Assembly: GCF_026571515.1 (NCBI RefSeq)
Contig: NW_026855186.1
Span: 1 to 64,000, forward strand
Source: Ruditapes philippinarum
Taxonomy: Eukaryota
Reading direction: 5' to 3'
Length of the DNA: 64,000 bases
Below the pieces are notes generated by a model. The model ran no database searches. It was not told the DNA's origin and saw only the letters and a program-made list of their open reading frames with translations. This document shows, one piece after another, positions 1 to 64,000 of this stretch. The position numbers and the translations under genes were made by a program. How positions within the stretch are numbered: position 1 is the first letter of the stretch; each line of letters opens with the position of its first letter.

Positions 1-144
1 CAAAACCACGGACGTTCCGTTAGCTAGCAGGATAGCTTCCGCACATGAAATAATTCAAAGTACTTGTCGGGATTCGAACCCAAAGCGGCGAGGGCCAGAT
101 GGTTTGAAGTCGGCGACCTTAAATCACAGAGCCACGGACGTCCC
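1..144 (-). mobile_element. tRNA-derived SINE (Meta/MESC-core-like), cut by window edge
   Basis: Reverse complement matches the tRNA-like head (GGGTTCGAATCCC B-box) and core (TTTCATGTG.GGAAGCTATCC.GCTAGCT) of the copies at 25639 and 61855. Confidence 0.85.
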
Positions 145-369
145 TTAAGTTTTGCAATTTTTATGACAATTTATTTTACATTTATCGCTACTTTTTAGGT
201 TTCAAACATCTATCATTTCTCAAAAACTATTATTTAAACATTATTAAATTCATGTATTCCCTTTCAAAAGAAGTAACAATTTATTTGATTTTAGGCATGA
301 TGTGCCTTTAAAGCAATTTATGTCTGTGCGGTCTTAAGAATAATGTGTCACCATCCTTGTTCATTTAAG

Positions 370-3300
370 CAAAGTATTTTATCCACGCTTTCGCCCAATT
401 CCGCTGGGGTGTGTTTCAAGAATACCCCGAAGAAGGTGAAAGCGAGTTTTATATATCAGTGACAAATGGGCGACCAGAGGCAATCAGATGTACCATACAG
501 CTTAGAGGACTGGTACAGAAAAATGATTCCGCCCACACTATATGTTACTTACGTAAGTATTTCCAGTTCATCATGGTCATCATATTCATCATTACCATCA
601 TCATATTTATCATATACACTGTACAATATAAATGATGATCATAATCATCATCATCACCACCACCACCATCACCATCATCATCATCGTCGTCGTCGTCAAT
701 AATATTCATCATATAAATCATGCTCATTATGATCATAACCATCATCATCTTCATAAAAAATCATGTCTTCATCATCATCATCATATTCATCATCATATTT
801 ATCATATTCAGCATAATCACCATGACTATCATCATAGTATGTGGTTGTTCATAGTCAGCCTCCAATTTATAATCATCATCTTGTTGCTGTGGTCATAATG
901 TAATCACAGCAACACAAATATTAGTAAACAGTTATTTAATGAACTCATTAAATTTTAGAAGATAACAACAGAGTAAAATGATTCTCAGGAATTTACAAAA
1001 GTGTTTCCAGTCACATATTGTCAAAAGTTTTATAGACCTAGTTGCAGGTTTATATACACAACTGTGTTTAGCTATCATCGTCTTTGGAATTTAATAAAGA
1101 ATTGAGAATAAAACTATTTACTTGAAAGCAATAAAAGAAAAAATACGATTAAGTTACCGGTAGAGCGAGTTGACATTTTTTTAATTCTATGTTTAAAACA
1201 ATTTTATTTAAGCATCTCAGGCACAGAGCGCTCACGTGGTGGCATCCGTCGACAATGTGACAGGCTTGTATGAACGCGAGTGTCTTTGGAGACCGTATCC
1301 TACCAGACAGAGAACAAAGGCATCTATAATGGATCACCAATATATCACTAATGTAACATATCTATATTTAATAATTGTGTTGATTATATTAAATAAGAAA
1401 AGAAATTAGATCAAAATAGTGATTTGGATTTTTAAATGGAAAAAAAAATTAAAAAATGAAAAACCAAATTGCAACCGGTAATTAATGTTATGATTGAATA
1501 AATGAAATACTCATGAAGCCCTAACATGCGATTTTTACTCGTAAAAATAATTCAATTCTAATTATAAATAGGAATATTCAATAGGCTGACTGTATCATTT
1601 GAGGACACTTATGTTTTAATTTCTCTTCCTTCAACTTCAGCTTTAACTTTAATGAATTACTTTTCAGCGTCACTGTTGTCATTTAGCTACTCTCTATCGT
1701 CCGTAACGACAAAGTTCCAATAACTACAACCGTACTCCGCAGACGATGTTAACATTTTTTTTTAATTTTCAAGTACCACACTGAAGTAAGATACATAGTA
1801 AGATACATAAACAATAGGTTTTCTAAAATACATGTGCCATGATTAATAAATATGATACTGAACATTTTCTGTCTTTGATATCTTTTAAGATCGAAACATT
1901 TTGCGACGACAACCATACGGACTATATGACAGAGCACAATTATGAAGCTCCGAGTAAACACAACAGACTGTGTGGACACAGAAGCACGTGGAATATAATT
2001 ACACAAACAGACGATTTTAGAAATGGAAGAAATCCTCCTCATGGTCGTCTAGACGCTCAACTAGAACCGACTTTTATTGTAATGAGAGCGCCTGGAAGAA
2101 AACGCAGGGCAGCCATATTGATAGACCCGTCTTTGACGAAGCAGGTGATATTTTATATATTCATGTTAACAAAATAAGCACCAAGAACTTTAAAAGTTTT
2201 TGCATTTTAAAGGGTATAAAGCTATATTTTATGAAATATTTTTATAAAATTTATCAACAGTAAAATTATTTTGTTCCCATAATCTTATAGTCGATTCTCA
2301 AAAAAGTTGTAACATAGAATGTCTCTCTTATTCAACTATGCAGATATTATGCTTCTATCCTAAGTAGGGTTTTGCCCGTTAAGCAAGCAGTTTAGGCAAG
2401 ATACTACCATTTTTCTTACATACAAGCATTTTTTAAGTATTTCTCTTCAAAATTCAAACAATATTTTTACCGCAGAAATATAGTTTTATACTCTTTAATA
2501 TTGCTTATCTAAAAATTGTCCATTAGTACCTGGTATAAACATTTAACCAAAACATGAACGGTATTTTGTATTGTTTAAGACAAAAGATAAAAATCTAAAG
2601 ATAGTATATATGATTTATTTCTATTAGCAAATGACATCAGTCAACTGATTTCTTAAAGTGAATGTAAACTAGTTTAAGGAATATAAAAAGTAAACGTATT
2701 TGCCTAATTGTAATCAGTTATATTTAAGACTGACATTCATCTGTTTATATTTTAGACTGACATTCATCTAACCATCGGCCATCTTAAGCAGGAATCATCC
2801 ATCCATGATATAGAGATAGTTCTAGTAAAACATGTGGACGGCAGGATATCTCACCAGCAACTTCAATCTGTTGAAAATATTGAATCATATCTGAAACACC
2901 ATTCACCTACATACAAAGTCAGTTTGACTGACCAAATTACACAGACAGTACAGGTAACTTGGTACAGGAAGAAAGGTTAAAGTAGCATGACTTTAGATTA
3001 TGCTAAAGTTTCCCGAATTTTTTTGAAAATGTATTTCAAAGTTAAAAAAATATCAAGTAACGAAAAAGAAGCAATTTACACAATACAAAAAGCAATCACC
3101 ACCCACGTAGATTATTAAGATAACTTCAAAATGATCGAAAATAACATTTACTGCGTTAGTAACGCAGTAGAAATATGGTTGTAAATACTGAAAAATTAAT
3201 CATTTATCGCACATTACATTTAAGTTATTACTTCAGTCTTGAATTTTTTTACTTTTTCTAAAATCTTGGAACATTTTTATCAGGTTTGATTTTAATGAAA

Positions 3301-6300
3301 TATTTTGGCTTATCTGGAGGTATGCATCTTTAAAATAACTAACCTTAGACATGACGTATAGTTGAAATAATTGCTGTGCACATATACATTTGTATTCATT
3401 CTGTACAACTGCCTATTTCGGAAAATTTTAAATACAACGGAAAAGAATTTGGAAATCTTACAAAACCTACAAATCCAACCGTCCCGGAACAACTATAATT
3501 ATTTTTTTTTTCCAGTCTAATGAATGAGACGTTCTGTATTTTTTTCATAAGAATATAAGAAGTGAATTTTGCGTGTTGAGTGCACACACAAATTGACTAT
3601 CTTAGCTTTTTTAAATCTTAATTCTTGTTCATATGTTTTCTTTATTAAAGATGATGGAAGAAGAGGCAAAAGAAAATGATACACACTTAATACTTGTCAC
3701 AGACAAAGAATCATCTGAACTCAAGAAAATGCTGACCGAGTCAAAACAGAAGGGTTTAAAATTCTCAGCAATATTAAACAAATATAACCCCATTGCTGGT
3801 AACCTAGGTAAATACATTTTTAACTTTCAAAACTGGTAAAAGTGATATTATACGAACATTTTTAATAATGCTATATATTGTAAATTAATACATATTTTTT
3901 AGCTTCAAACGAAAACGATTTTAATGAAATGAAACAAACGTAAATGCATCGTTGAATCATTTCTCTGAGAACAGCATCTGTGTTCAGCATCTGTGTTCGA
4001 GCGTCCGTTCGTCCGTCCGATAGTCCGTCCGTCCATCCGTCCGTTTTGGTTTAAACAATATGTATTTCTTCCTTGTTTACAATACAATATTACAAATTTA
4101 TAAAACGTATAAATGTATAAATTGCACTTATGATTGAGTACTAGTATCCATTTGTTTTGATTGGACTCTACAGCCTTCTTTTCAAGCACAAAGTGTTATA
4201 AACGATCGATTATTCAGCCTTCTTTACAAAGATTTGATTAAATAATAATAAAAACAATGATAATTATGATAATTATAATAATAATATAGAGGATATTTGT
4301 TTGTTTCAGTGTAAGATCGAAAAATATTTCACCGAGTGAACACCAGATGCAATATTTTCCACGAGTGGCGTAGCCACGAGTGAAAATATAATAGCTGGGG
4401 TTCACGAGTGAAATATTATTGATCTTACATGTAAAACAAACAAATTTTCTGTTTATTTCATGATTCTTTAACGATTTTAACACCATTTTACTGATTTTTG
4501 CCGCGTAACGTCATGCTGTTATCTTCATGACGTCATCAAATAATGACGTCACAATGTTGAAGCAAAATATAATTCCATGATTATTTTTAGATTTTAGATG
4601 TTTTTCAGCACAACGTTCGTAAATATTTACGAACTACAGTTATCACGTACATTTTTTTTATGATTGACTACATTTCCGCTGAAAAAAACATTCATTAATG
4701 ATAAATATTTTATTTTTACGCCAAATATAGTTCGGCTACTGTGAAATTATATTTGGTAATCATTACTGTGAAATTATCAGAATATAATTAATCGTTATAA
4801 TTCAGTAATCTACTGCAAAACATGTAATAAAATGATGTAAACAACAACTGCGATTTTGTATTTCAGACAATCTTCATACTGTAGGAAAGAAAGTTGGACA
4901 TACTCTTTTAGACAGGTTAAGGAATATCATCCTAGAAGAAACACCAAGAAAAATAGTTGTAAGTATACTTAATACATTTTATTTTTAAACTACAGTAAAA
5001 GTAATGAAAACATCAAAAAATGGCCGCTGAATGAGAAAAAGCAAATTTTTAACTGATTAGTGTTCATTTTTGAATTTCAAACAATGATGTTTTAAATTAT
5101 AGTCAGCAGATACTTTTCAAATAGCTTTATACACATACATAGCAAATACTATACTTTTACATTTCAGATTACCACGGATTCAATACATCTGTCAAACATG
5201 GTACCGGTTTCAAACTCTGTATTGATTGATCAAACATTGGTGAATCACGTGACATTCATATTTCACTATGACACTGACCAGCCGAACATAGATCTCAGAT
5301 CACCGTCGGATGTTATTTACGGTGTGGAGGACGATGTATGTACTATAGATTATGATCTAAGAGTGATTAGATTTCATCTGGAATTCACAGAGGTAAGGGT
5401 GATATGTATTTTTTTCTAAGCTTTGCAATCTTTCGTAGAAATTATCATTGTAACTGAAGAGTAATGGTTTTGGAAGTAATAAGAATTTAATATATATAAA
5501 CTTTGGATTTGAAACTAGTAGCATGTCGATAATTTTCCTGGTATAGTTTATTTTTTAAGGCCAATTCTTTCTTTCTAATGTTTAAACCAGACTTTTTTTC
5601 AAAAGTAGAGTATAACGAATAATATGTGCAAATAAACATGTGCTTACGGAATTGGCATATTTGCATTCTTATAGACAATATGTTTTATTAAAGGTAGGTA
5701 CATGGACATATACGGTGATGCAAACATCCCGGAGTTCTCAGAATGTGCGTGTTACAGTAATATCAGAAGAAGAACAAACCGAAATAGACCCAATTGTGTT
5801 GAAACATTCAGTAAAAACTGGCAAAGAATACGAAAACGTCATTTTACTACATGTTGATGCAATGCAAGGTTCGAGTCCATTAACAGGTTTAACAGTTGTG
5901 GCCAAGATAGAGACACCGGAAATGAAAGTAGAACATGTCACTTTACTGGACAACGGAGCAGGTAAATAAATCCCTTTAACATTCAAATAAACCAAATCCC
6001 TAACAGAGTTGCTTTAATCTTACCGCTTAACCTGCTAGAACCAAAAATAATTAAACTAAACATTCCATGGTAACTTAAACAATTTTCATATCTTTTGACA
6101 CTGCAAAACAGCGACATTTACCGAATTACACCTAGACTTTGAAAAATATGATGTTATATAAATATTTTTACATTTTATATTGTTGAAAAATTATGAAATA
6201 TTATAAATATACAACAAGTTTTCATCATCTTCCAAGTTACTTATTTGCACCAATCTGATTCAGGACTCGACATTTCTAAGAATGATGGAATATATTCACG

Positions 6301-8745
6301 TACATTTATTGCTCCAAGAATCAATGGATCATATCACGTGACTTACATGGTTACAAGTAACTCTAGAGGAGACACACAGAAAGGTAAAGCATCCACCAAA
6401 GACAAAAAGGTTGAGGTTTTTGATTTGTTTGATTTGTTTCCCTCTATATTTTTTCATAGTATATCTTTACACAAACATACAGTGTACAAAAAAGTTTCAA
6501 TCATTTAATATTTTACCAAATGCAAGAAGAAAAAACAAACTAATTCTGTGTGTTGAAAAATCAAAGTAAGTGTACACCACGGCTTTGTGTAGAAAGTAAT
6601 AAGCTGAAAATAAAGAAAAACGTTCCATTGTTATTGAAGGAATGTTAGAAATGGCAGAAATGGAAACAGAACCCATAGATCCCTATTCTGACCTTTCATT
6701 TGAAAACCACAAACATTGACATGTGTTCTTTTGTAAAGCTACAGTCTCACTTACATCCCGGCAGAGCCCCGGTAGACGTCCGGGGTGATCCGGGAACGAA
6801 CGGGGTACGACCGGGAACAACCGGGGTACGTCCGTAACTCTGCCGGCAACGTCCTGGATGATCCGGGATGATCCGGGAACATCCGGCATTCAAACCCGGA
6901 TGGAATAAAATATTTAATATCCCCGGGGTGGTCCGGGATGATCCGGGAAGGTATAGCTTTGCCGGCTTCATCCTTAGCTCTGCCGGGAACGACCGGGGTT
7001 ATACCGGGAAAGCACCGTAGCTCTGCCGGCACAAACCGGGGATGATCCGGGGTATGATATAGCCGGTAGAGCTACGGTCGAGCTACGGTAGAGCTACGGT
7101 AGAGCGCCGGTATATGCCGGCAGAGCCCCGGTAACTACAGGCAGAGCCCCGGAGGATAAAGGTAGAGCTACGGTTGATCCCGGTAGAGCCCCGGCAAAGC
7201 CCGGATCATTTCAAAAGAATAACGACAATTTGCGATGATTGCACTTGTTTGCATTAAAAGCCTTCCCATTTCCCTTCTATCCAGTATAGCATAAGAATTT
7301 TTCAGAAAATCATCATGAATTACTATTCTGAAATAATAAATATTATATTAGATAAAAATTATGTTTCAATGTTATCATTTTCGGGCGTTTTCAATCCACC
7401 GGGGTTCTATCGGGGCTCTGCCTGGATCGTCCTGGGCTCTGCCAGGGTTCTGCCTGGATCGACCGGGGCTCTGCCTGGGTCAACCGGGGCTCTTCCGGCG
7501 TCATCCGGGAACGACCGGGGAAGCACCGGCATGAACCGTAGCTTCACCTGGGCTCTGCCTGGATAATCCGGAGCGCATCCTGGGTGGTTAGTAGGGAACT
7601 ACGGAAGTGCTGCCGGGGTAAGTGTGACCGCAACAATAGTTTCATCCCGGATCGTCCCGGATCATCCCGGTTACTTACCGGGATGGTCCTGGGCACTGCC
7701 GGGAGTAAGTGAGACTGAGGCTTAAACAAATACTTTGTGATGAAATTCTTATTGAAATGCACTAATAATTTGACTTAGAAAGGTAAGGGTCATATAAAGA
7801 TCTATCCATTAACATCAAATTCAGTTAAATAATTTTGATATTTTACTTATATGTGATGTTCTTTATCAACAGAAAAAGGTTACACAAAGAAGGATAACAC
7901 TCATAGTCTAATTGAGAGCAATTTTCAGCGCCAAATACCAGCTGGTACAGTACACATCAGTTGTATAGGGATAAACGATATGCATGCCAAAGATCGTGAC
8001 GTCATACCTCCATCCAGGATGACCGACTTGGAAGCAGTAACGTTTATTCCATATAGGAACAGTATTGTACTAAAATGGACAACACCTGGTGATGACTTTG
8101 ATCATGGAAAACGTGAGTACTTCCCCTTTATATCAAGATCCCTCTTATTATACGATTTAATGTGTTTTAAGATATATTTCAAGTGAGTGTAAAGAAACCA
8201 CTCACGCGTTTTTAAAAACGGAATGGTTAACTTGTTAAGGACTTGTACTACGATAAAAGTAACTGCACTCATTAACATAATAACCACATATTTCTGATAG
8301 ATATACAAGTGTTTATATGGTATTATATCTTTTTGACTAAAGGAAAAGGAAAGAAATCAAATTATGTTAAACGGATATATATTAATCTTTAACTTCATTA
8401 TATCTATATTTATGCTTCAGTCATCATAGATATCTTTTTAGATATTCGAACAAGTACTTTAGTTGTATTATTTCAGCTTTCGGCTACCACCTTTATATAG
8501 GATATGACATCAATAACGTACGCTCGTTCCTAAAATATATTTCTACCGGAAGTTATGATGGCACCGGACATGTTGCAAATGAGACGATTGCTGGGAAATC
8601 AAGCGCCACAGAGACTGAGATCTTTTTGTGGGACGTCAAGGTGTTTGCTCGGACATATGTGTTCGCTGTGCGTGCGTTCGATGACAGTGGTAACATCGGG
8701 GATATTTCAAATGTTGTTACCACGACAACTACTTTAAGACCATAG
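370..8745 (+). CDS. CLCA: CLCA-like protein, paralog 1 (first exons lie upstream of the window); predicted catalytically inactive, no C-terminal TM
   Basis: Frame-consistent GT-AG exons: 370-552, 1213-1352, 1890-2144, 2756-2953, 3651-3807, 4867-4958, 5168-5392, 5694-5961, 6264-6383, 7873-8112, 8477-8745 (TAG). CLCA hallmarks: FRWGVFQEY, HNYEAPSKHNRLCGHRSTW, LLDNGAGLDISKNDGIYSR, PPSRMTDL, WTTPGDDFDHGK. Six exon sizes equal those of paralog 2 (183, 140, 255, 157, 225, 268). Confidence 0.92.
565..900. repeat. Degenerate (CAT/ATC)n trinucleotide low-complexity tract in intron
   Basis: Runs of catcatcat/caccaccac immediately after the donor site at 553. Confidence 0.9.
4286..4465. mobile_element. 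Palindromic end of a non-autonomous DNA element (possibly Crypton-type)
   Basis: Long imperfect hairpin centred on CACGAGTGGCGTAGCCACGAGTG; related copy in opposite orientation at 18930-19087. Superfamily assignment is tentative. Confidence 0.55.
6737..7722. mobile_element. Non-autonomous PIF/Harbinger-type MITE
   Basis: TIRs AGCTACAGTCTCACTTAC.. / ..GTAAGTGAGACTGAGGCT; 3-bp TAA on both flanks (6734-6736, 7723-7725); GC-rich arms packed with CCGGG/CCCGG motifs around an AT-rich middle. Confidence 0.8.
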
Positions 8746-8880
8746 CGGTTTTCTGACTTCCTGTAAAAAAGTTATTTTTAAATTTGTATATCTCTATCAC
8801 TTTAAGTATGACCTCATTGTTTTGAATATTATGTCTCAGGTTGGCGGTTCTATGCTGTTATTTTGATTGATATTAATTTC

Positions 8881-8996
8881 TCAGGTACATGAAGTTGTTA
8901 CGTTAATTTGTTGAATAATTGCTCAGGTACATGAAGTTGTTACGTTAATTTGTTGAATAATTGCTCAGGTACATGAAATTGTTACGTTAATTTGTT
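8881..8996. repeat. 42-bp tandem repeat, ~2.8 copies, in putative 3' UTR
   Basis: Unit TCAGGTACATGAAGTTGTTACGTTAATTTGTTGAATAATTGC repeated head to tail, followed by AATAAA motifs near 9000. Confidence 0.9.
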
Positions 8997-11254
8997 AAAT
9001 AAACTAAATAAATTTGTAAACAAGTAAAGTTTGTCATTTATATATGCTGAAAATGACAATTTCTTCATACATACTACCTTAATTAAATGAAAAGTGATTT
9101 TGGCTGTTGGTGAGAGCGCTTTACATTAAGATATTCTCAACGCAATAGCAGAAATATTGTGCACATGCGTGCTCCGTGTAGAACAAAAAAGTGAGACCGT
9201 TGTAGAAAGTGTAAGACTCAATTTTATGTTCCTGTTAATATTTCAGGGGAAGGCAATAATTTAAAAATGTATAAGCAAATAAATGATAATGCATACGTTA
9301 TTGAAATTTAAATGATTGTGATTATATGCAAAAATGCTATCAATCATTTTGACCCCATTACAAATCAAAGTGCTGAATGCACTAAATGCGACGGACATGC
9401 AACCGGGGAGACATTAAGGCTTTTTCAGAAAAAAAACCCACAAAAGATATAACAGGGACAATTTGTTCCATACAAGTTCAAGATTTGTAGAGCAATCTAT
9501 TTTAGGTGTCCCAATCTGATATCATTCAGATTTTCTACTTTCAAACAGAACACGTCCACAATTTTAAATACAGAATAAAATTCATGCCTCAAAACTCTAG
9601 TCAAACTTGTAAATCAGTGTCTCCGATTCATTTGTAAATAAAAAAATTGTCAACAAAATATTTCTAAAAAAAAACCATGCAAATAAACTTCAAGCATAAT
9701 ACATAATTATGCGAGAATGTTAATTAGAATAGCTTCGTTTTATATCATAGTTGGCATATAGATAATAAAATATGTCATTAGTATTTTTATTTCTCTTTAA
9801 AAATATTTTTGTTTAAAACCATCAGCAATCAATGGTGTATTTTTTAGATTTTTTTTTCATTTACAAGGTAAAGATGTAGAGGCCAGAGCACATTGTTTTA
9901 ATTTTAATTTAAATGTCACTTAAGCACTACGTACAGTGTTTAGTTGTCCCTTTCAATTTCACACTTATTTATTATTCAACTTGTTTGCTTCTTACAATTG
10001 TATGAAATTTAAGTATTGCATGTAAACAAAGTAAGTATCCGCTGATTTATTTCATGTATAATGCGTACTACATAATTGTTTGTCCGAAAGTCAGCACAGG
10101 TGATGTAGCGGTGATTGGGAAAAATCTATTTTTAGAATAGTGTTATCCCAGATCGAAGGCTATTATAATCTCTCACAAATCATATTAGCAGGTTAACTCA
10201 TATCGTGACCTAGAAAATAATGCAATTAATATGCGAGATATTCTAGAATTGCTGAGTCACGAAAAACTTTTGATCTGTTAATAAAAATGTTTTGTTTGAT
10301 TGAGAAATACTTATAATTTCAAGGAATTATTGAGCTTACTCCTTAATTATAGCATAATTTGCTATCCTACTTTTTCGACAGCGGTAAATCGTTCAGCAGT
10401 TATTTGCATATTGCGCAATAATACTACGAGGCTACAGCGTTTTTATCAATCAAATACGTTCATATTTTAACTTGGATAACTTAATTTGAAAATGAAAAGG
10501 CAAAATATGGAAGTTTTTAAGATATTCCGACAAAGTATGGGAGTTTCATAGGATAAAATTCATGTACTATTTCTTTGGCTGTTATTCGGTTGGGGACACT
10601 TGCTCGATTGTAGCCGACGAAATTTTATGTGTAGATGACATAGCTCTGAACGCGCCTGAGGGCGCGTCCGTCGCAAAAACTTGAATTGTACGCAAACGCA
10701 GCTTTGTGGTAAATGAGTAACGGTTTAGAATATGTTAAATGATAACAGAAATAAAAAAGGTCTTGAAAAATAAAATTTGCACTTTTGAGACTTAATGGGT
10801 CTTGAACAAAGTATGTTTCCTATATTACTTACTGATCATGAAAACATAAAAGTTGTCCATACGTAATTTAAAGGTGTCAAAGTTAAAAAATATTGACATT
10901 ATCATTTTATATCATCAAACATATTGAATAAGAGTAAATAAAATATCGTTCAAATTCAAAACAAAATATAATTTATTTACAATAACAAGACAACGAAGGC
11001 TCGTGCAGTTTGCTCGTGGTGATAACGGCACGCGGACGAGATAACCTGTTGATTTACCCCCTTAATGCAGGCGGATATACATATTGTATGCACTAAAAAG
11101 AGGGTTACTTATCAACACGACAGGACTATCTTTATCGCTTTAAACGTTTCATAATAAATTGGTAAGGTTTTGGAAAGAAAAATTGAATGAACTCAGTTTA
11201 TTTGATTTGATTTATCTGACTGAAAACTTTGATAACAGAAGCGAGTTAGAGATC

Positions 11255-14200
11255 ATGTCAAAGTTTTTGAGAATGGTTGTTTTTATTGTCGGAATATGCA
11301 TGCTCGCGCTATTTAAGCCAGCGTTTGGCCTAAGCCGACCATCAACTATTGTTTTAAAAAACAATGGTTTTACAAACGTCGTTGTTGCAATCCATGAAAG
11401 TGTTCCGGAGGATAAGACGCTCATTGATACATTAAAGGTATTAAAGTTTTTATTCTCCTCTCCTCATATTTAAACTCACTGTTCACATGGTAAAATCTAT
11501 GATTTTGATTTTGCATGAAATTGAATAATTTTCTTTTATACCGGTATGATATATATCATGTATACATATGATAAATTTATATGACGCTTATCTGAGGATT
11601 GGAATAGTGATGGAATACATAAATTAAAGGGGTAACTTAATTTATTTTGATAACATTCTTAGACTAAATTGTAAAACTGTTTTGTTGCTATTATTTTCGG
11701 TGGACCTAATAGTATATTGTCAGGATTAGAAATTTTATACGGGTGAGAAGAATTTATAGCCATCATACAAAAATATGACATTTACTTTTTAATAGGATGA
11801 AATGATAAAAGCATCAAAAATTCTTTATGTTGCTACAAAACAACGAGCATTTTTAAAAGAAATAAAAATCCTACTTCCTTCTACCTGGTCAAACGACGGC
11901 TCTTACCAGACGCCCACGAGCGAAAACTTAAGGTTTGCTGACGTCATTATAACAGATCCAATCCGAGGCAAGAGGAGCATACCACAAACAAGATCATATG
12001 ATGGTTGCGGTAAACAAGGAGTCCATGTTCTTTTGACTAAAGAATTTCTAACTACACCAAGAGCGGACCCGTATTTAAATAACCCTGGTGAGAAAAACAA
12101 ATCATTTGTTGACGCGGTTACATTATAGCGAAATTAAAGTGTTTTGTTAAAATTCTTATATGATCATTCAGAGCAGATCAGAACAGAACTTTTATTTCTT
12201 TTGATTTGTACATAGTACATCATCATATACGTCATAACTTCTGAGTAACAAAATCATTTTATGGCAATTATTAAGCCTTATTTAAATGAAAATGAACAAA
12301 TATAAAAAACCCTCCAAGATGAAAAATAAAAAAAAAAAAATTTTTTTTTATCGTTGAACATTATTTGAAATTTAAGTTCTTACAGCAATAGCTTTTTGTA
12401 ATTGCTAGTTTACATAGCTGTGCAACAGTGCAATGATTTTATACATAATTAGACTTACAAAATAATACCGATATCTTTTTAAGGCTAAGAATACTTGTAT
12501 AAGAATAAAAATGAAATTCTTCTTCTAAGTCTCTTATATTACAACATTGACAGTAGCGTATATTTCTCTGTATTCTAATTCAAGAACATCTTCAAGTTTG
12601 CATCCTTAATAAGTTGTTTGAAATGGTTCTTAATTTAGTAATTAGTCGTCTCAATTGTTCAGGCAGCATATCCAGCTAATCTTCGTTTTAAGAATTTATC
12701 ATATGCACACATTTATATCATTTGATTCATTAGAAACATATCATTCTTGTATGAAACATTCAATAATTCGCTGTCTAATTACAGGAATAAATTAAAGATT
12801 TTAAAATTAATTATATATTCCAAACATATGTAAAACCATAGTCATGCAAAGGTTTTTTTTTAAACATACGCTACAAGGTTATATAATCTTTCATGTCAAT
12901 CATTCAATGCTAGCTGATAAACTGAGTGTAAAATAATATTGTAAGTGTGCAACTTAAATCAACAATCTAGATCTCAATGCACACTAGTAAGCAGTATTCC
13001 TTACTGACAAAAAAAAACAAATATTAAATGTATCATTTCAATTTCATTTTCAAACAAATGAATCAAACAGCTGACATAATAACTCGGGATTTTGTAAAAA
13101 ATATTCTTTTTTTACAATTAAAAAGCAAAAACATTTAGCCCCGTTAACGCTTTACATGTTAAAGCTTTACATTTACCGTATTCCTCATTCAATATCATTA
13201 TTCTCGTATAACCAAAACGTATTTCTTAATTAACCCCTCTTTTCCCAAATACAAATTTTTAGCTTTATATAAATTTACCTTCTAATCCCCGATTTTAACA
13301 ATATTTATGCCATCTACCTGAATGCATTTGAAAATACTTGGGAGGTTTCACCTAATGTCACCATATCATCGGCAATTAAAACTATAAATGCTTAATTATC
13401 CGAACATTTTCAGCAAAGTTCTTTGTCCATGCTTTTGCACAATTTAGATGGGGAGTATTTCAAGAATACGCCGAAGAAGGGGAGAATGTTTTTTACATGT
13501 CGCCATCAGTTGGCCAACCAGAAGCCATAAGATGCACGATCATGATCCGAGGATTGGTACAAAAAAATGATGCTCGACACACAATATGCTACTCACGTAG
13601 GTTGAAAACATCCGCTAATTAGACACAATGTGCAATAGCTTATTAATATTATTAGGGATACAGTTTTATTTTTATTTAGCAATGTTGATAGACCAAAATA
13701 GCCTATATAAGAAAAAAACATAACAACTGATATCAAATGTATTCAGACAAAACGAAAGAAGTAACACTTTTTATTTGGCTTCTTTTGGTTTTTGTTATTG
13801 TTTAAAAAAAAGATATGTCACTTAACGTAGTGCTTTTGCTTTTCACAGACCTTCTAGCAGACAGACAACACGTAATTGCTTCGATAGATGATAAAACAGG
13901 TTTATATCACGCTGATTGTCAATGGAGACCATATCCAAACCATCAGCGAACAAAGGCATCGATAATGGACCATCAGTTTATTCAAGAGGTGTCGTAAAGT
14001 AATTTTAAATCATATAGTAATTAAGTAAAAGTATTAGATGTATGTTTTCTTTATAATATAGTGTTTATATGAGTGTCAAGGTTGTACCTCGAAAATCACA
14101 CAGAATGAAATACCAATCCTTTTAAACGTTCAATCAAACAACCTTTGTTCAATAATATCATATTTATTATTATTCGTTTATTTCAGTCTCTTTCTCACAT

Positions 14201-17200
14201 TTACAAATACTGTACATAAAAAATATACATTTAAAATACATGTAAGACCAATCAATTGAAGAGACATATGTAACTATTATCACAAACAATTTATTTACAT
14301 TTAAAACATATAAGAACTAGTATATTATTGTTAATCTTATTTATTTTTAAAATCCTATAAAAGAGAAGAAAAAGAAAAGAGAATATACCCCACACTACAA
14401 ATGGTTGTAAAATACGGATAATATGTTTGATTTAATGAAACATATTTAGAAATTAGATTAACAACTGTATTCTAGCAGTTGAGTAAAAACAGTTTAACCC
14501 AGGATAAAACCAGAATTGACTTATAGGATTAAGAAAAACAACAACAAAAAACTAATTTTACATCATAAGTACTCAATCCATATCCTGACACAAATGTGTA
14601 GCAGTATTAAAAAGTATTTTAAACTGCTTCAATATATATATTTATGTATATATATTTGTTCATTTTGTCGATACCGATTCGACTGAAAACTATATAAACA
14701 TCCTTAAATTCATGCGTAGCTTTTGTATAAAACATTTTCACATGCCAAACCTTTGTAAGTCTTAAAACTCTTTAAACGGCCATTGTCTAACACAGCTTGT
14801 TACATTCTGTGGAGACGATCCAAAAGACTACGCCACATTTCATAACAGCGAGGCTCCCAGTAAACATAACCGACTGTGTGGACATAAGAGTACTTGGGGA
14901 ATCATCACTGAAACCGATGATTTTAGGGGTGGTATTAACGCTCCAACGACTTTATCAGATGATCAAATTAAACCAACTTTTATCGTTATGAGAGCCACTT
15001 CACGGAAACGCCGCGCTGCCGTTTTAATCAACCCATCTTTATTGACAGAGGTATATTTTATTATCATGACCTTGAATATATATTTTATGAAATATGGATG
15101 AAAGATGAATGAATATAAATACTGGTATATCTGTGATTTTTTTTTTATGTTTCTTAATTCGACATTAAGTTAAGCATTAAGGCGGTGCTGTTTTACTATT
15201 TTATGATACATTTATACATTTTTAAAAACTATTAAAGATATACTCTTACTTAAAATGACTAAGCCACGTATGTATTCATTAATCTAAGTTTTTGTCCTTG
15301 TGAGAAAATTTTCGGTTAAATCCTTTTTACTAACCATGCTTTACTTTAATATTAAGTATCTCTTGCTAATAGATGTTACCTTCTGGGTGTTACAAAAACA
15401 ACTATTGTAGTTAGATATGATGTATTTTCTGATATTTGTGACAGGGGCCACTTTCAAACAAAATTGAACAAACACTCCAACATTTAGAACACGAAGCTTC
15501 AAAGACAGATTTAGAGTTATCAGTTCTTAGAGAGGAAATGACCAGTATGCAGGGAATATTTGATGAAGGCAATGGTCACAAGTTGTACAAGAGCAATACG
15601 TTAAATGAACAGGACCGGTTTGAACAAAACTTTGATAGTGTTAATAAGGTATTTACAACAAAAATATTGATGTTGTTACAACTTGATTCAATTGGATAAA
15701 ACTATTTTAAGAGACAGTTTATTTACTGATGTAGTCCAAAAATATGTATTTGACCAAGAAAGAAAATAAATGCATATTCAACTATGATGGTTTCGTATGT
15801 AAACAAGAATCAGATTAAAGTATTACCATCTTGCCGCAAACGATATTTAAACAGTATCTATTGTATAAATCAATTGTAAAATATGCCACTAGTAATTCCT
15901 TGGTAAGACGTTACACTTTATGACTTCAAAAAAAAATACAAATCATACCCGCAAATAAGCCCCCCCCCCCCCCCCCCCCATAAAAAAACAAAAAAACGAC
16001 AACAAAAAACAAACAGAAAAAGAAAACTCTATAAGAAGACAATTAAGAAGATAATGATAATAATAGAAATTGATTTTAGAACTATTTCTATCATAAAACA
16101 GAGATATGTGTATTGAACCTTATTTGTCCCCTTGAAGACAATTTTCCTTTTTTATATTTTTATAAAGACTATCTTTGATTTGGTAAAGATAGTTTTACTG
16201 TCAGATCTTCAAGAAATCAAATCATTTCTTTTTATTTTTTAATGTATTTCGTTCTTTGATTCTTGTACATGTAATTATCTGATCTGATTGATCATTTTCA
16301 TTTGATATAAAAAGACAGGAAATTGCACGAGATGGTTATAAAAATGAGAAATTTTGATAAAAGCAAATTGAACCTTTGATATGTAAAGATGAGCGTCACT
16401 CACAGTATGGAACAAAAGAATTGTATACGCGACACTTTGTTTAGCCATATCTTCTATTAAATTGCAAGATAACGCCCAGTGATACAGGTCAAAGTTATAG
16501 TGGCAAAAAGAACGGATTAGTTGTCTATTTTCAAAACAATCTCTACGTCTCTAAAATAAGATAAGATTCTGAAGTAGATTTTTTATTAAAGATTTATCAT
16601 CTTTTCTATGCTGTTTGAAAAGATATTTTTGAAACAACTTTTGGTGGTCCGTTTTTATCGGTAAATTGTGAAAGAAGAGTCTATTGAAGAAAAGATGATA
16701 AACATAGAAGGTGACCTTTATGTCCTTATTATTAAATGATCGGCTTAACAAATTCAATAAAGTTAAATGTAAAAAGAAAGACATTTTATCTCTGAATATA
16801 TCTTCAAAAAGAAACATAAGAGAAAAAAGCGAACAACTTGATGATTCAGTGACATTTCAAGTATTATATATTATCAATGTATTCAGCTTTTTAGACGCGA
16901 AAACACTTTGAATTTTGGTCAATATTTTAATGTGTTTTTCTTGTACTCACAAGGGGTACTATCAACAAAAAAAGTTATTTTACCTGCAACTGAAATACAC
17001 ATGAATCCTTAAATACTACAGACAAAACAGTTCATCTAGTTTAAAAAAACATCTTATTATTTAAACAGTATAAAAAGCCCATATTTTGATATGAAAGCAC
17101 ATGCATTTGCTAATTTTGATAATTGTAAAAATACTTAAATAAAACTAATTATTTAAATCATTTATTATGCTTGAGTAAGATTTTTAATACTTCATGCAGT

Positions 17201-20200
17201 TAATAACGTGACACTTTACTATAGGGCGTCAATAAAAGGTGATGTTTTTCACTTTAAACGGTTTTTTAATTTGGGTATATGATAAAGAGAATAATATATT
17301 TGTGTAGGGTCATTACTGAATTTATTGAATTCGTTCAATAAATTCAGTATTGAACTTACAGACGATCAATACCGTCTGAATATGAAAATTAAAATAAAAA
17401 TGGAGACGTACTACACTAACTAAAGTTTTAAAATAAATTAGCTATACCTATATCATAACATACTTTGTATGATTACAGAATAAAACTCTAGACGAAATAA
17501 ATGATGGCGATCTAGTTATTGTAACAGACACCTTGACTGAAAACATGAAGCAGATTCTGACTGACAAAAGTAAAAGTGGTTTGAAGGTTTCTGTGGTTTC
17601 TGGCGATCCGAACGAGATGACCAACGACCACCATGGTATATAGAAAAGTTACACAGAGATGCTTGTGACAATACCATACTACATGATACATTTGATAAAT
17701 AATGATAAAAAGTCACATTCATTTAAATAATATGATTGTTTTGCCTCTAATCCTCTACAGATTTTTGCTTACGTTTTTTGAACTTCATATAAAAATTGAC
17801 AGAAAGCAAGTTGAGGGCTTTAGCAGTTCAAAGCAAAATGTCAACTCCGTTCCTTCTGTTTGGGAAAAACAACAACAACAACAAAACATCTAGATCATTT
17901 TGGTATTATAGTATTTTATTTTATGCTTTTCAGTGGATTAATGATTTATCCGTAAAAATCATATTTGATAATTTCACAATGAAAATTATCAAAATATAAT
18001 TTCACACTTTTCAATGACGAAACTACTTTTTTAAGATTTTCCCCATTTGGTACCTCAAATTTATTTTTGCTGACTATTCCGACAATGTCAGGCTGTTTAA
18101 AGAAAAGCAAAGCTGAAATTGATAACTTATATGTCAAAAGTAATAAAAAGAAGAAAACTTACAGTAAGTTACTTCTATTCATTCAAATTACCAATCACCA
18201 AATATCGTCTCTTTAATTTTTTGTTTCATTTTTACAGTCTGAAAAATACATTCCTTCCACATGCAAAACTGCTCTTGATGACATTTGGGAATATTTAAGT
18301 ATCCTACGAGCAAAAACTGCCGTATGCTTTATGAAAACTTGAAAAGCAATGGCAGCTTTCAGTCGAAGAATATGTAAACATTTTTTACCCAGCGTTCGCA
18401 AGGCTTCCAAGTTTTCCAATTTCCTATCCACTTTTTTTGAATGTTTACACATCTGTCAACACTTATTTATTGTCTGTTACAATCCTCAAATAAGTTTTCT
18501 TTCTTTTAAAAAGGTGTATGACTAACAAATCCAAATGATATCCATCTGAATCAAACACAATTATTTTCCTCCAGTGAAATACACAACTTTAAAAATGGCG
18601 GCCGCTTACATTTAACGTAGCCAGGTCTAATATAAATTCGCAGTCAGTAACAGAAATATGGATGGATGGTTGGACTTTTTCTCCTACTAGAATTGTTTGT
18701 TTTTATTATATAAACATGCGATCAGACATGTTTTTTTTTAAATAAAATGAATACTATCAACACCATTTAACGTTGATTGTGGAACTTATTTTTCAGCCCA
18801 TGACTTCTTGTATTTAATGAGAAATTCGACTTTTTTGAGGCTCTAAATGGGGAAACAGATTTTAATATTAACGTAAATATTAAGGAAATTTCGTTTTAAC
18901 TTGTTTTTAAGCATAAAATAAAAAAAAAATGTTTGTTTGTTGTGTAAGAGGTAATTTTATTTCATCGAGTGAACTTTAAAAACAGTATTCTCACTCGTGG
19001 CTACGCCACTCGTGAGAATACTGTTTTTAAAGCCCACTCGATGAAATGAAATTTCATCTTACAAACAAACAAACAAATATCCTCTATGTAGTCGTGTATT
19101 CCCATTTCACATCATTTATTTCTTCTTTTAAAGTGTTTTTTCTTTTTTTATGTTTAATCTTAAAGATTTTCATTCCACAAATACTTTACTTTTCAGACTA
19201 GGAACGGAAGTGATTATCTTTTTTAAGTTACAGGTTAGGGAAGGTAAAATTATTTAATTAAAATGATAAGATTAGTTCATCTCATTACATGATCTGCGGA
19301 GCTTTTTAAATAATAGTTTTGTTTCAGAACATTTCAGCTTGCACCATACTGGAGGAGCTATAGGCCATACACTTTTAGATAGACTGAGAAATGTACTTTT
19401 GGTAGATAACGTAAAAACTGTATTGGTACGTTTTTCTTTTTACAACGTGATAAATACGTCATCTTGAAGAACAGATTCATCATTACTTTCCTAAATCCGA
19501 TTTAAATGATAATCAGTAAACTATTGAATATTACACGAGTGGTCATTTTGTAAACTATTGCAGGATTGTAATTTCGCTTTTCATTGGATAAACATCAGGT
19601 TTGAATATAATCTTTATACACGACTGCTCTCAACTTGTTAATTGGTTTCCGTTTTTTCTACAAATAAAGTAATTTTGCTGCATTTGTAATTTGTTATTAA
19701 TATGTATGACATGTTATATGGCATCGTATAAATTGATGTTTGCAATATAACCCTCACCTTGCGGGTTAAAAAACTAGTACGCATATAACCCTTTATCACG
19801 TGCCATGTAACATGGCACACAACATTTTAACTAACAATATACTAGTATATTATCATAAAACGAATTTAGGGACGTACAAGAAAGCAAGTATTTTGGGAGT
19901 GTTTTATACATCTTTGGGAGAATAAACCGTCGATGGTATAACTGGAAACATAAATTCTCTATCTCTCAAACCAAAAAAAAAACTACAACATATATTGACA
20001 TATATTGAAAGTCACTCCTTTTCATATGATAGGATCGATATATATTAAATCAACTCATTTACTCCTGATTTTTTATTGAACAATCAATCTCGTTACATGA
20101 CGCGTTTGGTCAATTTTAGCAATGACGTTATTTTCATTAATAACGTACGTTCCTCATTAACTGATTAGACTATTTTTTATCTAATTTATAGATAGGTCAA

Positions 20201-23200
20201 GAGGAAACTGAATTACGAGGCAATGAACCAGTTTCAAGAACAGTTGATATAGATAAAACTCTTGGAATGCAAATTTCATTCATCTTTCATTTTGAAGAAG
20301 AGCTGCCTTACATTCGTATAACATCACCTAATGGTACTCTCTACGGACCTGACTCAAACGTTTACTCTGTTGATGAAACTTCAAAAGCGATTCAGTTTTA
20401 TTTCCCGCACATACAGGTAAAACTCGCGTCTTTTACGACTTCTTTAGAATCAGAGACAATTTATTAACAACATGTATATAGATGTATGCCTCCATATTAG
20501 CCAAAATAGTTTAAGAAAATATTAAACTTTAGAAAACTGTACTAAGAGTTGAAAGAAAAGTAAACTGATTCATGTTATAATTAACGTGATTGTTTTGTGC
20601 GATTGATGATTTTGCAGTATTTTTCACCATATTTCTACTGCGTGACTAACAAATAAAGGCTATTTTTTGCACATTTTGACCTCCTTTTGTTCATTGACGT
20701 GGATTGTAAAGTGCCGTTTGCAATGTGTTAATTACTTTTCTTAGTTCACTTCACAATGTTTTACTTTTGTATACATTTTTGAAAAATTTCATGAAAATTA
20801 GCTGGAATATGGAGGCATGCTGCTTAGAATAAAAAAAATTATCTTCCTTTCATGGTAAAGACCACGCCTAATTTGCCTAGAGTTTATTTACATAGATCTT
20901 GTTCATTTTTTATTTTGATTTATCAATGTTTTTATTTACATAACTTTATCTTAGATAGTTTAATCGTTACAGGTTGGAACATGGACGTACACCTTGTCAC
21001 AATCATCGATGACGTCACAAAAAGTACGTGTTACAGTTATTTCTGAAAACATCGCTGAACACGAAGACCCGCTAGTCTTGCGGCAGTCTGTAAAATTTGC
21101 AGACGACACAAATACATCTGTGATTCTTCATGTTGACGCAACACAAGGGGCGAGTCCCTTGATAGGCTTTAATATCACAGCAAAGGTAGGGACGCCAGAT
21201 GGAACAGTGGATTACTTGACACTTCTAGATAATGGAGCAGGTACAATAGCTAAAGAATCCCGTGAAGTTTGAATACAATCTAAATACTAGTAGTTGATAA
21301 TCTTATTTATGCGATGACAATATTTTGTATGAAATTGAAGTTGCGTTCAAGATACTTTTATTATTGTCATAAAAGGTGAATAAAGAGGTTTGCATTTATA
21401 AAGAAGGTTTCATATTAAAACGTACAAATTGATACCTTCGCATAAATCTAATTTTGCCTTTTAAGGTTAACCTTTTGTACTGAATGTTTCAATATGCTCA
21501 AAACCGGTAAGAAGAAACTTTTGTTTTCCTTATTTATAGAGATAGATAAATGTAAGGTTTATGAAAGTAAACCTACATAATTTATGATATTTGAGATCTT
21601 AGATATTTTATTTTACCCAGTGATCAGTCACTAGCAGATATTGTGTGTTTTTTGTCGTAGGAGCTGATATAGCAAAGAACGATGGCATTTACTCGCGTAT
21701 TTACATAGCGCCAAAACTAAGTGGATCGTATCACGTGACATTCATAGTGTCGTCTGGTGGTTCTGGGTCTGTTTTCAGGAAAGAAGAAACAGCGTCAGTC
21801 GTTAATGATGGTATAAATATAAGTATTTCAATTTTTAGGGGAAAATATACTAGATATGATGCATACATAAAATCTCAAAAATGTAAAAAAGGTTCTGCAA
21901 TTATCTGCAGTTACACTCGACAAGGTCTGCTATTAAAGCCACTGCTGTTAGAAAGGTATCTAGAATAAAATATGAATGTCATCTACTCGCAAGAATTATT
22001 TTTAAAATCACGAAGTGCTCGATCTAAACATTCTATTTTCTTCTTCATTTTCTTAAGTGAACGCTACAGTTTAGACAAACAAAGCCAAAACACTAATTTC
22101 CAAGGCTGTCTCGTTTCACTGACTTCGCGCAGACTAGAAATACAAATCATAATATTTAGTCTAAGTTTGATACGTAAAGGATAATCTGTTGAGTATACTA
22201 GACCTAAATTTGGCTAAAGTACAGTTGTTTTCACGAATTGCCAAACATGAGCAAGAAGTGATTACCGGTATTCTGATTTGTTTGAAATGTTTCAGAGCTT
22301 AATCCAGTCAGAAAATCCGTTAGAAAGATACCATTAGACGGAAACATTCAAAGGCAAATTTCGGGTGGAACAATATTCTTGCGTTCCTCGAATCTTAATG
22401 ACCTCATCTTTGACGTCATAGCACCATCAAGAATTATTGATCTCAGAGCGGTGACGTATGTTCCATACAGAAAAACAATGGTGTTAGAATGGACAGCTCC
22501 CGGCGACGACCATGATCACGGAAAACGTAAATACAAAGATGTGGTTTAATTTTGATAAAATCAAGATACAAATCCTGCAAATTTTGTTGTATCATGCACA
22601 CAGTCTACTGTAATGATAAATCAAATACAATTTACACGTTATTCCATAATTCCAAAACTTTGCTTCAGGTTACATAATATATTTTTATAAGTTTTAGCTC
22701 ACCTGTCACAAAGTGACAGGATGAGCTTTTATGATCGCTTTTCGTCCGGCGTCCGTCCGTAAACTTTTACTTTAAATGACATCTCCTAATAAACCACTGA
22801 GCCAATTTCATCAAAACTTCACAGGAATGTTTCTTTGGTGGTCACCTTTAAAAATTGTTCAAAGAATTTAATTTCATGCAGAACTCTGGTTGCCATGGCA
22901 ACCGAAAGAAAAAACTTTAAATTTTTTCTTTTAAAAAATCCAAAGAGCTACAGCTTAGATATTTGGCATGAAACATCTTCTTGTGAGTGTCTACCAAGTT
23001 TGTTCAAATAAAAGCCCTGGGGTCAATATTGGCCCCGCCCCAGGGGGTCATTGATTTTTCCTATATGCATATATTAAAAACTTAAAAAATCTTCTTTTAG
23101 AGAACCTAAAGAGCTAGAGCTAAGATATTTAGCATGAAACATCTTCTAATGGGTGTCTACCAAGTTTGTTCAAATAAAAGCCCTGGGGTCAAAATTGGCC

Positions 23201-24381
23201 CCGCCCAGGGGGTCATTGATTTTCCTTATATGTGTATAGCAAAACTTAAAAATCTTCTTTGAAAAAACCCAAATAGCTAGAGTTTAGATATTAAGCATGA
23301 AACATCTTCTAGTAAGTGTCTACAAAGTTTGTTCAAATAAAAGCCCTGGGGTCAAAACTGGCCCGCCCCTGGGATGTCATTGTTTTTAACTATATGTGTA
23401 TAGTAAAAACTTAAAAAATCTTCTTTTAAAGAACCCAATGAGCTAGAACTTAGATGTTTAGCATGAAACATCTTCTTATGGGTGTCTACCAAGTTTGTTC
23501 AAATAAAAGCCCTTGGGTTAAAATTGGCCCTGCAGGGTGGGGGGGGGGAGGTCATTGTTTTTTCATTATATGTGTGTAGTAAAAATTTAACATCATGAAA
23601 CATTTTCTAAGGTGTGTCTTCAAAGTTTGTTCAAATACAATCCCTGGGGTTTAAACTGGCCCCGCTCCGGGGGCCTATATACAGGTGAGCGACCTCAGGG
23701 CCATCATGGCCCTCTTGTATATTATAATCTTGACATGTAAAAATGTCCCTGAGCTTCTTGGCGTTAGATCTTAGTAAAACATTTGGAGGCTCGATCAAAT
23801 ATGTATGGCACGTTTTATATATGAGCCGCGTCATGACAAAACCAACATAGTGGATTTGCGACCAGCATGGATCCGGACCAGCCTGCGCATCCGCGCAGTC
23901 TGATCAGGATCCATGCTGTTCGCCTACAAACCATATTAACAAGTAGATAAACTGAAAGTGAACAGCATGGATCCTGATCAGACTGCGCTGATGCGCAGGC
24001 TGGTCTGGATCCATGCTGGTCGCAAACGCACTATGTTGGTTTTGTCATGTCGCGGCTCAATTATAATTCATCACCAGATTTTACCATCGTCATTTAGATC
24101 TAGTGTTTTAGATCCTGTTTTACTTTACAGCTGATATCTACGAATTTGTTGTCGGTTGTGGGGTCAAGGACGTTCGTCTTTTTTTGAACTATCTCTCCTC
24201 TGGTGATTACAAAGGTCAAGGTAACGTGATACAAGAAACATTCAACGCACGTGCAAATGGAACTGAAATTGAAACGTTTCTATGGAGTACAGTTGGCAAT
24301 GACAAACCGTATATATTTGCTATTCGTGCTGTTGATAGGTTTGGCAACAAAGGCCAATTTTCAAACCTTGTCACAGCCTAA
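11255..24381 (+). CDS. CLCA: CLCA-like protein, paralog 2, complete (~878 aa, signal peptide, no C-terminal TM); predicted catalytically inactive
   Basis: 13 exons: 11255-11437, 11796-12087, 13414-13596, 13849-13988, 14796-15050, 15445-15648, 17479-17635, 19328-19425, 20192-20416, 20973-21240, 21661-21810, 22296-22526, 24131-24381; total 2637 nt, open frame. N-terminus MSKFLRMVVFIVGICMLALFKPAFG (signal), then LKNNGFTNVVVAIHESVPED, ILLPSTW, GCGKQG, FRWGVFQEY, DNGAGADIAKNDGIYSR and FnIII-like WTAPGDDHDHGK. Confidence 0.95.
18930..19087. mobile_element. Palindromic end of a non-autonomous DNA element, same class as 4286-4465
   Basis: Hairpin centred on CACTCGTGGCTACGCCACTCGTG, ending CAAACAAATATCCTCT (reverse complement of the 4288 start). 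Confidence 0.55.
20484..20830. mobile_element. Old MITE-like repeat
   Basis: Inverted ends ATGCCTCCATATT / AATATGGAGGCAT; interior and right end are similar to ~41490-41695. Confidence 0.5.
22692..23718 (+). mobile_element. Non-autonomous Helentron-associated (HINE/pearl-like) element with internal ~165-bp tandem array
   Basis: 5' TTTTAGCTCACCTG plus hairpin CTGTCAC-aaa-GTGACAG and (GTCC)n microsatellite; ~4.5 units each containing AAGTTTGTTCAAATAAAAGCCCTGGGGTC; 3' subterminal inverted repeat CAGGTGAGC and terminal hairpin AGGGCCATCATGGCCCT; no TSD. Confidence 0.8.
23822..24059. mobile_element. Palindromic (fold-back) MITE, ~238 bp
   Basis: ~100-bp near-perfect inverted arms TGAGCCGCGTCATGACAAAACCAACATAGTG.. 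/ ..CACTATGTTGGTTTTGTCATGTCGCGGCTCA; second copy at 42661. Confidence 0.9.
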
Positions 24382-25638
24382 CTTTTACCATGCTGATTTC
24401 CTGAATACCTTGTTATTGAAACTACCGAGAGTAGACTAATTTTTTTAACTGTATGCGCTAAAGAGAAATATTTCTATTGCTTAGTATAATATGTTACACT
24501 TTTTACAAACATAATAGAAAAAAATCTCATAGTTTTAACAGAAATTTAATCGACACTTACGTCCATCATTCATTTGATGACACCATGAAAAAATTCGGAC
24601 AACACACAGTGCAGGCGCCAATTTCGCTGACATTGGTTAGTACGAACGTTTTGCTGGAAAATTTGAAAATAACAAAACTCACTTCATAGAGAAACATGTT
24701 AGAGGTCGACCCATGAAAAAAGTATAATCGCTTCTTAATTTTTGTCAAATTATACTATTGTTAACTTTTTAAACACATTCATTAAAGATGTTCCTCAAAC
24801 TGGACAATCAAAACCGTGTCTTGAGTTATATTTCCAACCAAGGCGTTTGTCAAACTAAAGAGCCAAACTTTAGAGGTTGTTCGTTAATTCGACACGTGTG
24901 ACAGAATTAAACTAATTTAGAGCTCACTTTAATCAAACTGACCAAATATGACATTACCTACATTGTATTTGACTGTGAACGAATAAGCATCAAATCTTAC
25001 TTTATTAACGATGTTCTAAATTGACGTTTCAGGTATCGCATATATATTTTCATTATTTGAAATATTTTTTAGTATTAACATTTGGTTAAAATGAACTTCA
25101 GCAATAGGTATATCAGTGATTTAAATTACATATATGTCTGATTGTGTATACATGTCGAGGCAAGTTGATGAAAAGAAATATTGCAGATATTCGCCATCAA
25201 AGTTGATTCTACGCACTTCTATAGTTCAAGTGGTGTTATATCAAAGGAGGTACTATTGGCAATGCTATTTAGCACTACCGAGAACAGCCCTGGCTGATAA
25301 GCTTATTGGGAATGCACCAACAGATTCGAATCCCGGTTACTGACGGCGATACATATTGTTCTGGTAGACTATATAAGATTTATATAGTCTACATGTTATC
25401 CGCTTATCTGTTGTGAAGAAAATTGACAGATCTAAGATCATAGTGGAAGGAAAACACTTTTAGAAGACAATTTTTCCGGAAAACATTAGCTGTGATCAGT
25501 TATTCAAATACCAGTACCTTTAATTAAGTGGGACACATGCTATAAGTTTGGGCCACTAGAGGTACCTAAATAACTATAAATAATGTTGACTATGAACTCT
25601 ACCGATTATGTATCCAGATGATGATTTAAACTAAGACT

Positions 25639-25911
25639 GGGGCGTCCGTGGGCGAGTGGTTAATGTCGTTGACTTCAAACCACTTGTCCCTCACCGCTGT
25701 GGGTTCAAATCCCGATAGGGACTTTGGCTTCTTTCATGTGAGGAAGCAATCCAGCTAGCTTACGAAACGTCGGTAGTTCTACTCACGTGCCCGTTCGTGT
25801 ATGAAATAATTCACAGAAGGGCACCTGAGGTCTCCCTCCACCAGTAAAGCTGGAACGTCGCCGTATGACCTATACTGTGTCTATGTGACGTAAAACCCAA
25901 ACAAACAAACA
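25639..25911 (+). mobile_element. tRNA-derived SINE (Meta/MESC-core-like), full length
   Basis: A-box-like GTGGGCGAGTGG, B-box-like GGTTCAAATCC, conserved core, (CAAA)n tail; collinear with 61855-62123. Confidence 0.9.
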
Positions 25912-26557
25912 GTGTCCAGCCTTTCCATAGCAAATAACATACAATGGTGACCCTATAATATTGGAATCTCGGCTTCAAAGATTGATAATTAAGTATTTCA
26001 CTGTAAATTACGCGTGTAAGACATATTTAAACATACACATTTTTCACTGGTTAAAGAGCTGAGGTGATCAACATTTTTGGAATATTGTTCTTTCATAATT
26101 ATGTTTGGGTCGTAAACGGGTCGTAAAGTGTTATGTATTCTGCATTAATTCATTTTGTGCTTTATTGTTTTATGTATTCTTAAACTTAAATAAGGGTGTC
26201 GAATCAAGGATCACCATGTTGAAAAACCGGACCCTCATTGGACAAATTTTACCATATATTACATTCAAAACTTTAGATGCTACCAAAGAAGTAGTACTTG
26301 GAAATGCATGAAACTGTTGGATACTGTACATTACGGTGTCGAAGTTAGGATATACATAAAAAATGTACATTTGTTACGAAAATTTATCTTAAGGTGTGGC
26401 AATTTTATTCTTACATATTCACAGTGACTTAAACTAGCATCAACAAATCTTAATATATGTATATAGTCTCACCATGTCTGTGAAGTCCTTTAAGTGACTT
26501 TGTTTTTCATTTCACATTTTATGTTTTGCACCTGATTAATTTAAGGTGATCTTTGCA

Positions 26558-28439
26558 TTACTTAACTGATGAAATATCATAAACTACAATGTTGTAATCG
26601 ATCAATCTGCTAATACATATCTTAGTCATTTGTTGATTACAACAAACTGACAGTATTCCTTTCTGTACAGGTGCAGAAATCTTTTCCATCAGCAATGATG
26701 AAATACCCCCTTTTCTACTATCATCTTTTATGACCTCTCCCATCAGCTTGCCATCAGGTGTAAACTGTAAAACATTATTGGAGCCACATCCAGATACCAG
26801 CACACCACCTGCTTCGGTGAGATAACAACATGTAGCCCCCTTTAATTGTCTATCATTAAATAATGAAATAACCTGACCATTGTTGTCCAGTACTATCAGT
26901 CCATTATTGTAGTCAGCAACATAAATCCTAGTAGCATCCTGACTTACAGCTAAACTGTGTATGTCAGAGAAAAGCTTACGTCCTGACTGATCCTTACTGA
27001 ACTGATGAAGCTTCCTACCAGACAATGTATACATATATACATATGTCTGACTGTCTGAAATATATAAATTTTTGTTTGCATATGCAAGGCCATGACATAC
27101 AAAATCAGTGTTAAACCAATTAACTGTTTTCATTTGTCTTCCTAGTAGAGAAATGAAGTGAATTTCCTTTTTTGATTGAACAGTAACTGCTATTTGTGTG
27201 TATTTGATCAAACACACTTGCCATGGCTTTCCAGGTAGATCATAGTAGTCTGTGCCAGTATAGTTTGACTGTGTAGCCGTTTAAGCTTCCTGTTGTGATG
27301 ATCAGCAAGAATAATTGTACCATCTTCCATACAGCAAACACTTCTGATATTGCAAAATTCTTTATCAGACATAACTTTTACATTATATGATTGTTCTCCT
27401 TTAATATTCAATAGATTGTCAACAGTCTTTATAGATTTCTCTGATAGTGTACCTAGGGTTTTCTTTTGTTCCAGCTGTGTAAGAATTGCCCTATTAGGTT
27501 GAAAATCTACGTCTTCCACAATACTTTTTAATTTTATATCTGATATATATTTGTTGGCAACATTTGCCGTATTCTCTGCCATCTTAACATACACAAACAT
27601 TTCAGATTGATTTGTGTTTGTAGATGCTAATTTATCATTAGCTGATGTGATCATGGACTTGTTTGCCTGTAGTTGTTTTATTACAACGTCTATCTTGTCC
27701 TCAATACATTTGACTTTACTTTCTATCTCATCGATAGAACTGTTCTCCAGCTTGTCAAGAAGTTCATTGATTTCTTGACGGAATTGTCTGATATCAGCCA
27801 ATATTTCTACTTTCCTCTTTAGCAGCGTTTGTTTATCTTGTTTAAATCTATCAGCTTGTTTTGTTAGAACCTTGGCTATTTCCTTGAGTTTTGTTTGAAC
27901 TTCTCTTTGTGAATCTAGGTAATTGTGTGTTTTGAGAAATTCTGGTATGTAGAATGTATCCTTGCATAATCTGAAAAGTAAGATCAGACAGTTTATACAC
28001 ATGAGGCTATGGGATGACTGAGGAGATATTATGTTATTTATTGTAACATTTTTAAATTGAACATTTCAGATATGTTTGTAAAAAAAATAATACGTATATA
28101 TATTATTTTACCTATGATCAACTGCCATACATGTAGAACATCCAACATTATCATGGTTCTGACAGTACATATCAATATGTTTATGACTGTGTCTGTCACA
28201 TCTCTCTGCCGGTGCCCTGCGCACACCTTCGCTTGTTCTTGACGTAACTTGAGATTTATCCAACACCTTGTGACAAGCTAATACAGGTACTTCATTGTGA
28301 ACTTGAACACAACTTCTACAAAAGTAATCATGACAATCTACACTTCAGAGTTTTTGCCTTTATTTTTACACATTGAACATAGTACATCAAATATTTCATC
28401 TGATAGAGTATCCATATTTGTTTGTCCGCCAGTAGCCAT
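26558..28439 (-). pseudogene. RING-less TRIM-like gene (two B-boxes, coiled coil, NHL-like beta-propeller), frameshifted
   Basis: Exon 1 28439-28112: MATGG..CSMCKNKGKNSE [frameshift at ~28343] VDCHDYFCRSCVQVH..CDRHSHKHIDMYCQNHDNVGCSTCMAVDHR. GT-AG intron 28111-27971. Exon 2 27970-26558: coiled coil then propeller repeats, with a second frameshift at ~27265 joining ORFs 27208-28002 and 26558-27217. Confidence 0.85.
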
Positions 28440-29387
28440 ATTATAGTAATTGCATTGAAACGTGTTATCTGAACTGGTCTGTTTACGGATAACAGTGTGC
28501 CAAATTCGTTTTACAGTCCTTTTAAACATAGCAAGTAAATAATAATTAGTAATTTGTTTCAAACTTCTTTCACACCTGTAATGACATTTAACTTATTCCT
28601 TTTTCTCTTTTAAATGATAAATATCATCTCATATTGCTAAGTTATGTGGAAAGGTTCGCCATACTAAGATTATCAATAAAACGCCCTTTTACTTTATACA
28701 CAGTTGTATCTTTATCTGTTAAAATGTTGATACAAAGTCCACATTTATTTTATCTTCCAGATTGATAAACCTACCTAAGATACTAAGTTTTAATTGTTAA
28801 CATAGGCTGTAGTTATATTATACTAGCTTATTAAGAGTTGAAGAATGAATACCGCTTAATCATGTCCCATGAAGCTTTTGGGATGGAGCACTGTTCCATT
28901 ATGGCATTATCCCTATGAACAGACTCAATGAAACCAAGTCTGCAATTTTCATTTTTTGATCCAGGGATCCCGCCTTTTCAATATTTTAAAACATTAACGT
29001 GATGAAAGTAATAAAATATGATAAACAAGATCAACAAGGAAAGGCGGCGTTCAATGAACGCAACCCCCATATGACCCAGCAACAAGAACCAACGGCAAGG
29101 AGCCCAGGCGGACCCCGAACAAAAACAGGACAGGGCAAAGACAGAGCACGGACAGGTTAATCATTAAATGATAAATAATTTGGAACTGATTAGGAATTCA
29201 AAGAAAATAATAATAGGCCCACAAAGGGGACAGGAGACCGGGGGAAGGGGGGTGGGGGTAATTAAAGAAATAAAAACTAGAGGCAATGGGGAAGATACTT
29301 ACCGTAGACGAGAAAACAACAAGGGACACAAGCAAAAGTGTCACCAAAACAGTATGAAACAACATAGACATACATCTGAGGAACACA

Positions 29388-29482
29388 GTGGGGCGCCGCC
29401 TTGGAACGGTCAGCAGCATAATAATGACTGCTGGGGAGTTTAAACCGGTTAATGGTGCACCAAACCTCGCTCTTAGCCCCAC
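29388..29482 (-). ncRNA. Candidate twister-like self-cleaving ribozyme, type-P5 permutation
   Basis: Manual fold: P5 GUGGGGC/GCCCCAC; P2 GAGC/ACUC; L1 GAGGU and UUU^AA; P1 UUGGU/ACCGG; P3 CAGCAG/CUGCUG; bridging A; P4 CCG/CGG; 8-nt L4 UUCCAAGG able to form both pseudoknots. Confidence 0.6.
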
Positions 29483-29700
29483 CATGTTCCTATAAACGAG
29501 ACAGTGTAAATAAAATGAATCCCCGCCAAGTGAAATTCTAACAGTTGTCATGGTTACAAAAGGTTAAATAAGTAAAACACTAAAATGATCATGTAGAAAC
29601 ATATAAAAGTAAACCCAATGACCATAACAAAAGTACTCAATGTCCTAAAGGAAGACAGAGCAACAAGAAAATCACCTACAAGGGCCCGACGAAGCAAGGC

Positions 29701-29759
29701 AGAAGACGAACATTAAGACAATTCAGTCCCAAAGGGCTTTACGAACTATCCATCATAGA
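29701..29759 (-). promoter_or_regulatory. SECIS-like hairpin, split from its helix-I 5' strand (30059-30065) by an insertion
   Basis: AUGAU, 10-bp helix GGAUAGUUCG/UGAAUUGUCU, unpaired AAA, mini-stem CCC-UUU-GGG; 3' core reads UAAU rather than UGAU. Confidence 0.5.
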
Positions 29760-30051
29760 ATAGATAAATACAGAATCCCTAAAGAAAGCCCAACACGGCA
29801 AAATTGAAAATGTTGCAGGCTCGGTTTGATTGAGCCTGTTCATGGACGGTACTGGAAAGTGCAAGTTACCGTCCACGCCCCCTAGCACCGGCTTAAGCAG
29901 AATTCAACATTTAAACATGAAATAGTAAAATTTTGAATTTAGAAACATCCGCAGATGTGTTCATACGGCGGTTATCATGGAACCTTCAATGTGACACTTC
30001 CGTGCCATTCCATGAAAAGCGGCGTATGGTCCCCAAGTAATAAAAAGCGTC
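29760..30051 (-). mobile_element. 292-bp structured short interspersed element, copy A
   Basis: Flanked by 7-bp direct repeat TCATAGA (29753-29759, 30052-30058); absent at the homologous site of the second retroelement copy (~44400). Orientation is arbitrary. Confidence 0.85.
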
Positions 30052-30644
30052 TCATAGAGTCTCCCACTTGGTCCGTCAGATGCAATCAAAAGAGGAAAGC
30101 GTAGTGTCCAACTGTAAAAGGATTGAACACTAAACATGCAGTATGTCTTAAAATAGTAGGGTCACAACCTCTTTTAATAAAACGTTTAATGATGTTAGTA
30201 AAAACAGCAGAAAATTATTATGACCAAAAATCTTACAAAGTGGTTTGTAAATCACATCACCATAAAATTCAGATTACGAAGAATTGTTTAAAAGCGCTAT
30301 TGAATTTTGAAATTAAATCAAAATTACGATTGTAAACTTTTGTAAAATATTTCCGTAATTTATGATAGCGGTTGCCCTGCTTAAAAAACTTGCTAGTAAT
30401 GAAAATATTACGCTCGTTGTTATCCTTTACGTTGCTACAAGCTCTAGCGAATCTAATTAACTGAGAAACATAAACCCCGTAAGATGTTGCATGGGGTACG
30501 TCTCCATCTAAATGTGGATAATTAACTATACAAAAGTCAAAGTCATCTCTTTTATCATAGATTTTCGTGTGAATAGAATTGTTGTTGATAGTAATATGCA
30601 GATCCAAAAATGATGTATTAAATTTCAAGAGTTCGTTTTATTAA

Positions 30645-30936
30645 ACACGCTTTTTATTGCTTGGGGACCATACGCCGCTTTTCATGGAATGGCACTTAAG
30701 TGTCACATTGAAGGTTCCATGATAACCGCCGTATGAACACATTTGCGGATGTTTCTAAATTCAAAATTTTACTATTTCACGTTTAAATGTTGAATTCTGC
30801 TTAAGCCGGTGCTAGGGGGCGTGGACGGTAATTTGCACTTTCCAGTACCGTCCATGAACAGGCTCAATCAAACCGAGCCTGCAACATTTTCAGTTTTGCC
30901 GTGTTGGGCTTTCTTTAGGGATTTTGTATTTATCTA
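30645..30936 (+). mobile_element. 292-bp structured short interspersed element, copy B
   Basis: Near-identical inverted copy of 29760-30051; 9-bp direct repeat TTTTATTAA (30636-30644, 30937-30945); interrupts the RT frame at ..LQLNK/TNS. Confidence 0.88.
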
Positions 30937-33900
30937 TTTTATTAAGTTGTAGTTCATGCGGATAAATGTCAGACACCATTTGATCAAAATAAGGATTATC
31001 TAAATTAAAAATATCATCAAGGTATCTGGAAGTATTATTAAATGCGACTATAACATCTTGTTGTTTATCTTCAGAGAGACTCAACATAAAGTCTCTTTCA
31101 TAGAAGTACAAAAACAAATCGGCGACCAGGGGTGCACAATTAGTACCCATAGGAATTCCTATGATCTGTTTAAATAGGGTATTACCAAACCTGACATAAA
31201 TGTTGTCTAAAAGAAAAGAGAGTGCTCTACAAACTTCGTCACAGGTCCACATAGTATAATGTTTAACAATACCGTTAGTAAAAAAAGCTTTGTTAGAATT
31301 ACATGCTAGAAAGGTAACTTTTTCCCAAACGAAACCCAAAACGAAAATAACCCGATCAGCTAGAAGAAAATGTTTTTCATTGACATAATCATATAACAAG
31401 AAATGTAAACCACCAATAAGATATTTTGAAAAATCCCTATACTGACTGCTTAGTTTAATTTTTATTTTGACGTGTCTATTACTAATAATGGGCTAATAAA
31501 TCAAAACAGATGCAAGTCCTGCATACACAGTCTGCAATGTAATACATGTAATGAAAACGTGTATGCAACTTCTTAATTAAAACTGTGGTTGCAATATTGT
31601 ACTGTGAGACAAAATGATGATATACAACAAATTAGTGTTGTAATATTTCTGGTCCTTCGTGATCATTGATTCGTTGAAATTTGAGTACCGCTTAAGCCGG
31701 TGCTAGGGGTGTGAGAAATGTTGCACTTTTTCATTACGTACAGACTCAATCAAACCGAGTCTGTCAATTTTCATGTAATTGTGTTGTGATTAATTTTTCC
31801 GAGGGATATCCAGATTTTTAATTTATTTTTATGCGACAGTTTCAAAATAATAAACGAAATAAATATAGAATCGAGGTAAAACAATCAGATTTATTGGTAA
31901 GCATTCAACTAGACTAATTATTAAGACCCAGTTTTCTAGAAAATAGTCTATTGGTGTAGTAGTCCAAAGCGTAAAAAAACCTGTTAGCAACATAACTTAT
32001 AAAAGCATTCAACAAAGAATAATTATCAAATGTAATCAATGACAGAATACTTTGACCTAAAGTAAAAAGTTTCTTTTTTTCTGCAGAAAAAGTTGACTTT
32101 CCATCTAACCAAGGCAGCTACTATTGCGGGGGTCTAGCTTATGGAACATCTTGAGATGTTAGAGTGAATTTAACCGAGTCTGCAACATTTTCGATTTTGA
32201 CTTGTTGGACACTTTTTAGGGATGCTGTTTTCCTCTATTTTACAGTCGCATTAGTGATATTTTTGCCGTGTGGTGGCTGTAAGAATTTGTCATTCACCAA
32301 AACATTAATATAATCTAAGATTAAATTCTTAATTTTATAAGTAATATATATGTCTCAGATTTATGGCAGAGAAAGTGATGTCAAAATCCTAAACCACAAA
32401 GCCAAAAATTGTATTTTTATTGTAATGTGCATTGTCACTTTTGCACGTTGCGTTTTCGCTAGCGACAACATAACAAATCTCATTTTCGTCTTGCGTCTTG
32501 TCGCTACCCGACATTGCTTTATGAATAGTAGCATATATGCATAATGCTATGTAGTTTTAAATTGTGTTATTTTGTTCAGCCACTTGGCAACCTCGATTCT
32601 AATTGATACTAATTGAAAATGTCGCGTAACTGAATTCTCCTCGCTGATTTTCTATCATTAGGTTTGTTGTTGGTTTAATTTGGAGTCATTAGCTTCTACA
32701 AGCTTGTTAAAGAAAAAAGGCTTTTAATCAACACAAGTTAACGATAATATTTTTTATTTAAAAATTCTCTGTATTAAACGAAGCAATCAAAATAACTCCA
32801 TTGATTGAAGTTATTACGAATGGATGCTTGCTTTTTTTTCGAGCATCATAAGCAGCTTTAGATTATTTTCTCTTTTCGGAACATTAATGAACCAGATGTA
32901 TATTAACCATTTTCCGGCTTAACAACCTTGTCAAAAGCATTCACCATTTAAGAAAAATAAAAATAAGAACTGATTGAATAGCTAACAATGCAGACCACGA
33001 TCACACATGTTACTGCTAGATTAGTTTGCGCTGGTTGCATAGTTATATTCAATTGCCAAGATCAACAGGTGGTGTTATTTACACCCCAGTAAATTGATGA
33101 AGGAATGGCGTAATTTACTCCCAAGTAAATTGATACCGTAAATTTTACAAGGTGTGATTGAACAAAAACAATGACGTCACGATTATATTATTAGTTATAA
33201 ATATTTTGATAGTTTTGTTTTGCCCTATATAAACGATTGTTTGCATATATAACCTGAGCGAGGTAATATTGTAAACAACTGTTTATATGCGCCCATATTA
33301 CCAGCCAGATGCCTTAAAATCGAATTTATAATACAGCAACATCCATTTTTAGAGAAAAGTAAGATGTTTTGGTAAATTGACAGCTGCCGAGTATACAAAA
33401 TATATAAACGTCACGAAATGCATAAATGTAAAAGAAACAGTGAATTTGAGAGAAGAAGCCGTACGTTATCACGATCAACACGGGAGAGGAAGTGTTACAC
33501 GAGCGATCGAGTTCTTATGATAACTTGTCAAGGAGTTCTTGTGATAACTGTCACGGAGTTCGTCAGAAAACTATTGTATATACTGCAAAAACACTCGTCA
33601 AAATGGTAATTTTCATCTTTAAACAGTGACTTTTAGGTGCTAAATTAATCTTTCAGTTATCATAAGAACTCCATCCATCGTGTAACAATTCCTCCTCCGT
33701 GGATCAAACCGGTGGAAAATTCTCTCGCTTCGAATCTGGTAACGCGCATTTCAGATGAAGTACGGGACGAAACATCATGACAAAAAGTCCCGTGTGTCCG
33801 GAAAATTGTGGAGAAGGTTATCGTATGTACCTTTACACCAGGACATCATGAATTATGGGAAAAAAAAGAGGAAAACACTACTTTTCGGCGGCATCTGCCA

Positions 33901-33980
33901 TCTTGTTTGTTTGGGAAACGAACGGCGTGATTTCCCCCGTCCTTATGAAACGTCTGGTTCCCTTTCGTATCAGAAATAAT

Positions 33981-35092
33981 GGAATGTCAGACGTTTCACT
34001 CCCAAGACGTTTCACTATTGAGACGTTTCACTCCCAAGACGGTTCACACCTAGACGTTTCACTCCCATTTTGTCAATTGTATGGACGTTTCACTCCCAAT
34101 TTTTAGACATGTTTACTTAGAAAGTTAACAAATTTTAATTTTATTAATATCAAACAGTGTAAAAAGGAAATTTAATTTAATGTTTCATTTTGTTGATTTC
34201 AGTGGTATTGTTAATACGAATTATTAGAAGATTACTCTTTAATTATGGGTTGTGATAAGAGGTGTAAATGAAAGACACATTTCTGAAATATCACTTTTAT
34301 TATAAGTGTAACAACATAAGAAAATTCTATTTATAGTAAAATATAAAAAAAAGAATAACATAGAAAGGACAATGTCAAATACATATTATAAGTATCAGTT
34401 TAAATATTAAAATCACTACCAGTAAGTAATTAATATTATTCAAATAATAAAAAATTTCAGTATATTAAAAATATTGACTATAATTTATAATGATTTTTTG
34501 TAAGTCTAAAACATTTTTTGTAGGTCTAAAACAATGAAATGCGAAACATGTGTATAAAATACATTATTTTTTAAAATTACTTTCTTCATCAATTTATTAA
34601 ACAGTAGCCATTAAACAAACTTAAGTGAATGTGGTGTTATCTCATCGCCTAATTAGTTGTATAAACACTGAGACAATCAACTAACAGTTTGACACCACTA
34701 TTAAATCAGTTGTATAAACACTGCACTTAAGCATCAGTGTTCAAATTTAAACAGAAAGTTCTCCATAAGTTTTGATTACATAATAATGAATTTTAGTCAC
34801 AAAAAAATGATTATACATGACAAATATTAAAAAAGTCCCGGTGTTTCTAACTTAATTTAAAGATATTTCTGATTTCAATGGCCATTAAAATTTTTGACAT
34901 ATATCGCAAAAGCTCTATGCTAGCATTAAATAATTTTAGGTCTATTTTAGTATATCATAAGTATCCAAATGATTTTGGTATAATAAAGGGAGTGAAACGT
35001 CTTCAAGACGTTTCACTCCCATTTGGGAGTGAAACGTCTTGGTGTGAATCGTCTTGGTGTGAACCGTCTCAATAGTGAAACGTCTGTCTACC
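33981..35092. mobile_element. Non-autonomous TIR element with modular subterminal repeats (Mutator/hAT-like by TSD length)
   Basis: Arrays of ~15-bp AGACGTTTCACTCCC at left and their reverse complement at right; 8-bp TSD GAAATAAT (33973-33980, 35093-35100). Confidence 0.85.
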
Positions 35093-35185
35093 GAAATAAT
35101 GCACTGAGGGAAACCTGAAGTCTTCCTCCACCAGTAAAACTAGAAAATCACCATATGATCTTTACAGTGTTGGTGCGACAAAAAG
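35093..35185 (+). mobile_element. 3' fragment of the tRNA-SINE family
   Basis: GAAATAATGCAC..GTCTTCCTCCACCAGTAAA..ATATGA matches the SINE 3' half; the adjoining upstream part lies at ~33940-33980. Confidence 0.7.
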
Positions 35186-35229
35186 ATTAGTATAACAGAA
35201 ATATTTTTTTGCGAATAAATAGCTTTGAT

Positions 35230-35505
35230 ATACAATGCATTGCAATGCAAACAATACCATGCAATGTAGAACAATACAATGAATTACAATTCAAAATGCA
35301 ATACAATCAAGAACAGCACAACACAGCACAACACAACACAGCAAAAAAATTAAAATTGAATACAACACAGCACAATGCAACATTATACTACACAATAAAA
35401 TACAATAAAAATACAAAACACCACAACTCAATACAGTACAAAAAAGTAAAAAACAAAACATCACAACGCAACACAATGCACAAATAGATGCAATGTAAAT
35501 ACAAA
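35230..35505. repeat. Degenerate pentanucleotide (CAATA/CAACA)n tract
   Basis: Direct inspection. Confidence 0.8.
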
Positions 35506-36088
35506 ATCAATTAATGACATAACTTCGGTTGTATACAATAACAATGAACAACTATGTAATGTTATTGCGGGACATTTTAACAATATTTATTGCAGAATTA
35601 AACGTGTCAGTTTATTAAACATGTTTTAAAAACATGAAGTTTGTTCAGAACATGCTAAAAACTGTTATGCAGATCTAAATGAAGAAAATAAATCAAAATT
35701 AGTCTGATTTAGTAAAAGATTATTTGCTCTATGTTTTGCATTAACACCAGAGTCATTATCCGCCTAGTTGATATCTGATATCATCTACTTTAAAAAACAA
35801 AAGAAAAAACAATGTGATAAACAAAATTATTTCTACAACATGCTAAGACATATAATTGGTTTTTTATAAAGAATGTTCATTTATATTTCAGATATAATTT
35901 TCATTGGCGTCTTAAGCATGAATAACGCCGCGTGTTGAAGCCGATATAATTTAAAATAAATCTAACGAGTTATTCTGATAGGTAAAGGACAAAACATTGG
36001 TTTTACGCTATACTTTTACCATACTTTTCTTTTGATATATATATATTGTTTCTCAGACGGTTTGATCATACAAGTTGAGGATTTCAAG

Positions 36089-37234
36089 ATGGAGAATAAC
36101 ACATCATCAATTTATAATGCATCAGATTTTAATGCGAATAGAACTTACGCGGATATTCCGGACTGGGCAAATATATCTGGAATTATTTTTATGACCCTAG
36201 TGACGATAGCTGGAATTGCCGGGAATAGCCTAATCATAGTAGTGCAGTTGAAAACCCGCGACAAAACAAGTACGGACTTTCTAGTTTTAGCGATGGCGGC
36301 TTTTGAGCTTTATTGCTCTGGAATCAACAACAGTCTAAGTGTGCTTCGTAGTTTCAGAATTATTTGGACATCGATTGTTTCCTCGTCGGTGTGCTGTTTT
36401 GAAACATTTTCTATTTATCTAACAAGTATATCAACAACATTTCTGCTCACGGCAACAGCTTTGGACCGATATATTCAAACTTGTAAACCACTAAACAGTT
36501 ATTATTCCAAATCAAACGCTAAATGGATCTGTTTGACCTTGGTTGTATCAAGTGTTATTCTTTCAGCACCGAGCATTGGAATCATTACAGCAGACATGGA
36601 AAGCCTTGACTGTGTAAGGAATATGGAAAATATTGTACTAGCAACTATTTTCGATCTATTTCTGTCAGCTGCATTCCTTGCAATGTTTGTCATTGTCGTC
36701 GTTTGTTATTCGAAAGTCACGATAATGTTACGTAGACGTCGCCGTCAGAAAGAGATGGTAACAAACACGTGCACAAGTGGGACGTATCCTTTAGCTGTAC
36801 GCCAGCAATTGAAAATTCCTAGAAACAAAGTATGCCCAACATCGACACAAGAGACTCTCGAGAACTGCCCGAGTACAGACGTGATGGAAGATGACACAAA
36901 CAACGCGCATGAATTACATTCTCAAGAGGTGAGTCAGGTATCGGCTGCAAGCCAAACAACTGGTCAAGCGGCTATCCGAAAGAACCGGTCTGAACGGAAG
37001 ATTCTGAACCGAACAACCCTGATCATGTTCCTAATAACAACGATCTATATTTTAACCTGGCTGATTCACTTCATTGTCGTCTGGATTGTGCCACCTATGA
37101 CCTCTAGTGGCAGAGCAGTTCTTCACCTTGTAGCGGGCCTGTACAGAATAAATTGTATGACGAATGCGATATTCTATATAACAATGAGTTCGAGATTTAG
37201 ACAGAATGCCAAAAAGCTTTTTCGTCGGCATTAG
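36089..37234 (+). CDS. Orphan rhodopsin-class (class A) GPCR, uninterrupted CDS, 381 aa
   Basis: Seven hydrophobic segments, N-terminal N-glycosylation sequons, TM1 GN, TM3 DRY, TM5 CYSKV, TM7 NAIFY, helix 8 SSRFR. First ATG at 36089; probable 5'UTR intron 35982-36056. Confidence 0.93.
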   Translation: MENNTSSIYNASDFNANRTYADIPDWANISGIIFMTLVTIAGIAGNSLIIVVQLKTRDKTSTDFLVLAMAAFELYCSGINNSLSVLRSFRIIWTSIVSSSVCCFETFSIYLTSISTTFLLTATALDRYIQTCKPLNSYYSKSNAKWICLTLVVSSVILSAPSIGIITADMESLDCVRNMENIVLATIFDLFLSAAFLAMFVIVVVCYSKVTIMLRRRRRQKEMVTNTCTSGTYPLAVRQQLKIPRNKVCPTSTQETLENCPSTDVMEDDTNNAHELHSQEVSQVSAASQTTGQAAIRKNRSERKILNRTTLIMFLITTIYILTWLIHFIVVWIVPPMTSSGRAVLHLVAGLYRINCMTNAIFYITMSSRFRQNAKKLFRRH

Positions 37235-40200
37235 TAATATCATAAAAACAAATCAAAAGTAAAATCAAGGAATGGCAATCTTTATTCCCGCTGTATGTTA
37301 GATAAACAAAGATCAAAACAGTGTAGCCGGAATGTGATATGCATTATGTATGTGTCATGCACATGCATTTCTGTATGGTAAATATAGAATTTATCCAGAA
37401 GAAAAAGAAAAAGAGAAGAAAATACTATATAAGAGATAACACAAGGGATAGTCACAGACGCCGCTTTAGATAATGGTACAAATGAGAAAGTACAATTTAT
37501 GTTAAATTATTTTGTTTTTTATACATGGGGTAAAAAGATATCGTTCCTTCGTTCGTGGTGAAGTAAAATTTAAAGCAGTTATTGCAACTAGCATCAATAT
37601 TGCCTTAATTGAATTGAATTATCAAGAGAAATTTTAAAGTGACACTATGCCCATCAAATTGTAAATAATGAGTTTACAGTTAAAAGTAAAAATGAAATTT
37701 ACATTTTGCCATAACTGTTTTCTGTTCTATTCTCCACCTTAAAAATGATTACATCTCTCACGTGACACACGCACGTTTCTACAATATCCTACGATAAATA
37801 TAGGTAACAAGAACGTGATATTCTTTTTTGCATATTGGGCATTTTTTTTCTATTTTATCCTTGAAAAATGAGCATGTCACTTTAATATGTTCGTTTACGT
37901 GTATACGCGTATGTAAGTAAATTAACACTCTTTGTTGTAGATATTATACATTTATATTGGAGAATTACAATACTTTTGAAGAGTAAACAAGATGTTTCAT
38001 TTGTAACCATTTTCCTTTCTTCGTGTCAATTGGTCTATTTGATATTAAAGTAGAGCCGCACGTGATAATTTATGCGTCACGTGGTATTATATATGACACG
38101 AATCAATATAACCCGCAAGTGATACTCTTCCTAAGTTCAATAGTTAGTCGTGAAACGTTACATCAAATAGAAAATTCCATAGTAGTCAATTGTGAAATCA
38201 TTGGCCTTCGGATATGTTTAATTATAAATTTCAACTAACGAATTAATGTAATTAATTAATGTATGTCTATTTGTTGCAAGAATTTGGGTCAATTTGCTCA
38301 CCATACAACTTAAGTTCAACCAAAACAAGGACGGTATTTTCATTTCTATCATATTAGGCAAACATATATGTTCAATTCTGTAAACATGGTTTAAATAGTA
38401 TAAAGCTATATCAAATGAAATATCTTGTGTTTTTTTTCTAAAATTTATGAATGGCCAAATTACGTTTTTCCATTTCTCAGCTGTAACATAGAATGTCTCG
38501 TAGTTTAACGCACATGAAAAATATATTTAAGCAGAATAATATTTTCGGGACAAAATATAATGCTACAACTTTATATATAAAGATTTATAACTGTTCTGAT
38601 GTGAATTTGTGCATGCGTCATTCGCTCAAAAAAAATGTTCTAAGTATTTTAGAGATGTTCTCTTTTCAAAATATAATTCAAACAAGAGCTTTATACACTT
38701 TAAAGCGCTACGTATATTAAATGATCAACATTATGTTTTGTCTAATCACATTGAAGTATTTTTCAAAATTCTGCTAAGTCTAAGTTTGGTAAATGTGTAC
38801 TAACTAAATAATATTTACTTAATCAGTCGTCTAACCAGTCTAACAAATTTCAATAATGCATTATGGAGTTTGAGGTATGGTTTGCACTCTGAATTGTAAA
38901 ATATCTAGGTTAGCAAAACAATGCCAGCGTAAAAAAATAGGCGAGGTCAGGTGTTTCTAAATGTAAGAATACAATCAATTAATTTATTACATAGATAATT
39001 CATCTGGGGCCCGCAGAGACAAATGATTACATAGTAACTTTTTAATATCATTTTAACTCTAAGAAAAATGTATGTTGTAAATTGCTGACTGTTTTAAACT
39101 TTATAATTTCTAGAAAAGAATAACCAAAACATTATATTCTTTCACTTGATAGGAATGAACTGCATTAACAATCCTTGATATGAAGAATACAATGATTACA
39201 TTTTTTGGTTGGAAGACACATTGAAAATGGACCCCCTTCACCTGTAAACCTAAATCGACACACAGAAACTTAAAAAAGTGAACTGTTTTTCAAATGAGCA
39301 AAACAATAGGGATTTTAAATGTTAATGAATAACTTGAAGCTAATAAAGAAATTTTTATCAACAAATAATCTCTAATGTATTTTTCTCACATTTTCATTTG
39401 TTGAATTACTTAGATTAAGTTTGTTTGTTAACAGGCACCACCTGAGCTTCTTTAAACAATGACTATACTATTACATTATTAAAACATATGTAATATTGTT
39501 TCGTACTGTCATGTTAACATGTGTTACATAAAACATTAATAAATATTTCTAGTGGATTTGTGTCTTATTTCAAGAAAATGCCAGATAAAACCTAATTTAT
39601 ATGTTACTATATTTAGATTTGATACTTGATGCTTGTGTGTTTCCAAGACAGACATTCTAAAATGTTTAACAAGGATAAAAAAATAAAGAGATAGCTTCTC
39701 AGTTCTCTAGCAGGATATAGATTTTGTTCAACATTGAATTTATCTTAACGTCAGCTTTTACAAATATCTTAAGATATTAGCTTTGACTTCTTTGAGGATA
39801 AAATATATTTCTATCATTGTTTTTTTAACCCTTTACTGCATGAGCATATTGTGAGAAATGGCCGTTTTTATTGAAAAGCCTTCTATTACAAGTTCAAACT
39901 ACTATGCAACTATGAAAAATGCTTCAATACTGATGAAACTTGGCACAAATGTTGACTAGACCATAGCCTCTGTAGCAGCATGCTCAATCGTAAATTTCCT
40001 GTTACCATGGCAACGGGGGGAAGTCTCAAAATTGCCAAAAATCACTATTTTGCATTGTTTTTTACCATCAAAACTGATTTTAAAGTGCTGCAACTTCTCA
40101 ATGGATTGAGATAGAGTAAAAGGATTTTCAGCGTTGGTTAGTCGTTACCTAAAATCACTCTGAAGCCATTTTTAGCCTGTCACATGTCTAAAATTTTCTT

Positions 40201-40894
40201 GGCGATGAGGGGGGCTGCCGCTCCCTTCAAACCCTCGAAACAGAATGGGGCACATCCCCCTTCTGGTAACCCCTTTGATGATCCTTTTTGATATGGTGTG
40301 GCACCGAAAAAGGGATCACTTTTTTATCAACATTTCTCAAACGAATAAAGCATTCTTTTACTGTTTGAAGATAATACGTCAAACTCTCACTAATACACTT
40401 TAAATAAAAGTTCTAACGTTTAAATACACAAACAAGGAATAGAAACAGCATCGAAACAAGAGGCGAGAAGGCGCATTTCGCTTCAGAAGTAATAAGAAGA
40501 ACTTTCATTTTTTTCTTCTTTTCATACATGTATTCTAAATATTTTTTAAATCTTATTTTAATTGATTTTTAATCAGTGCTAGAGAGTTTAATATAACAAT
40601 GAGTGTGTCGATAGATTTATTTTATTTTTATCAAGAAAATAAAATTCTGATATCATTTTATCTCTGTTTTTATTGATGATTATGATTTGTGCGTTGACAT
40701 TCCCCATAGAGTGACTTAAACATAATAAGGCTTTTAATGGAACGATAAATCTTTAAAAATATTGGCTGTACAAAAAAAACCAATCCAACTAGGTTTCTAT
40801 ACAAAAACGTTTCTCTCTATTCACAGGTATGTCTGCGAAAAAAGTACGAATGTAGTTATATGTGTAGTTTAAAGGTACTCAGCTTAATTATCTT

Positions 40895-41375
40895 TCGAAA
40901 GAATGAATAAGTAATTCTAATGGTTAAATGGAGAGTATTTCTGTTACAAAAGAAAATGTGAATAAGTAATTCTATTGGTTAAATCGTGAATATTTTTGTT
41001 AGTAACGAGAATGTGAATACTTTATACAAGAAATTAATTCTTGAGTATTTATGTCACTAAAAAATGAAAAAGTAGTTTTAGCGGTTGAATGATGATTATT
41101 TTTATTAAAAGTAATTTAAGGGGTTAATCGGTGAGTATTTCTTCTCTAAAGAGAATGAATAAGTAATTCTAAGGGTTAAATAATGAATATTACCGTCTCT
41201 TAATTAAGAGAATAACTAAGTAATCTTAGGTTTGTGTGATGTTTTTTTGATAATAACAAAAGAGTGAGTAATTGTTAAGTGATTATTATTTCTTTCACTT
41301 AAGAGAATGAATAAGTAATTCTAAGAATTGAATAGTGAATATTTATTTCTGTCTTTTAAGAGAATGAATACGTAA
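40895..41375. repeat. Degenerate ~55-60 bp minisatellite
   Basis: Recurrent AAGAGAATGAATAAGTAATTCTAA..GGTTAAAT..GA(G/A)TATTT units. Confidence 0.65.
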
Positions 41376-42660
41376 TGATAATAATAATAATAATAAAATG
41401 TACTAAGATTTTAGGAAAGGTATAAAGATTCAATATTCTAGTAAAATGTTACATGTAATGTGCGATTTAATACCGAATTTTTCAGTATTTATAACTATGA
41501 TTCTACTGCGTAACTAACACACTATGGGCTATTTTTGCATGTTTTGACCACTTTATAGTAATTTACATATGTTGTAAGTGTCATTGATAATGTGTAAATT
41601 GCATTCATTTGGTACCTTTAAAATATTATACTGTTAAATACATTTTAAATTTTCATGAAAATTAGCATACATCTGGAGGCGTGCTTCTTTAATACTCCCG
41701 TTATTGCCGTCAGTCATTTCATAAAGGAAATTGTTTCAAATTAAACGAATTTTCCATTAATGTTAATATTCATGTTAATGTCTGTCTATAGCTTTCACAT
41801 TAAATAAGTCACGCAAAGCATTAGCATCTGACAGGTGAAAGAAAATTAATGATCAGACTTTGTTACTGCAATCACAGTACATCTCTAATTCACACCAAAG
41901 AGCAAATTAATAAAAAAGGGAAAAAAGGAGAGAAAAAACGTTAGCGCTGATTGAGAGTATTGTCCTAAAAACCACTGAGGTGCAGATGAGAGTTACTTTA
42001 TACATTATATATTTCTTTTCATAAATCTATATTGTACTGTGTAACACACACCTATTCGCCACTATTTGTGATACGTTTTGAAAGTAATAAGCCAATCAAA
42101 TATGCCGTCGGTTCAACGTCCAAGTCAATAGATAAAGGCGGTAACACGGTAAGCAACCGTGTGCATATAAATAGTAAACATCACAAAAATGACTTACATA
42201 CATATTTTTATCATTTCGTGAATAACATAATTCAAAATATATAGGCTACCTCTTGGTATATTATATAACCTTTAAAGACATGAATGATGACATGTCCGGG
42301 GTCTGTACTCGGGGGAATGAACCGTCGTTTAGCCTAGAATCCATCCATCCATCAATCCATCCATCCACCAATCCATAAATACATACATACGACCTTGGGC
42401 GTGATGGGTGCAGTCCTGAAGCCTAAATTCGTCACTTGAATTTATAATATGTCCATTGCCTTACGGTCAAGACAGTCCTCAACTGTTCAATACAGTGGTA
42501 TTAGAATAATAAATTCAGTTTCAAGTAAACTAAGGTAAGATGTGACTTTGTAACATAAGGAGGAGGCTACCTCGAGTTGCCTATATGACTGAAATACTGT
42601 TGGGAATAGGCGTAAAATAATGAAACAAAATAATTAAACCTCGAGTTGTTCTCAATAAGT

Positions 42661-42897
42661 TGAGCCGCGTCACGACAAAACCAACATAATGGGTTTGCGA
42701 CCAGCATGGATCCAGACCAGCCTGCGCATCCGCGCAGTCTGATCAGGATCCATGCTGATCCCCTATTAACCCTATTACAAGTAGAGAAACTGATAGCGAA
42801 CAGCACGGATCCTGATCAGACTGTGCAGATGCGCAGGCTGGTCTTGATCCGTGTTGGTCGCAAACCCATTATGTTGGTTTTGTCGTGGCGCGGCTCA
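42661..42897. mobile_element. Palindromic MITE, second copy
   Basis: Same inverted arms as 23822-24059. Confidence 0.9.
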
Positions 42898-44051
42898 AAT
42901 TAAACTGTATACCACTTAGATCCAAGTATTGATTTTGAATTATTTTAGTCGAGTATACATTTATGCAGGCGTCACACTGTCCTGACTTTGGCATCAGATG
43001 GACACACGAATTCGGATCTGATCGTAATAACATCGTGCCATTCGAGAGGGTATCTTTTGCCTTCGTATGATCCCCGGCTTAATATTTCAAGCTCCGGCAG
43101 CAACCCCGCGAGCGGTTCCAAAATTTTTTGGCATGCCAAAAAATTGCCCGAAGACATTGCGAAGGTTCATTTTCGTGTTGAATTCGTCAATTTTGCCCTT
43201 CGTAAGATCGTCGTGAAGCCATCTTGTCAAATTGTGTAGTCTTCGTCTTTTCTACGTGTGATCATCGGTGCAATCTGGCAATTTTAGTAAACACGAAGAT
43301 TCCCGATAGTCTTAAATGGGAACACGACTATGTGAAGGCCCCGCAATACCGCCATGTCACCATCGTATTTTAGTAAGATGTCATCGAGATGGGACCAATT
43401 TTTAATTGAAAGAAAGCAATTTTTAATGGCTCAAGCATTGCATGTTTAGCATCGTGGACATATAAACGGCTGGACCATCTTCCTCATCTGTCACTCTTGC
43501 ACATCTTTACAGAGACATCAAAAGCTTCCATTATTTGCAATTAATTTACAATTATTTTCAGTTTATTTCATGCAGATTAACATGCTTTGGTGATGAGTCA
43601 ACCAAGAAAAAGAAGGCAGTAGCAATGTAATTTTAAAGACACCTTAGAAAATATGATGAGGCCCACAGCCCCACTTGGGTGGTATGATAAAGTTTAATCA
43701 AATATGATAAACAAGATCAACAAGGAAAGGCAGCGTTCAATGATCGCAACATGTACTCACACGACCCAGCAACAAGAACCAAGTAAAACAACAGGACCCC
43801 CCCCCCCCCCCCCTAAAAAGGGCGCAAGGTTGAGCACGAATAGGCTTATCACTTAAATGATACATAAGACGAAATAATGGTAAACGACAAGGAAATCAAA
43901 GAAAACAAATAAATGATTGATTGATCAAATAAATAAAACTAGGGGCAAAAGGAAACATACTTACCGTAGACGAGAAAACAACAAGGGACACCGGCAAAAG
44001 TGTCACATAAACAGTATGAAATAACAAAGACGTGCATCTGAGGAATAAAGA

Positions 44052-44140
44052 GGGGCGCCGCCTCGGACCGGTCAGCAGCGTAAGTACTACTGGGGATTTT
44101 AAACTGATTAATGGTGCATCAAACCTCACTCTTAGCCCAC
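44052..44140 (-). ncRNA. Candidate twister-like ribozyme (type P5), second degenerate copy
   Basis: Same fold as 29388-29482 with P1 UUGAU/AUCAG, P2 3' GAGU, P3 CAGUAG/CUGCUG; L4 mutated to GUCCGAGG. Confidence 0.5.
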
Positions 44141-44341
44141 CATGTTCCTATGAAATAAAATGAATCCACGCCAAGTGAATTTATAACAGTTGTTATGGTT
44201 TCAAAAGGTTAAAGAAGTAAAACACCTAAATGATCATGTAAATATAAAGGAATACCCATATGACCATAACAAATGTACTCAATATTTTAAAGGAAGCCAG
44301 AGTAAGAAAAAATCACCTACAAGGGCCCGGCGAAGCAAGGT

Positions 44342-44407
44342 AGAAGACGAACATTAAGGCAATTCAGTCCCAAATGGCATAAAGAACTGTCCATCATAGA
44401 GTATCCC
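44342..44407 (-). promoter_or_regulatory. SECIS-like hairpin, uninterrupted but degenerate copy
   Basis: GGGAUAC-UCU-AUGAU-GGACAGUUC..GAAUUGCCU-UAAU-GUUC-GUCUUCU; apical AAA lost in this copy. Confidence 0.45.
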
Positions 44408-45928
44408 ACTTGGTCCGTCAGATGTACTACGGAGGAAAGGGCCATCTTTTAAAGTGTTGAACACTAAGCATGCGGTATAGTTGGTCCGTCAGATGTAATC
44501 AAAAGAGGAAAGGACGAACTGTTAAAGTGTTGAACACTAAGCATGCGGCATATCTAAAAAAGTAGGGTCAGAACCTCTTTTGGTTAAACGTTTAATAATT
44601 TTAGGAAAGGCCACACAAAAAATTACAATGACATCTCCATTAAAATAATTTTTGAATCACTATTTTTAAATCAAAGTTACCATTGTAAAATTTTGTAAAA
44701 TATTAACGTAATTTATAATAGCGGCAGCCCTGTTTGAGTAGTTTGCTAGTAATGAAAATATTTAGCTTCTTAAAATCCTTCACGTTGCTAAAAGCTCTAG
44801 CGAATCAAATTTACTGAGATACATATACCCCGTCATATGTTGCATGCGGTACTTTTCCATCTAAATGTGGATAGTTACTATACCATATTCAAAGTCATCA
44901 CTTTTATCATAGATTTTTGTGTGATTGGAATTGTTTTTGATAGTAATATCAAGAGCAAAAATAAAGTTTAAACGTAGTTGTATGCACATCTTGTGTCATT
45001 TTCGGGACAGTGTGACGCCTGAATTAAATGGATCAAATACGGGAATTGAAAGAATTTAAGGACATAAATGTTCTCCGGGATAGAGATTATCTCTTTGAAT
45101 TTATGACTGAAGTTGCATTTTATCAGAAATTTCGATTAACGAAGGAGCGTTTTTAATATCTAATATGCGGAATGATACATGTTGATGAACTATAAAGGAT
45201 GTATTATCAGTACTTATCCAAACTTACGGCTGCCAAAATGAAGTGAATTGATACAATTTCCAGTCGGAAATTTATTGACCAAAGATACTTCATCATTTCA
45301 CAATTATGTTATTCTTAATCATCTCATAATATATCTTTTTAACAATACTGTTTTATTCAAATATTTGCCGTTTGTATTTGCCAATATCACTATTTAACTA
45401 TTTTAATTGTCTAAACTTAACTATTTTAATTGTCTAAAGTAGAGTTCACTATTCATAAAACGTAAAAAAATGTTGTTGATGGTTTATCTATCAGCTCATA
45501 TATACATTGTGCACACTCCCTCGTAAATAGAAATTTCTGTGAAAAAATACAACAACAAAACGTTTGATATAAATTCAATGGGATTATCCTTACTCCTAAG
45601 TATCTGTCTTTCATCATGTATTTATTCATTCTTTCTGTCAGTTCAAGTTTAAGATATATTTAAATGTATATGGGACCAAAATGATTCATAATCAATACTC
45701 AAATTTAAGTTGTATTCAGTATTTATCTATTAAGAACATTTTAAGGTAGCCCCCTCCTAATCTCACAAATTCTCAATTTGAATACTGTTGAATCACCCTT
45801 AAGAATGTGGTCTGCTTTTTAAATTTTTCTTTTGACGTCTTATCTGTGATATGCAGGCTTCATAACTTCTGTTCCCCTTTCAAAATTCCATTTTATTTAG
45901 TTCCACCAATTGTTTTCTCGTTAAGGGC

Positions 45929-46222
45929 ACATGCATCTTTTTACTTGGGGACCATATGCAGCTTTTCATAGAATGGCACTTACATGTCACATTGAAGATT
46001 TTATGATAACCGCCATATGAACACATCTGCGGATGTTTCGAAATTCCAAATTGTACCAGTTCATGTTAAATGTTTAATTCTGCTTAAGCCGGTGCTAGGG
46101 GGCGTGGACGGTAGTTTGCACTTGACAGTACCGTCCATGAACAGACTCAATCAAACCGAGCCTGCAACATTTTCAGTTTTTCCGTGTTGGGCTTTCTTTA
46201 GGGGATTCTTATTTTTATCTAT
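45929..46222 (+). mobile_element. 292-bp structured element, copy C
   Basis: Full-length diverged match to 30645-30936; no clear TSD. Confidence 0.85.
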
Positions 46223-46631
46223 CATATCTTAGTGTACTCGAAACTTACTTTATAATCTGATAAAATGTTTTCTAAAATTTTAGGACCGCTAGGCAATCAT
46301 ATGAGATTTTCTCAATGAGGATGAGTGATAAGGGTCTAAATAATCGTCTCTTAAAAGCTGAAACATTTATTGACCTCTAAATCCCTTTTCTCGTTTAAAA
46401 CGGTTGTTTCATAAGCTTTTAACGACAAATGAGATCGGAAATAGTAATTGCATCACACAATGCCTTAAAGTCTTGTTTAAAAGCATTCAATTATTTCGCC
46501 GGTGATTTAACGACGTGGGTTCTGTTTTGATTAACAGACAAATAGGAAAAGTAACTAGACTTAAAAAGGGTTTGAGTACACTCATACCTCTATAAATGTG
46601 TTTGATACAAAACTGTTGACATTAGAAAACG

Positions 46632-47801
46632 ATGAACGAGACAGACAAAGCAAGTTTTTCAAACAACTTTACCCTTTCTGGATGGGCGGAGGTATTAAAT
46701 ATAATAATTTTGTCGGCGGTAGTTATTTTCGGTGTATTAGGAAATGGAATTATTATCATTGTGCAACTAAAGAATCGGGAAAAATCAAGTACGGATTATT
46801 TTGTTGGGACGATGGCTGTGTTTGAGCTGTTTTGTGCAGGTTTTAATAGCCTCATTGTAGTTTTTAACAATATTTCCGGCTTATGGTATGTTATAGCGAC
46901 CTTGACATTGTGTTCCGTTCGTGCATACGCTTCACTTGTCGCAACTATTTCGTCTACGCTCCTACTCACTGCTATCGCAATTGACCGTTATATTCTCACT
47001 TGTAAACCTTTCAATACATGTTACTCGAAGCAGAAAGCAAAATGGATTTGTATCGGTGTAATCGTTATTAGTATCGTCGCCTCAACACCATCGTTGGCAC
47101 TAGCAACTTTTGACGATGAAAATATGAAATGTTTGCAAACTGTGAAGAATCCAGTTCTTCATAACATATTGCAGATGTCCCTTGGAGCAACTTATGTCGT
47201 TATGTTTGTTGTAGTTATATTTTGCTACAGTAAGGTGACTATTTTAATACGGAGAAGACACAAACAAAGGATCAATAATGTTCCCTTAACGTCAGCATCA
47301 ACATCTAAACATTCGACTGTATCAATAAAGCTCTCTTCCAAAGCTCGTTTTGTAAAGAATAAAAATAAAATTGCACCAAAACATCAATGCAAAGGTATTG
47401 AAATAGCTACAGTTGAGAATAGCTTGAAACCTGCAAGTACTGGGCATGAAACTGATCTAGATCTGAAAAGTACCATTCGAGATAAAGAAGAGGTTGTACG
47501 TATCTCAGATACTGAAATACAGGCACTTGAAATGCAGAAGATAAATCGAACAACACTGATCATGTTTCTGATCACGACAATATACATATTAACATGGGTT
47601 ATTCACTGGTTAAATAACGCTTTAGTGTCACGTGATACAGTTGCTGGGCGAAATGTCATTCATCTAACAACATATTTGTACATGATTAACTGTGTAACAA
47701 ACCCTATTTTCTTTATAGCTATGAGCTCTAAATTTCGAAGAAATGCTAAAATACTTTTCACGAGAATTATAAACGTCTGCAGATCTTCCCGCCAATATTA
47801 G
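46632..47801 (+). CDS. Orphan rhodopsin-class GPCR, uninterrupted CDS, 389 aa; paralog of 36089-37234
   Basis: Seven hydrophobic segments, GNG, AIDRY, CYSKVT, NRTTLIMFLITTIYILTW (identical to paralog), NPIFF, SSKFR. Confidence 0.95.
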   Translation: MNETDKASFSNNFTLSGWAEVLNIIILSAVVIFGVLGNGIIIIVQLKNREKSSTDYFVGTMAVFELFCAGFNSLIVVFNNISGLWYVIATLTLCSVRAYASLVATISSTLLLTAIAIDRYILTCKPFNTCYSKQKAKWICIGVIVISIVASTPSLALATFDDENMKCLQTVKNPVLHNILQMSLGATYVVMFVVVIFCYSKVTILIRRRHKQRINNVPLTSASTSKHSTVSIKLSSKARFVKNKNKIAPKHQCKGIEIATVENSLKPASTGHETDLDLKSTIRDKEEVVRISDTEIQALEMQKINRTTLIMFLITTIYILTWVIHWLNNALVSRDTVAGRNVIHLTTYLYMINCVTNPIFFIAMSSKFRRNAKILFTRIINVCRSSRQY

Positions 47802-49177
47802 AGGCTCACTGTACGAAGTTTAACAAATATCGTGTCTAATGTTGCAGACAAATTAAAAACAAGTCAAAATATTTTCATTCAATATGTTTTTATTGCGCCA
47901 TTAAACATCTATAATTTGATACAATGTATGTGTTTTCTTCTTACTTTTGGAAAAACAATCTTTTCTTTTAATCCTAATATTTTACCATTGTCTCTTGCTG
48001 TGTATACAAATATATATTTAATGCAGATTTGGTGACAATTGAAATGTTTCCATAATTCGGTGACAAGAAACTTGTTCTATATACATTGTACATTACATAT
48101 GTTGTTTTATTATTCTTATGTAACTGATAAATTTGTCGAGACATTCCATGACCTATAAAGCACATTTTATTTTCTCTCAGCTTGATATTATATATAAACA
48201 GTCAATAATTATCTTTAAGGAAAAGTGGTTAATGAAAATAGTATAAAACATGAATATTGATCACAACAGCCTATGCTTGTGAACGTGATTCTGAAAATGT
48301 CACACATATTTTCATTGTTTCTATCATGACCATATCTCATTTAGACCTGGTTTTGCTCTCTTTCATTGACAGGAATGTAAGAAGCTACGAAGTTTTATGC
48401 TTAGTGGATATCTGTAAACTTGTGTTGCCATGAATTCGATATTTATCCAACGTAACCCTAACTGTACAACATACCATTATTGATTTGCATTTGTATAAAA
48501 TATAAAAAATATAACTTTTTAACCTCTTTCATTTATTTTCATTAAATGAAGATATAAAAACAAGCATTTCAGAATCATTAGTTCAGCTATCTAGAATATG
48601 TGTATCCTTAATCTTAAATTAAGACAAACATTTTCATCTAAATTGATAATGAATTATAGTGCAATTTTATTTGTTGTCTCCCTTTAATCGGATAGATCAC
48701 AAAAGATATGATTAAAACTACACACACACACGCACACACGCACAAACGTGCACACATTACCGGTATGTTATGATGAAACACAGTATACACAGTTAACTTA
48801 AAAAATGTTATAGAAATAAAAGTTTTAAAGCATTGTATTGATAACAAAACCTATTATGAAGAAATCTTTTAATTTGTCTATTAAACGACAAACCAATTAG
48901 ATGCCTTGATTTCTGCTAAGGTTTGATTTCTAGATAACAAAATCAATGTCCAGATAATCGACTTGTAATTATGTAATTGACGAATACGTGCAACAAAAAC
49001 CTTGTCTGACTGTCGCAGCAACAATTAAAATGCTGACTTAGCATTTCCACATTTAAACAGTAGTAAGTAATCAAAATACTCAATATTTATACAAAATAAA
49101 ATAATATTTTAGTAAGGAACTCTGTGCATGTTATGTCAGTAATTATTTCCTTTTTACCATTGTTTTTATAAAACAAT

Positions 49178-49308
49178 NNNNNNNNNNNNNNNNNNNNNNN
49201 NNNNNNNNNNNNNNNNNNNNNNNNNNNNNNNNNNNNNNNNNNNNNNNNNNNNNNNNNNNNNNNNNNNNNNNNNNNNNNNNNNNNNNNNNNNNNNNNNNNN
49301 NNNNNNNN
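49178..49308. other. Assembly gap (131 N)
   Basis: Run of n. Confidence 1.
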
Positions 49309-50092
49309 TTTTCTGAACAGTTTACTCTACACAGACACAATTTTATTTATATGTCTAAGCTTAAAGTGATGTAGAGAGTCGTCCAGGGTGCCTCTCCATA
49401 CATGTGTGTATAAGCAATTGTATTAAACGAACAAGATAGCTTCAAAATTAGGAAAACCTTGACAACATGAGCAACCTTGTTCCTCAAGTGAAATTTCTTG
49501 ACCACACTTCCAATAGTTATTGCTTTCCAAATATAAAAAACAAATGTTTTATCATTATTCAAATCCACGTGTTCCAAAACAGATCACGTCAAATTGCTAA
49601 ATATTGAAGGAACACTCTATAAAGCAATTTTAATAAGAACATAGTTGGTCGATATTAGCTAATGTTTACTTACACATTTCCAATAAAGTGCTCGTTTAAA
49701 AGCCGATGCAATTAAATGAATTAAACACATGTTAATTGTTGACGTTAATATTGTTTTTAATGATAAGTTTAAGCATCTGTTTGATGTGCTTACACTGAAA
49801 ACAATAAAGACACAAATGGAGAATCATATCTAAATATAAAATCACATCTTCTGTTTCAAATAGGAAATTTACATAATAAAAATGTTGCTACATTGATTGA
49901 ATATCATATCATATTAATTTATATGCATTGTGACGTTCAAAGTCATCCTATGAAATACACAACGGTTTAATAAATGCTATATAAATCACGAGTATTAATC
50001 TGTATGTCTAAAATAATAAACAACAAAAAATAAAATAAAAAAATAACTAAAAAATGTCAATAATAATACAATGCGGTTTATTATTATCCATT

Positions 50093-53000
50093 CTACTTTT
50101 GCATATCACGCAATAATTCACTAAAGAACTTGCAAAGAAATTCAGCATCTGGTCTTTTTTCTGGTTCGTAACTCCATGACGCTTCTATAATGTGAGCTAC
50201 AGCTGGTGGAGACTTACAATTAAGTTTGAGGGATGGTCGCAGTCCCTCCTTTATAGCTTTATCTAGTGGTCCGAACAATTGTTGTTGGATGTAGTCTGCC
50301 GCATCCTTTCCGTACCACATCTCCCATAGCATGATAGAAATACTGTATATATCAGCCTTGTGGTCATAGTTTTGTGACTGTAATTAAATAGACAATTTTT
50401 TGTGTAAAGAATTTGCGATTAAAATAGAAATCGATATTGAACTTAAGATTTTCAGAATCATCAATGACGTAAATTGTAATGGAGAATCAGGGATAAAAGT
50501 ATCAATGTGAGGTGAAGTAAATGGGAAGGCAAAACGTACTTGTAAAAGAACTTCCGGTGCCATGTACACTGGACTTCCTACCATACTGAATGCTATGTCT
50601 TGCCCCTGTTTCGCCAGCCCGACGTCCGTCAATTTTACTTCATCATTTTCCGTGACCTATTTTAATGATAACCAATAATTTTAAAGAATTTTATAGACTG
50701 ATGCAACATAAAAAAAAGCATTAGCTTAAATTTAAACTAATATACTTAACAACATTTATTTTAGTTACATAAGTTAATATATTATATAAAAGATCTGGAG
50801 AAAGGGTAATCCTTCACAAGTATTTATCACAATTAACCAAAGTTTTCTGTAATGGTTATTATAAATTAACCAATAGCTCTTACTTTACGTTGCAATGCAA
50901 TGAGATACGTATTTTTATTAAAAGATCAACATGGAATACGATAGATGATTTATTACCAAAACATTCTCCAATTTCAGGTCTCTGTGAACGAATCCCTTTT
51001 CATGCAGGTATTTCAATCCAGAACAGATTTGCAGCGCAAAATCATACATCTTTATCGCTTCTTTCTGTTGAGCGAGTCCCGGTTGTAGTTTCCCAGGATT
51101 GTTGACGTCCACACCTATAAACTTCTGTTTAAGAGTGCACTTGCAAACTTCCATTATCATAATCCACTGCATATCTTTTTTGCGTTTGGCATCTCTAAAT
51201 CTATAGCAGGCCCCATAATACTTGATGACATTTCGATGTTCTAGCTCTCTACAAATCAAAATTGAAATTAGTTATCAAATTTGTATGGAATATATTTTAC
51301 AAACCTAATGCAAAATGTGTCATAGAATGATCATGAGAAAAATAAGTGTATATTAATACAAGAACTGTTAGGAAGCTGATGATTATATAAAACTTAAATA
51401 TGGTATGCATTCAATTTTATATTCATCTTGAATATATTCAATTTTATTTTCAACTCAGCACGTAGTGATAGGAATAAAACTGAACAAAATAAAATTTTAT
51501 TTGAAATTGAGTAACGATTTTATCTATAGAACATATTTTTCTGTCACTATACATGTACTTTTACTGTACATGTTTTAACCAAAGTCGCTCGACTGAAAAA
51601 ATACCGACAAACCTCATCGTTCTGTCTTCAAGGAGTATATCTGATACAGTGTTCTCTTTCACTGGATCTCTGTTTACTTTCAAAGCAACAGGTAGATTAC
51701 CGCGTCTCGTTGTTTTCATTTCTGCAATGTAAACATCTGCAAAACTCCCACTACCGATAGGCGGATCATTACCATCCCATTTTAAATCTTCCAATTGAAA
51801 ATCGAACACCATCACGTAGTTGACATAGAACAAGTCAAGCTGGCCCAGAAGAGTATGGCTTGTATATAATAGTTTTGGAAATAGGTCTTTCAAATTAGCT
51901 TCAGTATCGTTCATTTCATCTCGCAGCATTTCCATTAATTCTAGATCTGCTTTTAAAAAGTCAGGTATCATTTTCGCCACTGTGTCAATGCCTTTAATAA
52001 ATCTCTTGAAAAAGGCGTGGACTTTAGTAAACAGATGTTTGCTCTGAGTTATATTGTCCAGCACCGCTTTCGTTGCATCTTGCATTTTACAAACGGTTTT
52101 TTGTTGATCTTTTGACTTATAATCAGAAAATATTTTTTTGATAGGTTTGTCCCCCGATTTTAGAGAACATACAGAGGAAATTGCGCCTCCAAGACCTTTA
52201 AAACTTCCAGAATCCTCATCAATACTGGCTTCCTTTGCCTTTCTCCAAATTTTATTCGGAGGTGCCTGCTTTTTGATTGATTTGTGAAGATCTTGCACTG
52301 TTTTCATATCTCCATCCAGAAGTGCACCTACAATAAACCATAACAAAACATTCTGAAAAGAACAAATATATTTTGTCACGATATCTTTCAATACATTGTA
52401 GACAAAACTTGAAGAATATTGGCAGCAAAGCACTCGTTATTGTTTCCTATCTAATTTGAAACTATTAAATTCCCGGTTTGATATGCTCTTGATAATTAAC
52501 CTTTGTAGACGGAAGCCGATGGAATCAGAGACATTATTTTCGTATAAGGGATCCTTGTAATTTGGACCCTCAGCATACATACTGAGGTATTTAATCACAC
52601 CTAATGTATCCTCTCCTGAATCGATTGCAGTATCTCCATAGAATAGAGGAGTTAAAAGTTAAAATCACTATGTATGAGGAGAGTGATAAAATCTTAAAGC
52701 TAATTCAAACTTCATAATTATTAACCACATTAACATAATTATGATGTATTTAAGAAAGATCCTTTACCTTCTAACTTAGCTATCTGATTTTCCATGAGTT
52801 CAAAGTCCCGTTTACAAACCCTTATAATTTTATCCTTGATGCCACCAACTACTTTATTTTCTCTCTCCCAGAAGTTCATTTCTAATGCTATTTTGTTTGC
52901 AATAGCATCCAATGCGTCTGCTGCAACCTAAAACAAATTCATTTTGGATAAAAATGATTATTCATAATATGTTAAAATATAAAATTAAATGAAAACAGAC

Positions 53001-56000
53001 ATTTTAGGAATGAAAAAATTTCTTGTGTTGGAAAAAATAATAAAAAAATAGCTTAGGAACATTCATTAAGATTTCATTTGAAAAAGGAAATATTTTCTTT
53101 AACAATGGCAGTCTATGTTGTCAAACTCTTAAATATAAATGGTTAGAGAATTGTCAAGATCTTGGATAGAAAGTGTATACCCTCTTCCCATCCCTTGGGC
53201 ATTCACTTGGTTTCCAGTTGAACAATCGCTCCGCCAACTCTCGTGATTGCAAGGCGTCAATTACTGTTTTTGATACCATTTCCGACTCGTGCGTAATAGT
53301 GCCCTTGAGGTAAGATATGCTTTCTTTTGATTTTGATTCTAACGCAGAGATTTGCTGCTTTATCTATGGAATAAGCACTTTTATTAGACATATATCTCTA
53401 CATAAATATTATTACTTTTTACAAACAAACCACTTAATGTACCTCAGTTATATCTTAAGACAAACCAATACATAAATTGTTAAATAACTATCATCTAACG
53501 GAAAGGACAGAAAGGTTATAGTCTTATAAATTTTATAAGGAATTTTCAATTAACACACAACCAATACAACAAGTAATTAACCTGTTGAAGTTCTTCTTTG
53601 ACCTTTTCCATTGATTTTGCAGCCATAACTTTTGAAACTTTCAGGGAGTAGATTGTTCGTTTAAGCACAGCTGTTAGCCACCTGAAAATATTTGTTCAAT
53701 TATCAAATATGGGATGTAACAATTTTACTAGGTTTTAAATAAACGATGTTTCATTTTTTAGTTTTACACATACAAATGAACATAAAAACACTTCAGCACT
53801 AGCTAGGAATTGGGTAAAAAAACGTAAGAAGCGATCCATAATGTATTTTCTTTTTGCAATAGTTCTCGTACCAATTATGTTTCCGAATAAGGAATAAAAC
53901 CGCAGAAACATACGAGTGTTTTGTCTCACAGAGCAACATAAATATTTGCAAACTAACTGGGACAGATGCAATCAAACCGAGTCTGCAATTCTCTTGTAAT
54001 TTTGTTGGGATTGATGCTTCCGAGGGATCACTTTGTTTCCAGATTTTTAGATTTTCAATCCATGACCCTAAGGAATAAGTTTTTACAATAGTGAGCATTC
54101 CATTCTAAACCATGCTTCTAACAATAGTTAACTTGAACTATTGAAACTTGTCAAGTATTGTTTTGAACTACGTATGCCATTAATAAAAACTAATAGAATA
54201 ATTTTCTCCCAATGACATGACGGTTAAATTTTAAAGCAAGATTTTACCTATAATGAGTATTTAATCTAGATCTTAGACTATCTGGCAATAATTGCTCCAC
54301 AAGGTCCATAAGCTGTATATATTCCTTTGTCATAGTTCCATATCCCAACCCTCTCTTTGCCTAAAATAAATAGATTGATCAGTTATGATTCTTTCTACTT
54401 CTGACTTTAATCTTCAAACCGACACATTTAGGGTTTATACGATTTGCACAAGGTTAATCTCAAACATTTTTTTCCGTACAAATGCTTTCAAATTACACCA
54501 CTCCTCCAATGAAAAGAAAATAATCACCAGAAGAAATGTCAAGATGAAATGATATTTTAGAACTATGAATAAATGAATTTATTAGAAATATACAAATGGA
54601 TCGAGCTACCGATATTCAGTCTTTAACAGAATAACAGAATATTTACTCTTATCTCAGTAGATAAAGTGTTATAAAGCGATCAAATAAGCATTAATGGTGG
54701 TATAGCTTTTCAATTGTACGGACAAAGCAAGACTTTTTTCAATTTTGACAAATTTTCTTGATAATAATTGAATGAACTCCTGGAATGTACCTAACTGTAC
54801 CGAGAATGTAAACAAAACCGGGTGGGTACATGAGTAAAACCATCAATGTCCGAATATTAGTTAGTTATAAGCAGCTTCCCCAGATAGAATATTTAACGTC
54901 CTTTGTGTATAAAGTCCCTTATGAGACAGAGATGGCTGGTAGGTATTCATTTTAAAAGAAATATATACTACCTCTAACATTGACATGTAATGAACTTGAG
55001 AACGTTTCAGATCAGTATAAAAACGTGACAATTTTTCACAAGTATCACGTTTGACAGCTTCTTTGTCTTTGTCAGGTACCATATCCCATCTGTTACACAC
55101 AAACATTGTCGACTCAGCATTGTATCCCTCTTCACCTGCGCTGTTTGTTACCAATCGCATGAAATTTTGGAGCTGTGATGAAAGAGAGTTTCAAAGATGA
55201 GTTTATATTATTCGAACAAAATGTCTAAATTTACATGATCGAATTAGTCACGTGTACTCGGAGGAAACTACATCTAAGAAAAAGTCAAAATAATATCTAT
55301 GATACTTTGAACGAATTACGTACATTTTTAACGTATATCTTTTATTAAGGTTTCTTCTTTCCTCATATCTTTAGCATCATAGGTTTAAAATAAACTTGAA
55401 ACTCTAGAGGCTTTGGTACCACTTAAGTCGATAATATAGGTTTTGGATTGTGGGATAATAATCAATTCATTTTATGGTCATAATCGACAAAAACGTGTAT
55501 GATTTTTTCTTGTATTAGACCAGCTATCCAATATCGAACACATTAATTTCTTTTGCATAATGATATTTTTTATAACATACCCTTCCTTTTTGGACCCCTC
55601 CAGCGTTGGCACTGTTAATGACATAGATAAAGCCGTACGACTTGGACAAGTATTTCTCGGCATATTTGGCCATGTTTCCGCCGCCACCTATTCCAGGGGT
55701 GTCCACAATTACTATCCCTTCCTTTATTGAAATAAATCATTACCAAGTTTAGGTATTCACATTATAAACAACTATTATACATGTATATACATATTCTCTC
55801 TCATATTTACTTAACAAAATAACTTTGTTATTTTTGTTATAGTTATATTTAATTAACCAAATAACAATGTTATTTTGATATGTTTCTTCAATCAGCAGAA
55901 TCATAGTTCTATGTTAAACAGTAAAACTGATGAAATTGTAGTCTCATACTTTTGTCTGCTTTTGCTGTTTGTGCTGTTGCTTTGAGTGGTTCAAGTATAG

Positions 56001-59000
56001 AACTAATGAAGATGATGAATAGTATAAAACGTGGTTCGTCTAAATATGAAAGCTAGTACATTTCTAAATCGCTTTAGGTATTATTGTGTATTCAATTTTT
56101 TTATGCTAGTTTTTTTTTAATGTTTGATTAAGTTTGCTTTTCACTTGATTCTGTTTCTACGTCAAACCATCAGATAATATCGCTACATATAGCTTTAAAG
56201 CTTGAAATAAACAAACTTTAAATAAAAAAAACAGTGAAACATTTTCAATGAAAGTCTGTCTACATAATTTCTATCTGTCTCAGTTTTTTTTTGTTTTGTT
56301 TTTTTGTTTACACTGAAAATTAAAACATTCGTTATTTCCTGGAGGTATATATCGCTCTGTACATTACTTAAAGCTGAATTTCTCTTGGTTTATGCATAAC
56401 AATATTAAAATGAACAATTAAAAATTGTACATTTTAGTAAAACATGTTTAGAGTATCTCAAAGTACTATAGCTTCTATTGATTTAATTCTATTTTTGTAT
56501 TTTTGAAACATACCTCAAGCATTTGAAATGGCCAGGTTACTTCAAATCTCTCAAATGGTGAGTCGCCATCATCGTCACTCTGAGAAAGAGCGGTTTGGAA
56601 CTTAAGTAGACCAGACTCTGATCTCAAGTCAAACATAACTGGAGATGGCTTCTTGCCTTTCCTATTGTCCTCTGATATTGCCGATCTGCAAATATTTTCA
56701 GTAAGAAAAACAACTATTTTATTTTCTTTAGGTGAGCATTAGACGTTAACAAGGAAAAAAAAACGATTTAGATATCTAACAATGGGAAACCATAGGATCC
56801 GACTTGTCACGAAGACGAGCGTCTGACTCTTAGTCATCAAGATGAACTATTCGATCGTGGAGGTCTGCAATGATTGTGTCGCAAAAATAAAGTTGTGATA
56901 TATTGATGATTCGAACAAGTTTCCTCATATGGCAATAATACTGGTTAGTTCTAGGAAGCGGACTCGATTAGTATATGTTGCAAGTATTTGTTTCTGAATC
57001 GAGCAAAAAATAAAAAAAAGTTAAGCAGTCATATTATTGTAACAATAGTATTATTATAGTAATATTATACAGTCATATCACTTTTATACGGCATAGATGT
57101 CATTATTCTAACAGCCAAATATAGTCAATAGCTGCATCTGTGTAGTCCTACTACTATCGTATTGCATATGTATAGCTCAAGTCATAATGGATGGTGGCTT
57201 ATATTTTAACAGTATGTTCGCCCACAAAGTAAAACTATCCGTAGTTTGTCATGAAATAACTAATTATGTCTACTTTTTCTCAAATTGTTTATCATTTAAG
57301 TGAAAGATTGTTACACCATACCTATAATAGCCTATTGCTTCTTTCCGTCCATCCTTATTTGTTCTTATTTCACATATTGTAGTTGTACAGCCGAGTTGAC
57401 TGGTTGGCAACAGGTCGATGCCACCTAGCAACAGGTTGATAAGACTACTCTTCCCTGATGCTGTCTCCCCTATAGAAATAACAATGGGCTTAACTTTAGT
57501 TTGACTATACTGTCAAATTAGATAAGTAATAATAAATAAATCAAGTGCAGTGTTGCATATGTAAACAAATTGTATTTGCTTTCTTGCCATTCGAGATCAT
57601 TGATTTTCGTGCATTTAGTATTCAATATTGAATACCGCTTAAGCCAGTGCTAGTTGGGCATGAGATGGTGCATCTTTTCATTATATCTCATCTTACAAAC
57701 AGACTCAATGGACCAAATATTTGTTCCTGGTTTCATTGCTTCCGGTGTTGATCTTCCATTTTTGAAATTAAAAATATTTAGTCAGATTAATTTCAGACAA
57801 ATTAATATATCATTGTTTGATATTTATATAACAAGTACAGATGCTTGACACAAGAACAATTATTATAACAATTTAACATATCTTATTGACAAACAGAAAG
57901 CAACAAGAAGAAACAGAAAAGAAATAAACGTTACCAACAACAAGAATGGTACACTCGCTTCTCTTAATCTCGTTTTTCCTTGCCTCAAATTCATTTTCTA
58001 TTCCTGGATAATAGAAAAAGCACGTGCACGTTTATAAATGAATTGTTTAATAAGTACACGATTATACCTTATTTTTTATTCAAATTAATTTATTTAATCT
58101 ACTTTCAATAAGTGTTATCTAGAACTCGGAAATGTGGGAAGCTTTTTCGGTACAAAGTTTACCGATATAGCTTCACACAGCACTACCGCGTACAATAAGT
58201 ACAATAAGTAAGACAATTAAGTCATAGTGTTGCACTTATTTCCGAAACTGTAACTGTTGAAGTTTGTTTGTACCCTCGGATTAACTGGGGAAAGCCAAAA
58301 ATATTCTTAATTCCGGAGTAAGTCTATTATAGCATTCGTCAATTCCTACACACTCAAAACATGTCAAAATAAGTATAACTTTAAAGGATTACTACATATC
58401 AACCAGGATACTTTCTTCAAATGGCTAAGTTATGGACCGGACGCGAAATTGTGACGAACGGTGGCCATTTCTATAATCCACCATTTTCTTCAAAAATAAT
58501 TGGGGAAAAATAAAAGTATGAAAAAGATCAGAACTCAACCTGGAAAAACTTGGTTCAAATCCTTCTTGTATTTAGGCGGCAGTTCACCGAACAGCTTTTG
58601 TGCTGCATCATATTTGACGATCAGTTTCTGCTTGTTAACATTGTCATCTTCTATAGCCTTCTTTAATCCCTTTGCTGGCTCTTTCTGCAAGTCAAATAAA
58701 ACCATTAAATAGATGAAATGGTAACCTTTGATAACGGGAAGGCAAACTAAGCCTTATGATGCTGAACGTCAAGGACGCCGTAAAATTGAAAAAAAAATAT
58801 TTTTAAGGCACGTTTGTAACATCGCTTTTCATTGGATAATCACGACATTAATATGAACTCTATAGGCGGCTGCTATCTGCTTATGAAGTAATTTCATTTT
58901 ATATATCAGTAGTATAAATTTGTTATAAAGATGCTTGACTGGCTATGTGGACGTATATAAACGGTTATTTGGAATATAATCCTCGCCTGAAGTAATATAA

Positions 59001-62000
59001 AAGCCCATATATTATAACTGACATTATACATATGGTTTGATAAAGACTGTTCATGGACTGTAAAGATAATGTAAGCTACCGCCCACCGGATTTAGCAATA
59101 TTCATCATTTAAAAAAAATGGGGAAATTATGAACCTATTTACATCCATAGATGTGTTCATAATTCTTTTTTAAATTGTTATGATGGGAACAGTTATAGCT
59201 ATAAAAGTTACAGTTAGTGTTTTATTCAGAAGATAAGGATCAATATATTCATTCAAGACAGTACTGACGTGCAAGTGTTCTATTATAAGTTCTTCCCTAT
59301 GTATTCATATATTTGATTAAGTGATTTCTGTGTTATGAAAGGTTAAATGGGACAAGGCATATTTGATGGTGCTGGTAGATTTCATTCCAGATCATGGCAG
59401 TAAGCCACACTGAAATTACCAGAGCGCAGTTCAGTCACGGCATAATTCCTGGGCAGGCTGTTAAGCAGTTTATAAGTACTATTTTGCAAGGAACTGATAA
59501 CCGTTGTACATGCCATAGCAAAAATTTACCGTCCGAATGACGGTAGAAGAGATTTCATTATCAATCACAACCAAAGTGACCAGCACCGTCCGGGAATCGA
59601 ACCCGGGTCGCCAGATCCACAGTCGAACGCTCTAGCTATTGATCAAGACCAGGCATACCAGTAGTTTATGTTTTATATACAAATGTTTACAATAAGGTAG
59701 CTTTTCTCACTTTCTTACACGGTACAAGGCACTCGTATTTAATTGCAAAAAATGGAGAATACAAGATAGACACTTCATGAAGTACATTTAAAGAATTTCC
59801 ATTAACTCATTATTTTCTGAATATTATATGAAACTGAAATATTTGGAAATTTCATTTAGAATACATATGCCTAAAATCCGGCTCATTAAGCCTAATTGCG
59901 TAAGCTCTTGGTTGCACAGTGACATTAAAGTGGGTTTGTTGAAAGATAAAAGACCCCCCCCCCTCCATATACCACTACCACCATCTCCCAACAAAAAAAC
60001 AAACAAAAAAACAAAAACAAAAAACCACAAGAAACGCACAAATTGCATGATCACTTATAAAGTTATAGCATTCATATCTTTAAAGCAGTCTACCAAAAAA
60101 GAAACACGCCTTAAAGTATAATAATTACACATTTAATAGACGTTTTGGCAATTAAATGGCAAATCAGTGAGATAATTTGATTTACATAAAAGTCATGGTT
60201 TGAAGCCCAATAATACTTCCGACTTGTTTGAATTAAGCTTAAGTTATTTACTTCACAAGTTTTACCTTATGTCAATACATAACTCTATTTGCAAAATATG
60301 CATATTGTTATAAGCACTTTAGCAAAGTTATTATGTTTACCGCGTTTACCTCTAAAGATTTTATGGAAGTCTTAAAATACTGTAAAACACTTATTATTCG
60401 CGAGAAATTTATTTTCGCTAATATTCGCGAGTTTTCTAAGACGCGAATTCATATCTCTCGCGAATATTTCACTTTGTCTATACACTTGTCCGAAAATGAA
60501 CACTATCCGAAAATACGTACACATGGATATACATCTACGGGAAAGTATCGAAACCAGTTCTAGTTACATCATGTAGCTATTCAAGTGTTGCAGCATATAC
60601 ATACCGTACAGATTACTAGTATGAAATATATACCTGTAACAATTTGGTATTATTGAGGAATTGGAAAAAAAACTTTTTCGCTACATATTACCTGTGTCAA
60701 GGAAGGTAACTGTGACTTGCACTAGAATTAAGTATAAACAAATTAATGCGTCTCACAAAATTTAATGGTATTTCTACAAATTGTTCTAATTGGTACAAAT
60801 ACTTTAGCACCTGCGAGTTGTTTGTATCATTTCTATTTATTGTATCCTATTGTATTGTACTACAGTTTTTAACACAGTGAACACATATCAAATAATTATC
60901 AAACTTTATTGACATATTTTTAGACAGACGGTTTCACTTAACAAGAAGATTAGCAAGCTATCAGAAAAAATCGATACAGATATAAATGCATTCGTTGCAC
61001 AATAAACGACGCAAAGTTAGTGAACGGAAAGGACAGAAAATATCTGAATGACATCGGGTTTCCGGTTTCACATTTTTCGGGAAGACGCGAATTCATGTTG
61101 ACGCGAAATAATTATTTTGGACATTTTGCCTCAAATTCGCGAAATAAGGTTCTCGCGAAAAATAAGTGTTTTACAGTATGCGTAATGTCTTCTGATCATG
61201 TACTGAAGAAAATGGTTTTGTCAAGGGGAAATATGAAACTGAAACCAAAGACAGACAGAAAGATACAAACAAATGAGTTAACAGTGTTTATATCTCGATT
61301 TCGCAATATGTCGACTTATCTTAAAGTTAAAAGAATGCGTATAAATTTTATTTGCATAAATGATTATGAAATAATATCTATATGAATTTCAGAGTTTTAA
61401 AGTAAGGCACGGTTAAAGGCCGATAGGCCTAGAGTTTTTAACACAAAGCGTTTGCACAAAAAACATTGTCCGCCAAAAGATGACTAAAGAATCTACATAT
61501 GTAATTAACAACAGAGCAAGTTACCACTGCATTTCCTGTTTCTTATAGTCTGAAATAGTTGTATATAGTCTAAGATGGTCCCAAATCATTATCCTTTAAT
61601 CTGCTGGAACCAAAAGTAATTACCCTTTGTCACCTTATGGTTGTAGGCTATACAGCAATTTTTTAATCTTTAACTCATAACTAAGGCATTTGATGACAGA
61701 ATTCACACTCACCAATGAAAATCCTAAGATCCGAGACAGAGCTCAGAACATCAAGCCCAACTTTCACATTCGTGAAGTTTGACCGGGCTCTGTTCTGTTG
61801 GGCCGTGTTGGTAGACTATATATGATGATAAATAAAACTTACATAGTGTATTTAGTGGCCGAGTGGTTAAGGTCGTTGACTTCGAACCACTTGCCCCTCA
61901 CCGCTGTGGGTTCGAATCCCGACAGGGACTTTGGATTCTTTCATGTGAGGAAGCTATCCAGCTAGCTTACGGAACGTCGGTGGTTCTACTCAGGTGCCCG

Positions 62001-63162
62001 TTCGTGCCTGAAATAATGCACGGAAGGGCACCTGAGGTCTTCCTCCACCAGTAAAGCTGGAACGTCGCGATATGACCTATACTGTGTCGATGTGACGTAA
62101 AACCCCCCAAAAAAACAAAAAAAACATAGTGTATTTAAGATATTCAGCAGTCCAAGAGTTAAAATACCTACCTGTTTGATTTCTGATATAGACACGCCCT
62201 TGTCAAGCTCTTGTATGATGATCCTGATGGCGTCATCTTTATTTTTGATACCAAGCCCCTTGGCGTTAACTCCCAGAAGCTTAAACACTTCCATGGCCGT
62301 TTTAACATCCGGTATCTACAATATAATTTAATGAAACATCAAAAGATACAATTGCACATAGAAAATACTTGTATAATCTGTTTATGAGAAATGGTGAAAC
62401 CTACACATATTACGTTATTTTTTTGTTTTTTCTTTCTTATTGTACTGAAAAAGCATTTCAAATATAAAGGCCATTGTTATCCGGATTGCAAGACCTGGAT
62501 TTAATATTTATGTATAAAATGCTAATGGCTTAAGGCTAGTATTTCATTTTCATCGACAAATGTATTTATATGAATATTTTAAGGATTCAAGTTTCTGTAA
62601 ATATTTGACCTGGATTTAAGAAATTTGTACACATACATTGTATTACAGTACTATAAAACTATGTGGTTGACTAGAAGCGAACTAAATGCATTAAAAATGG
62701 TAAGAAAACTTCAGTTTTTTTACTCTGTTTCTTTCAGCATCATGCATTTTAGAGTGTTGATGAATTCGGGAAATATGTTCAATTACTTTACTTTAAAATG
62801 GGACTGGCAATGCGTGAAAGGACTGTAAATTGCCGCATGAATAAAATACAATGTATATTTACTTTAAAACAACCTACTCAATTCATTTACAATAAACATT
62901 TTAACTTAAAGCATAAATGTTTACAAATGATCCATTTAACACATGTTGCGCGTTCCATCATTTATCAAAGCTTGAACTATTATGTTTAATGCACATCCCG
63001 ACAAGGAAGATGGGTTTTATGTATCATATTACTGTTTTAATACGTGTACAAAATATAAATGTCCCCTTATGTGATTTTTTTTGTAGAAATATTTTTAAAA
63101 TCACTCACCTGTAATGCATTCTGCTTACTCTGAACGTAAAATTTGGTGTCTTGTGGCGCCAT
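50093..63162 (-). CDS. Dynamin-like (mitofusin/BDLP-type) GTPase fused to a C-terminal protein kinase (DSTYK-like architecture), ~1012 aa
   Basis: 16 phase-consistent GT-AG exons: 63162-63109, 62315-62172, 58684-58540, 58003-57935, 57469-57322, 56685-56514, 55721-55581, 55172-54972, 54360-54248, 53681-53582, 53363-53181, 52927-52768, 52327-51613, 51248-50957, 50656-50540, 50377-50093 (3039 nt). GTPase: GETASGKSSLIN, LPTSQLGCTT, VDTPG, CNRWD. Kinase: GSGSFADV, VALK, HRDLKLEN, DVG, YMAPE, KADIYS. The first two exons are less certain. Confidence 0.9.
59440..59650 (-). mobile_element. Diverged tRNA-derived SINE of a second family (V-domain-like)
   Basis: Minus strand has a tRNA-like head (TAGCTAGAGCGTTCGACTGTGGATC..GGGTTCGATTCCCGG) followed by GATTGATAATGAAATCTCTTCTACCGTCATTC. 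Confidence 0.6.
60380..61176. mobile_element. TA-targeting non-autonomous DNA transposon (MITE)
   Basis: TIRs CTGTAAAACACTTATT(A/T)TTCGCGAGAA at both ends, TA on both flanks, repeated TTCGCGA subterminal motifs. Confidence 0.88.
61855..62123 (+). mobile_element. tRNA-derived SINE (Meta/MESC-core-like), young insertion
   Basis: A-box TGGCCGAGTGG, B-box GGTTCGAATCC, A-rich tail, perfect 14-bp TSD ACATAGTGTATTTA (61841-61854, 62124-62137); lies in intron 2 of the GTPase-kinase gene. Confidence 0.93.
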
Positions 63163-64000
63163 TGTCTCTATCTTCACCACATTATGCGCATTAGACTAAA
63201 CCTACAATCCTGCAAACACACATTCAATATTTACCTTGTATATCTATAATATAACGAAGTTAAGTCACTGTGTTATATATATTTACACTCGGGTAGAGAA
63301 TTTACTAAAGCGAAACACCGCCTTGTTAACGCATCCGGGCAATCCAAAAAATACCCGTTAAATATTTTTGCTATATCATAATAATTGTTTAGAACAAATG
63401 CAACTGTGATAATCTCGCGGTGTAAATAGTAAGATTAAGTATGAAGAAAGGGTTAATAGAATGGGTTACCTGTCTCGCAGCTACTTTCGCTTTTGTATAT
63501 TCTTATAATGATGACTGTGCCGATATTTCACAATCTACAACTTAAGACTTGTTTAATAAATAAACATTGAATTGAATACTTAAACATTAGTCCAATGCAT
63601 TAAATGAAACATAAAAGAACGTAAAAAAGCGGTTTAAGATACGTTTTTATTGATTTTCAAAGTGTACGCTTCTCTATTTTGAATAAGACTGCAGTCTGGA
63701 ACAATGGAGCACAATAATCATATGACACCCGAGTACATAGCGATTAAACCATTGTTGAAAGCAGAATAATAATATTTTAACGAATAAATGCTCACAAATT
63801 AATCACGTGTCTTCTGAGAAATTATTATTGTTATAAAAGTATAGAGTAGGAGGCATTTACATTAAATGTAAGGTTTTTCCTTATATCTACACGTGAAGAC
63901 AATGTAATAACGATCGCTTTAAACTATTTGTAATGTTTTACATCTGGTACAGTACACTTTAAATAGTTTGTTATATAAGTACACCGGAACCGATAAAATT

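Follow-up and report, generated by a model that had tools for sequence, protein, structure and literature searches.

Two tandem CLCA genes of Ruditapes philippinarum are members of a bivalve-wide pseudo-protease orthogroup

Two CLCA genes that stand in tandem in the clam Ruditapes philippinarum are members of a bivalve-wide pseudo-protease CLCA orthogroup, and both are intact and under purifying selection. The genes, whose database names are those of ordinary channel regulators, lie in a stretch of 64,000 nucleotides (the window) with which contig C3673 begins. The pair is present a second time on contig C6101, colinear with the window copy and 87-96% identical through introns and flanks. We treated the two contigs as haplotypes; were they recent duplicates, the conclusion would be unchanged.

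Catalytic motif and gene models of the two paralogs

An initial annotation, made from the letters of the window, had proposed that the HExxH..DE motif of CLCA proteases is replaced by HAFAQ..QE in both paralogs. This is borne out: the exon translations that it quoted are right (370-552, KYFIHAFAQFRWGVFQEY...; 13414-13596, KFFVHAFAQFRWGVFQEY...), both exons match the Pfam CLCA family (PF08434, positions 128-182) above cut-off, and both read HAFAQFRWGVFQEY at the motif (Table 1). Its codons were also quoted correctly, and the many synonymous differences that it described amount to 7 of the 14 motif codons, all of them silent. In the cryo-EM structure of CLCA1, His156, His160 and Asp167 bind zinc and Glu157 is the base (10.1101/2025.10.18.683246), a numbering with which the ligand assignment of the annotation agrees. 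The clam paralogs keep His156 and have lost the catalytic Glu and two of the three zinc ligands: HAFAQ lacks the general-base Glu of HExxH in both, and the third-ligand position 167 is Gln, a residue found there in none of the 104 active-type rows of our alignment. With Glu157, His160 and Asp167 lost, the sequences make it very likely that the proteins are non-catalytic, as had been claimed. Proteolysis is in all likelihood absent from the clam dead CLCAs, because a single Glu-to-Gln change suffices to abolish cleavage of CLCA2 (PMC10669480) and two ligands are gone here as well. A self-cleavage-loop pattern of our own was poor even in active CLCAs, matching only 9 of the 55 active rows, beside 1 of the 13 dead ones.

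The dead motif is not an assembly error, because it is found on both haplotypes and in other bivalves. Restoration of the active site in RNA was rejected: the spliced RNA contig (run X6, record 9) differs from motif exon 13414-13596 by one letter in 184, and the Ala-to-Glu change alone would need two. The frames are intact, as had been stated, with 13 GT-AG exons in paralog 2 and 11 exons of paralog 1 in the window, the rest being on C6101. Exons 1-2 of paralog 1 fall before the contig start; the second haplotype (G000:C6101) has them, in a gene that is complete there (872 aa, 13 exons) and has a signal-peptide-like start. The paralog 2 protein has a hydrophobic N-terminus and terminates after the FnIII domain. 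CLCA_N (PF08434) is recognised in the second-haplotype proteins P0003 and P0007 with 224 and 177 bits (cut-off 25.6).

Table 1. Features of the window, with positions counted from its first letter
Feature	Position	Strand	Details
Paralog 1, exons 3-13	370..8745	+	Splice model, open frame, all GT-AG; exons 370-552, 1213-1352, 1890-2144, 2756-2953, 3651-3807, 4867-4958, 5168-5392, 5694-5961, 6264-6383, 7873-8112, 8477-8745
Paralog 1, dead catalytic motif	384..425	+	HAFAQFRWGVFQEY; Glu157>Ala, His160>Gln, Asp167>Gln; Glu168 kept
Paralog 1, putative structural zinc ligands and Met-turn	Glu168 420, Cys187 489, Cys250 1902, His255 1935; Met238 1329	+	Equivalents of the paralog 2 residues
Paralog 1, RKRR	2097..2108	+	Predicted furin-type site at the protease/VWA junction
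Paralog 1, intron insertion	6740-7720		About 1 kb, GC-rich, short tandem units
Paralog 2, 13 GT-AG exons	11255..24381	+	878 aa; splice model and RNA joints; exons 11255-11437, 11796-12087, 13414-13596, 13849-13988, 14796-15050, 15445-15648, 17479-17635, 19328-19425, 20192-20416, 20973-21240, 21661-21810, 22296-22526, 24131-24381
Paralog 2, dead catalytic motif	13428..13469	+	HAFAQFRWGVFQEY; translation; exon also in spliced RNA contig
Paralog 2, putative structural zinc ligands and Met-turn	13464..14843	+	Glu168 13464, Cys187 13533, Cys250 14808, His255 14841; Met238 13965; ligand identities from the CLCA1 preprint (10.1101/2025.10.18.683246)
Paralog 2, RKRR (residues 336-339)	15003..15014	+	Predicted furin-type site
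Paralog 2, degenerate VWA remnant	15015..19425	+	About 160 aa, no DxSxS MIDAS; faint profile score; VWA-like ortholog model; Atlas lead 0.87
Paralog 2, repeats in last intron	22910-23530 and 23800-24060		166-bp tandem repeat and dispersed repeat
Coiled-coil and NHL-repeat (TRIM-like) candidate	26561-28065	-	Overlapping frames of 285 and 240 aa; NHL match for the second
Rhodopsin-family GPCR paralogs	36092-37231 and 46626-47798	+	Two single-exon genes (Pfam 7tm_1)
Multi-exon gene with kinase domain at its end	50096-56738	-	N-terminal part dynamin-like by reading of the translation

Several other features of the locus were recorded. The insertion in paralog 1 is missing from the C6101 haplotype and is probably a non-autonomous mobile element, and the repeats in the last intron of paralog 2 show a very high RNA depth that originates elsewhere in the genome. 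Downstream of the CLCA pair, the two overlapping minus-strand frames look like one TRIM-like gene with a frameshift. Upstream of paralog 1, on the second haplotype, lies a tandem gene cluster (G000:C6101:227000-269000, L005-L009) whose members we take, from the likeness of their translations, to be TLDc and IFI44-like GTPase genes.

Phylogenetic extent, selection and expression

Homolog searches together with a cluster-representative search gave 159 proteins of at least 300 aa, and the 141 that span the domain were tabulated: 104 are active-type, 14 carry the HA/SxAQ/E type and 23 are otherwise substituted or cut short. Relatives of the clam genes were found in Mercenaria, Mactra, Mya, Dreissena, Sinanodonta, Potamilus, scallops, oysters and Solemya. 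In our careful tree (39 rows, unrooted and drawn at midpoint; a tree of 79 rows was a quick one), a branch with support 98/93 separates the 18 bivalve rows from all others, and the branching follows bivalve phylogeny, Solemya first and then oysters and scallops (95/89) versus unionids and clams (100/99). The bivalve clade nests in a mollusc group that contains active CLCAs (95/94), and the nearest rows outside it are gastropod CLCAs, mostly with intact HExxH. Three of these gastropod orthologs, nearest on the tree (Haliotis P0019, Gigantopelta P0030 and Batillaria P0023), show about 43% identity over the domain, and they differ from the bivalve members by an intact HExxH..DE, an intact MIDAS and, in the full-length ones, a C-terminal membrane segment. 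Paralog 2 of the window pairs with Mercenaria (100/99), and the duplication therefore predates that split.

The initial annotation had proposed a conserved non-catalytic subfamily. In trees with active CLCAs this part stands, the dead lineage spanning the bivalves, a class about 500 million years old, but the exact HAFAQ..QE is confined to the clam group (Imparidentia) and other motifs are found elsewhere: KQxxR..D in Solemya, HQxxT..Q in scallops, HExxT..Q/E in oysters, HAxxQ/E..Q/H in unionids and HA/SxxQ..Q in clams. His160 is missing in all 18 bivalve rows. A Lottia member has HQxxR..E, Phe153 and no MIDAS, and its position as sister to the bivalve clade is not rejected (AU p 0.22); the loss may accordingly predate the bivalves. 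Four unionid proteins (P0012, P0014, P0018 and P0028), with adjacent locus tags, are mini-CLCAs of 470-616 aa without the VWA and beta-sheet-rich domains; P0028 has His at position 167.

Elsewhere in the R. philippinarum genome, 22 other stretches hold 18 motif exons, some of them haplotype pairs, of which 17 read HExxH..[D/N]E and one RExxH. Among otherwise active-type copies, a CLCA paralog with its first ligand substituted (REWGH..DE) lies on the minus strand of G000:C2502, near position 7444 of locus L056. No active ortholog of the orthogroup was found in this genome among the best-scoring search candidates.

Selection was measured between the two haplotypes and within the paralog pair. 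Between haplotypes, the protease domain of paralog 2 shows 27 synonymous and 9 non-synonymous changes (dN/dS 0.085, 309 codons) and that of paralog 1 shows 11 and 4 (0.091, 176 codons). The C-terminal part gives 0.24-0.30 and the VWA remnant 0.14-0.52 on few changes, the value of 0.52 being that of paralog 2. Between the paralogs, pS is about 0.79 throughout and thus saturated, while pN rises from 0.14 for the motif exon to 0.19-0.21 for the protease domain and 0.46 for the VWA remnant; the pooled Fisher p that accompanies these pS/pN and haplotype figures is 2e-16. Mean identity over 28 pairs is 70% in the dead domain, 24% in the VWA remnant and 43% in the C-terminal part. The dead protease domain is the most constrained part of the protein.

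Paralog 2 is spliced in RNA. In run X6, the listed pieces of one 2043-nt contig cover exons 1, 2, 3 and 5, and at least 10 of the 12 introns are seen as joints, nine with GT..AG and one with two differing acceptor letters; run X1, which we take by guess to be RNA, agrees with X6 on this splicing. RNA contigs of paralog 1 cover its last two exons, the earlier exons lying outside the stretch compared. Expression is not general, since two raw-read RNA runs (4% and 6% of reads used) gave an exon depth below 3 and no splice joints.

The genes had been described as old and selected, not as decaying pseudogenes, and open frames, spliced RNA, a single bivalve clade and a dN/dS of about 0.09 in the protease domain, not near 1, all agree with this. 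The VWA is clearly degenerating (95-160 aa in clams, gone in unionids, with the dN/dS of paralog 2 at 0.52 on few changes), as it might in pseudogenes or relaxed duplicates in slow decay, but the probability of such decay is negligible: the 13-exon frames are open on both haplotypes, RNA is spliced, the genes are retained across bivalves, and decay is refuted for the protease domain by its low dN/dS.

Putative structural zinc site, proposed rebuilding of the cleft and the VWA junction

The lost catalytic site contrasts with a putative second zinc site, as the residues Glu168, Cys187, Cys250 and His255, together with Met238, are present in 18 of 18 bivalve rows. Position 153, which lines the S1' pocket in CLCA1, is Phe or Tyr in all 18 bivalve rows vs none of the 104 active CLCAs. 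Residues that are fixed in 10 non-redundant heteroconch rows and absent from four active gastropod orthologs occupy 5 of 25 cleft positions (121, 146, 171, 185 and 225) vs 8 of 240 others (p 0.004), and plain conservation of cleft columns is modestly raised (15/25 vs 88/240, p 0.03); the rows are related, so that these Fisher p values overstate independence. Human cleft numbers were transferred by way of a single row of mammalian type (P0143); its cysteines and Met coincide with the published numbers, and the transfer is unsure around 145-147. We think it fairly probable that the former substrate cleft was rebuilt a single time and has since stayed fixed because it binds a partner; a fold that had lost its catalytic zinc site would thus have been kept for binding through the rebuilt cleft.

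The cleft might instead hold a rebuilt metal site, made of His156 with the nearby Asp239/His240 and Tyr169, in a protein that is still an enzyme, perhaps with another substrate. His156 is indeed present in 17 of 18 rows, Asp239 in 18 and His240 in 13, and oysters keep Glu157, but Solemya has Lys156 and Gln240, unionids have Tyr240, the clam genes have no general base, and position 153 is filled by Phe/Tyr. Asp239 is moreover not a compensating gain, because it is already found in 5 of 6 gastropod relatives, with Asp-His in an active one, and we regard a surviving enzyme as very improbable.

A further possibility is that the dead protein acts as a decoy or regulator, joining CLCA oligomers or shielding substrate and so tuning mucus proteolysis. 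Active-type paralogs are many in the genome (17 of the 18 motif exons), precursors of human CLCA2 form complexes and cleave in trans, with E165Q still binding the wild type (PMC10669480), and roles of that sort have been proposed for inactive zincins (PMC3650047). The active clam paralogs are, however, distant (at most 42% on exon 5) and in other clades, and the cleft is remodelled, not kept substrate-like, with the VWA lost, so that this role appears rather improbable.

At the junction of the protease and VWA domains, both paralogs read RKRR. R-x-[KR]-R in a secreted precursor is the furin/proprotein-convertase consensus, and this motif follows the last strand of the protease domain in 17 of 18 bivalve rows vs 7 of 122 others, its middle letters varying within the consensus (RKRR, RRKR, RKKR, RRRR) and one scallop row being without it. 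The basic patch predates catalytic loss, because R-x-R-R is found in two of seven gastropod relatives, and HExxH is intact in both of them. A convertase cut after RKRR, predicted after residue 339 of paralog 2, is reasonably likely and would give a pseudo-protease domain of 314 aa (36 kDa) and a C-terminal part of 539 aa (60 kDa). In AlphaFold models of two orthologs (Mercenaria and a unionid; pLDDT 87, pTM 0.88), the unionid basic site (323-326) borders a disordered linker (pLDDT<50) and the Mercenaria site stands at a strand start with pLDDT 84, and may therefore be poorly exposed.

In these models the protease domain has high pLDDT, and the lists of the fold searches (Foldseek and VIA) are filled by the C-terminal domains, which align to FnIII and jelly-roll chains with Z 10-12 (a C-terminal beta-sandwich and FnIII-like domains), no zincin being among the matches listed. 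A search for solved structures by sequence gave none for P0005, and a canonical row gave only the CLCA1 VWA (6PYO).

The VWA domain is decayed throughout the orthogroup. MIDAS is found in 0 of 18 bivalve rows vs 117 of 122 others (after removal of three misaligned rows), and a CLCA VWA profile gave 29 bits for an oyster and 13 for paralog 1, the other eight tested scoring at or below shuffle level (top 6). The remnant measures 160 aa in Ruditapes, 123 in Dreissena and 95 in Mya, and in unionids the VWA is deleted along with most of the next domain. Pfam VWA has no match in the paralog 2 remnant, and comparing the remnant profile against profile gave nothing significant (probability 0.6). The Mercenaria model does fold like a VWA there, but with a bias, since the underlying alignment contains many intact VWA domains. 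A second basic cluster occurs inside the decayed VWA of P0170, P0021, P0025 and P0169 (RVRRERR in Solemya, RKLRNRR in an oyster) and could, if cut, excise the VWA. The C-terminal hydrophobic segment, present in five full-length gastropod rows and the tested scallop, is absent in ten heteroconch rows and the oyster, and clam and unionid members have no C-terminal membrane anchor.

Proposed function and place among known CLCA proteins

On these sequence features, we lean slightly towards the orthogroup being secreted non-enzymatic binding proteins in which a predicted furin-type cut replaces self-cleavage. CLCA1 cleaves MUC2 (PMC6851300; 10.1101/2025.10.18.683246), and by analogy the partner may, tentatively and at somewhat less than even chance, be a mucin or other glycoprotein in the filter-feeding mucus of gill and pallial organs, the clam proteins being a binding or cross-linking counterpart of mucin-cutting CLCA1. 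One gill cell type of an oyster has a gene called Clca3a1 as its marker (10.64898/2026.05.15.723513); the link of this gene to the oyster orthologs P0025/P0169 is a shared automatic name, and thus a lead for the mucus role only. As the dead motif differs among bivalve groups, the binding ligand need not be shared. A Dreissena proteomic spot called 'CLCA4' (PMC11036304) was not used, because the protein it matches is a Mercenaria protein of 103 kDa and pI 4.57 and not P0005 (99.2 kDa, pI 5.8).

The proteins could also be non-catalytic structural components of another secretion, such as shell or periostracum matrix, byssus or the digestive style. Their secreted architecture with FnIII-like and beta-sandwich domains, and the presence of the lineage in every sampled bivalve group, would suit such a role, but our literature search found no CLCA placed in bivalve shell matrix, and we consider it improbable. 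Returning to secreted binding proteins, the boldest version, which we hold to be unlikely as a whole, starts from a CLCA that cleaved itself and was anchored in the membrane. No later than the origin of bivalves, it would have been turned into a secreted ligand of two parts, with the dead domain serving as a module that binds mucins or glycans and is freed by furin in place of self-cleavage. The VWA would have been dismantled stepwise, and the protein would belong, so far unrecognised, to the core of the mucus with which bivalves sort food particles and microbes.

With human CLCA1 (one of the 'CLCAsins', 10.1101/2025.10.18.683246; PF08434), the clam genes agree in the order of their domains (metallohydrolase, VWA position, beta-sheet-rich, inhibitory and FnIII-like domains), and they share with it the residues of the second zinc site, the Met-turn, Cys125/267, Cys210/223, the acidic ion loop of the inhibitory domain and the secretion signal. 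Unlike CLCA1, the bivalve members have no catalytic zinc or general base, Phe/Tyr at S1', no MIDAS, a degenerate or deleted VWA and R-x-[KR]-R at the protease/VWA junction, and the clam and unionid members are without a membrane anchor. Non-catalytic ADAMs, named in PMC3650047, and pseudoproteases likewise have a metzincin fold without catalysis, are secreted or at the surface and likely bind; the ADAMs are however a different family, and in bivalve CLCAs the dead domain itself appears to be the binding surface, the adhesion VWA being lost.

Substituted CLCA sites are a known phenomenon: published work gives HExxH for 72% of the family and about five independent losses (PMC3650047), and its supplement lists the Lottia HQxxR (HQWAR) member (Lenart et al. 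2013), which falls in the same mollusc group as the bivalve genes. In the searched parts of PMC3650047 nothing is said on how a dead orthogroup is conserved, on decay of the VWA or on a convertase site, and no bivalve term is found in them or in the supplement text searched, which also has no Crassostrea, mollus or HAF. The literature covered, mainly outside subscription journals, gave no inactive bivalve CLCA and no furin processing of a CLCA; the supplementary alignment of 10.1101/2025.10.18.683246 might include such sequences.

It is an open question of the family which CLCA functions depend on proteolysis and which on binding alone, and for this question the orthogroup is a natural experiment across the bivalve class. 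Its anatomy makes the proposed reading testable, with the named cleft residues as targets, and the unionid variant of about 610 aa (protease, inhibitory and FnIII domains) may express more easily than truncated CLCA1, which is unstable (10.1101/2025.10.18.683246). Catalytic zinc and MIDAS are lost and the protease domain is still the most constrained part, which points to a non-enzymatic role of the CLCA protease fold.

Follow-up and report, generated by a model that had tools for sequence, protein, structure and literature searches.

Self-cleaving RNA motifs of the twister class have been described in retroelements at the 5' end of Perere-3 in Schistosoma (PMC8501958), and were mentioned, as unpublished, for RTE elements (PMC7761336). 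The Perere-3 motifs are type P1 twisters that are carried in hundreds of copies by a non-LTR (TPRT) element, with L2 GC, L4 GUCCCAAGC and a weak or variable P1, and their cleavage was shown in vitro and in reporters. Penelope-like elements, by contrast, are known for hammerhead ribozymes, which lie near the 3' end in the pseudo-LTRs of canonical elements that insert as partial tandems, and whose small variants are reported to act as dimers (PMC6765202, PMC8557442; Cervera & de la Pena 2014 and Lunse et al. 2016 as cited therein). The Naiad clade of Penelope-like elements dominates bivalve genomes and was reported to lack canonical hammerheads, which led to the idea that the ribozyme is dispensable for these elements (Craig et al. 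2021, PMC8557442). In the type-P5 twister (Rfam RF02684, clan CL00120), the order of parts is an open P5, the P2 3' strand, GAGGN, a closed P1 region, U^AA, the P2 5' strand, a 2-nt L2, an optional P3, P4 with an 8-nt L4 of the UNCCAAGN type, and then P5. Its termini lie in P5, P1 and P3 are closed by loops, and the P1 helix ends one nucleotide before the cut; a four-pair P2 flanked by L1 has the UAA cut site on the 5' strand and GAGGG on the 3' strand, pseudoknot T1 has three Watson-Crick pairs between L4 and the L1 3' strand, and pseudoknot T2 pairs the L2 dinucleotide with two bulged L4 nucleotides. We compared these systems with a motif in a 64,000-nt stretch of the Ruditapes philippinarum genome (GCF_026571515.1, contig NW_026855186.1, positions 1 to 64,000; hereafter the window). 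We found no paper that linked twister to Naiad or other Penelope-like elements: the word occurred 0 times in the main text of PMC8557442 and in a 2026 preprint, and 0 papers held both 'twister' and 'Naiad', although this did not extend to Roth et al. 2014 and its supplement or to the supplementary files of PMC8557442 (consensus sequences, HHR_core notes) and PMC8501958 (2060 T-variants in invertebrates and others), which could already list these mollusc motifs.

A sequence-only reading of the window had proposed a type-P5 twister-like ribozyme in the 3' region of a Penelope-like element, with a second copy that carried compensatory or compatible changes. The observation held, in that the minus strand reads exactly as described and its segments fit the twister layout (Table 1). 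The unconstrained fold already formed P5, P3 and P4 (-36.4 kcal/mol, z = -2.49, with 3 of 200 shuffles as low). Enforcing the twister P2 cost only 2.1 kcal/mol (-34.3 kcal/mol) and yielded the P1 that had been proposed (UUGGU/ACCGG). Two details were only partly confirmed. First, the P2 3' strand of copy 2 is GAGU, but its 5' strand has also changed to AAUC, so one pair is gained and another lost; copy 2 is an old, decayed copy, and the evidence drawn from it is weak. Second, the proposed P1 register did not exceed the controls across relatives, as detailed below.

Table 1. Coordinates of the features in the window. RNA positions run along the minus strand (29483 minus the window coordinate).
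Feature	Window coordinates	Strand	RNA positions	Description
Whole motif, copy 1	29388-29482	-	1-95	Type-P5 twister-like motif, 95 nt
P5, 5' strand	29476-29482	-	1-7	GUGGGGC, pairs with 29388-29394
P5, 3' strand	29388-29394	-	89-95	GCCCCAC
Linker		-	8-10	UAA
P2, 3' strand	29469-29472	-	11-14	GAGC, pairs with ACUC (3 Watson-Crick pairs plus one A.C mismatch)
L1, 3' part	29464-29468	-	15-19	GAGGU; its GG pairs with the CC of L4 (pseudoknot T1)
P1 region	29442-29463	-	20-41	Two perfect palindromes; ends in UUU just before the predicted cut
First palindrome	29453-29462	-		UGGUGCACCA
Second palindrome	29443-29450	-		AACCGGUU
Predicted cleavage site	29440-29442	-		U^AA, predicted cut between U41 (29442) and A42 (29441)
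P2, 5' strand	29436-29439	-	44-47	ACUC
L2	29434-29435	-	48-49	CC, pairs with the GG at the end of L4 (pseudoknot T2)
P3 hairpin	29411-29433	-	50-72	CAGCAG, 11-nt loop, CUGCUG
P4 and L4	29395-29410	-	73-88	ACCG/CGGC with an A.C outer mismatch
L4	29399-29406	-		UUCCAAGG, 8 nt
Second, older copy of the motif	44047-44141	-		L4 mutated to GUCCGAGG; P2 carries a mismatch
Naiad-type element, copy 1	29013-31326	-		5'-truncated (at position 521 of L051, a young copy); interrupted twice by a ~293-bp insert; 3' end about 375 nt downstream of the motif
Tail of the element, carrying the motif	29013-29759	-		
SECIS-like hairpin	29703-29764	-		Just after the ORF stop; coordinates carried over from L051 1496-1557 (this copy starts at L051 1501)
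Reverse-transcriptase fragment	30269-30628	-		Same sense as the motif
Reverse-transcriptase fragment	30890-31399	-		Same sense as the motif
Open frame covering the motif	29198-29551	-		117 aa

We next examined the repeat to which the motif belongs. The 27-nt core occurred 2832 times in this 1.4-Gb genome at up to 2 mismatches, against 0 for the reversed pattern. A 651-nt query gave 1756 candidates, of which the 40 scored were 95-100% identical. The copies share a 3' end (44 of 57 end at L051 2239-2245) and start anywhere, indicating 5' truncation; an apparently fixed 5' end only reflected the truncation of the query copy. Head-to-tail and inverted motif copies were found in three loci (L061-L063). 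The motif lies about 310 nt after the ORF stop and about 370 nt before the 3' end. The 95-nt motif of copy 1 was letter-identical in 24 of 29 BLAST-picked young copies and in 5 of 30 pattern-picked copies, whereas the element around copy 2 was 82-87% identical to L051. A protein search of this genome returned only this one family.

The ORF of the element has a YLDD reverse-transcriptase motif but no Pfam hit at E 0.01, and relatives gave only weak RVT_1 hits. It carries PADKA followed eight residues later by TGA, a TGA at the first Cys of a CxC motif, a third TGA in RT6(D), after the YLDD motif, where relatives have S or L, and a KR-rich block. The DKA motif (DKG in other clades) and the CxC motif upstream of the RT were read in one copy (L073) as PADKAANNIIIV and T-TGA-D-C. 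A hairpin just after the stop scored 33.0 bits with Rfam SECIS_1 (cut-off 35; E 0.00015) on L051. These are the features given for Naiad-clade Penelope-like elements and for their selenoprotein-encoding families in clams, including the TGA in RT6(D) described for Naiad_Scon, the SECIS right after the stop, 5' truncation, and partial tandem and inverted copies (PMC8557442). Here, however, a TGA also replaces the first Cys of the CxC motif. No N-terminal GIY-YIG endonuclease was seen in the copies read, a set not assembled by looking for an EN-bearing full-length copy, and similarity among 6 of 10 copies began at the KR-rich block. One GIY-YIG hit was rejected as support for a Penelope-like identity, since that ORF lies in flanking DNA outside the element.

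Rfam did not recognize the window's own motif. The whole window at the gathering score and three small slices at E up to 10, one of only 111 nt, gave nothing of ribozyme type. RF02684 gave no match in the genome at E up to 10, with only 80 of 14721 candidates scored, and 20 related loci gave none at the gathering score. Moreover, 16 further loci at E up to 0.1 gave no ribozyme, and no hammerhead or other ribozyme class was found in these scans or in L051 1400-2300. We therefore looked for relatives through the protein instead of the motif. There were 7326 database proteins at E up to 1e-5, and a scan of metagenome contigs with an alignment of six of them gave 65 loci at 31-100% identity. A covariance model (R1) built only from seven of these foreign sequences found the motif on the sense strand in most of them, and scored the window at 67.8 bits (E 3e-14, at 29385-29482) and the second copy at 53.1 bits; a second model (R2) gave 80 bits for copy 1. 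Of the 24 loci whose match reached the C-terminus and that had at least 400 nt downstream, 23 had the motif, starting 292-863 nt after the match, with L089 as the exception. The most distant relatives (L124-L133 and L136, at 31-37% identity to protein P0003) and L089 showed no motif with either model. One subgroup (L111, L115-L117, and L121) looked near-canonical, and Rfam's Twister-P5 model aligned L115 over all 58 model positions at 23.4 bits (E 0.0027), below the 37.6-bit cut-off. That alignment fixed the homology of every part, including the UAA cut site, whose placement also followed the rule given in PMC8501958.

Covariation was measured on 25 distinct sequences. In the full structure 87.0% of cells were paired, against 67.7% in shuffles (0 of 500 reached it), 20 of 26 pairs changed on both sides, and the covariation score was 0.495, against 0.163 in shuffles and 0.075-0.117 when partners were slid. 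The nested helices were counted on an alignment fitted to them, which leans towards the structure, and the sequences are related to each other. However, the two pseudoknots were not part of the model, and alone they gave 80.0% paired against 70.3%, and a score of 0.282 against 0.116 (0 of 500). All 7 P5 pairs changed on both sides. The outer P2 pair was UA 9, GC 8, AU 2, CG 2 and UG 1, while one inner P2 pair was unpaired in 14 of 25 rows. Five of 6 P3 pairs changed on both sides, with 95% of cells paired. The G-C pair closing P4, which in the twister consensus is invariant and closes an 8-nt L4 of the UCCCAAGC type (PMC5408937), was present in 25 of 25 rows; the outer P4 pair was AU 11, CG 6, GC 1, UG 1 and other 5, and the third was CG 15, UA 9 and AU 1. 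The first T2 pair was CG 15, GU 4, AU 3, UG 1 and other 2, and the second was CG in 24 of 25 rows. The T1 pairs were read by hand, with the parse of L109, L110, L140, and L144 corrected. The T1 pair nearest the loop center (27-47) was C-G in 20 rows and U-A in L109, L110, and L092, and the third pair (25-49) was C-G in 6 rows, U-A in 3, G.U in 2, U.U in 13 and A.A in 1. These pairings are the ones described for twister (PMC5408937). The AA of the predicted cut site was present in all 25 rows, and the UAA, GAGG and CCAAG strings of the twister core were kept, CCAAG in most rows.

The window's lineage departs from the twister consensus. L2 is CC instead of the conserved GC (PMC5408937), matched by GG at the end of L4, so that the T2 pair is flipped; C at the first place of L2 is shared by 15 of 25 rows, whereas the near-canonical subgroup has GC or AC. 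The lineage belongs to the U.U group at the third T1 pair, leaving two Watson-Crick pairs, while Rfam's Twister-P5 consensus has GAGgG at L1. P2 and P4 each carry an A.C at the outer pair, where relatives have A-U, C-G, or G-C. Two extra U precede the cut U, which is three, not one, nucleotides after the best P1. Across relatives this P1 register scored 0.205 against 0.143, with 27 of 500 shuffles reaching it and a slide of -1 giving 0.237; P1 is reported to be dispensable, with loss of efficiency (PMC8501958). A mini-hairpin AAAC/GUUU was weak. In place of P1, two adjacent perfect palindromes recurred with different sequences, at least one of 8 nt or more in 21 of 25 rows and both in 12 of 25; the first palindrome scored above shuffles, but a slid control was as high. 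Their central four letters are themselves palindromic in every variant, which a hairpin loop would not need. The P1 region was predicted to dimerize at -19.3 kcal/mol, against -2.6 kcal/mol as a monomer. Compared with the Perere-3 motifs, strings are shared, namely a CUCC-type P2 and GAGGG followed by UUGG (GAGGU UUGG here), but the motif here is type P5 and lies in the 3' tail of a Penelope-like element.

We further investigated if signs of cleavage could be seen. Four raw-read runs were aligned to L051 1300-2300. Two of them (X21 and X22), labelled RNA-seq, had equal depth on both strands and thousands of loose ends starting at GATC, behaving like GATC-ligation DNA libraries, and were not used as RNA. 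The other two (X23 and X24) covered the motif only 2-8 fold, continuously across the site and with no pile-up of ends, a depth too thin to tell. None of 29 pattern-picked genomic copies started at the predicted site, so most templates that were copied back into DNA were uncut there. By analogy this is expected for hammerhead-bearing Penelope-like elements too, whose ribozymes also sit inside the copied pseudo-LTR (PMC6765202).

Together, these results partly supported the sequence-only interpretation: a type-P5 twister-like structure in the 3' region of a Penelope-like element, without a hammerhead, was supported, whereas the proposal that this lineage uses it to process its RNA ends remained an inference. 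With moderate confidence, we consider the stretch a circularly permuted twister-class RNA motif that is a conserved module of the 3' untranslated tail of a Naiad-clade element. We regard it as a real, selected, twister-class structure for which catalysis is plausible but unproven. Our analysis showed the homologous motifs after the ORF in relatives from many other sources, the covariation of the four nested helices (P5, P2, P3, and P4) and of T1 and T2, and the retention of the core strings. That the RNA folds as a twister and cuts itself between U29442 and A29441 is inferred; cleavage would leave a 2',3'-cyclic phosphate on the ORF-bearing piece and a 5'-OH on the last ~430 nt. By analogy with the hammerheads of other Penelope-like elements, cutting at two successive motifs in a transcript of tandem or partial-tandem copies would release a unit-length RNA. 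The derived variant in the window may cut slowly, or only as a dimer held by the two palindromes. A conserved twister-class motif at the place equivalent to the hammerheads would say that a self-cleaving RNA is a general part of this retroelement type, and that the class of ribozyme is interchangeable. It would also add thousands of natural twister variants with a flipped T2 pair and no canonical P1, useful for understanding what the fold tolerates, and would place a stop codon, a SECIS, and a ribozyme in one short 3' cassette.

A more speculative reading, which we regard as unlikely but not excluded, is that Naiad elements did not lose their ribozyme but swapped the hammerhead for a twister that works as a dimer. 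In this view, two RNAs, or two units of a tandem transcript, must pair through the self-complementary tracts, which change sequence between lineages but stay palindromic, before either can cut. This would tie self-cleavage to RNA dimerization and to the tandem insertion habit of Penelope-like elements, as reported for their small hammerheads (cited in PMC6765202), and would make the motif a case of a possible dimer-dependent twister. It is an idea, not a result.

Of the alternatives, the one that survives best, though we hold it less likely, is a twister-derived fold that no longer cuts and is kept for another job in the element's tail, such as recognition of the template by the reverse transcriptase, RNA dimerization or packaging through the palindromes, or RNA stability. 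The loss of L2 GC, the third T1 pair, and a canonical P1, the absence of Rfam matches, the genomic copies and RNA depth that run through the site, and the palindromes kept by covariation favor this view. However, the unpaired core strings are kept across relatives down to about 34% protein identity, and the changes that did occur in T1 and T2 are compensatory, which fits selection on the active twister fold. Moreover, canonical Penelope-like elements keep working hammerheads at the same kind of place, and their genomic copies also run through the ribozyme (PMC6765202). It is improbable, as a full account, that the motif is only a fossil at this locus. In this view both window copies sit in dead, broken elements and do nothing, whatever the family's motif does. 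Copy 1 is 5'-truncated and twice interrupted, copy 2 is diverged with a mutated L4, and most of the ~2,800 copies are truncated, but this concerns the locus instead of the motif and is compatible with our favored explanation; the 95 nt of copy 1 are identical to the family's majority form, and if transcribed, for example within a host transcript, copy 1 would behave like any other copy. Chance resemblance or conservation of a coding frame was rejected, although a 101-131 codon open frame overlaps the motif in this genome (101 codons in L051), since the covariance-model E-values are 3e-14 and lower, the reversed-pattern control gave 0, 12 of 18 loci have no open frame across the motif, P3 loop lengths differ by numbers that are not multiples of three, and the changes in stems are compensatory.

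We further examined the reading frame and tail of the retroelement using two copies of the family, L051 (a young copy) and L073. Three in-frame TGA codons were found, two of which stand where relatives have Cys (the first Cys of CxC, and 8 aa after DKA), whereas one is in RT6(D). A near-hit to the Rfam SECIS_1 model (33.0 bits, cut-off 35) follows right after the stop, but its 3' side reads UAAU where the model has UGAU. In copy 1 of the retroelement, a ~293-bp element is inserted twice, in opposite orientation and 97% complementary, and it splits the ORF end from the tail. In the P1 position of the predicted twister-like motif in copy 1, two adjacent perfect palindromes were present, and at the same place in 25 aligned rows of related motifs at least one of 8 nt or more occurs in 21 and both occur in 12; these change sequence between lineages but stay palindromic, including their central four letters. 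An open frame of 101-131 codons overlaps the motif in this genome's family, in L064 and likewise in L065 and L066, but it is absent in 12 of 18 related loci. Of the relatives, L089 is the only one with a complete C-terminus and 1647 nt downstream that shows no motif with either covariance model.

Coordinates of additional features in the window and in copies or flanks of the element
Feature	Sequence	Coordinates
Three in-frame TGA codons	L051; L073	L051 919-921; L073 1577-1579 and 1990-1992
SECIS_1 near-hit	L051; window	L051 1496-1557; window about 29703-29764
~293-bp element, inserted twice	window	29755-30050 and 30647-30942
Two adjacent palindromes	window	29443-29462
Open frame overlapping the motif	window (-); L064	window 29198-29551 (-); L064 5176-5478
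Region used for comparison of sequencing runs	L051	1300-2300
GATC sites at which reads run off	L051	1670/1673, 2226
Last ~60 nt of the element, high RNA coverage	L051; window	L051 2184-2251; window about 29009-29076
ORF with weak GIY-YIG hit	L049	115-1104
Tandem array	window	22912-23673

Sequencing runs were compared over the 3' part of L051. Two of them (X21 and X22) are labelled RNA-seq cDNA, yet both strands have equal depth and thousands of reads run off into unrelated sequence exactly at GATC sites, which looks like proximity-ligation DNA data. In the two true RNA runs, the last ~60 nt of the element are covered 40-120 fold, against 2-8 fold for the rest of the tail. This could reflect many very short 3' fragments in the genome, or a stable small RNA.

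Two more features were located outside the element. An ORF in the DNA flanking one truncated copy (L049) has a weak GIY-YIG hit (22.8 bits), and it may belong to another Penelope-like element next door. Elsewhere in the window, a tandem array consists of ~165-bp units that are 85-93% alike (repeat families D1, D2, and D10).

Follow-up and report, generated by a model that had tools for sequence, protein, structure and literature searches.

Naiads are Penelope-like retroelements, and four Naiad families carry in-frame UGA codons together with a SECIS, as reported in the portions of Craig et al. (2021, PMC8557442) accessible to us. The first-pass annotation of the locus described here had also stated that Naiad selenoproteins with a SECIS are established, and that study bears it out. 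The same portions describe Naiads as devoid of canonical hammerheads and do not mention twister ribozymes. Selenoprotein Naiads have so far consisted of four consensus sequences, i.e. predictions only, and a literature search, with subscription papers outside its coverage, retrieved no further papers on them. Regarding the SECIS itself, the accessible part of one study (PMC2761289) states that the tandem GA pairs are conserved in all eukaryotic representatives and needed for SBP2 binding, and the accessible part of another (PMC1874613) reports them in all seven SBP2-selected RNAs. The system itself has thus been known since 2021; what the present locus adds is a family in which a UGA inside the reverse transcriptase (RT) occurs together with a SECIS core that departs from the consensus and with traces of selection.

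The window, i.e. the whole stretch of 64,000 nucleotides from Ruditapes philippinarum that was analysed (contig NW_026855186.1), harbours two copies of a Naiad Penelope-like element, both on the minus strand. The first is a fragment that extends from about 31327 to 29009 and whose frames encode an RT core and thumb. Its RT core with the motifs GIPMG and YLDD (30938–31327) agrees with the protein P0211 at 128 of 129 residues. The C-terminal part of the RT and the thumb (30089–30624) show private frameshifts and a deletion and were located by tblastn with the protein P0360 (80% identity over 177 amino acids, breaks included). An in-frame TGA directly after LNKTNS (30625–30627) is a candidate selenocysteine codon, and the terminal TGA of the ORF (30086–30088) follows immediately after FLF, where the 177-residue proteins of the family end. 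Further downstream lie the 5′ arm of SECIS helix I (30059–30065), which is split off by an insert in this copy but contiguous in the second copy (44401–44407) and in the relative L001, and the SECIS body (29701–29759), which is delimited by sequence, fold, Rfam SECIS_1, a model of relatives and alignment. They are followed by a conserved twister-like structured motif (29378–29485) and by the rest of the 3′ region (29009–29377), the latter recognised by self-alignment with the second copy.

This second copy (43695–44972) comprises the 3′ end of the family, is about 77% identical to the first and more decayed, and contains an uninterrupted SECIS (44342–44407) and a twister-like motif (44040–44143). 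A 70-bp tandem duplication of its ORF end (44410–44552) lies just upstream of the SECIS. Both copies are 5′-truncated, at about 31327 and 44972, respectively, a trait expected of Naiad insertions. Neither an endonuclease nor a DKA region was found in the window, and since a full-length relative used as query matches nothing further 5′, the first copy must have lost its upstream part. Pfam did not recognise the RT pieces of the window. In phylogenetic terms the window RT groups with Naiad RTs, and the ORF ends after RT and thumb without a C-terminal endonuclease; an N-terminal GIY-YIG endonuclease as well as CxC and DKA motifs are present in the relatives L002 and L005. Both window copies themselves are dead.

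The insert in the first copy is a 292-bp repeat (29760–30051) located within the internal loop of the SECIS and flanked by a 7-bp direct repeat, the target-site duplication TCATAGA (29753–29759 and 30052–30058). A second copy of this repeat sits inside the RT in the opposite orientation (about 30645–30937, 97% identity) with the 8-bp duplication TTAATAAA, and another is found at 45938–46222 (89%). Fragments occur at 31673–31773, 32172–32242, 53962–54054 and 59034–59161. The repeat is thus dispersed, has several internal hairpins and is associated with target duplications of varying length (7 and 8 bp). Apart from these elements, the window contains on the plus strand two long single-frame ORFs for rhodopsin-family GPCRs (35966–37234 and 46626–47801; Pfam 7tm_1) and an exon at whose end a protein kinase-like motif begins (51561–52436). 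On the minus strand, a coiled-coil-like frame is followed by an NHL-repeat frame (26558–28065), and these frames resemble the TRIM/NHL-type genes that are common in bivalves. Two families of long palindromic MITE-like elements (4283–4465, 18909–19087, 23815–24066 and 42655–42904) and a tandem repeat array (22907–23673) were also noted.

The own family of the window element corresponds to a protein cluster of eight members (P0122). All seven family proteins that reach the RT site end with LNKTNS, precisely where the window has its TGA. A C-terminal family piece of 177 amino acids begins just downstream of the RT stop and ends at FLF, which fixes the position of the terminal stop; both pieces are encoded on contigs of matching sizes (2399, 2662 and 2718 nt). 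We had to discard the idea that the stop after KTNS and a T-run before the terminal TGA are frameshifts private to the window, because the family proteins show both as features of the family. Variants that read through the RT site have Ser (P0358, P0353), Leu (P0017) or Trp (P0238), the codons of which are each one base away from TGA. As this site is occupied by Ser in 193 of 223 matches and lacks a conserved Cys, the TGA could represent a nonsense change. That the stop falls on the one site recoded in Naiad_Scon argues, on the other hand, for an origin under working recoding. What is new in any case is that an in-frame stop, TGA in the window, interrupts the RT of this family where Naiad_Scon has its fourth UGA. 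A further TGA at the position eight codons after the DKA motif (DKA+8) may be deduced from protein starts: five of the eight family proteins, or six with one short fragment, have their first residue seven codons beyond DKA+8, which would fit a stop at that position.

The first-pass annotation had claimed that removal of the insert restores a SECIS fold, and this could be reproduced. When the 292-bp insert and one copy of the 7-bp duplication were taken out in silico, the minimum-energy structure had the SECIS shape (−19.0 kcal/mol; z = −2.2 against 500 dinucleotide shuffles). Helix I consists of 7 bp (5′ arm 30065–30059, 3′ arm 29707–29701) and is followed by an internal loop; helix II has 10 of 10 pairs (29751–29742 with 29725–29716). 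An unpaired AAA (29740–29738) precedes an apical mini-stem of 3 bp (29736–29728). The 5′ core reads AUGAU (29756–29752) and the 3′ core UAAU (29715–29712). The gap between the terminal TGA (30088–30086) and the 5′ arm of helix I measures 20 nt, the distance given in the earlier annotation and in line with selenoprotein Naiads, whose SECIS lies within about 20 nt of the stop. The first copy thus possesses the 5′ RUGA core, both helices and an AAR 11–12 nt above the core, whereas the 3′ GA of the tandem sheared pairs is replaced by AA. As had been noted before, this G-to-A change is common to both copies (base 29714 in the first and 44355 in the second). The uninterrupted copy at 44342–44407, which had been invoked to justify removal of the insert, is indeed contiguous and has the same UAAU. 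In this copy the AAA is lost (it reads UAU), helix II contains an A.C mismatch, and the sequence folds no better than its shuffles (z = +0.37).

By itself, the window hairpin is a weak SECIS signal. With Rfam SECIS_1 (RF00031) it scores 19.4 bits (E = 0.84), below the gathering score of 35, and the second copy gives no match. When the 64 kb are searched with a model derived solely from 14 relatives, the two copies come second and third of seven matches (E = 0.043 and 0.068), behind an AT-rich stretch at 7286–7326 (E = 0.01). A strict SECIS descriptor finds neither copy, in keeping with the insert and the lost AAA, and it also misses 7 of 18 relatives. What raises the hairpin above chance is positional homology: L001, the nearest relative among the matches listed, matches both window flanks at 74–75%, and its hairpin reaches 38.8 bits, above the Rfam cut-off. 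The L001 protein is 76–80% identical to the window family, the closest among the loci fetched, and seven further hairpins at the ORF ends of relatives score 26.6–30.3 bits.

A scan with the RT tail had returned at least 27 metagenome loci and one genome contig; scans of viral contigs and a plasmid search gave no relative. Using 14 relatives as training set for a covariance model and keeping matches with E < 0.001 (three weaker ones were dropped), we obtained, among the matches listed, 22 hairpins in 21 of 28 loci (20 distinct sequences, the training set included). Five of the seven listed loci without a hairpin match stop at the RT match itself. The 3′ GA is kept in all 22 of these hairpins (20 distinct), again among the matches listed, even where the 5′ core has decayed. 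In the alignment of the 14 relatives, 85.9% of the cells are paired and 15 of 17 pairs show two-sided changes; none of 500 shuffles scored as high, and slid controls reached 36–52%. The codon at DKA+8 is TGA in all 11 readable loci (9 distinct) among those listed, and the three database proteins that read through this position have Cys there. Reading through TGA opens frames of 990–1075 codons in L002, L003 and L005, in which TGA also occurs at endonuclease cysteines. The Cys-aligned TGA codons, the canonical GA core and the covariation, the lack of which would have spoken against the first-pass annotation, are therefore all present in the relatives. The selenoprotein Naiads in L002, L003 and L005–L008 are nearly complete and vary in which UGA codons they have, extra ones being located in the CxC region in L006–L008 and in the thumb in L007 and L008. 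Two pattern matches (L029 and L030) were rejected as relatives, since neither forms the hairpin and both appear to have arisen by chance. The genome contig (L028, NZ_WACP01000033.1), a 2-kb contig of a Paenibacillus assembly, carries a Naiad with a canonical SECIS and two tandem twister-like motifs and is most likely animal contamination of that assembly.

In the RT tree, the window family (P0211) belongs to a seven-row group with the clade of L001 and P0027 (support 91/88), and its exact place is supported by 80/61. On this topology, the window family is placed as sister to a Naiad_Mmer-like group. Because about 20 further distinct loci display SECIS and UGA with strong covariation, the arrangement of both is a clade-wide trait. 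We are highly confident that the window hairpin is a homologue of the published Naiad SECIS. Colinearity with Naiad_Mmer, the canonical cores, covariation and Cys-aligned TGA codons of the relatives, and the TGA in the RT of the family itself support, at the level of sequence, the proposal of the earlier annotation that this retroelement family recodes, or once recoded, UGA as selenocysteine.

The earlier annotation had also described a stop–SECIS–ribozyme cassette. Its layout was recovered, since a structured motif starts 216 nt past the SECIS end in the first copy; the ribozyme part is only twister-like, and the Rfam twister models match neither the window motif nor the second copy nor the relatives. 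The distance is 210–222 nt in seven loci and 180–372 nt over all ten loci that have both features among the matches listed. Eleven sequences share conserved blocks and three covarying stems, which by consensus features resemble a circularly permuted twister. The core string of the motif is also present in both published clam consensus sequences, Naiad_Mmer and Naiad_Scon. The cassette is hence common to the whole clade, both published clam families included, and not peculiar to the window family. Self-cleavage of the motif is putative. An RNA run was set aside as evidence for expression or cleavage, as its depth is equal on both strands and no read ends pile up at the motif, which a fragmented library need not show. 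No paper joining twister and Naiad appeared among those listed in our search, subscription papers lying beyond its coverage.

The alignments further point to a possible origin of the SECIS. The AUG of the window core starts 33 nt past the last conserved Phe, and a core-like RUGA is found at 32–33 nt in 12 of 18 loci. A distance of 33 nt corresponds to codon 12, which is the first Met of a D-S-M-M-x-P-T tail that ends related proteins (P0003, P0116, P0180 and P0209; in the window, the register covers 30086–30040 plus 29759–29735 on the minus strand). The stop of these proteins is codon 17, which in the window corresponds to the UAA at the entry to the AAA loop. We infer that the 5′ arm of the SECIS is a former coding tail that was set free by an earlier stop, and this register suggests how a transposon acquired its SECIS. 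In L027 (1430–1522), a canonical hairpin overlaps a D-S-M-M-type tail. P0180 and P0209 start just after DKA+8 and yet run through such a tail. Together, these alignments suggest SECIS elements that overlap ORF ends, possibly in Cys-type families too. In the accessible part of the supplement of Craig et al., where line breaks can hide matches, the tail was seen in Naiad_Mmer only.

To what extent the AA core represents the family was addressed by aligning reads and contigs from four runs to the second copy. From 117 differences, the 40 best supported were considered, of which 38 carry the letter of the first copy and none falls on a site where the two window copies agree. Position 44355 is absent from these best 40 of 117, whereas its neighbours 44330, 44341 and 44375 are present, at 99% in at least one run. 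The apparent cut-off of the best 40 lies near 93%, and 44359, for which a near-fixed difference was expected, is likewise missing from them. T>C differences number 10–12 per run compared with 10 accounted for by the first copy. A near-fixed G at 44355 is therefore unlikely, and a G majority below about 93% or a mixture would be compatible with the best 40 of 117. We rejected both the absence of 44355 from the best 40 as proof of an A and the use of contig depth for reading this base. On balance we infer that the AA core is the majority state of the family. At 44034 and 44303, DNA contigs are split (about 35–80% other letter) and RNA reads show the letter of the first copy at 92–94%, hinting at subfamilies, one of which dominates the RNA.

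The RT tails of the two copies were also compared for traces of selection. The 121 alignable codons contain 58 base differences, 21 synonymous and 37 non-synonymous, and randomly moved changes gave 13.3 ± 2.7 synonymous ones (p = 0.0044). Site-count tests returned p = 0.003–0.02 at a transition bias of 1–2 and p = 0.05–0.08 at 3–4; the tests concern two copies only and are unconditioned. This excess suggests that part of the divergence arose in source elements with a constrained RT tail. In the simplest reading, the AA would be older than the divergence of the copies and compatible with translation; the alternatives are an exchange of 3′ ends or two hits.

Expressed in kink-turn nomenclature, the altered core base amounts to G2nA (our own mapping). 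Both window copies retain the 1n adenine and an intact 5′ core. As far as the accessible text of PMC3985660 goes, an A.A at 2b-2n is isosteric with G.A and occurs naturally, and such a kink-turn binds L7Ae. The accessible text of PMC5061560 states that an asparagine of L7Ae contacts the O6 of G2n and that G2nA blocks ion-induced folding of a kink-turn. Binding of SBP2 to a kink-turn with an A.A core was not found in the accessible parts of these two papers, and our literature search, subscription papers lying outside it, revealed no paper on a SECIS with an AA core. As to whether the change means loss of recoding throughout a subfamily or a variant kink-turn, the two options left by the first-pass annotation, the evidence leans slightly toward the latter.

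Our tentative explanation, to which we grant not quite an even chance, is that the hairpin is the Naiad SECIS of a family with stops at selenocysteine sites and that the G-to-A change is a family-level feature leaving a weakened, usable kink-turn. That an AA core works, if weakly, is a prediction made with similar reserve. In a full-length element, the ORF, with the endonuclease ahead of the RT, would be broken by UGA codons; the SECIS past its end would bind the host SECIS-binding protein, so that the ribosome could insert selenocysteine at UGA. The terminal UGA, at a distance of just about 30 nt from the core, would serve as a stop. Tandem transcripts would be cleaved by the twister-like RNA about 220 nt downstream, and the SECIS would stay with the upstream, ORF-bearing RNA. 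The putative step is recoding by the AA core. A somewhat improbable rival keeps the same Naiad SECIS and regards it as killed by the G-to-A change: the AA lineage would be widespread and non-autonomous, copied by the RT of relatives with a GA core, and its 3′ end might be exchanged between lineages. The invariant 3′ GA of all 22 relative hairpins among the matches listed and of the SECIS literature speaks for such a dead signal, as do the additional defects of the second copy, and non-autonomous derivatives of Penelope-like elements are reported in the accessible part of a preprint (bioRxiv 10.64898/2026.07.22.740005). It is harder to reconcile with the ORF pieces of the family, which are nearly invariant and unbroken save for the stop at the site recoded in Naiad_Scon, and the synonymous excess between two AA copies would then require an exchange of 3′ ends or two hits.

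One could also suppose a canonical GA core in the active family and regard the window copies as a minor decayed branch or as independently mutated, in which case the AA would be meaningless. A near-fixed G should then have appeared among the best 40 of 117 differences like its neighbours 44330, 44341 and 44375. Moreover, both copies carry the A despite their different decay and although the other changes listed are not common to them, and two independent hits would be an event of about 0.3%, as estimated from the divergence of the copies. Since the base at 44355 is readable only indirectly and the T>C counts of 10–12 per run slightly exceed the 10 explained, this supposition retains some ground, and we regard it as unlikely. 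Very improbable is the view that the hairpin is no SECIS at all but has folded by chance or serves the RT as a generic 3′ stem, and that it lies over a relic of a coding tail. The sub-threshold Rfam scores of the window copies and the frame that the 5′ arm shares with the D-S-M-M tail would fit it, yet it is already contradicted by homologous hairpins that keep RUGA, AAA, GA and strong covariation, one of which passes the Rfam cut-off, and that go together with TGA at conserved cysteines. Returning to the usable AA core, a bolder version, possible though on the doubtful side, holds that the family is autonomous and makes its RT via UGA, with a natural A.A-core SECIS, falling outside the consensus on which search tools rely, as a weak, selenium-dependent throttle of transposition. 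In this version the Naiad SECIS would have grown from the ORF tail, its AUGA deriving from the Met codons of D-S-M-M and its AAA loop from the former stop codon, and would form one cassette with a twister ribozyme.

The outcome matters in either direction. Should UGA be recoded by the AA core, natural eukaryotic SECIS elements would not all obey the rule of two invariant G.A pairs, genuine elements would be escaping SECIS searches, and a transposon would be using a weak signal to adjust how much of its own enzyme is made. Should UGA not be recoded, the family would provide a clear example of how one base can turn a selenium-dependent element non-autonomous.

Compared with known systems, the first copy shares helix I, the internal loop, AUGA, helix II and the AAA bulge before a mini-stem with the eukaryotic SECIS (RF00031; type 2 according to the accessible part of PMC2761289) and differs by the absent 3′ G of the tandem GA pairs and by its score (19.4 versus 35 bits). 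The A.A at 2b-2n next to an intact G1b.A1n recalls, by our mapping, Kt-23 of Thelohania solenopsae and G2nA variants of the SAM-I kink-turn (accessible parts of PMC3985660 and PMC5061560), which, in contrast, belong to an rRNA or a riboswitch and are bound by L7Ae. Hammerheads in the pseudo-LTRs of other Penelope-like elements and type-P5 twisters likewise are conserved structured RNAs near the 3′ end. The closest counterparts are the two clam Naiads, as judged from the accessible parts of PMC8557442. Naiad_Scon (Sinonovacula constricta) has its fourth UGA at the same RT site (LNKANN-UGA versus LNKTNS-TGA) and the same order of SECIS and twister-like motif, yet it has a canonical GA core and a UAA stop and by eye looks more distant in sequence. 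Naiad_Mmer (Mercenaria mercenaria) is colinear with the window element in the RT tail and 3′ region and, by eye, similar in the place and spacing of its SECIS, including the 44 nt from the core to the 3′ arm of helix I; it also has a UGA close upstream that is taken as the stop, and the same downstream twister-like motif. Its SECIS was classed as type I by Craig et al., and its sequence, inspected by eye, would also allow a short apical stem. It differs from the window element in having UGAU instead of UAAU as 3′ core, a stop three codons after FLF rather than directly after it, and Ser at the RT site where the window has an in-frame TGA.
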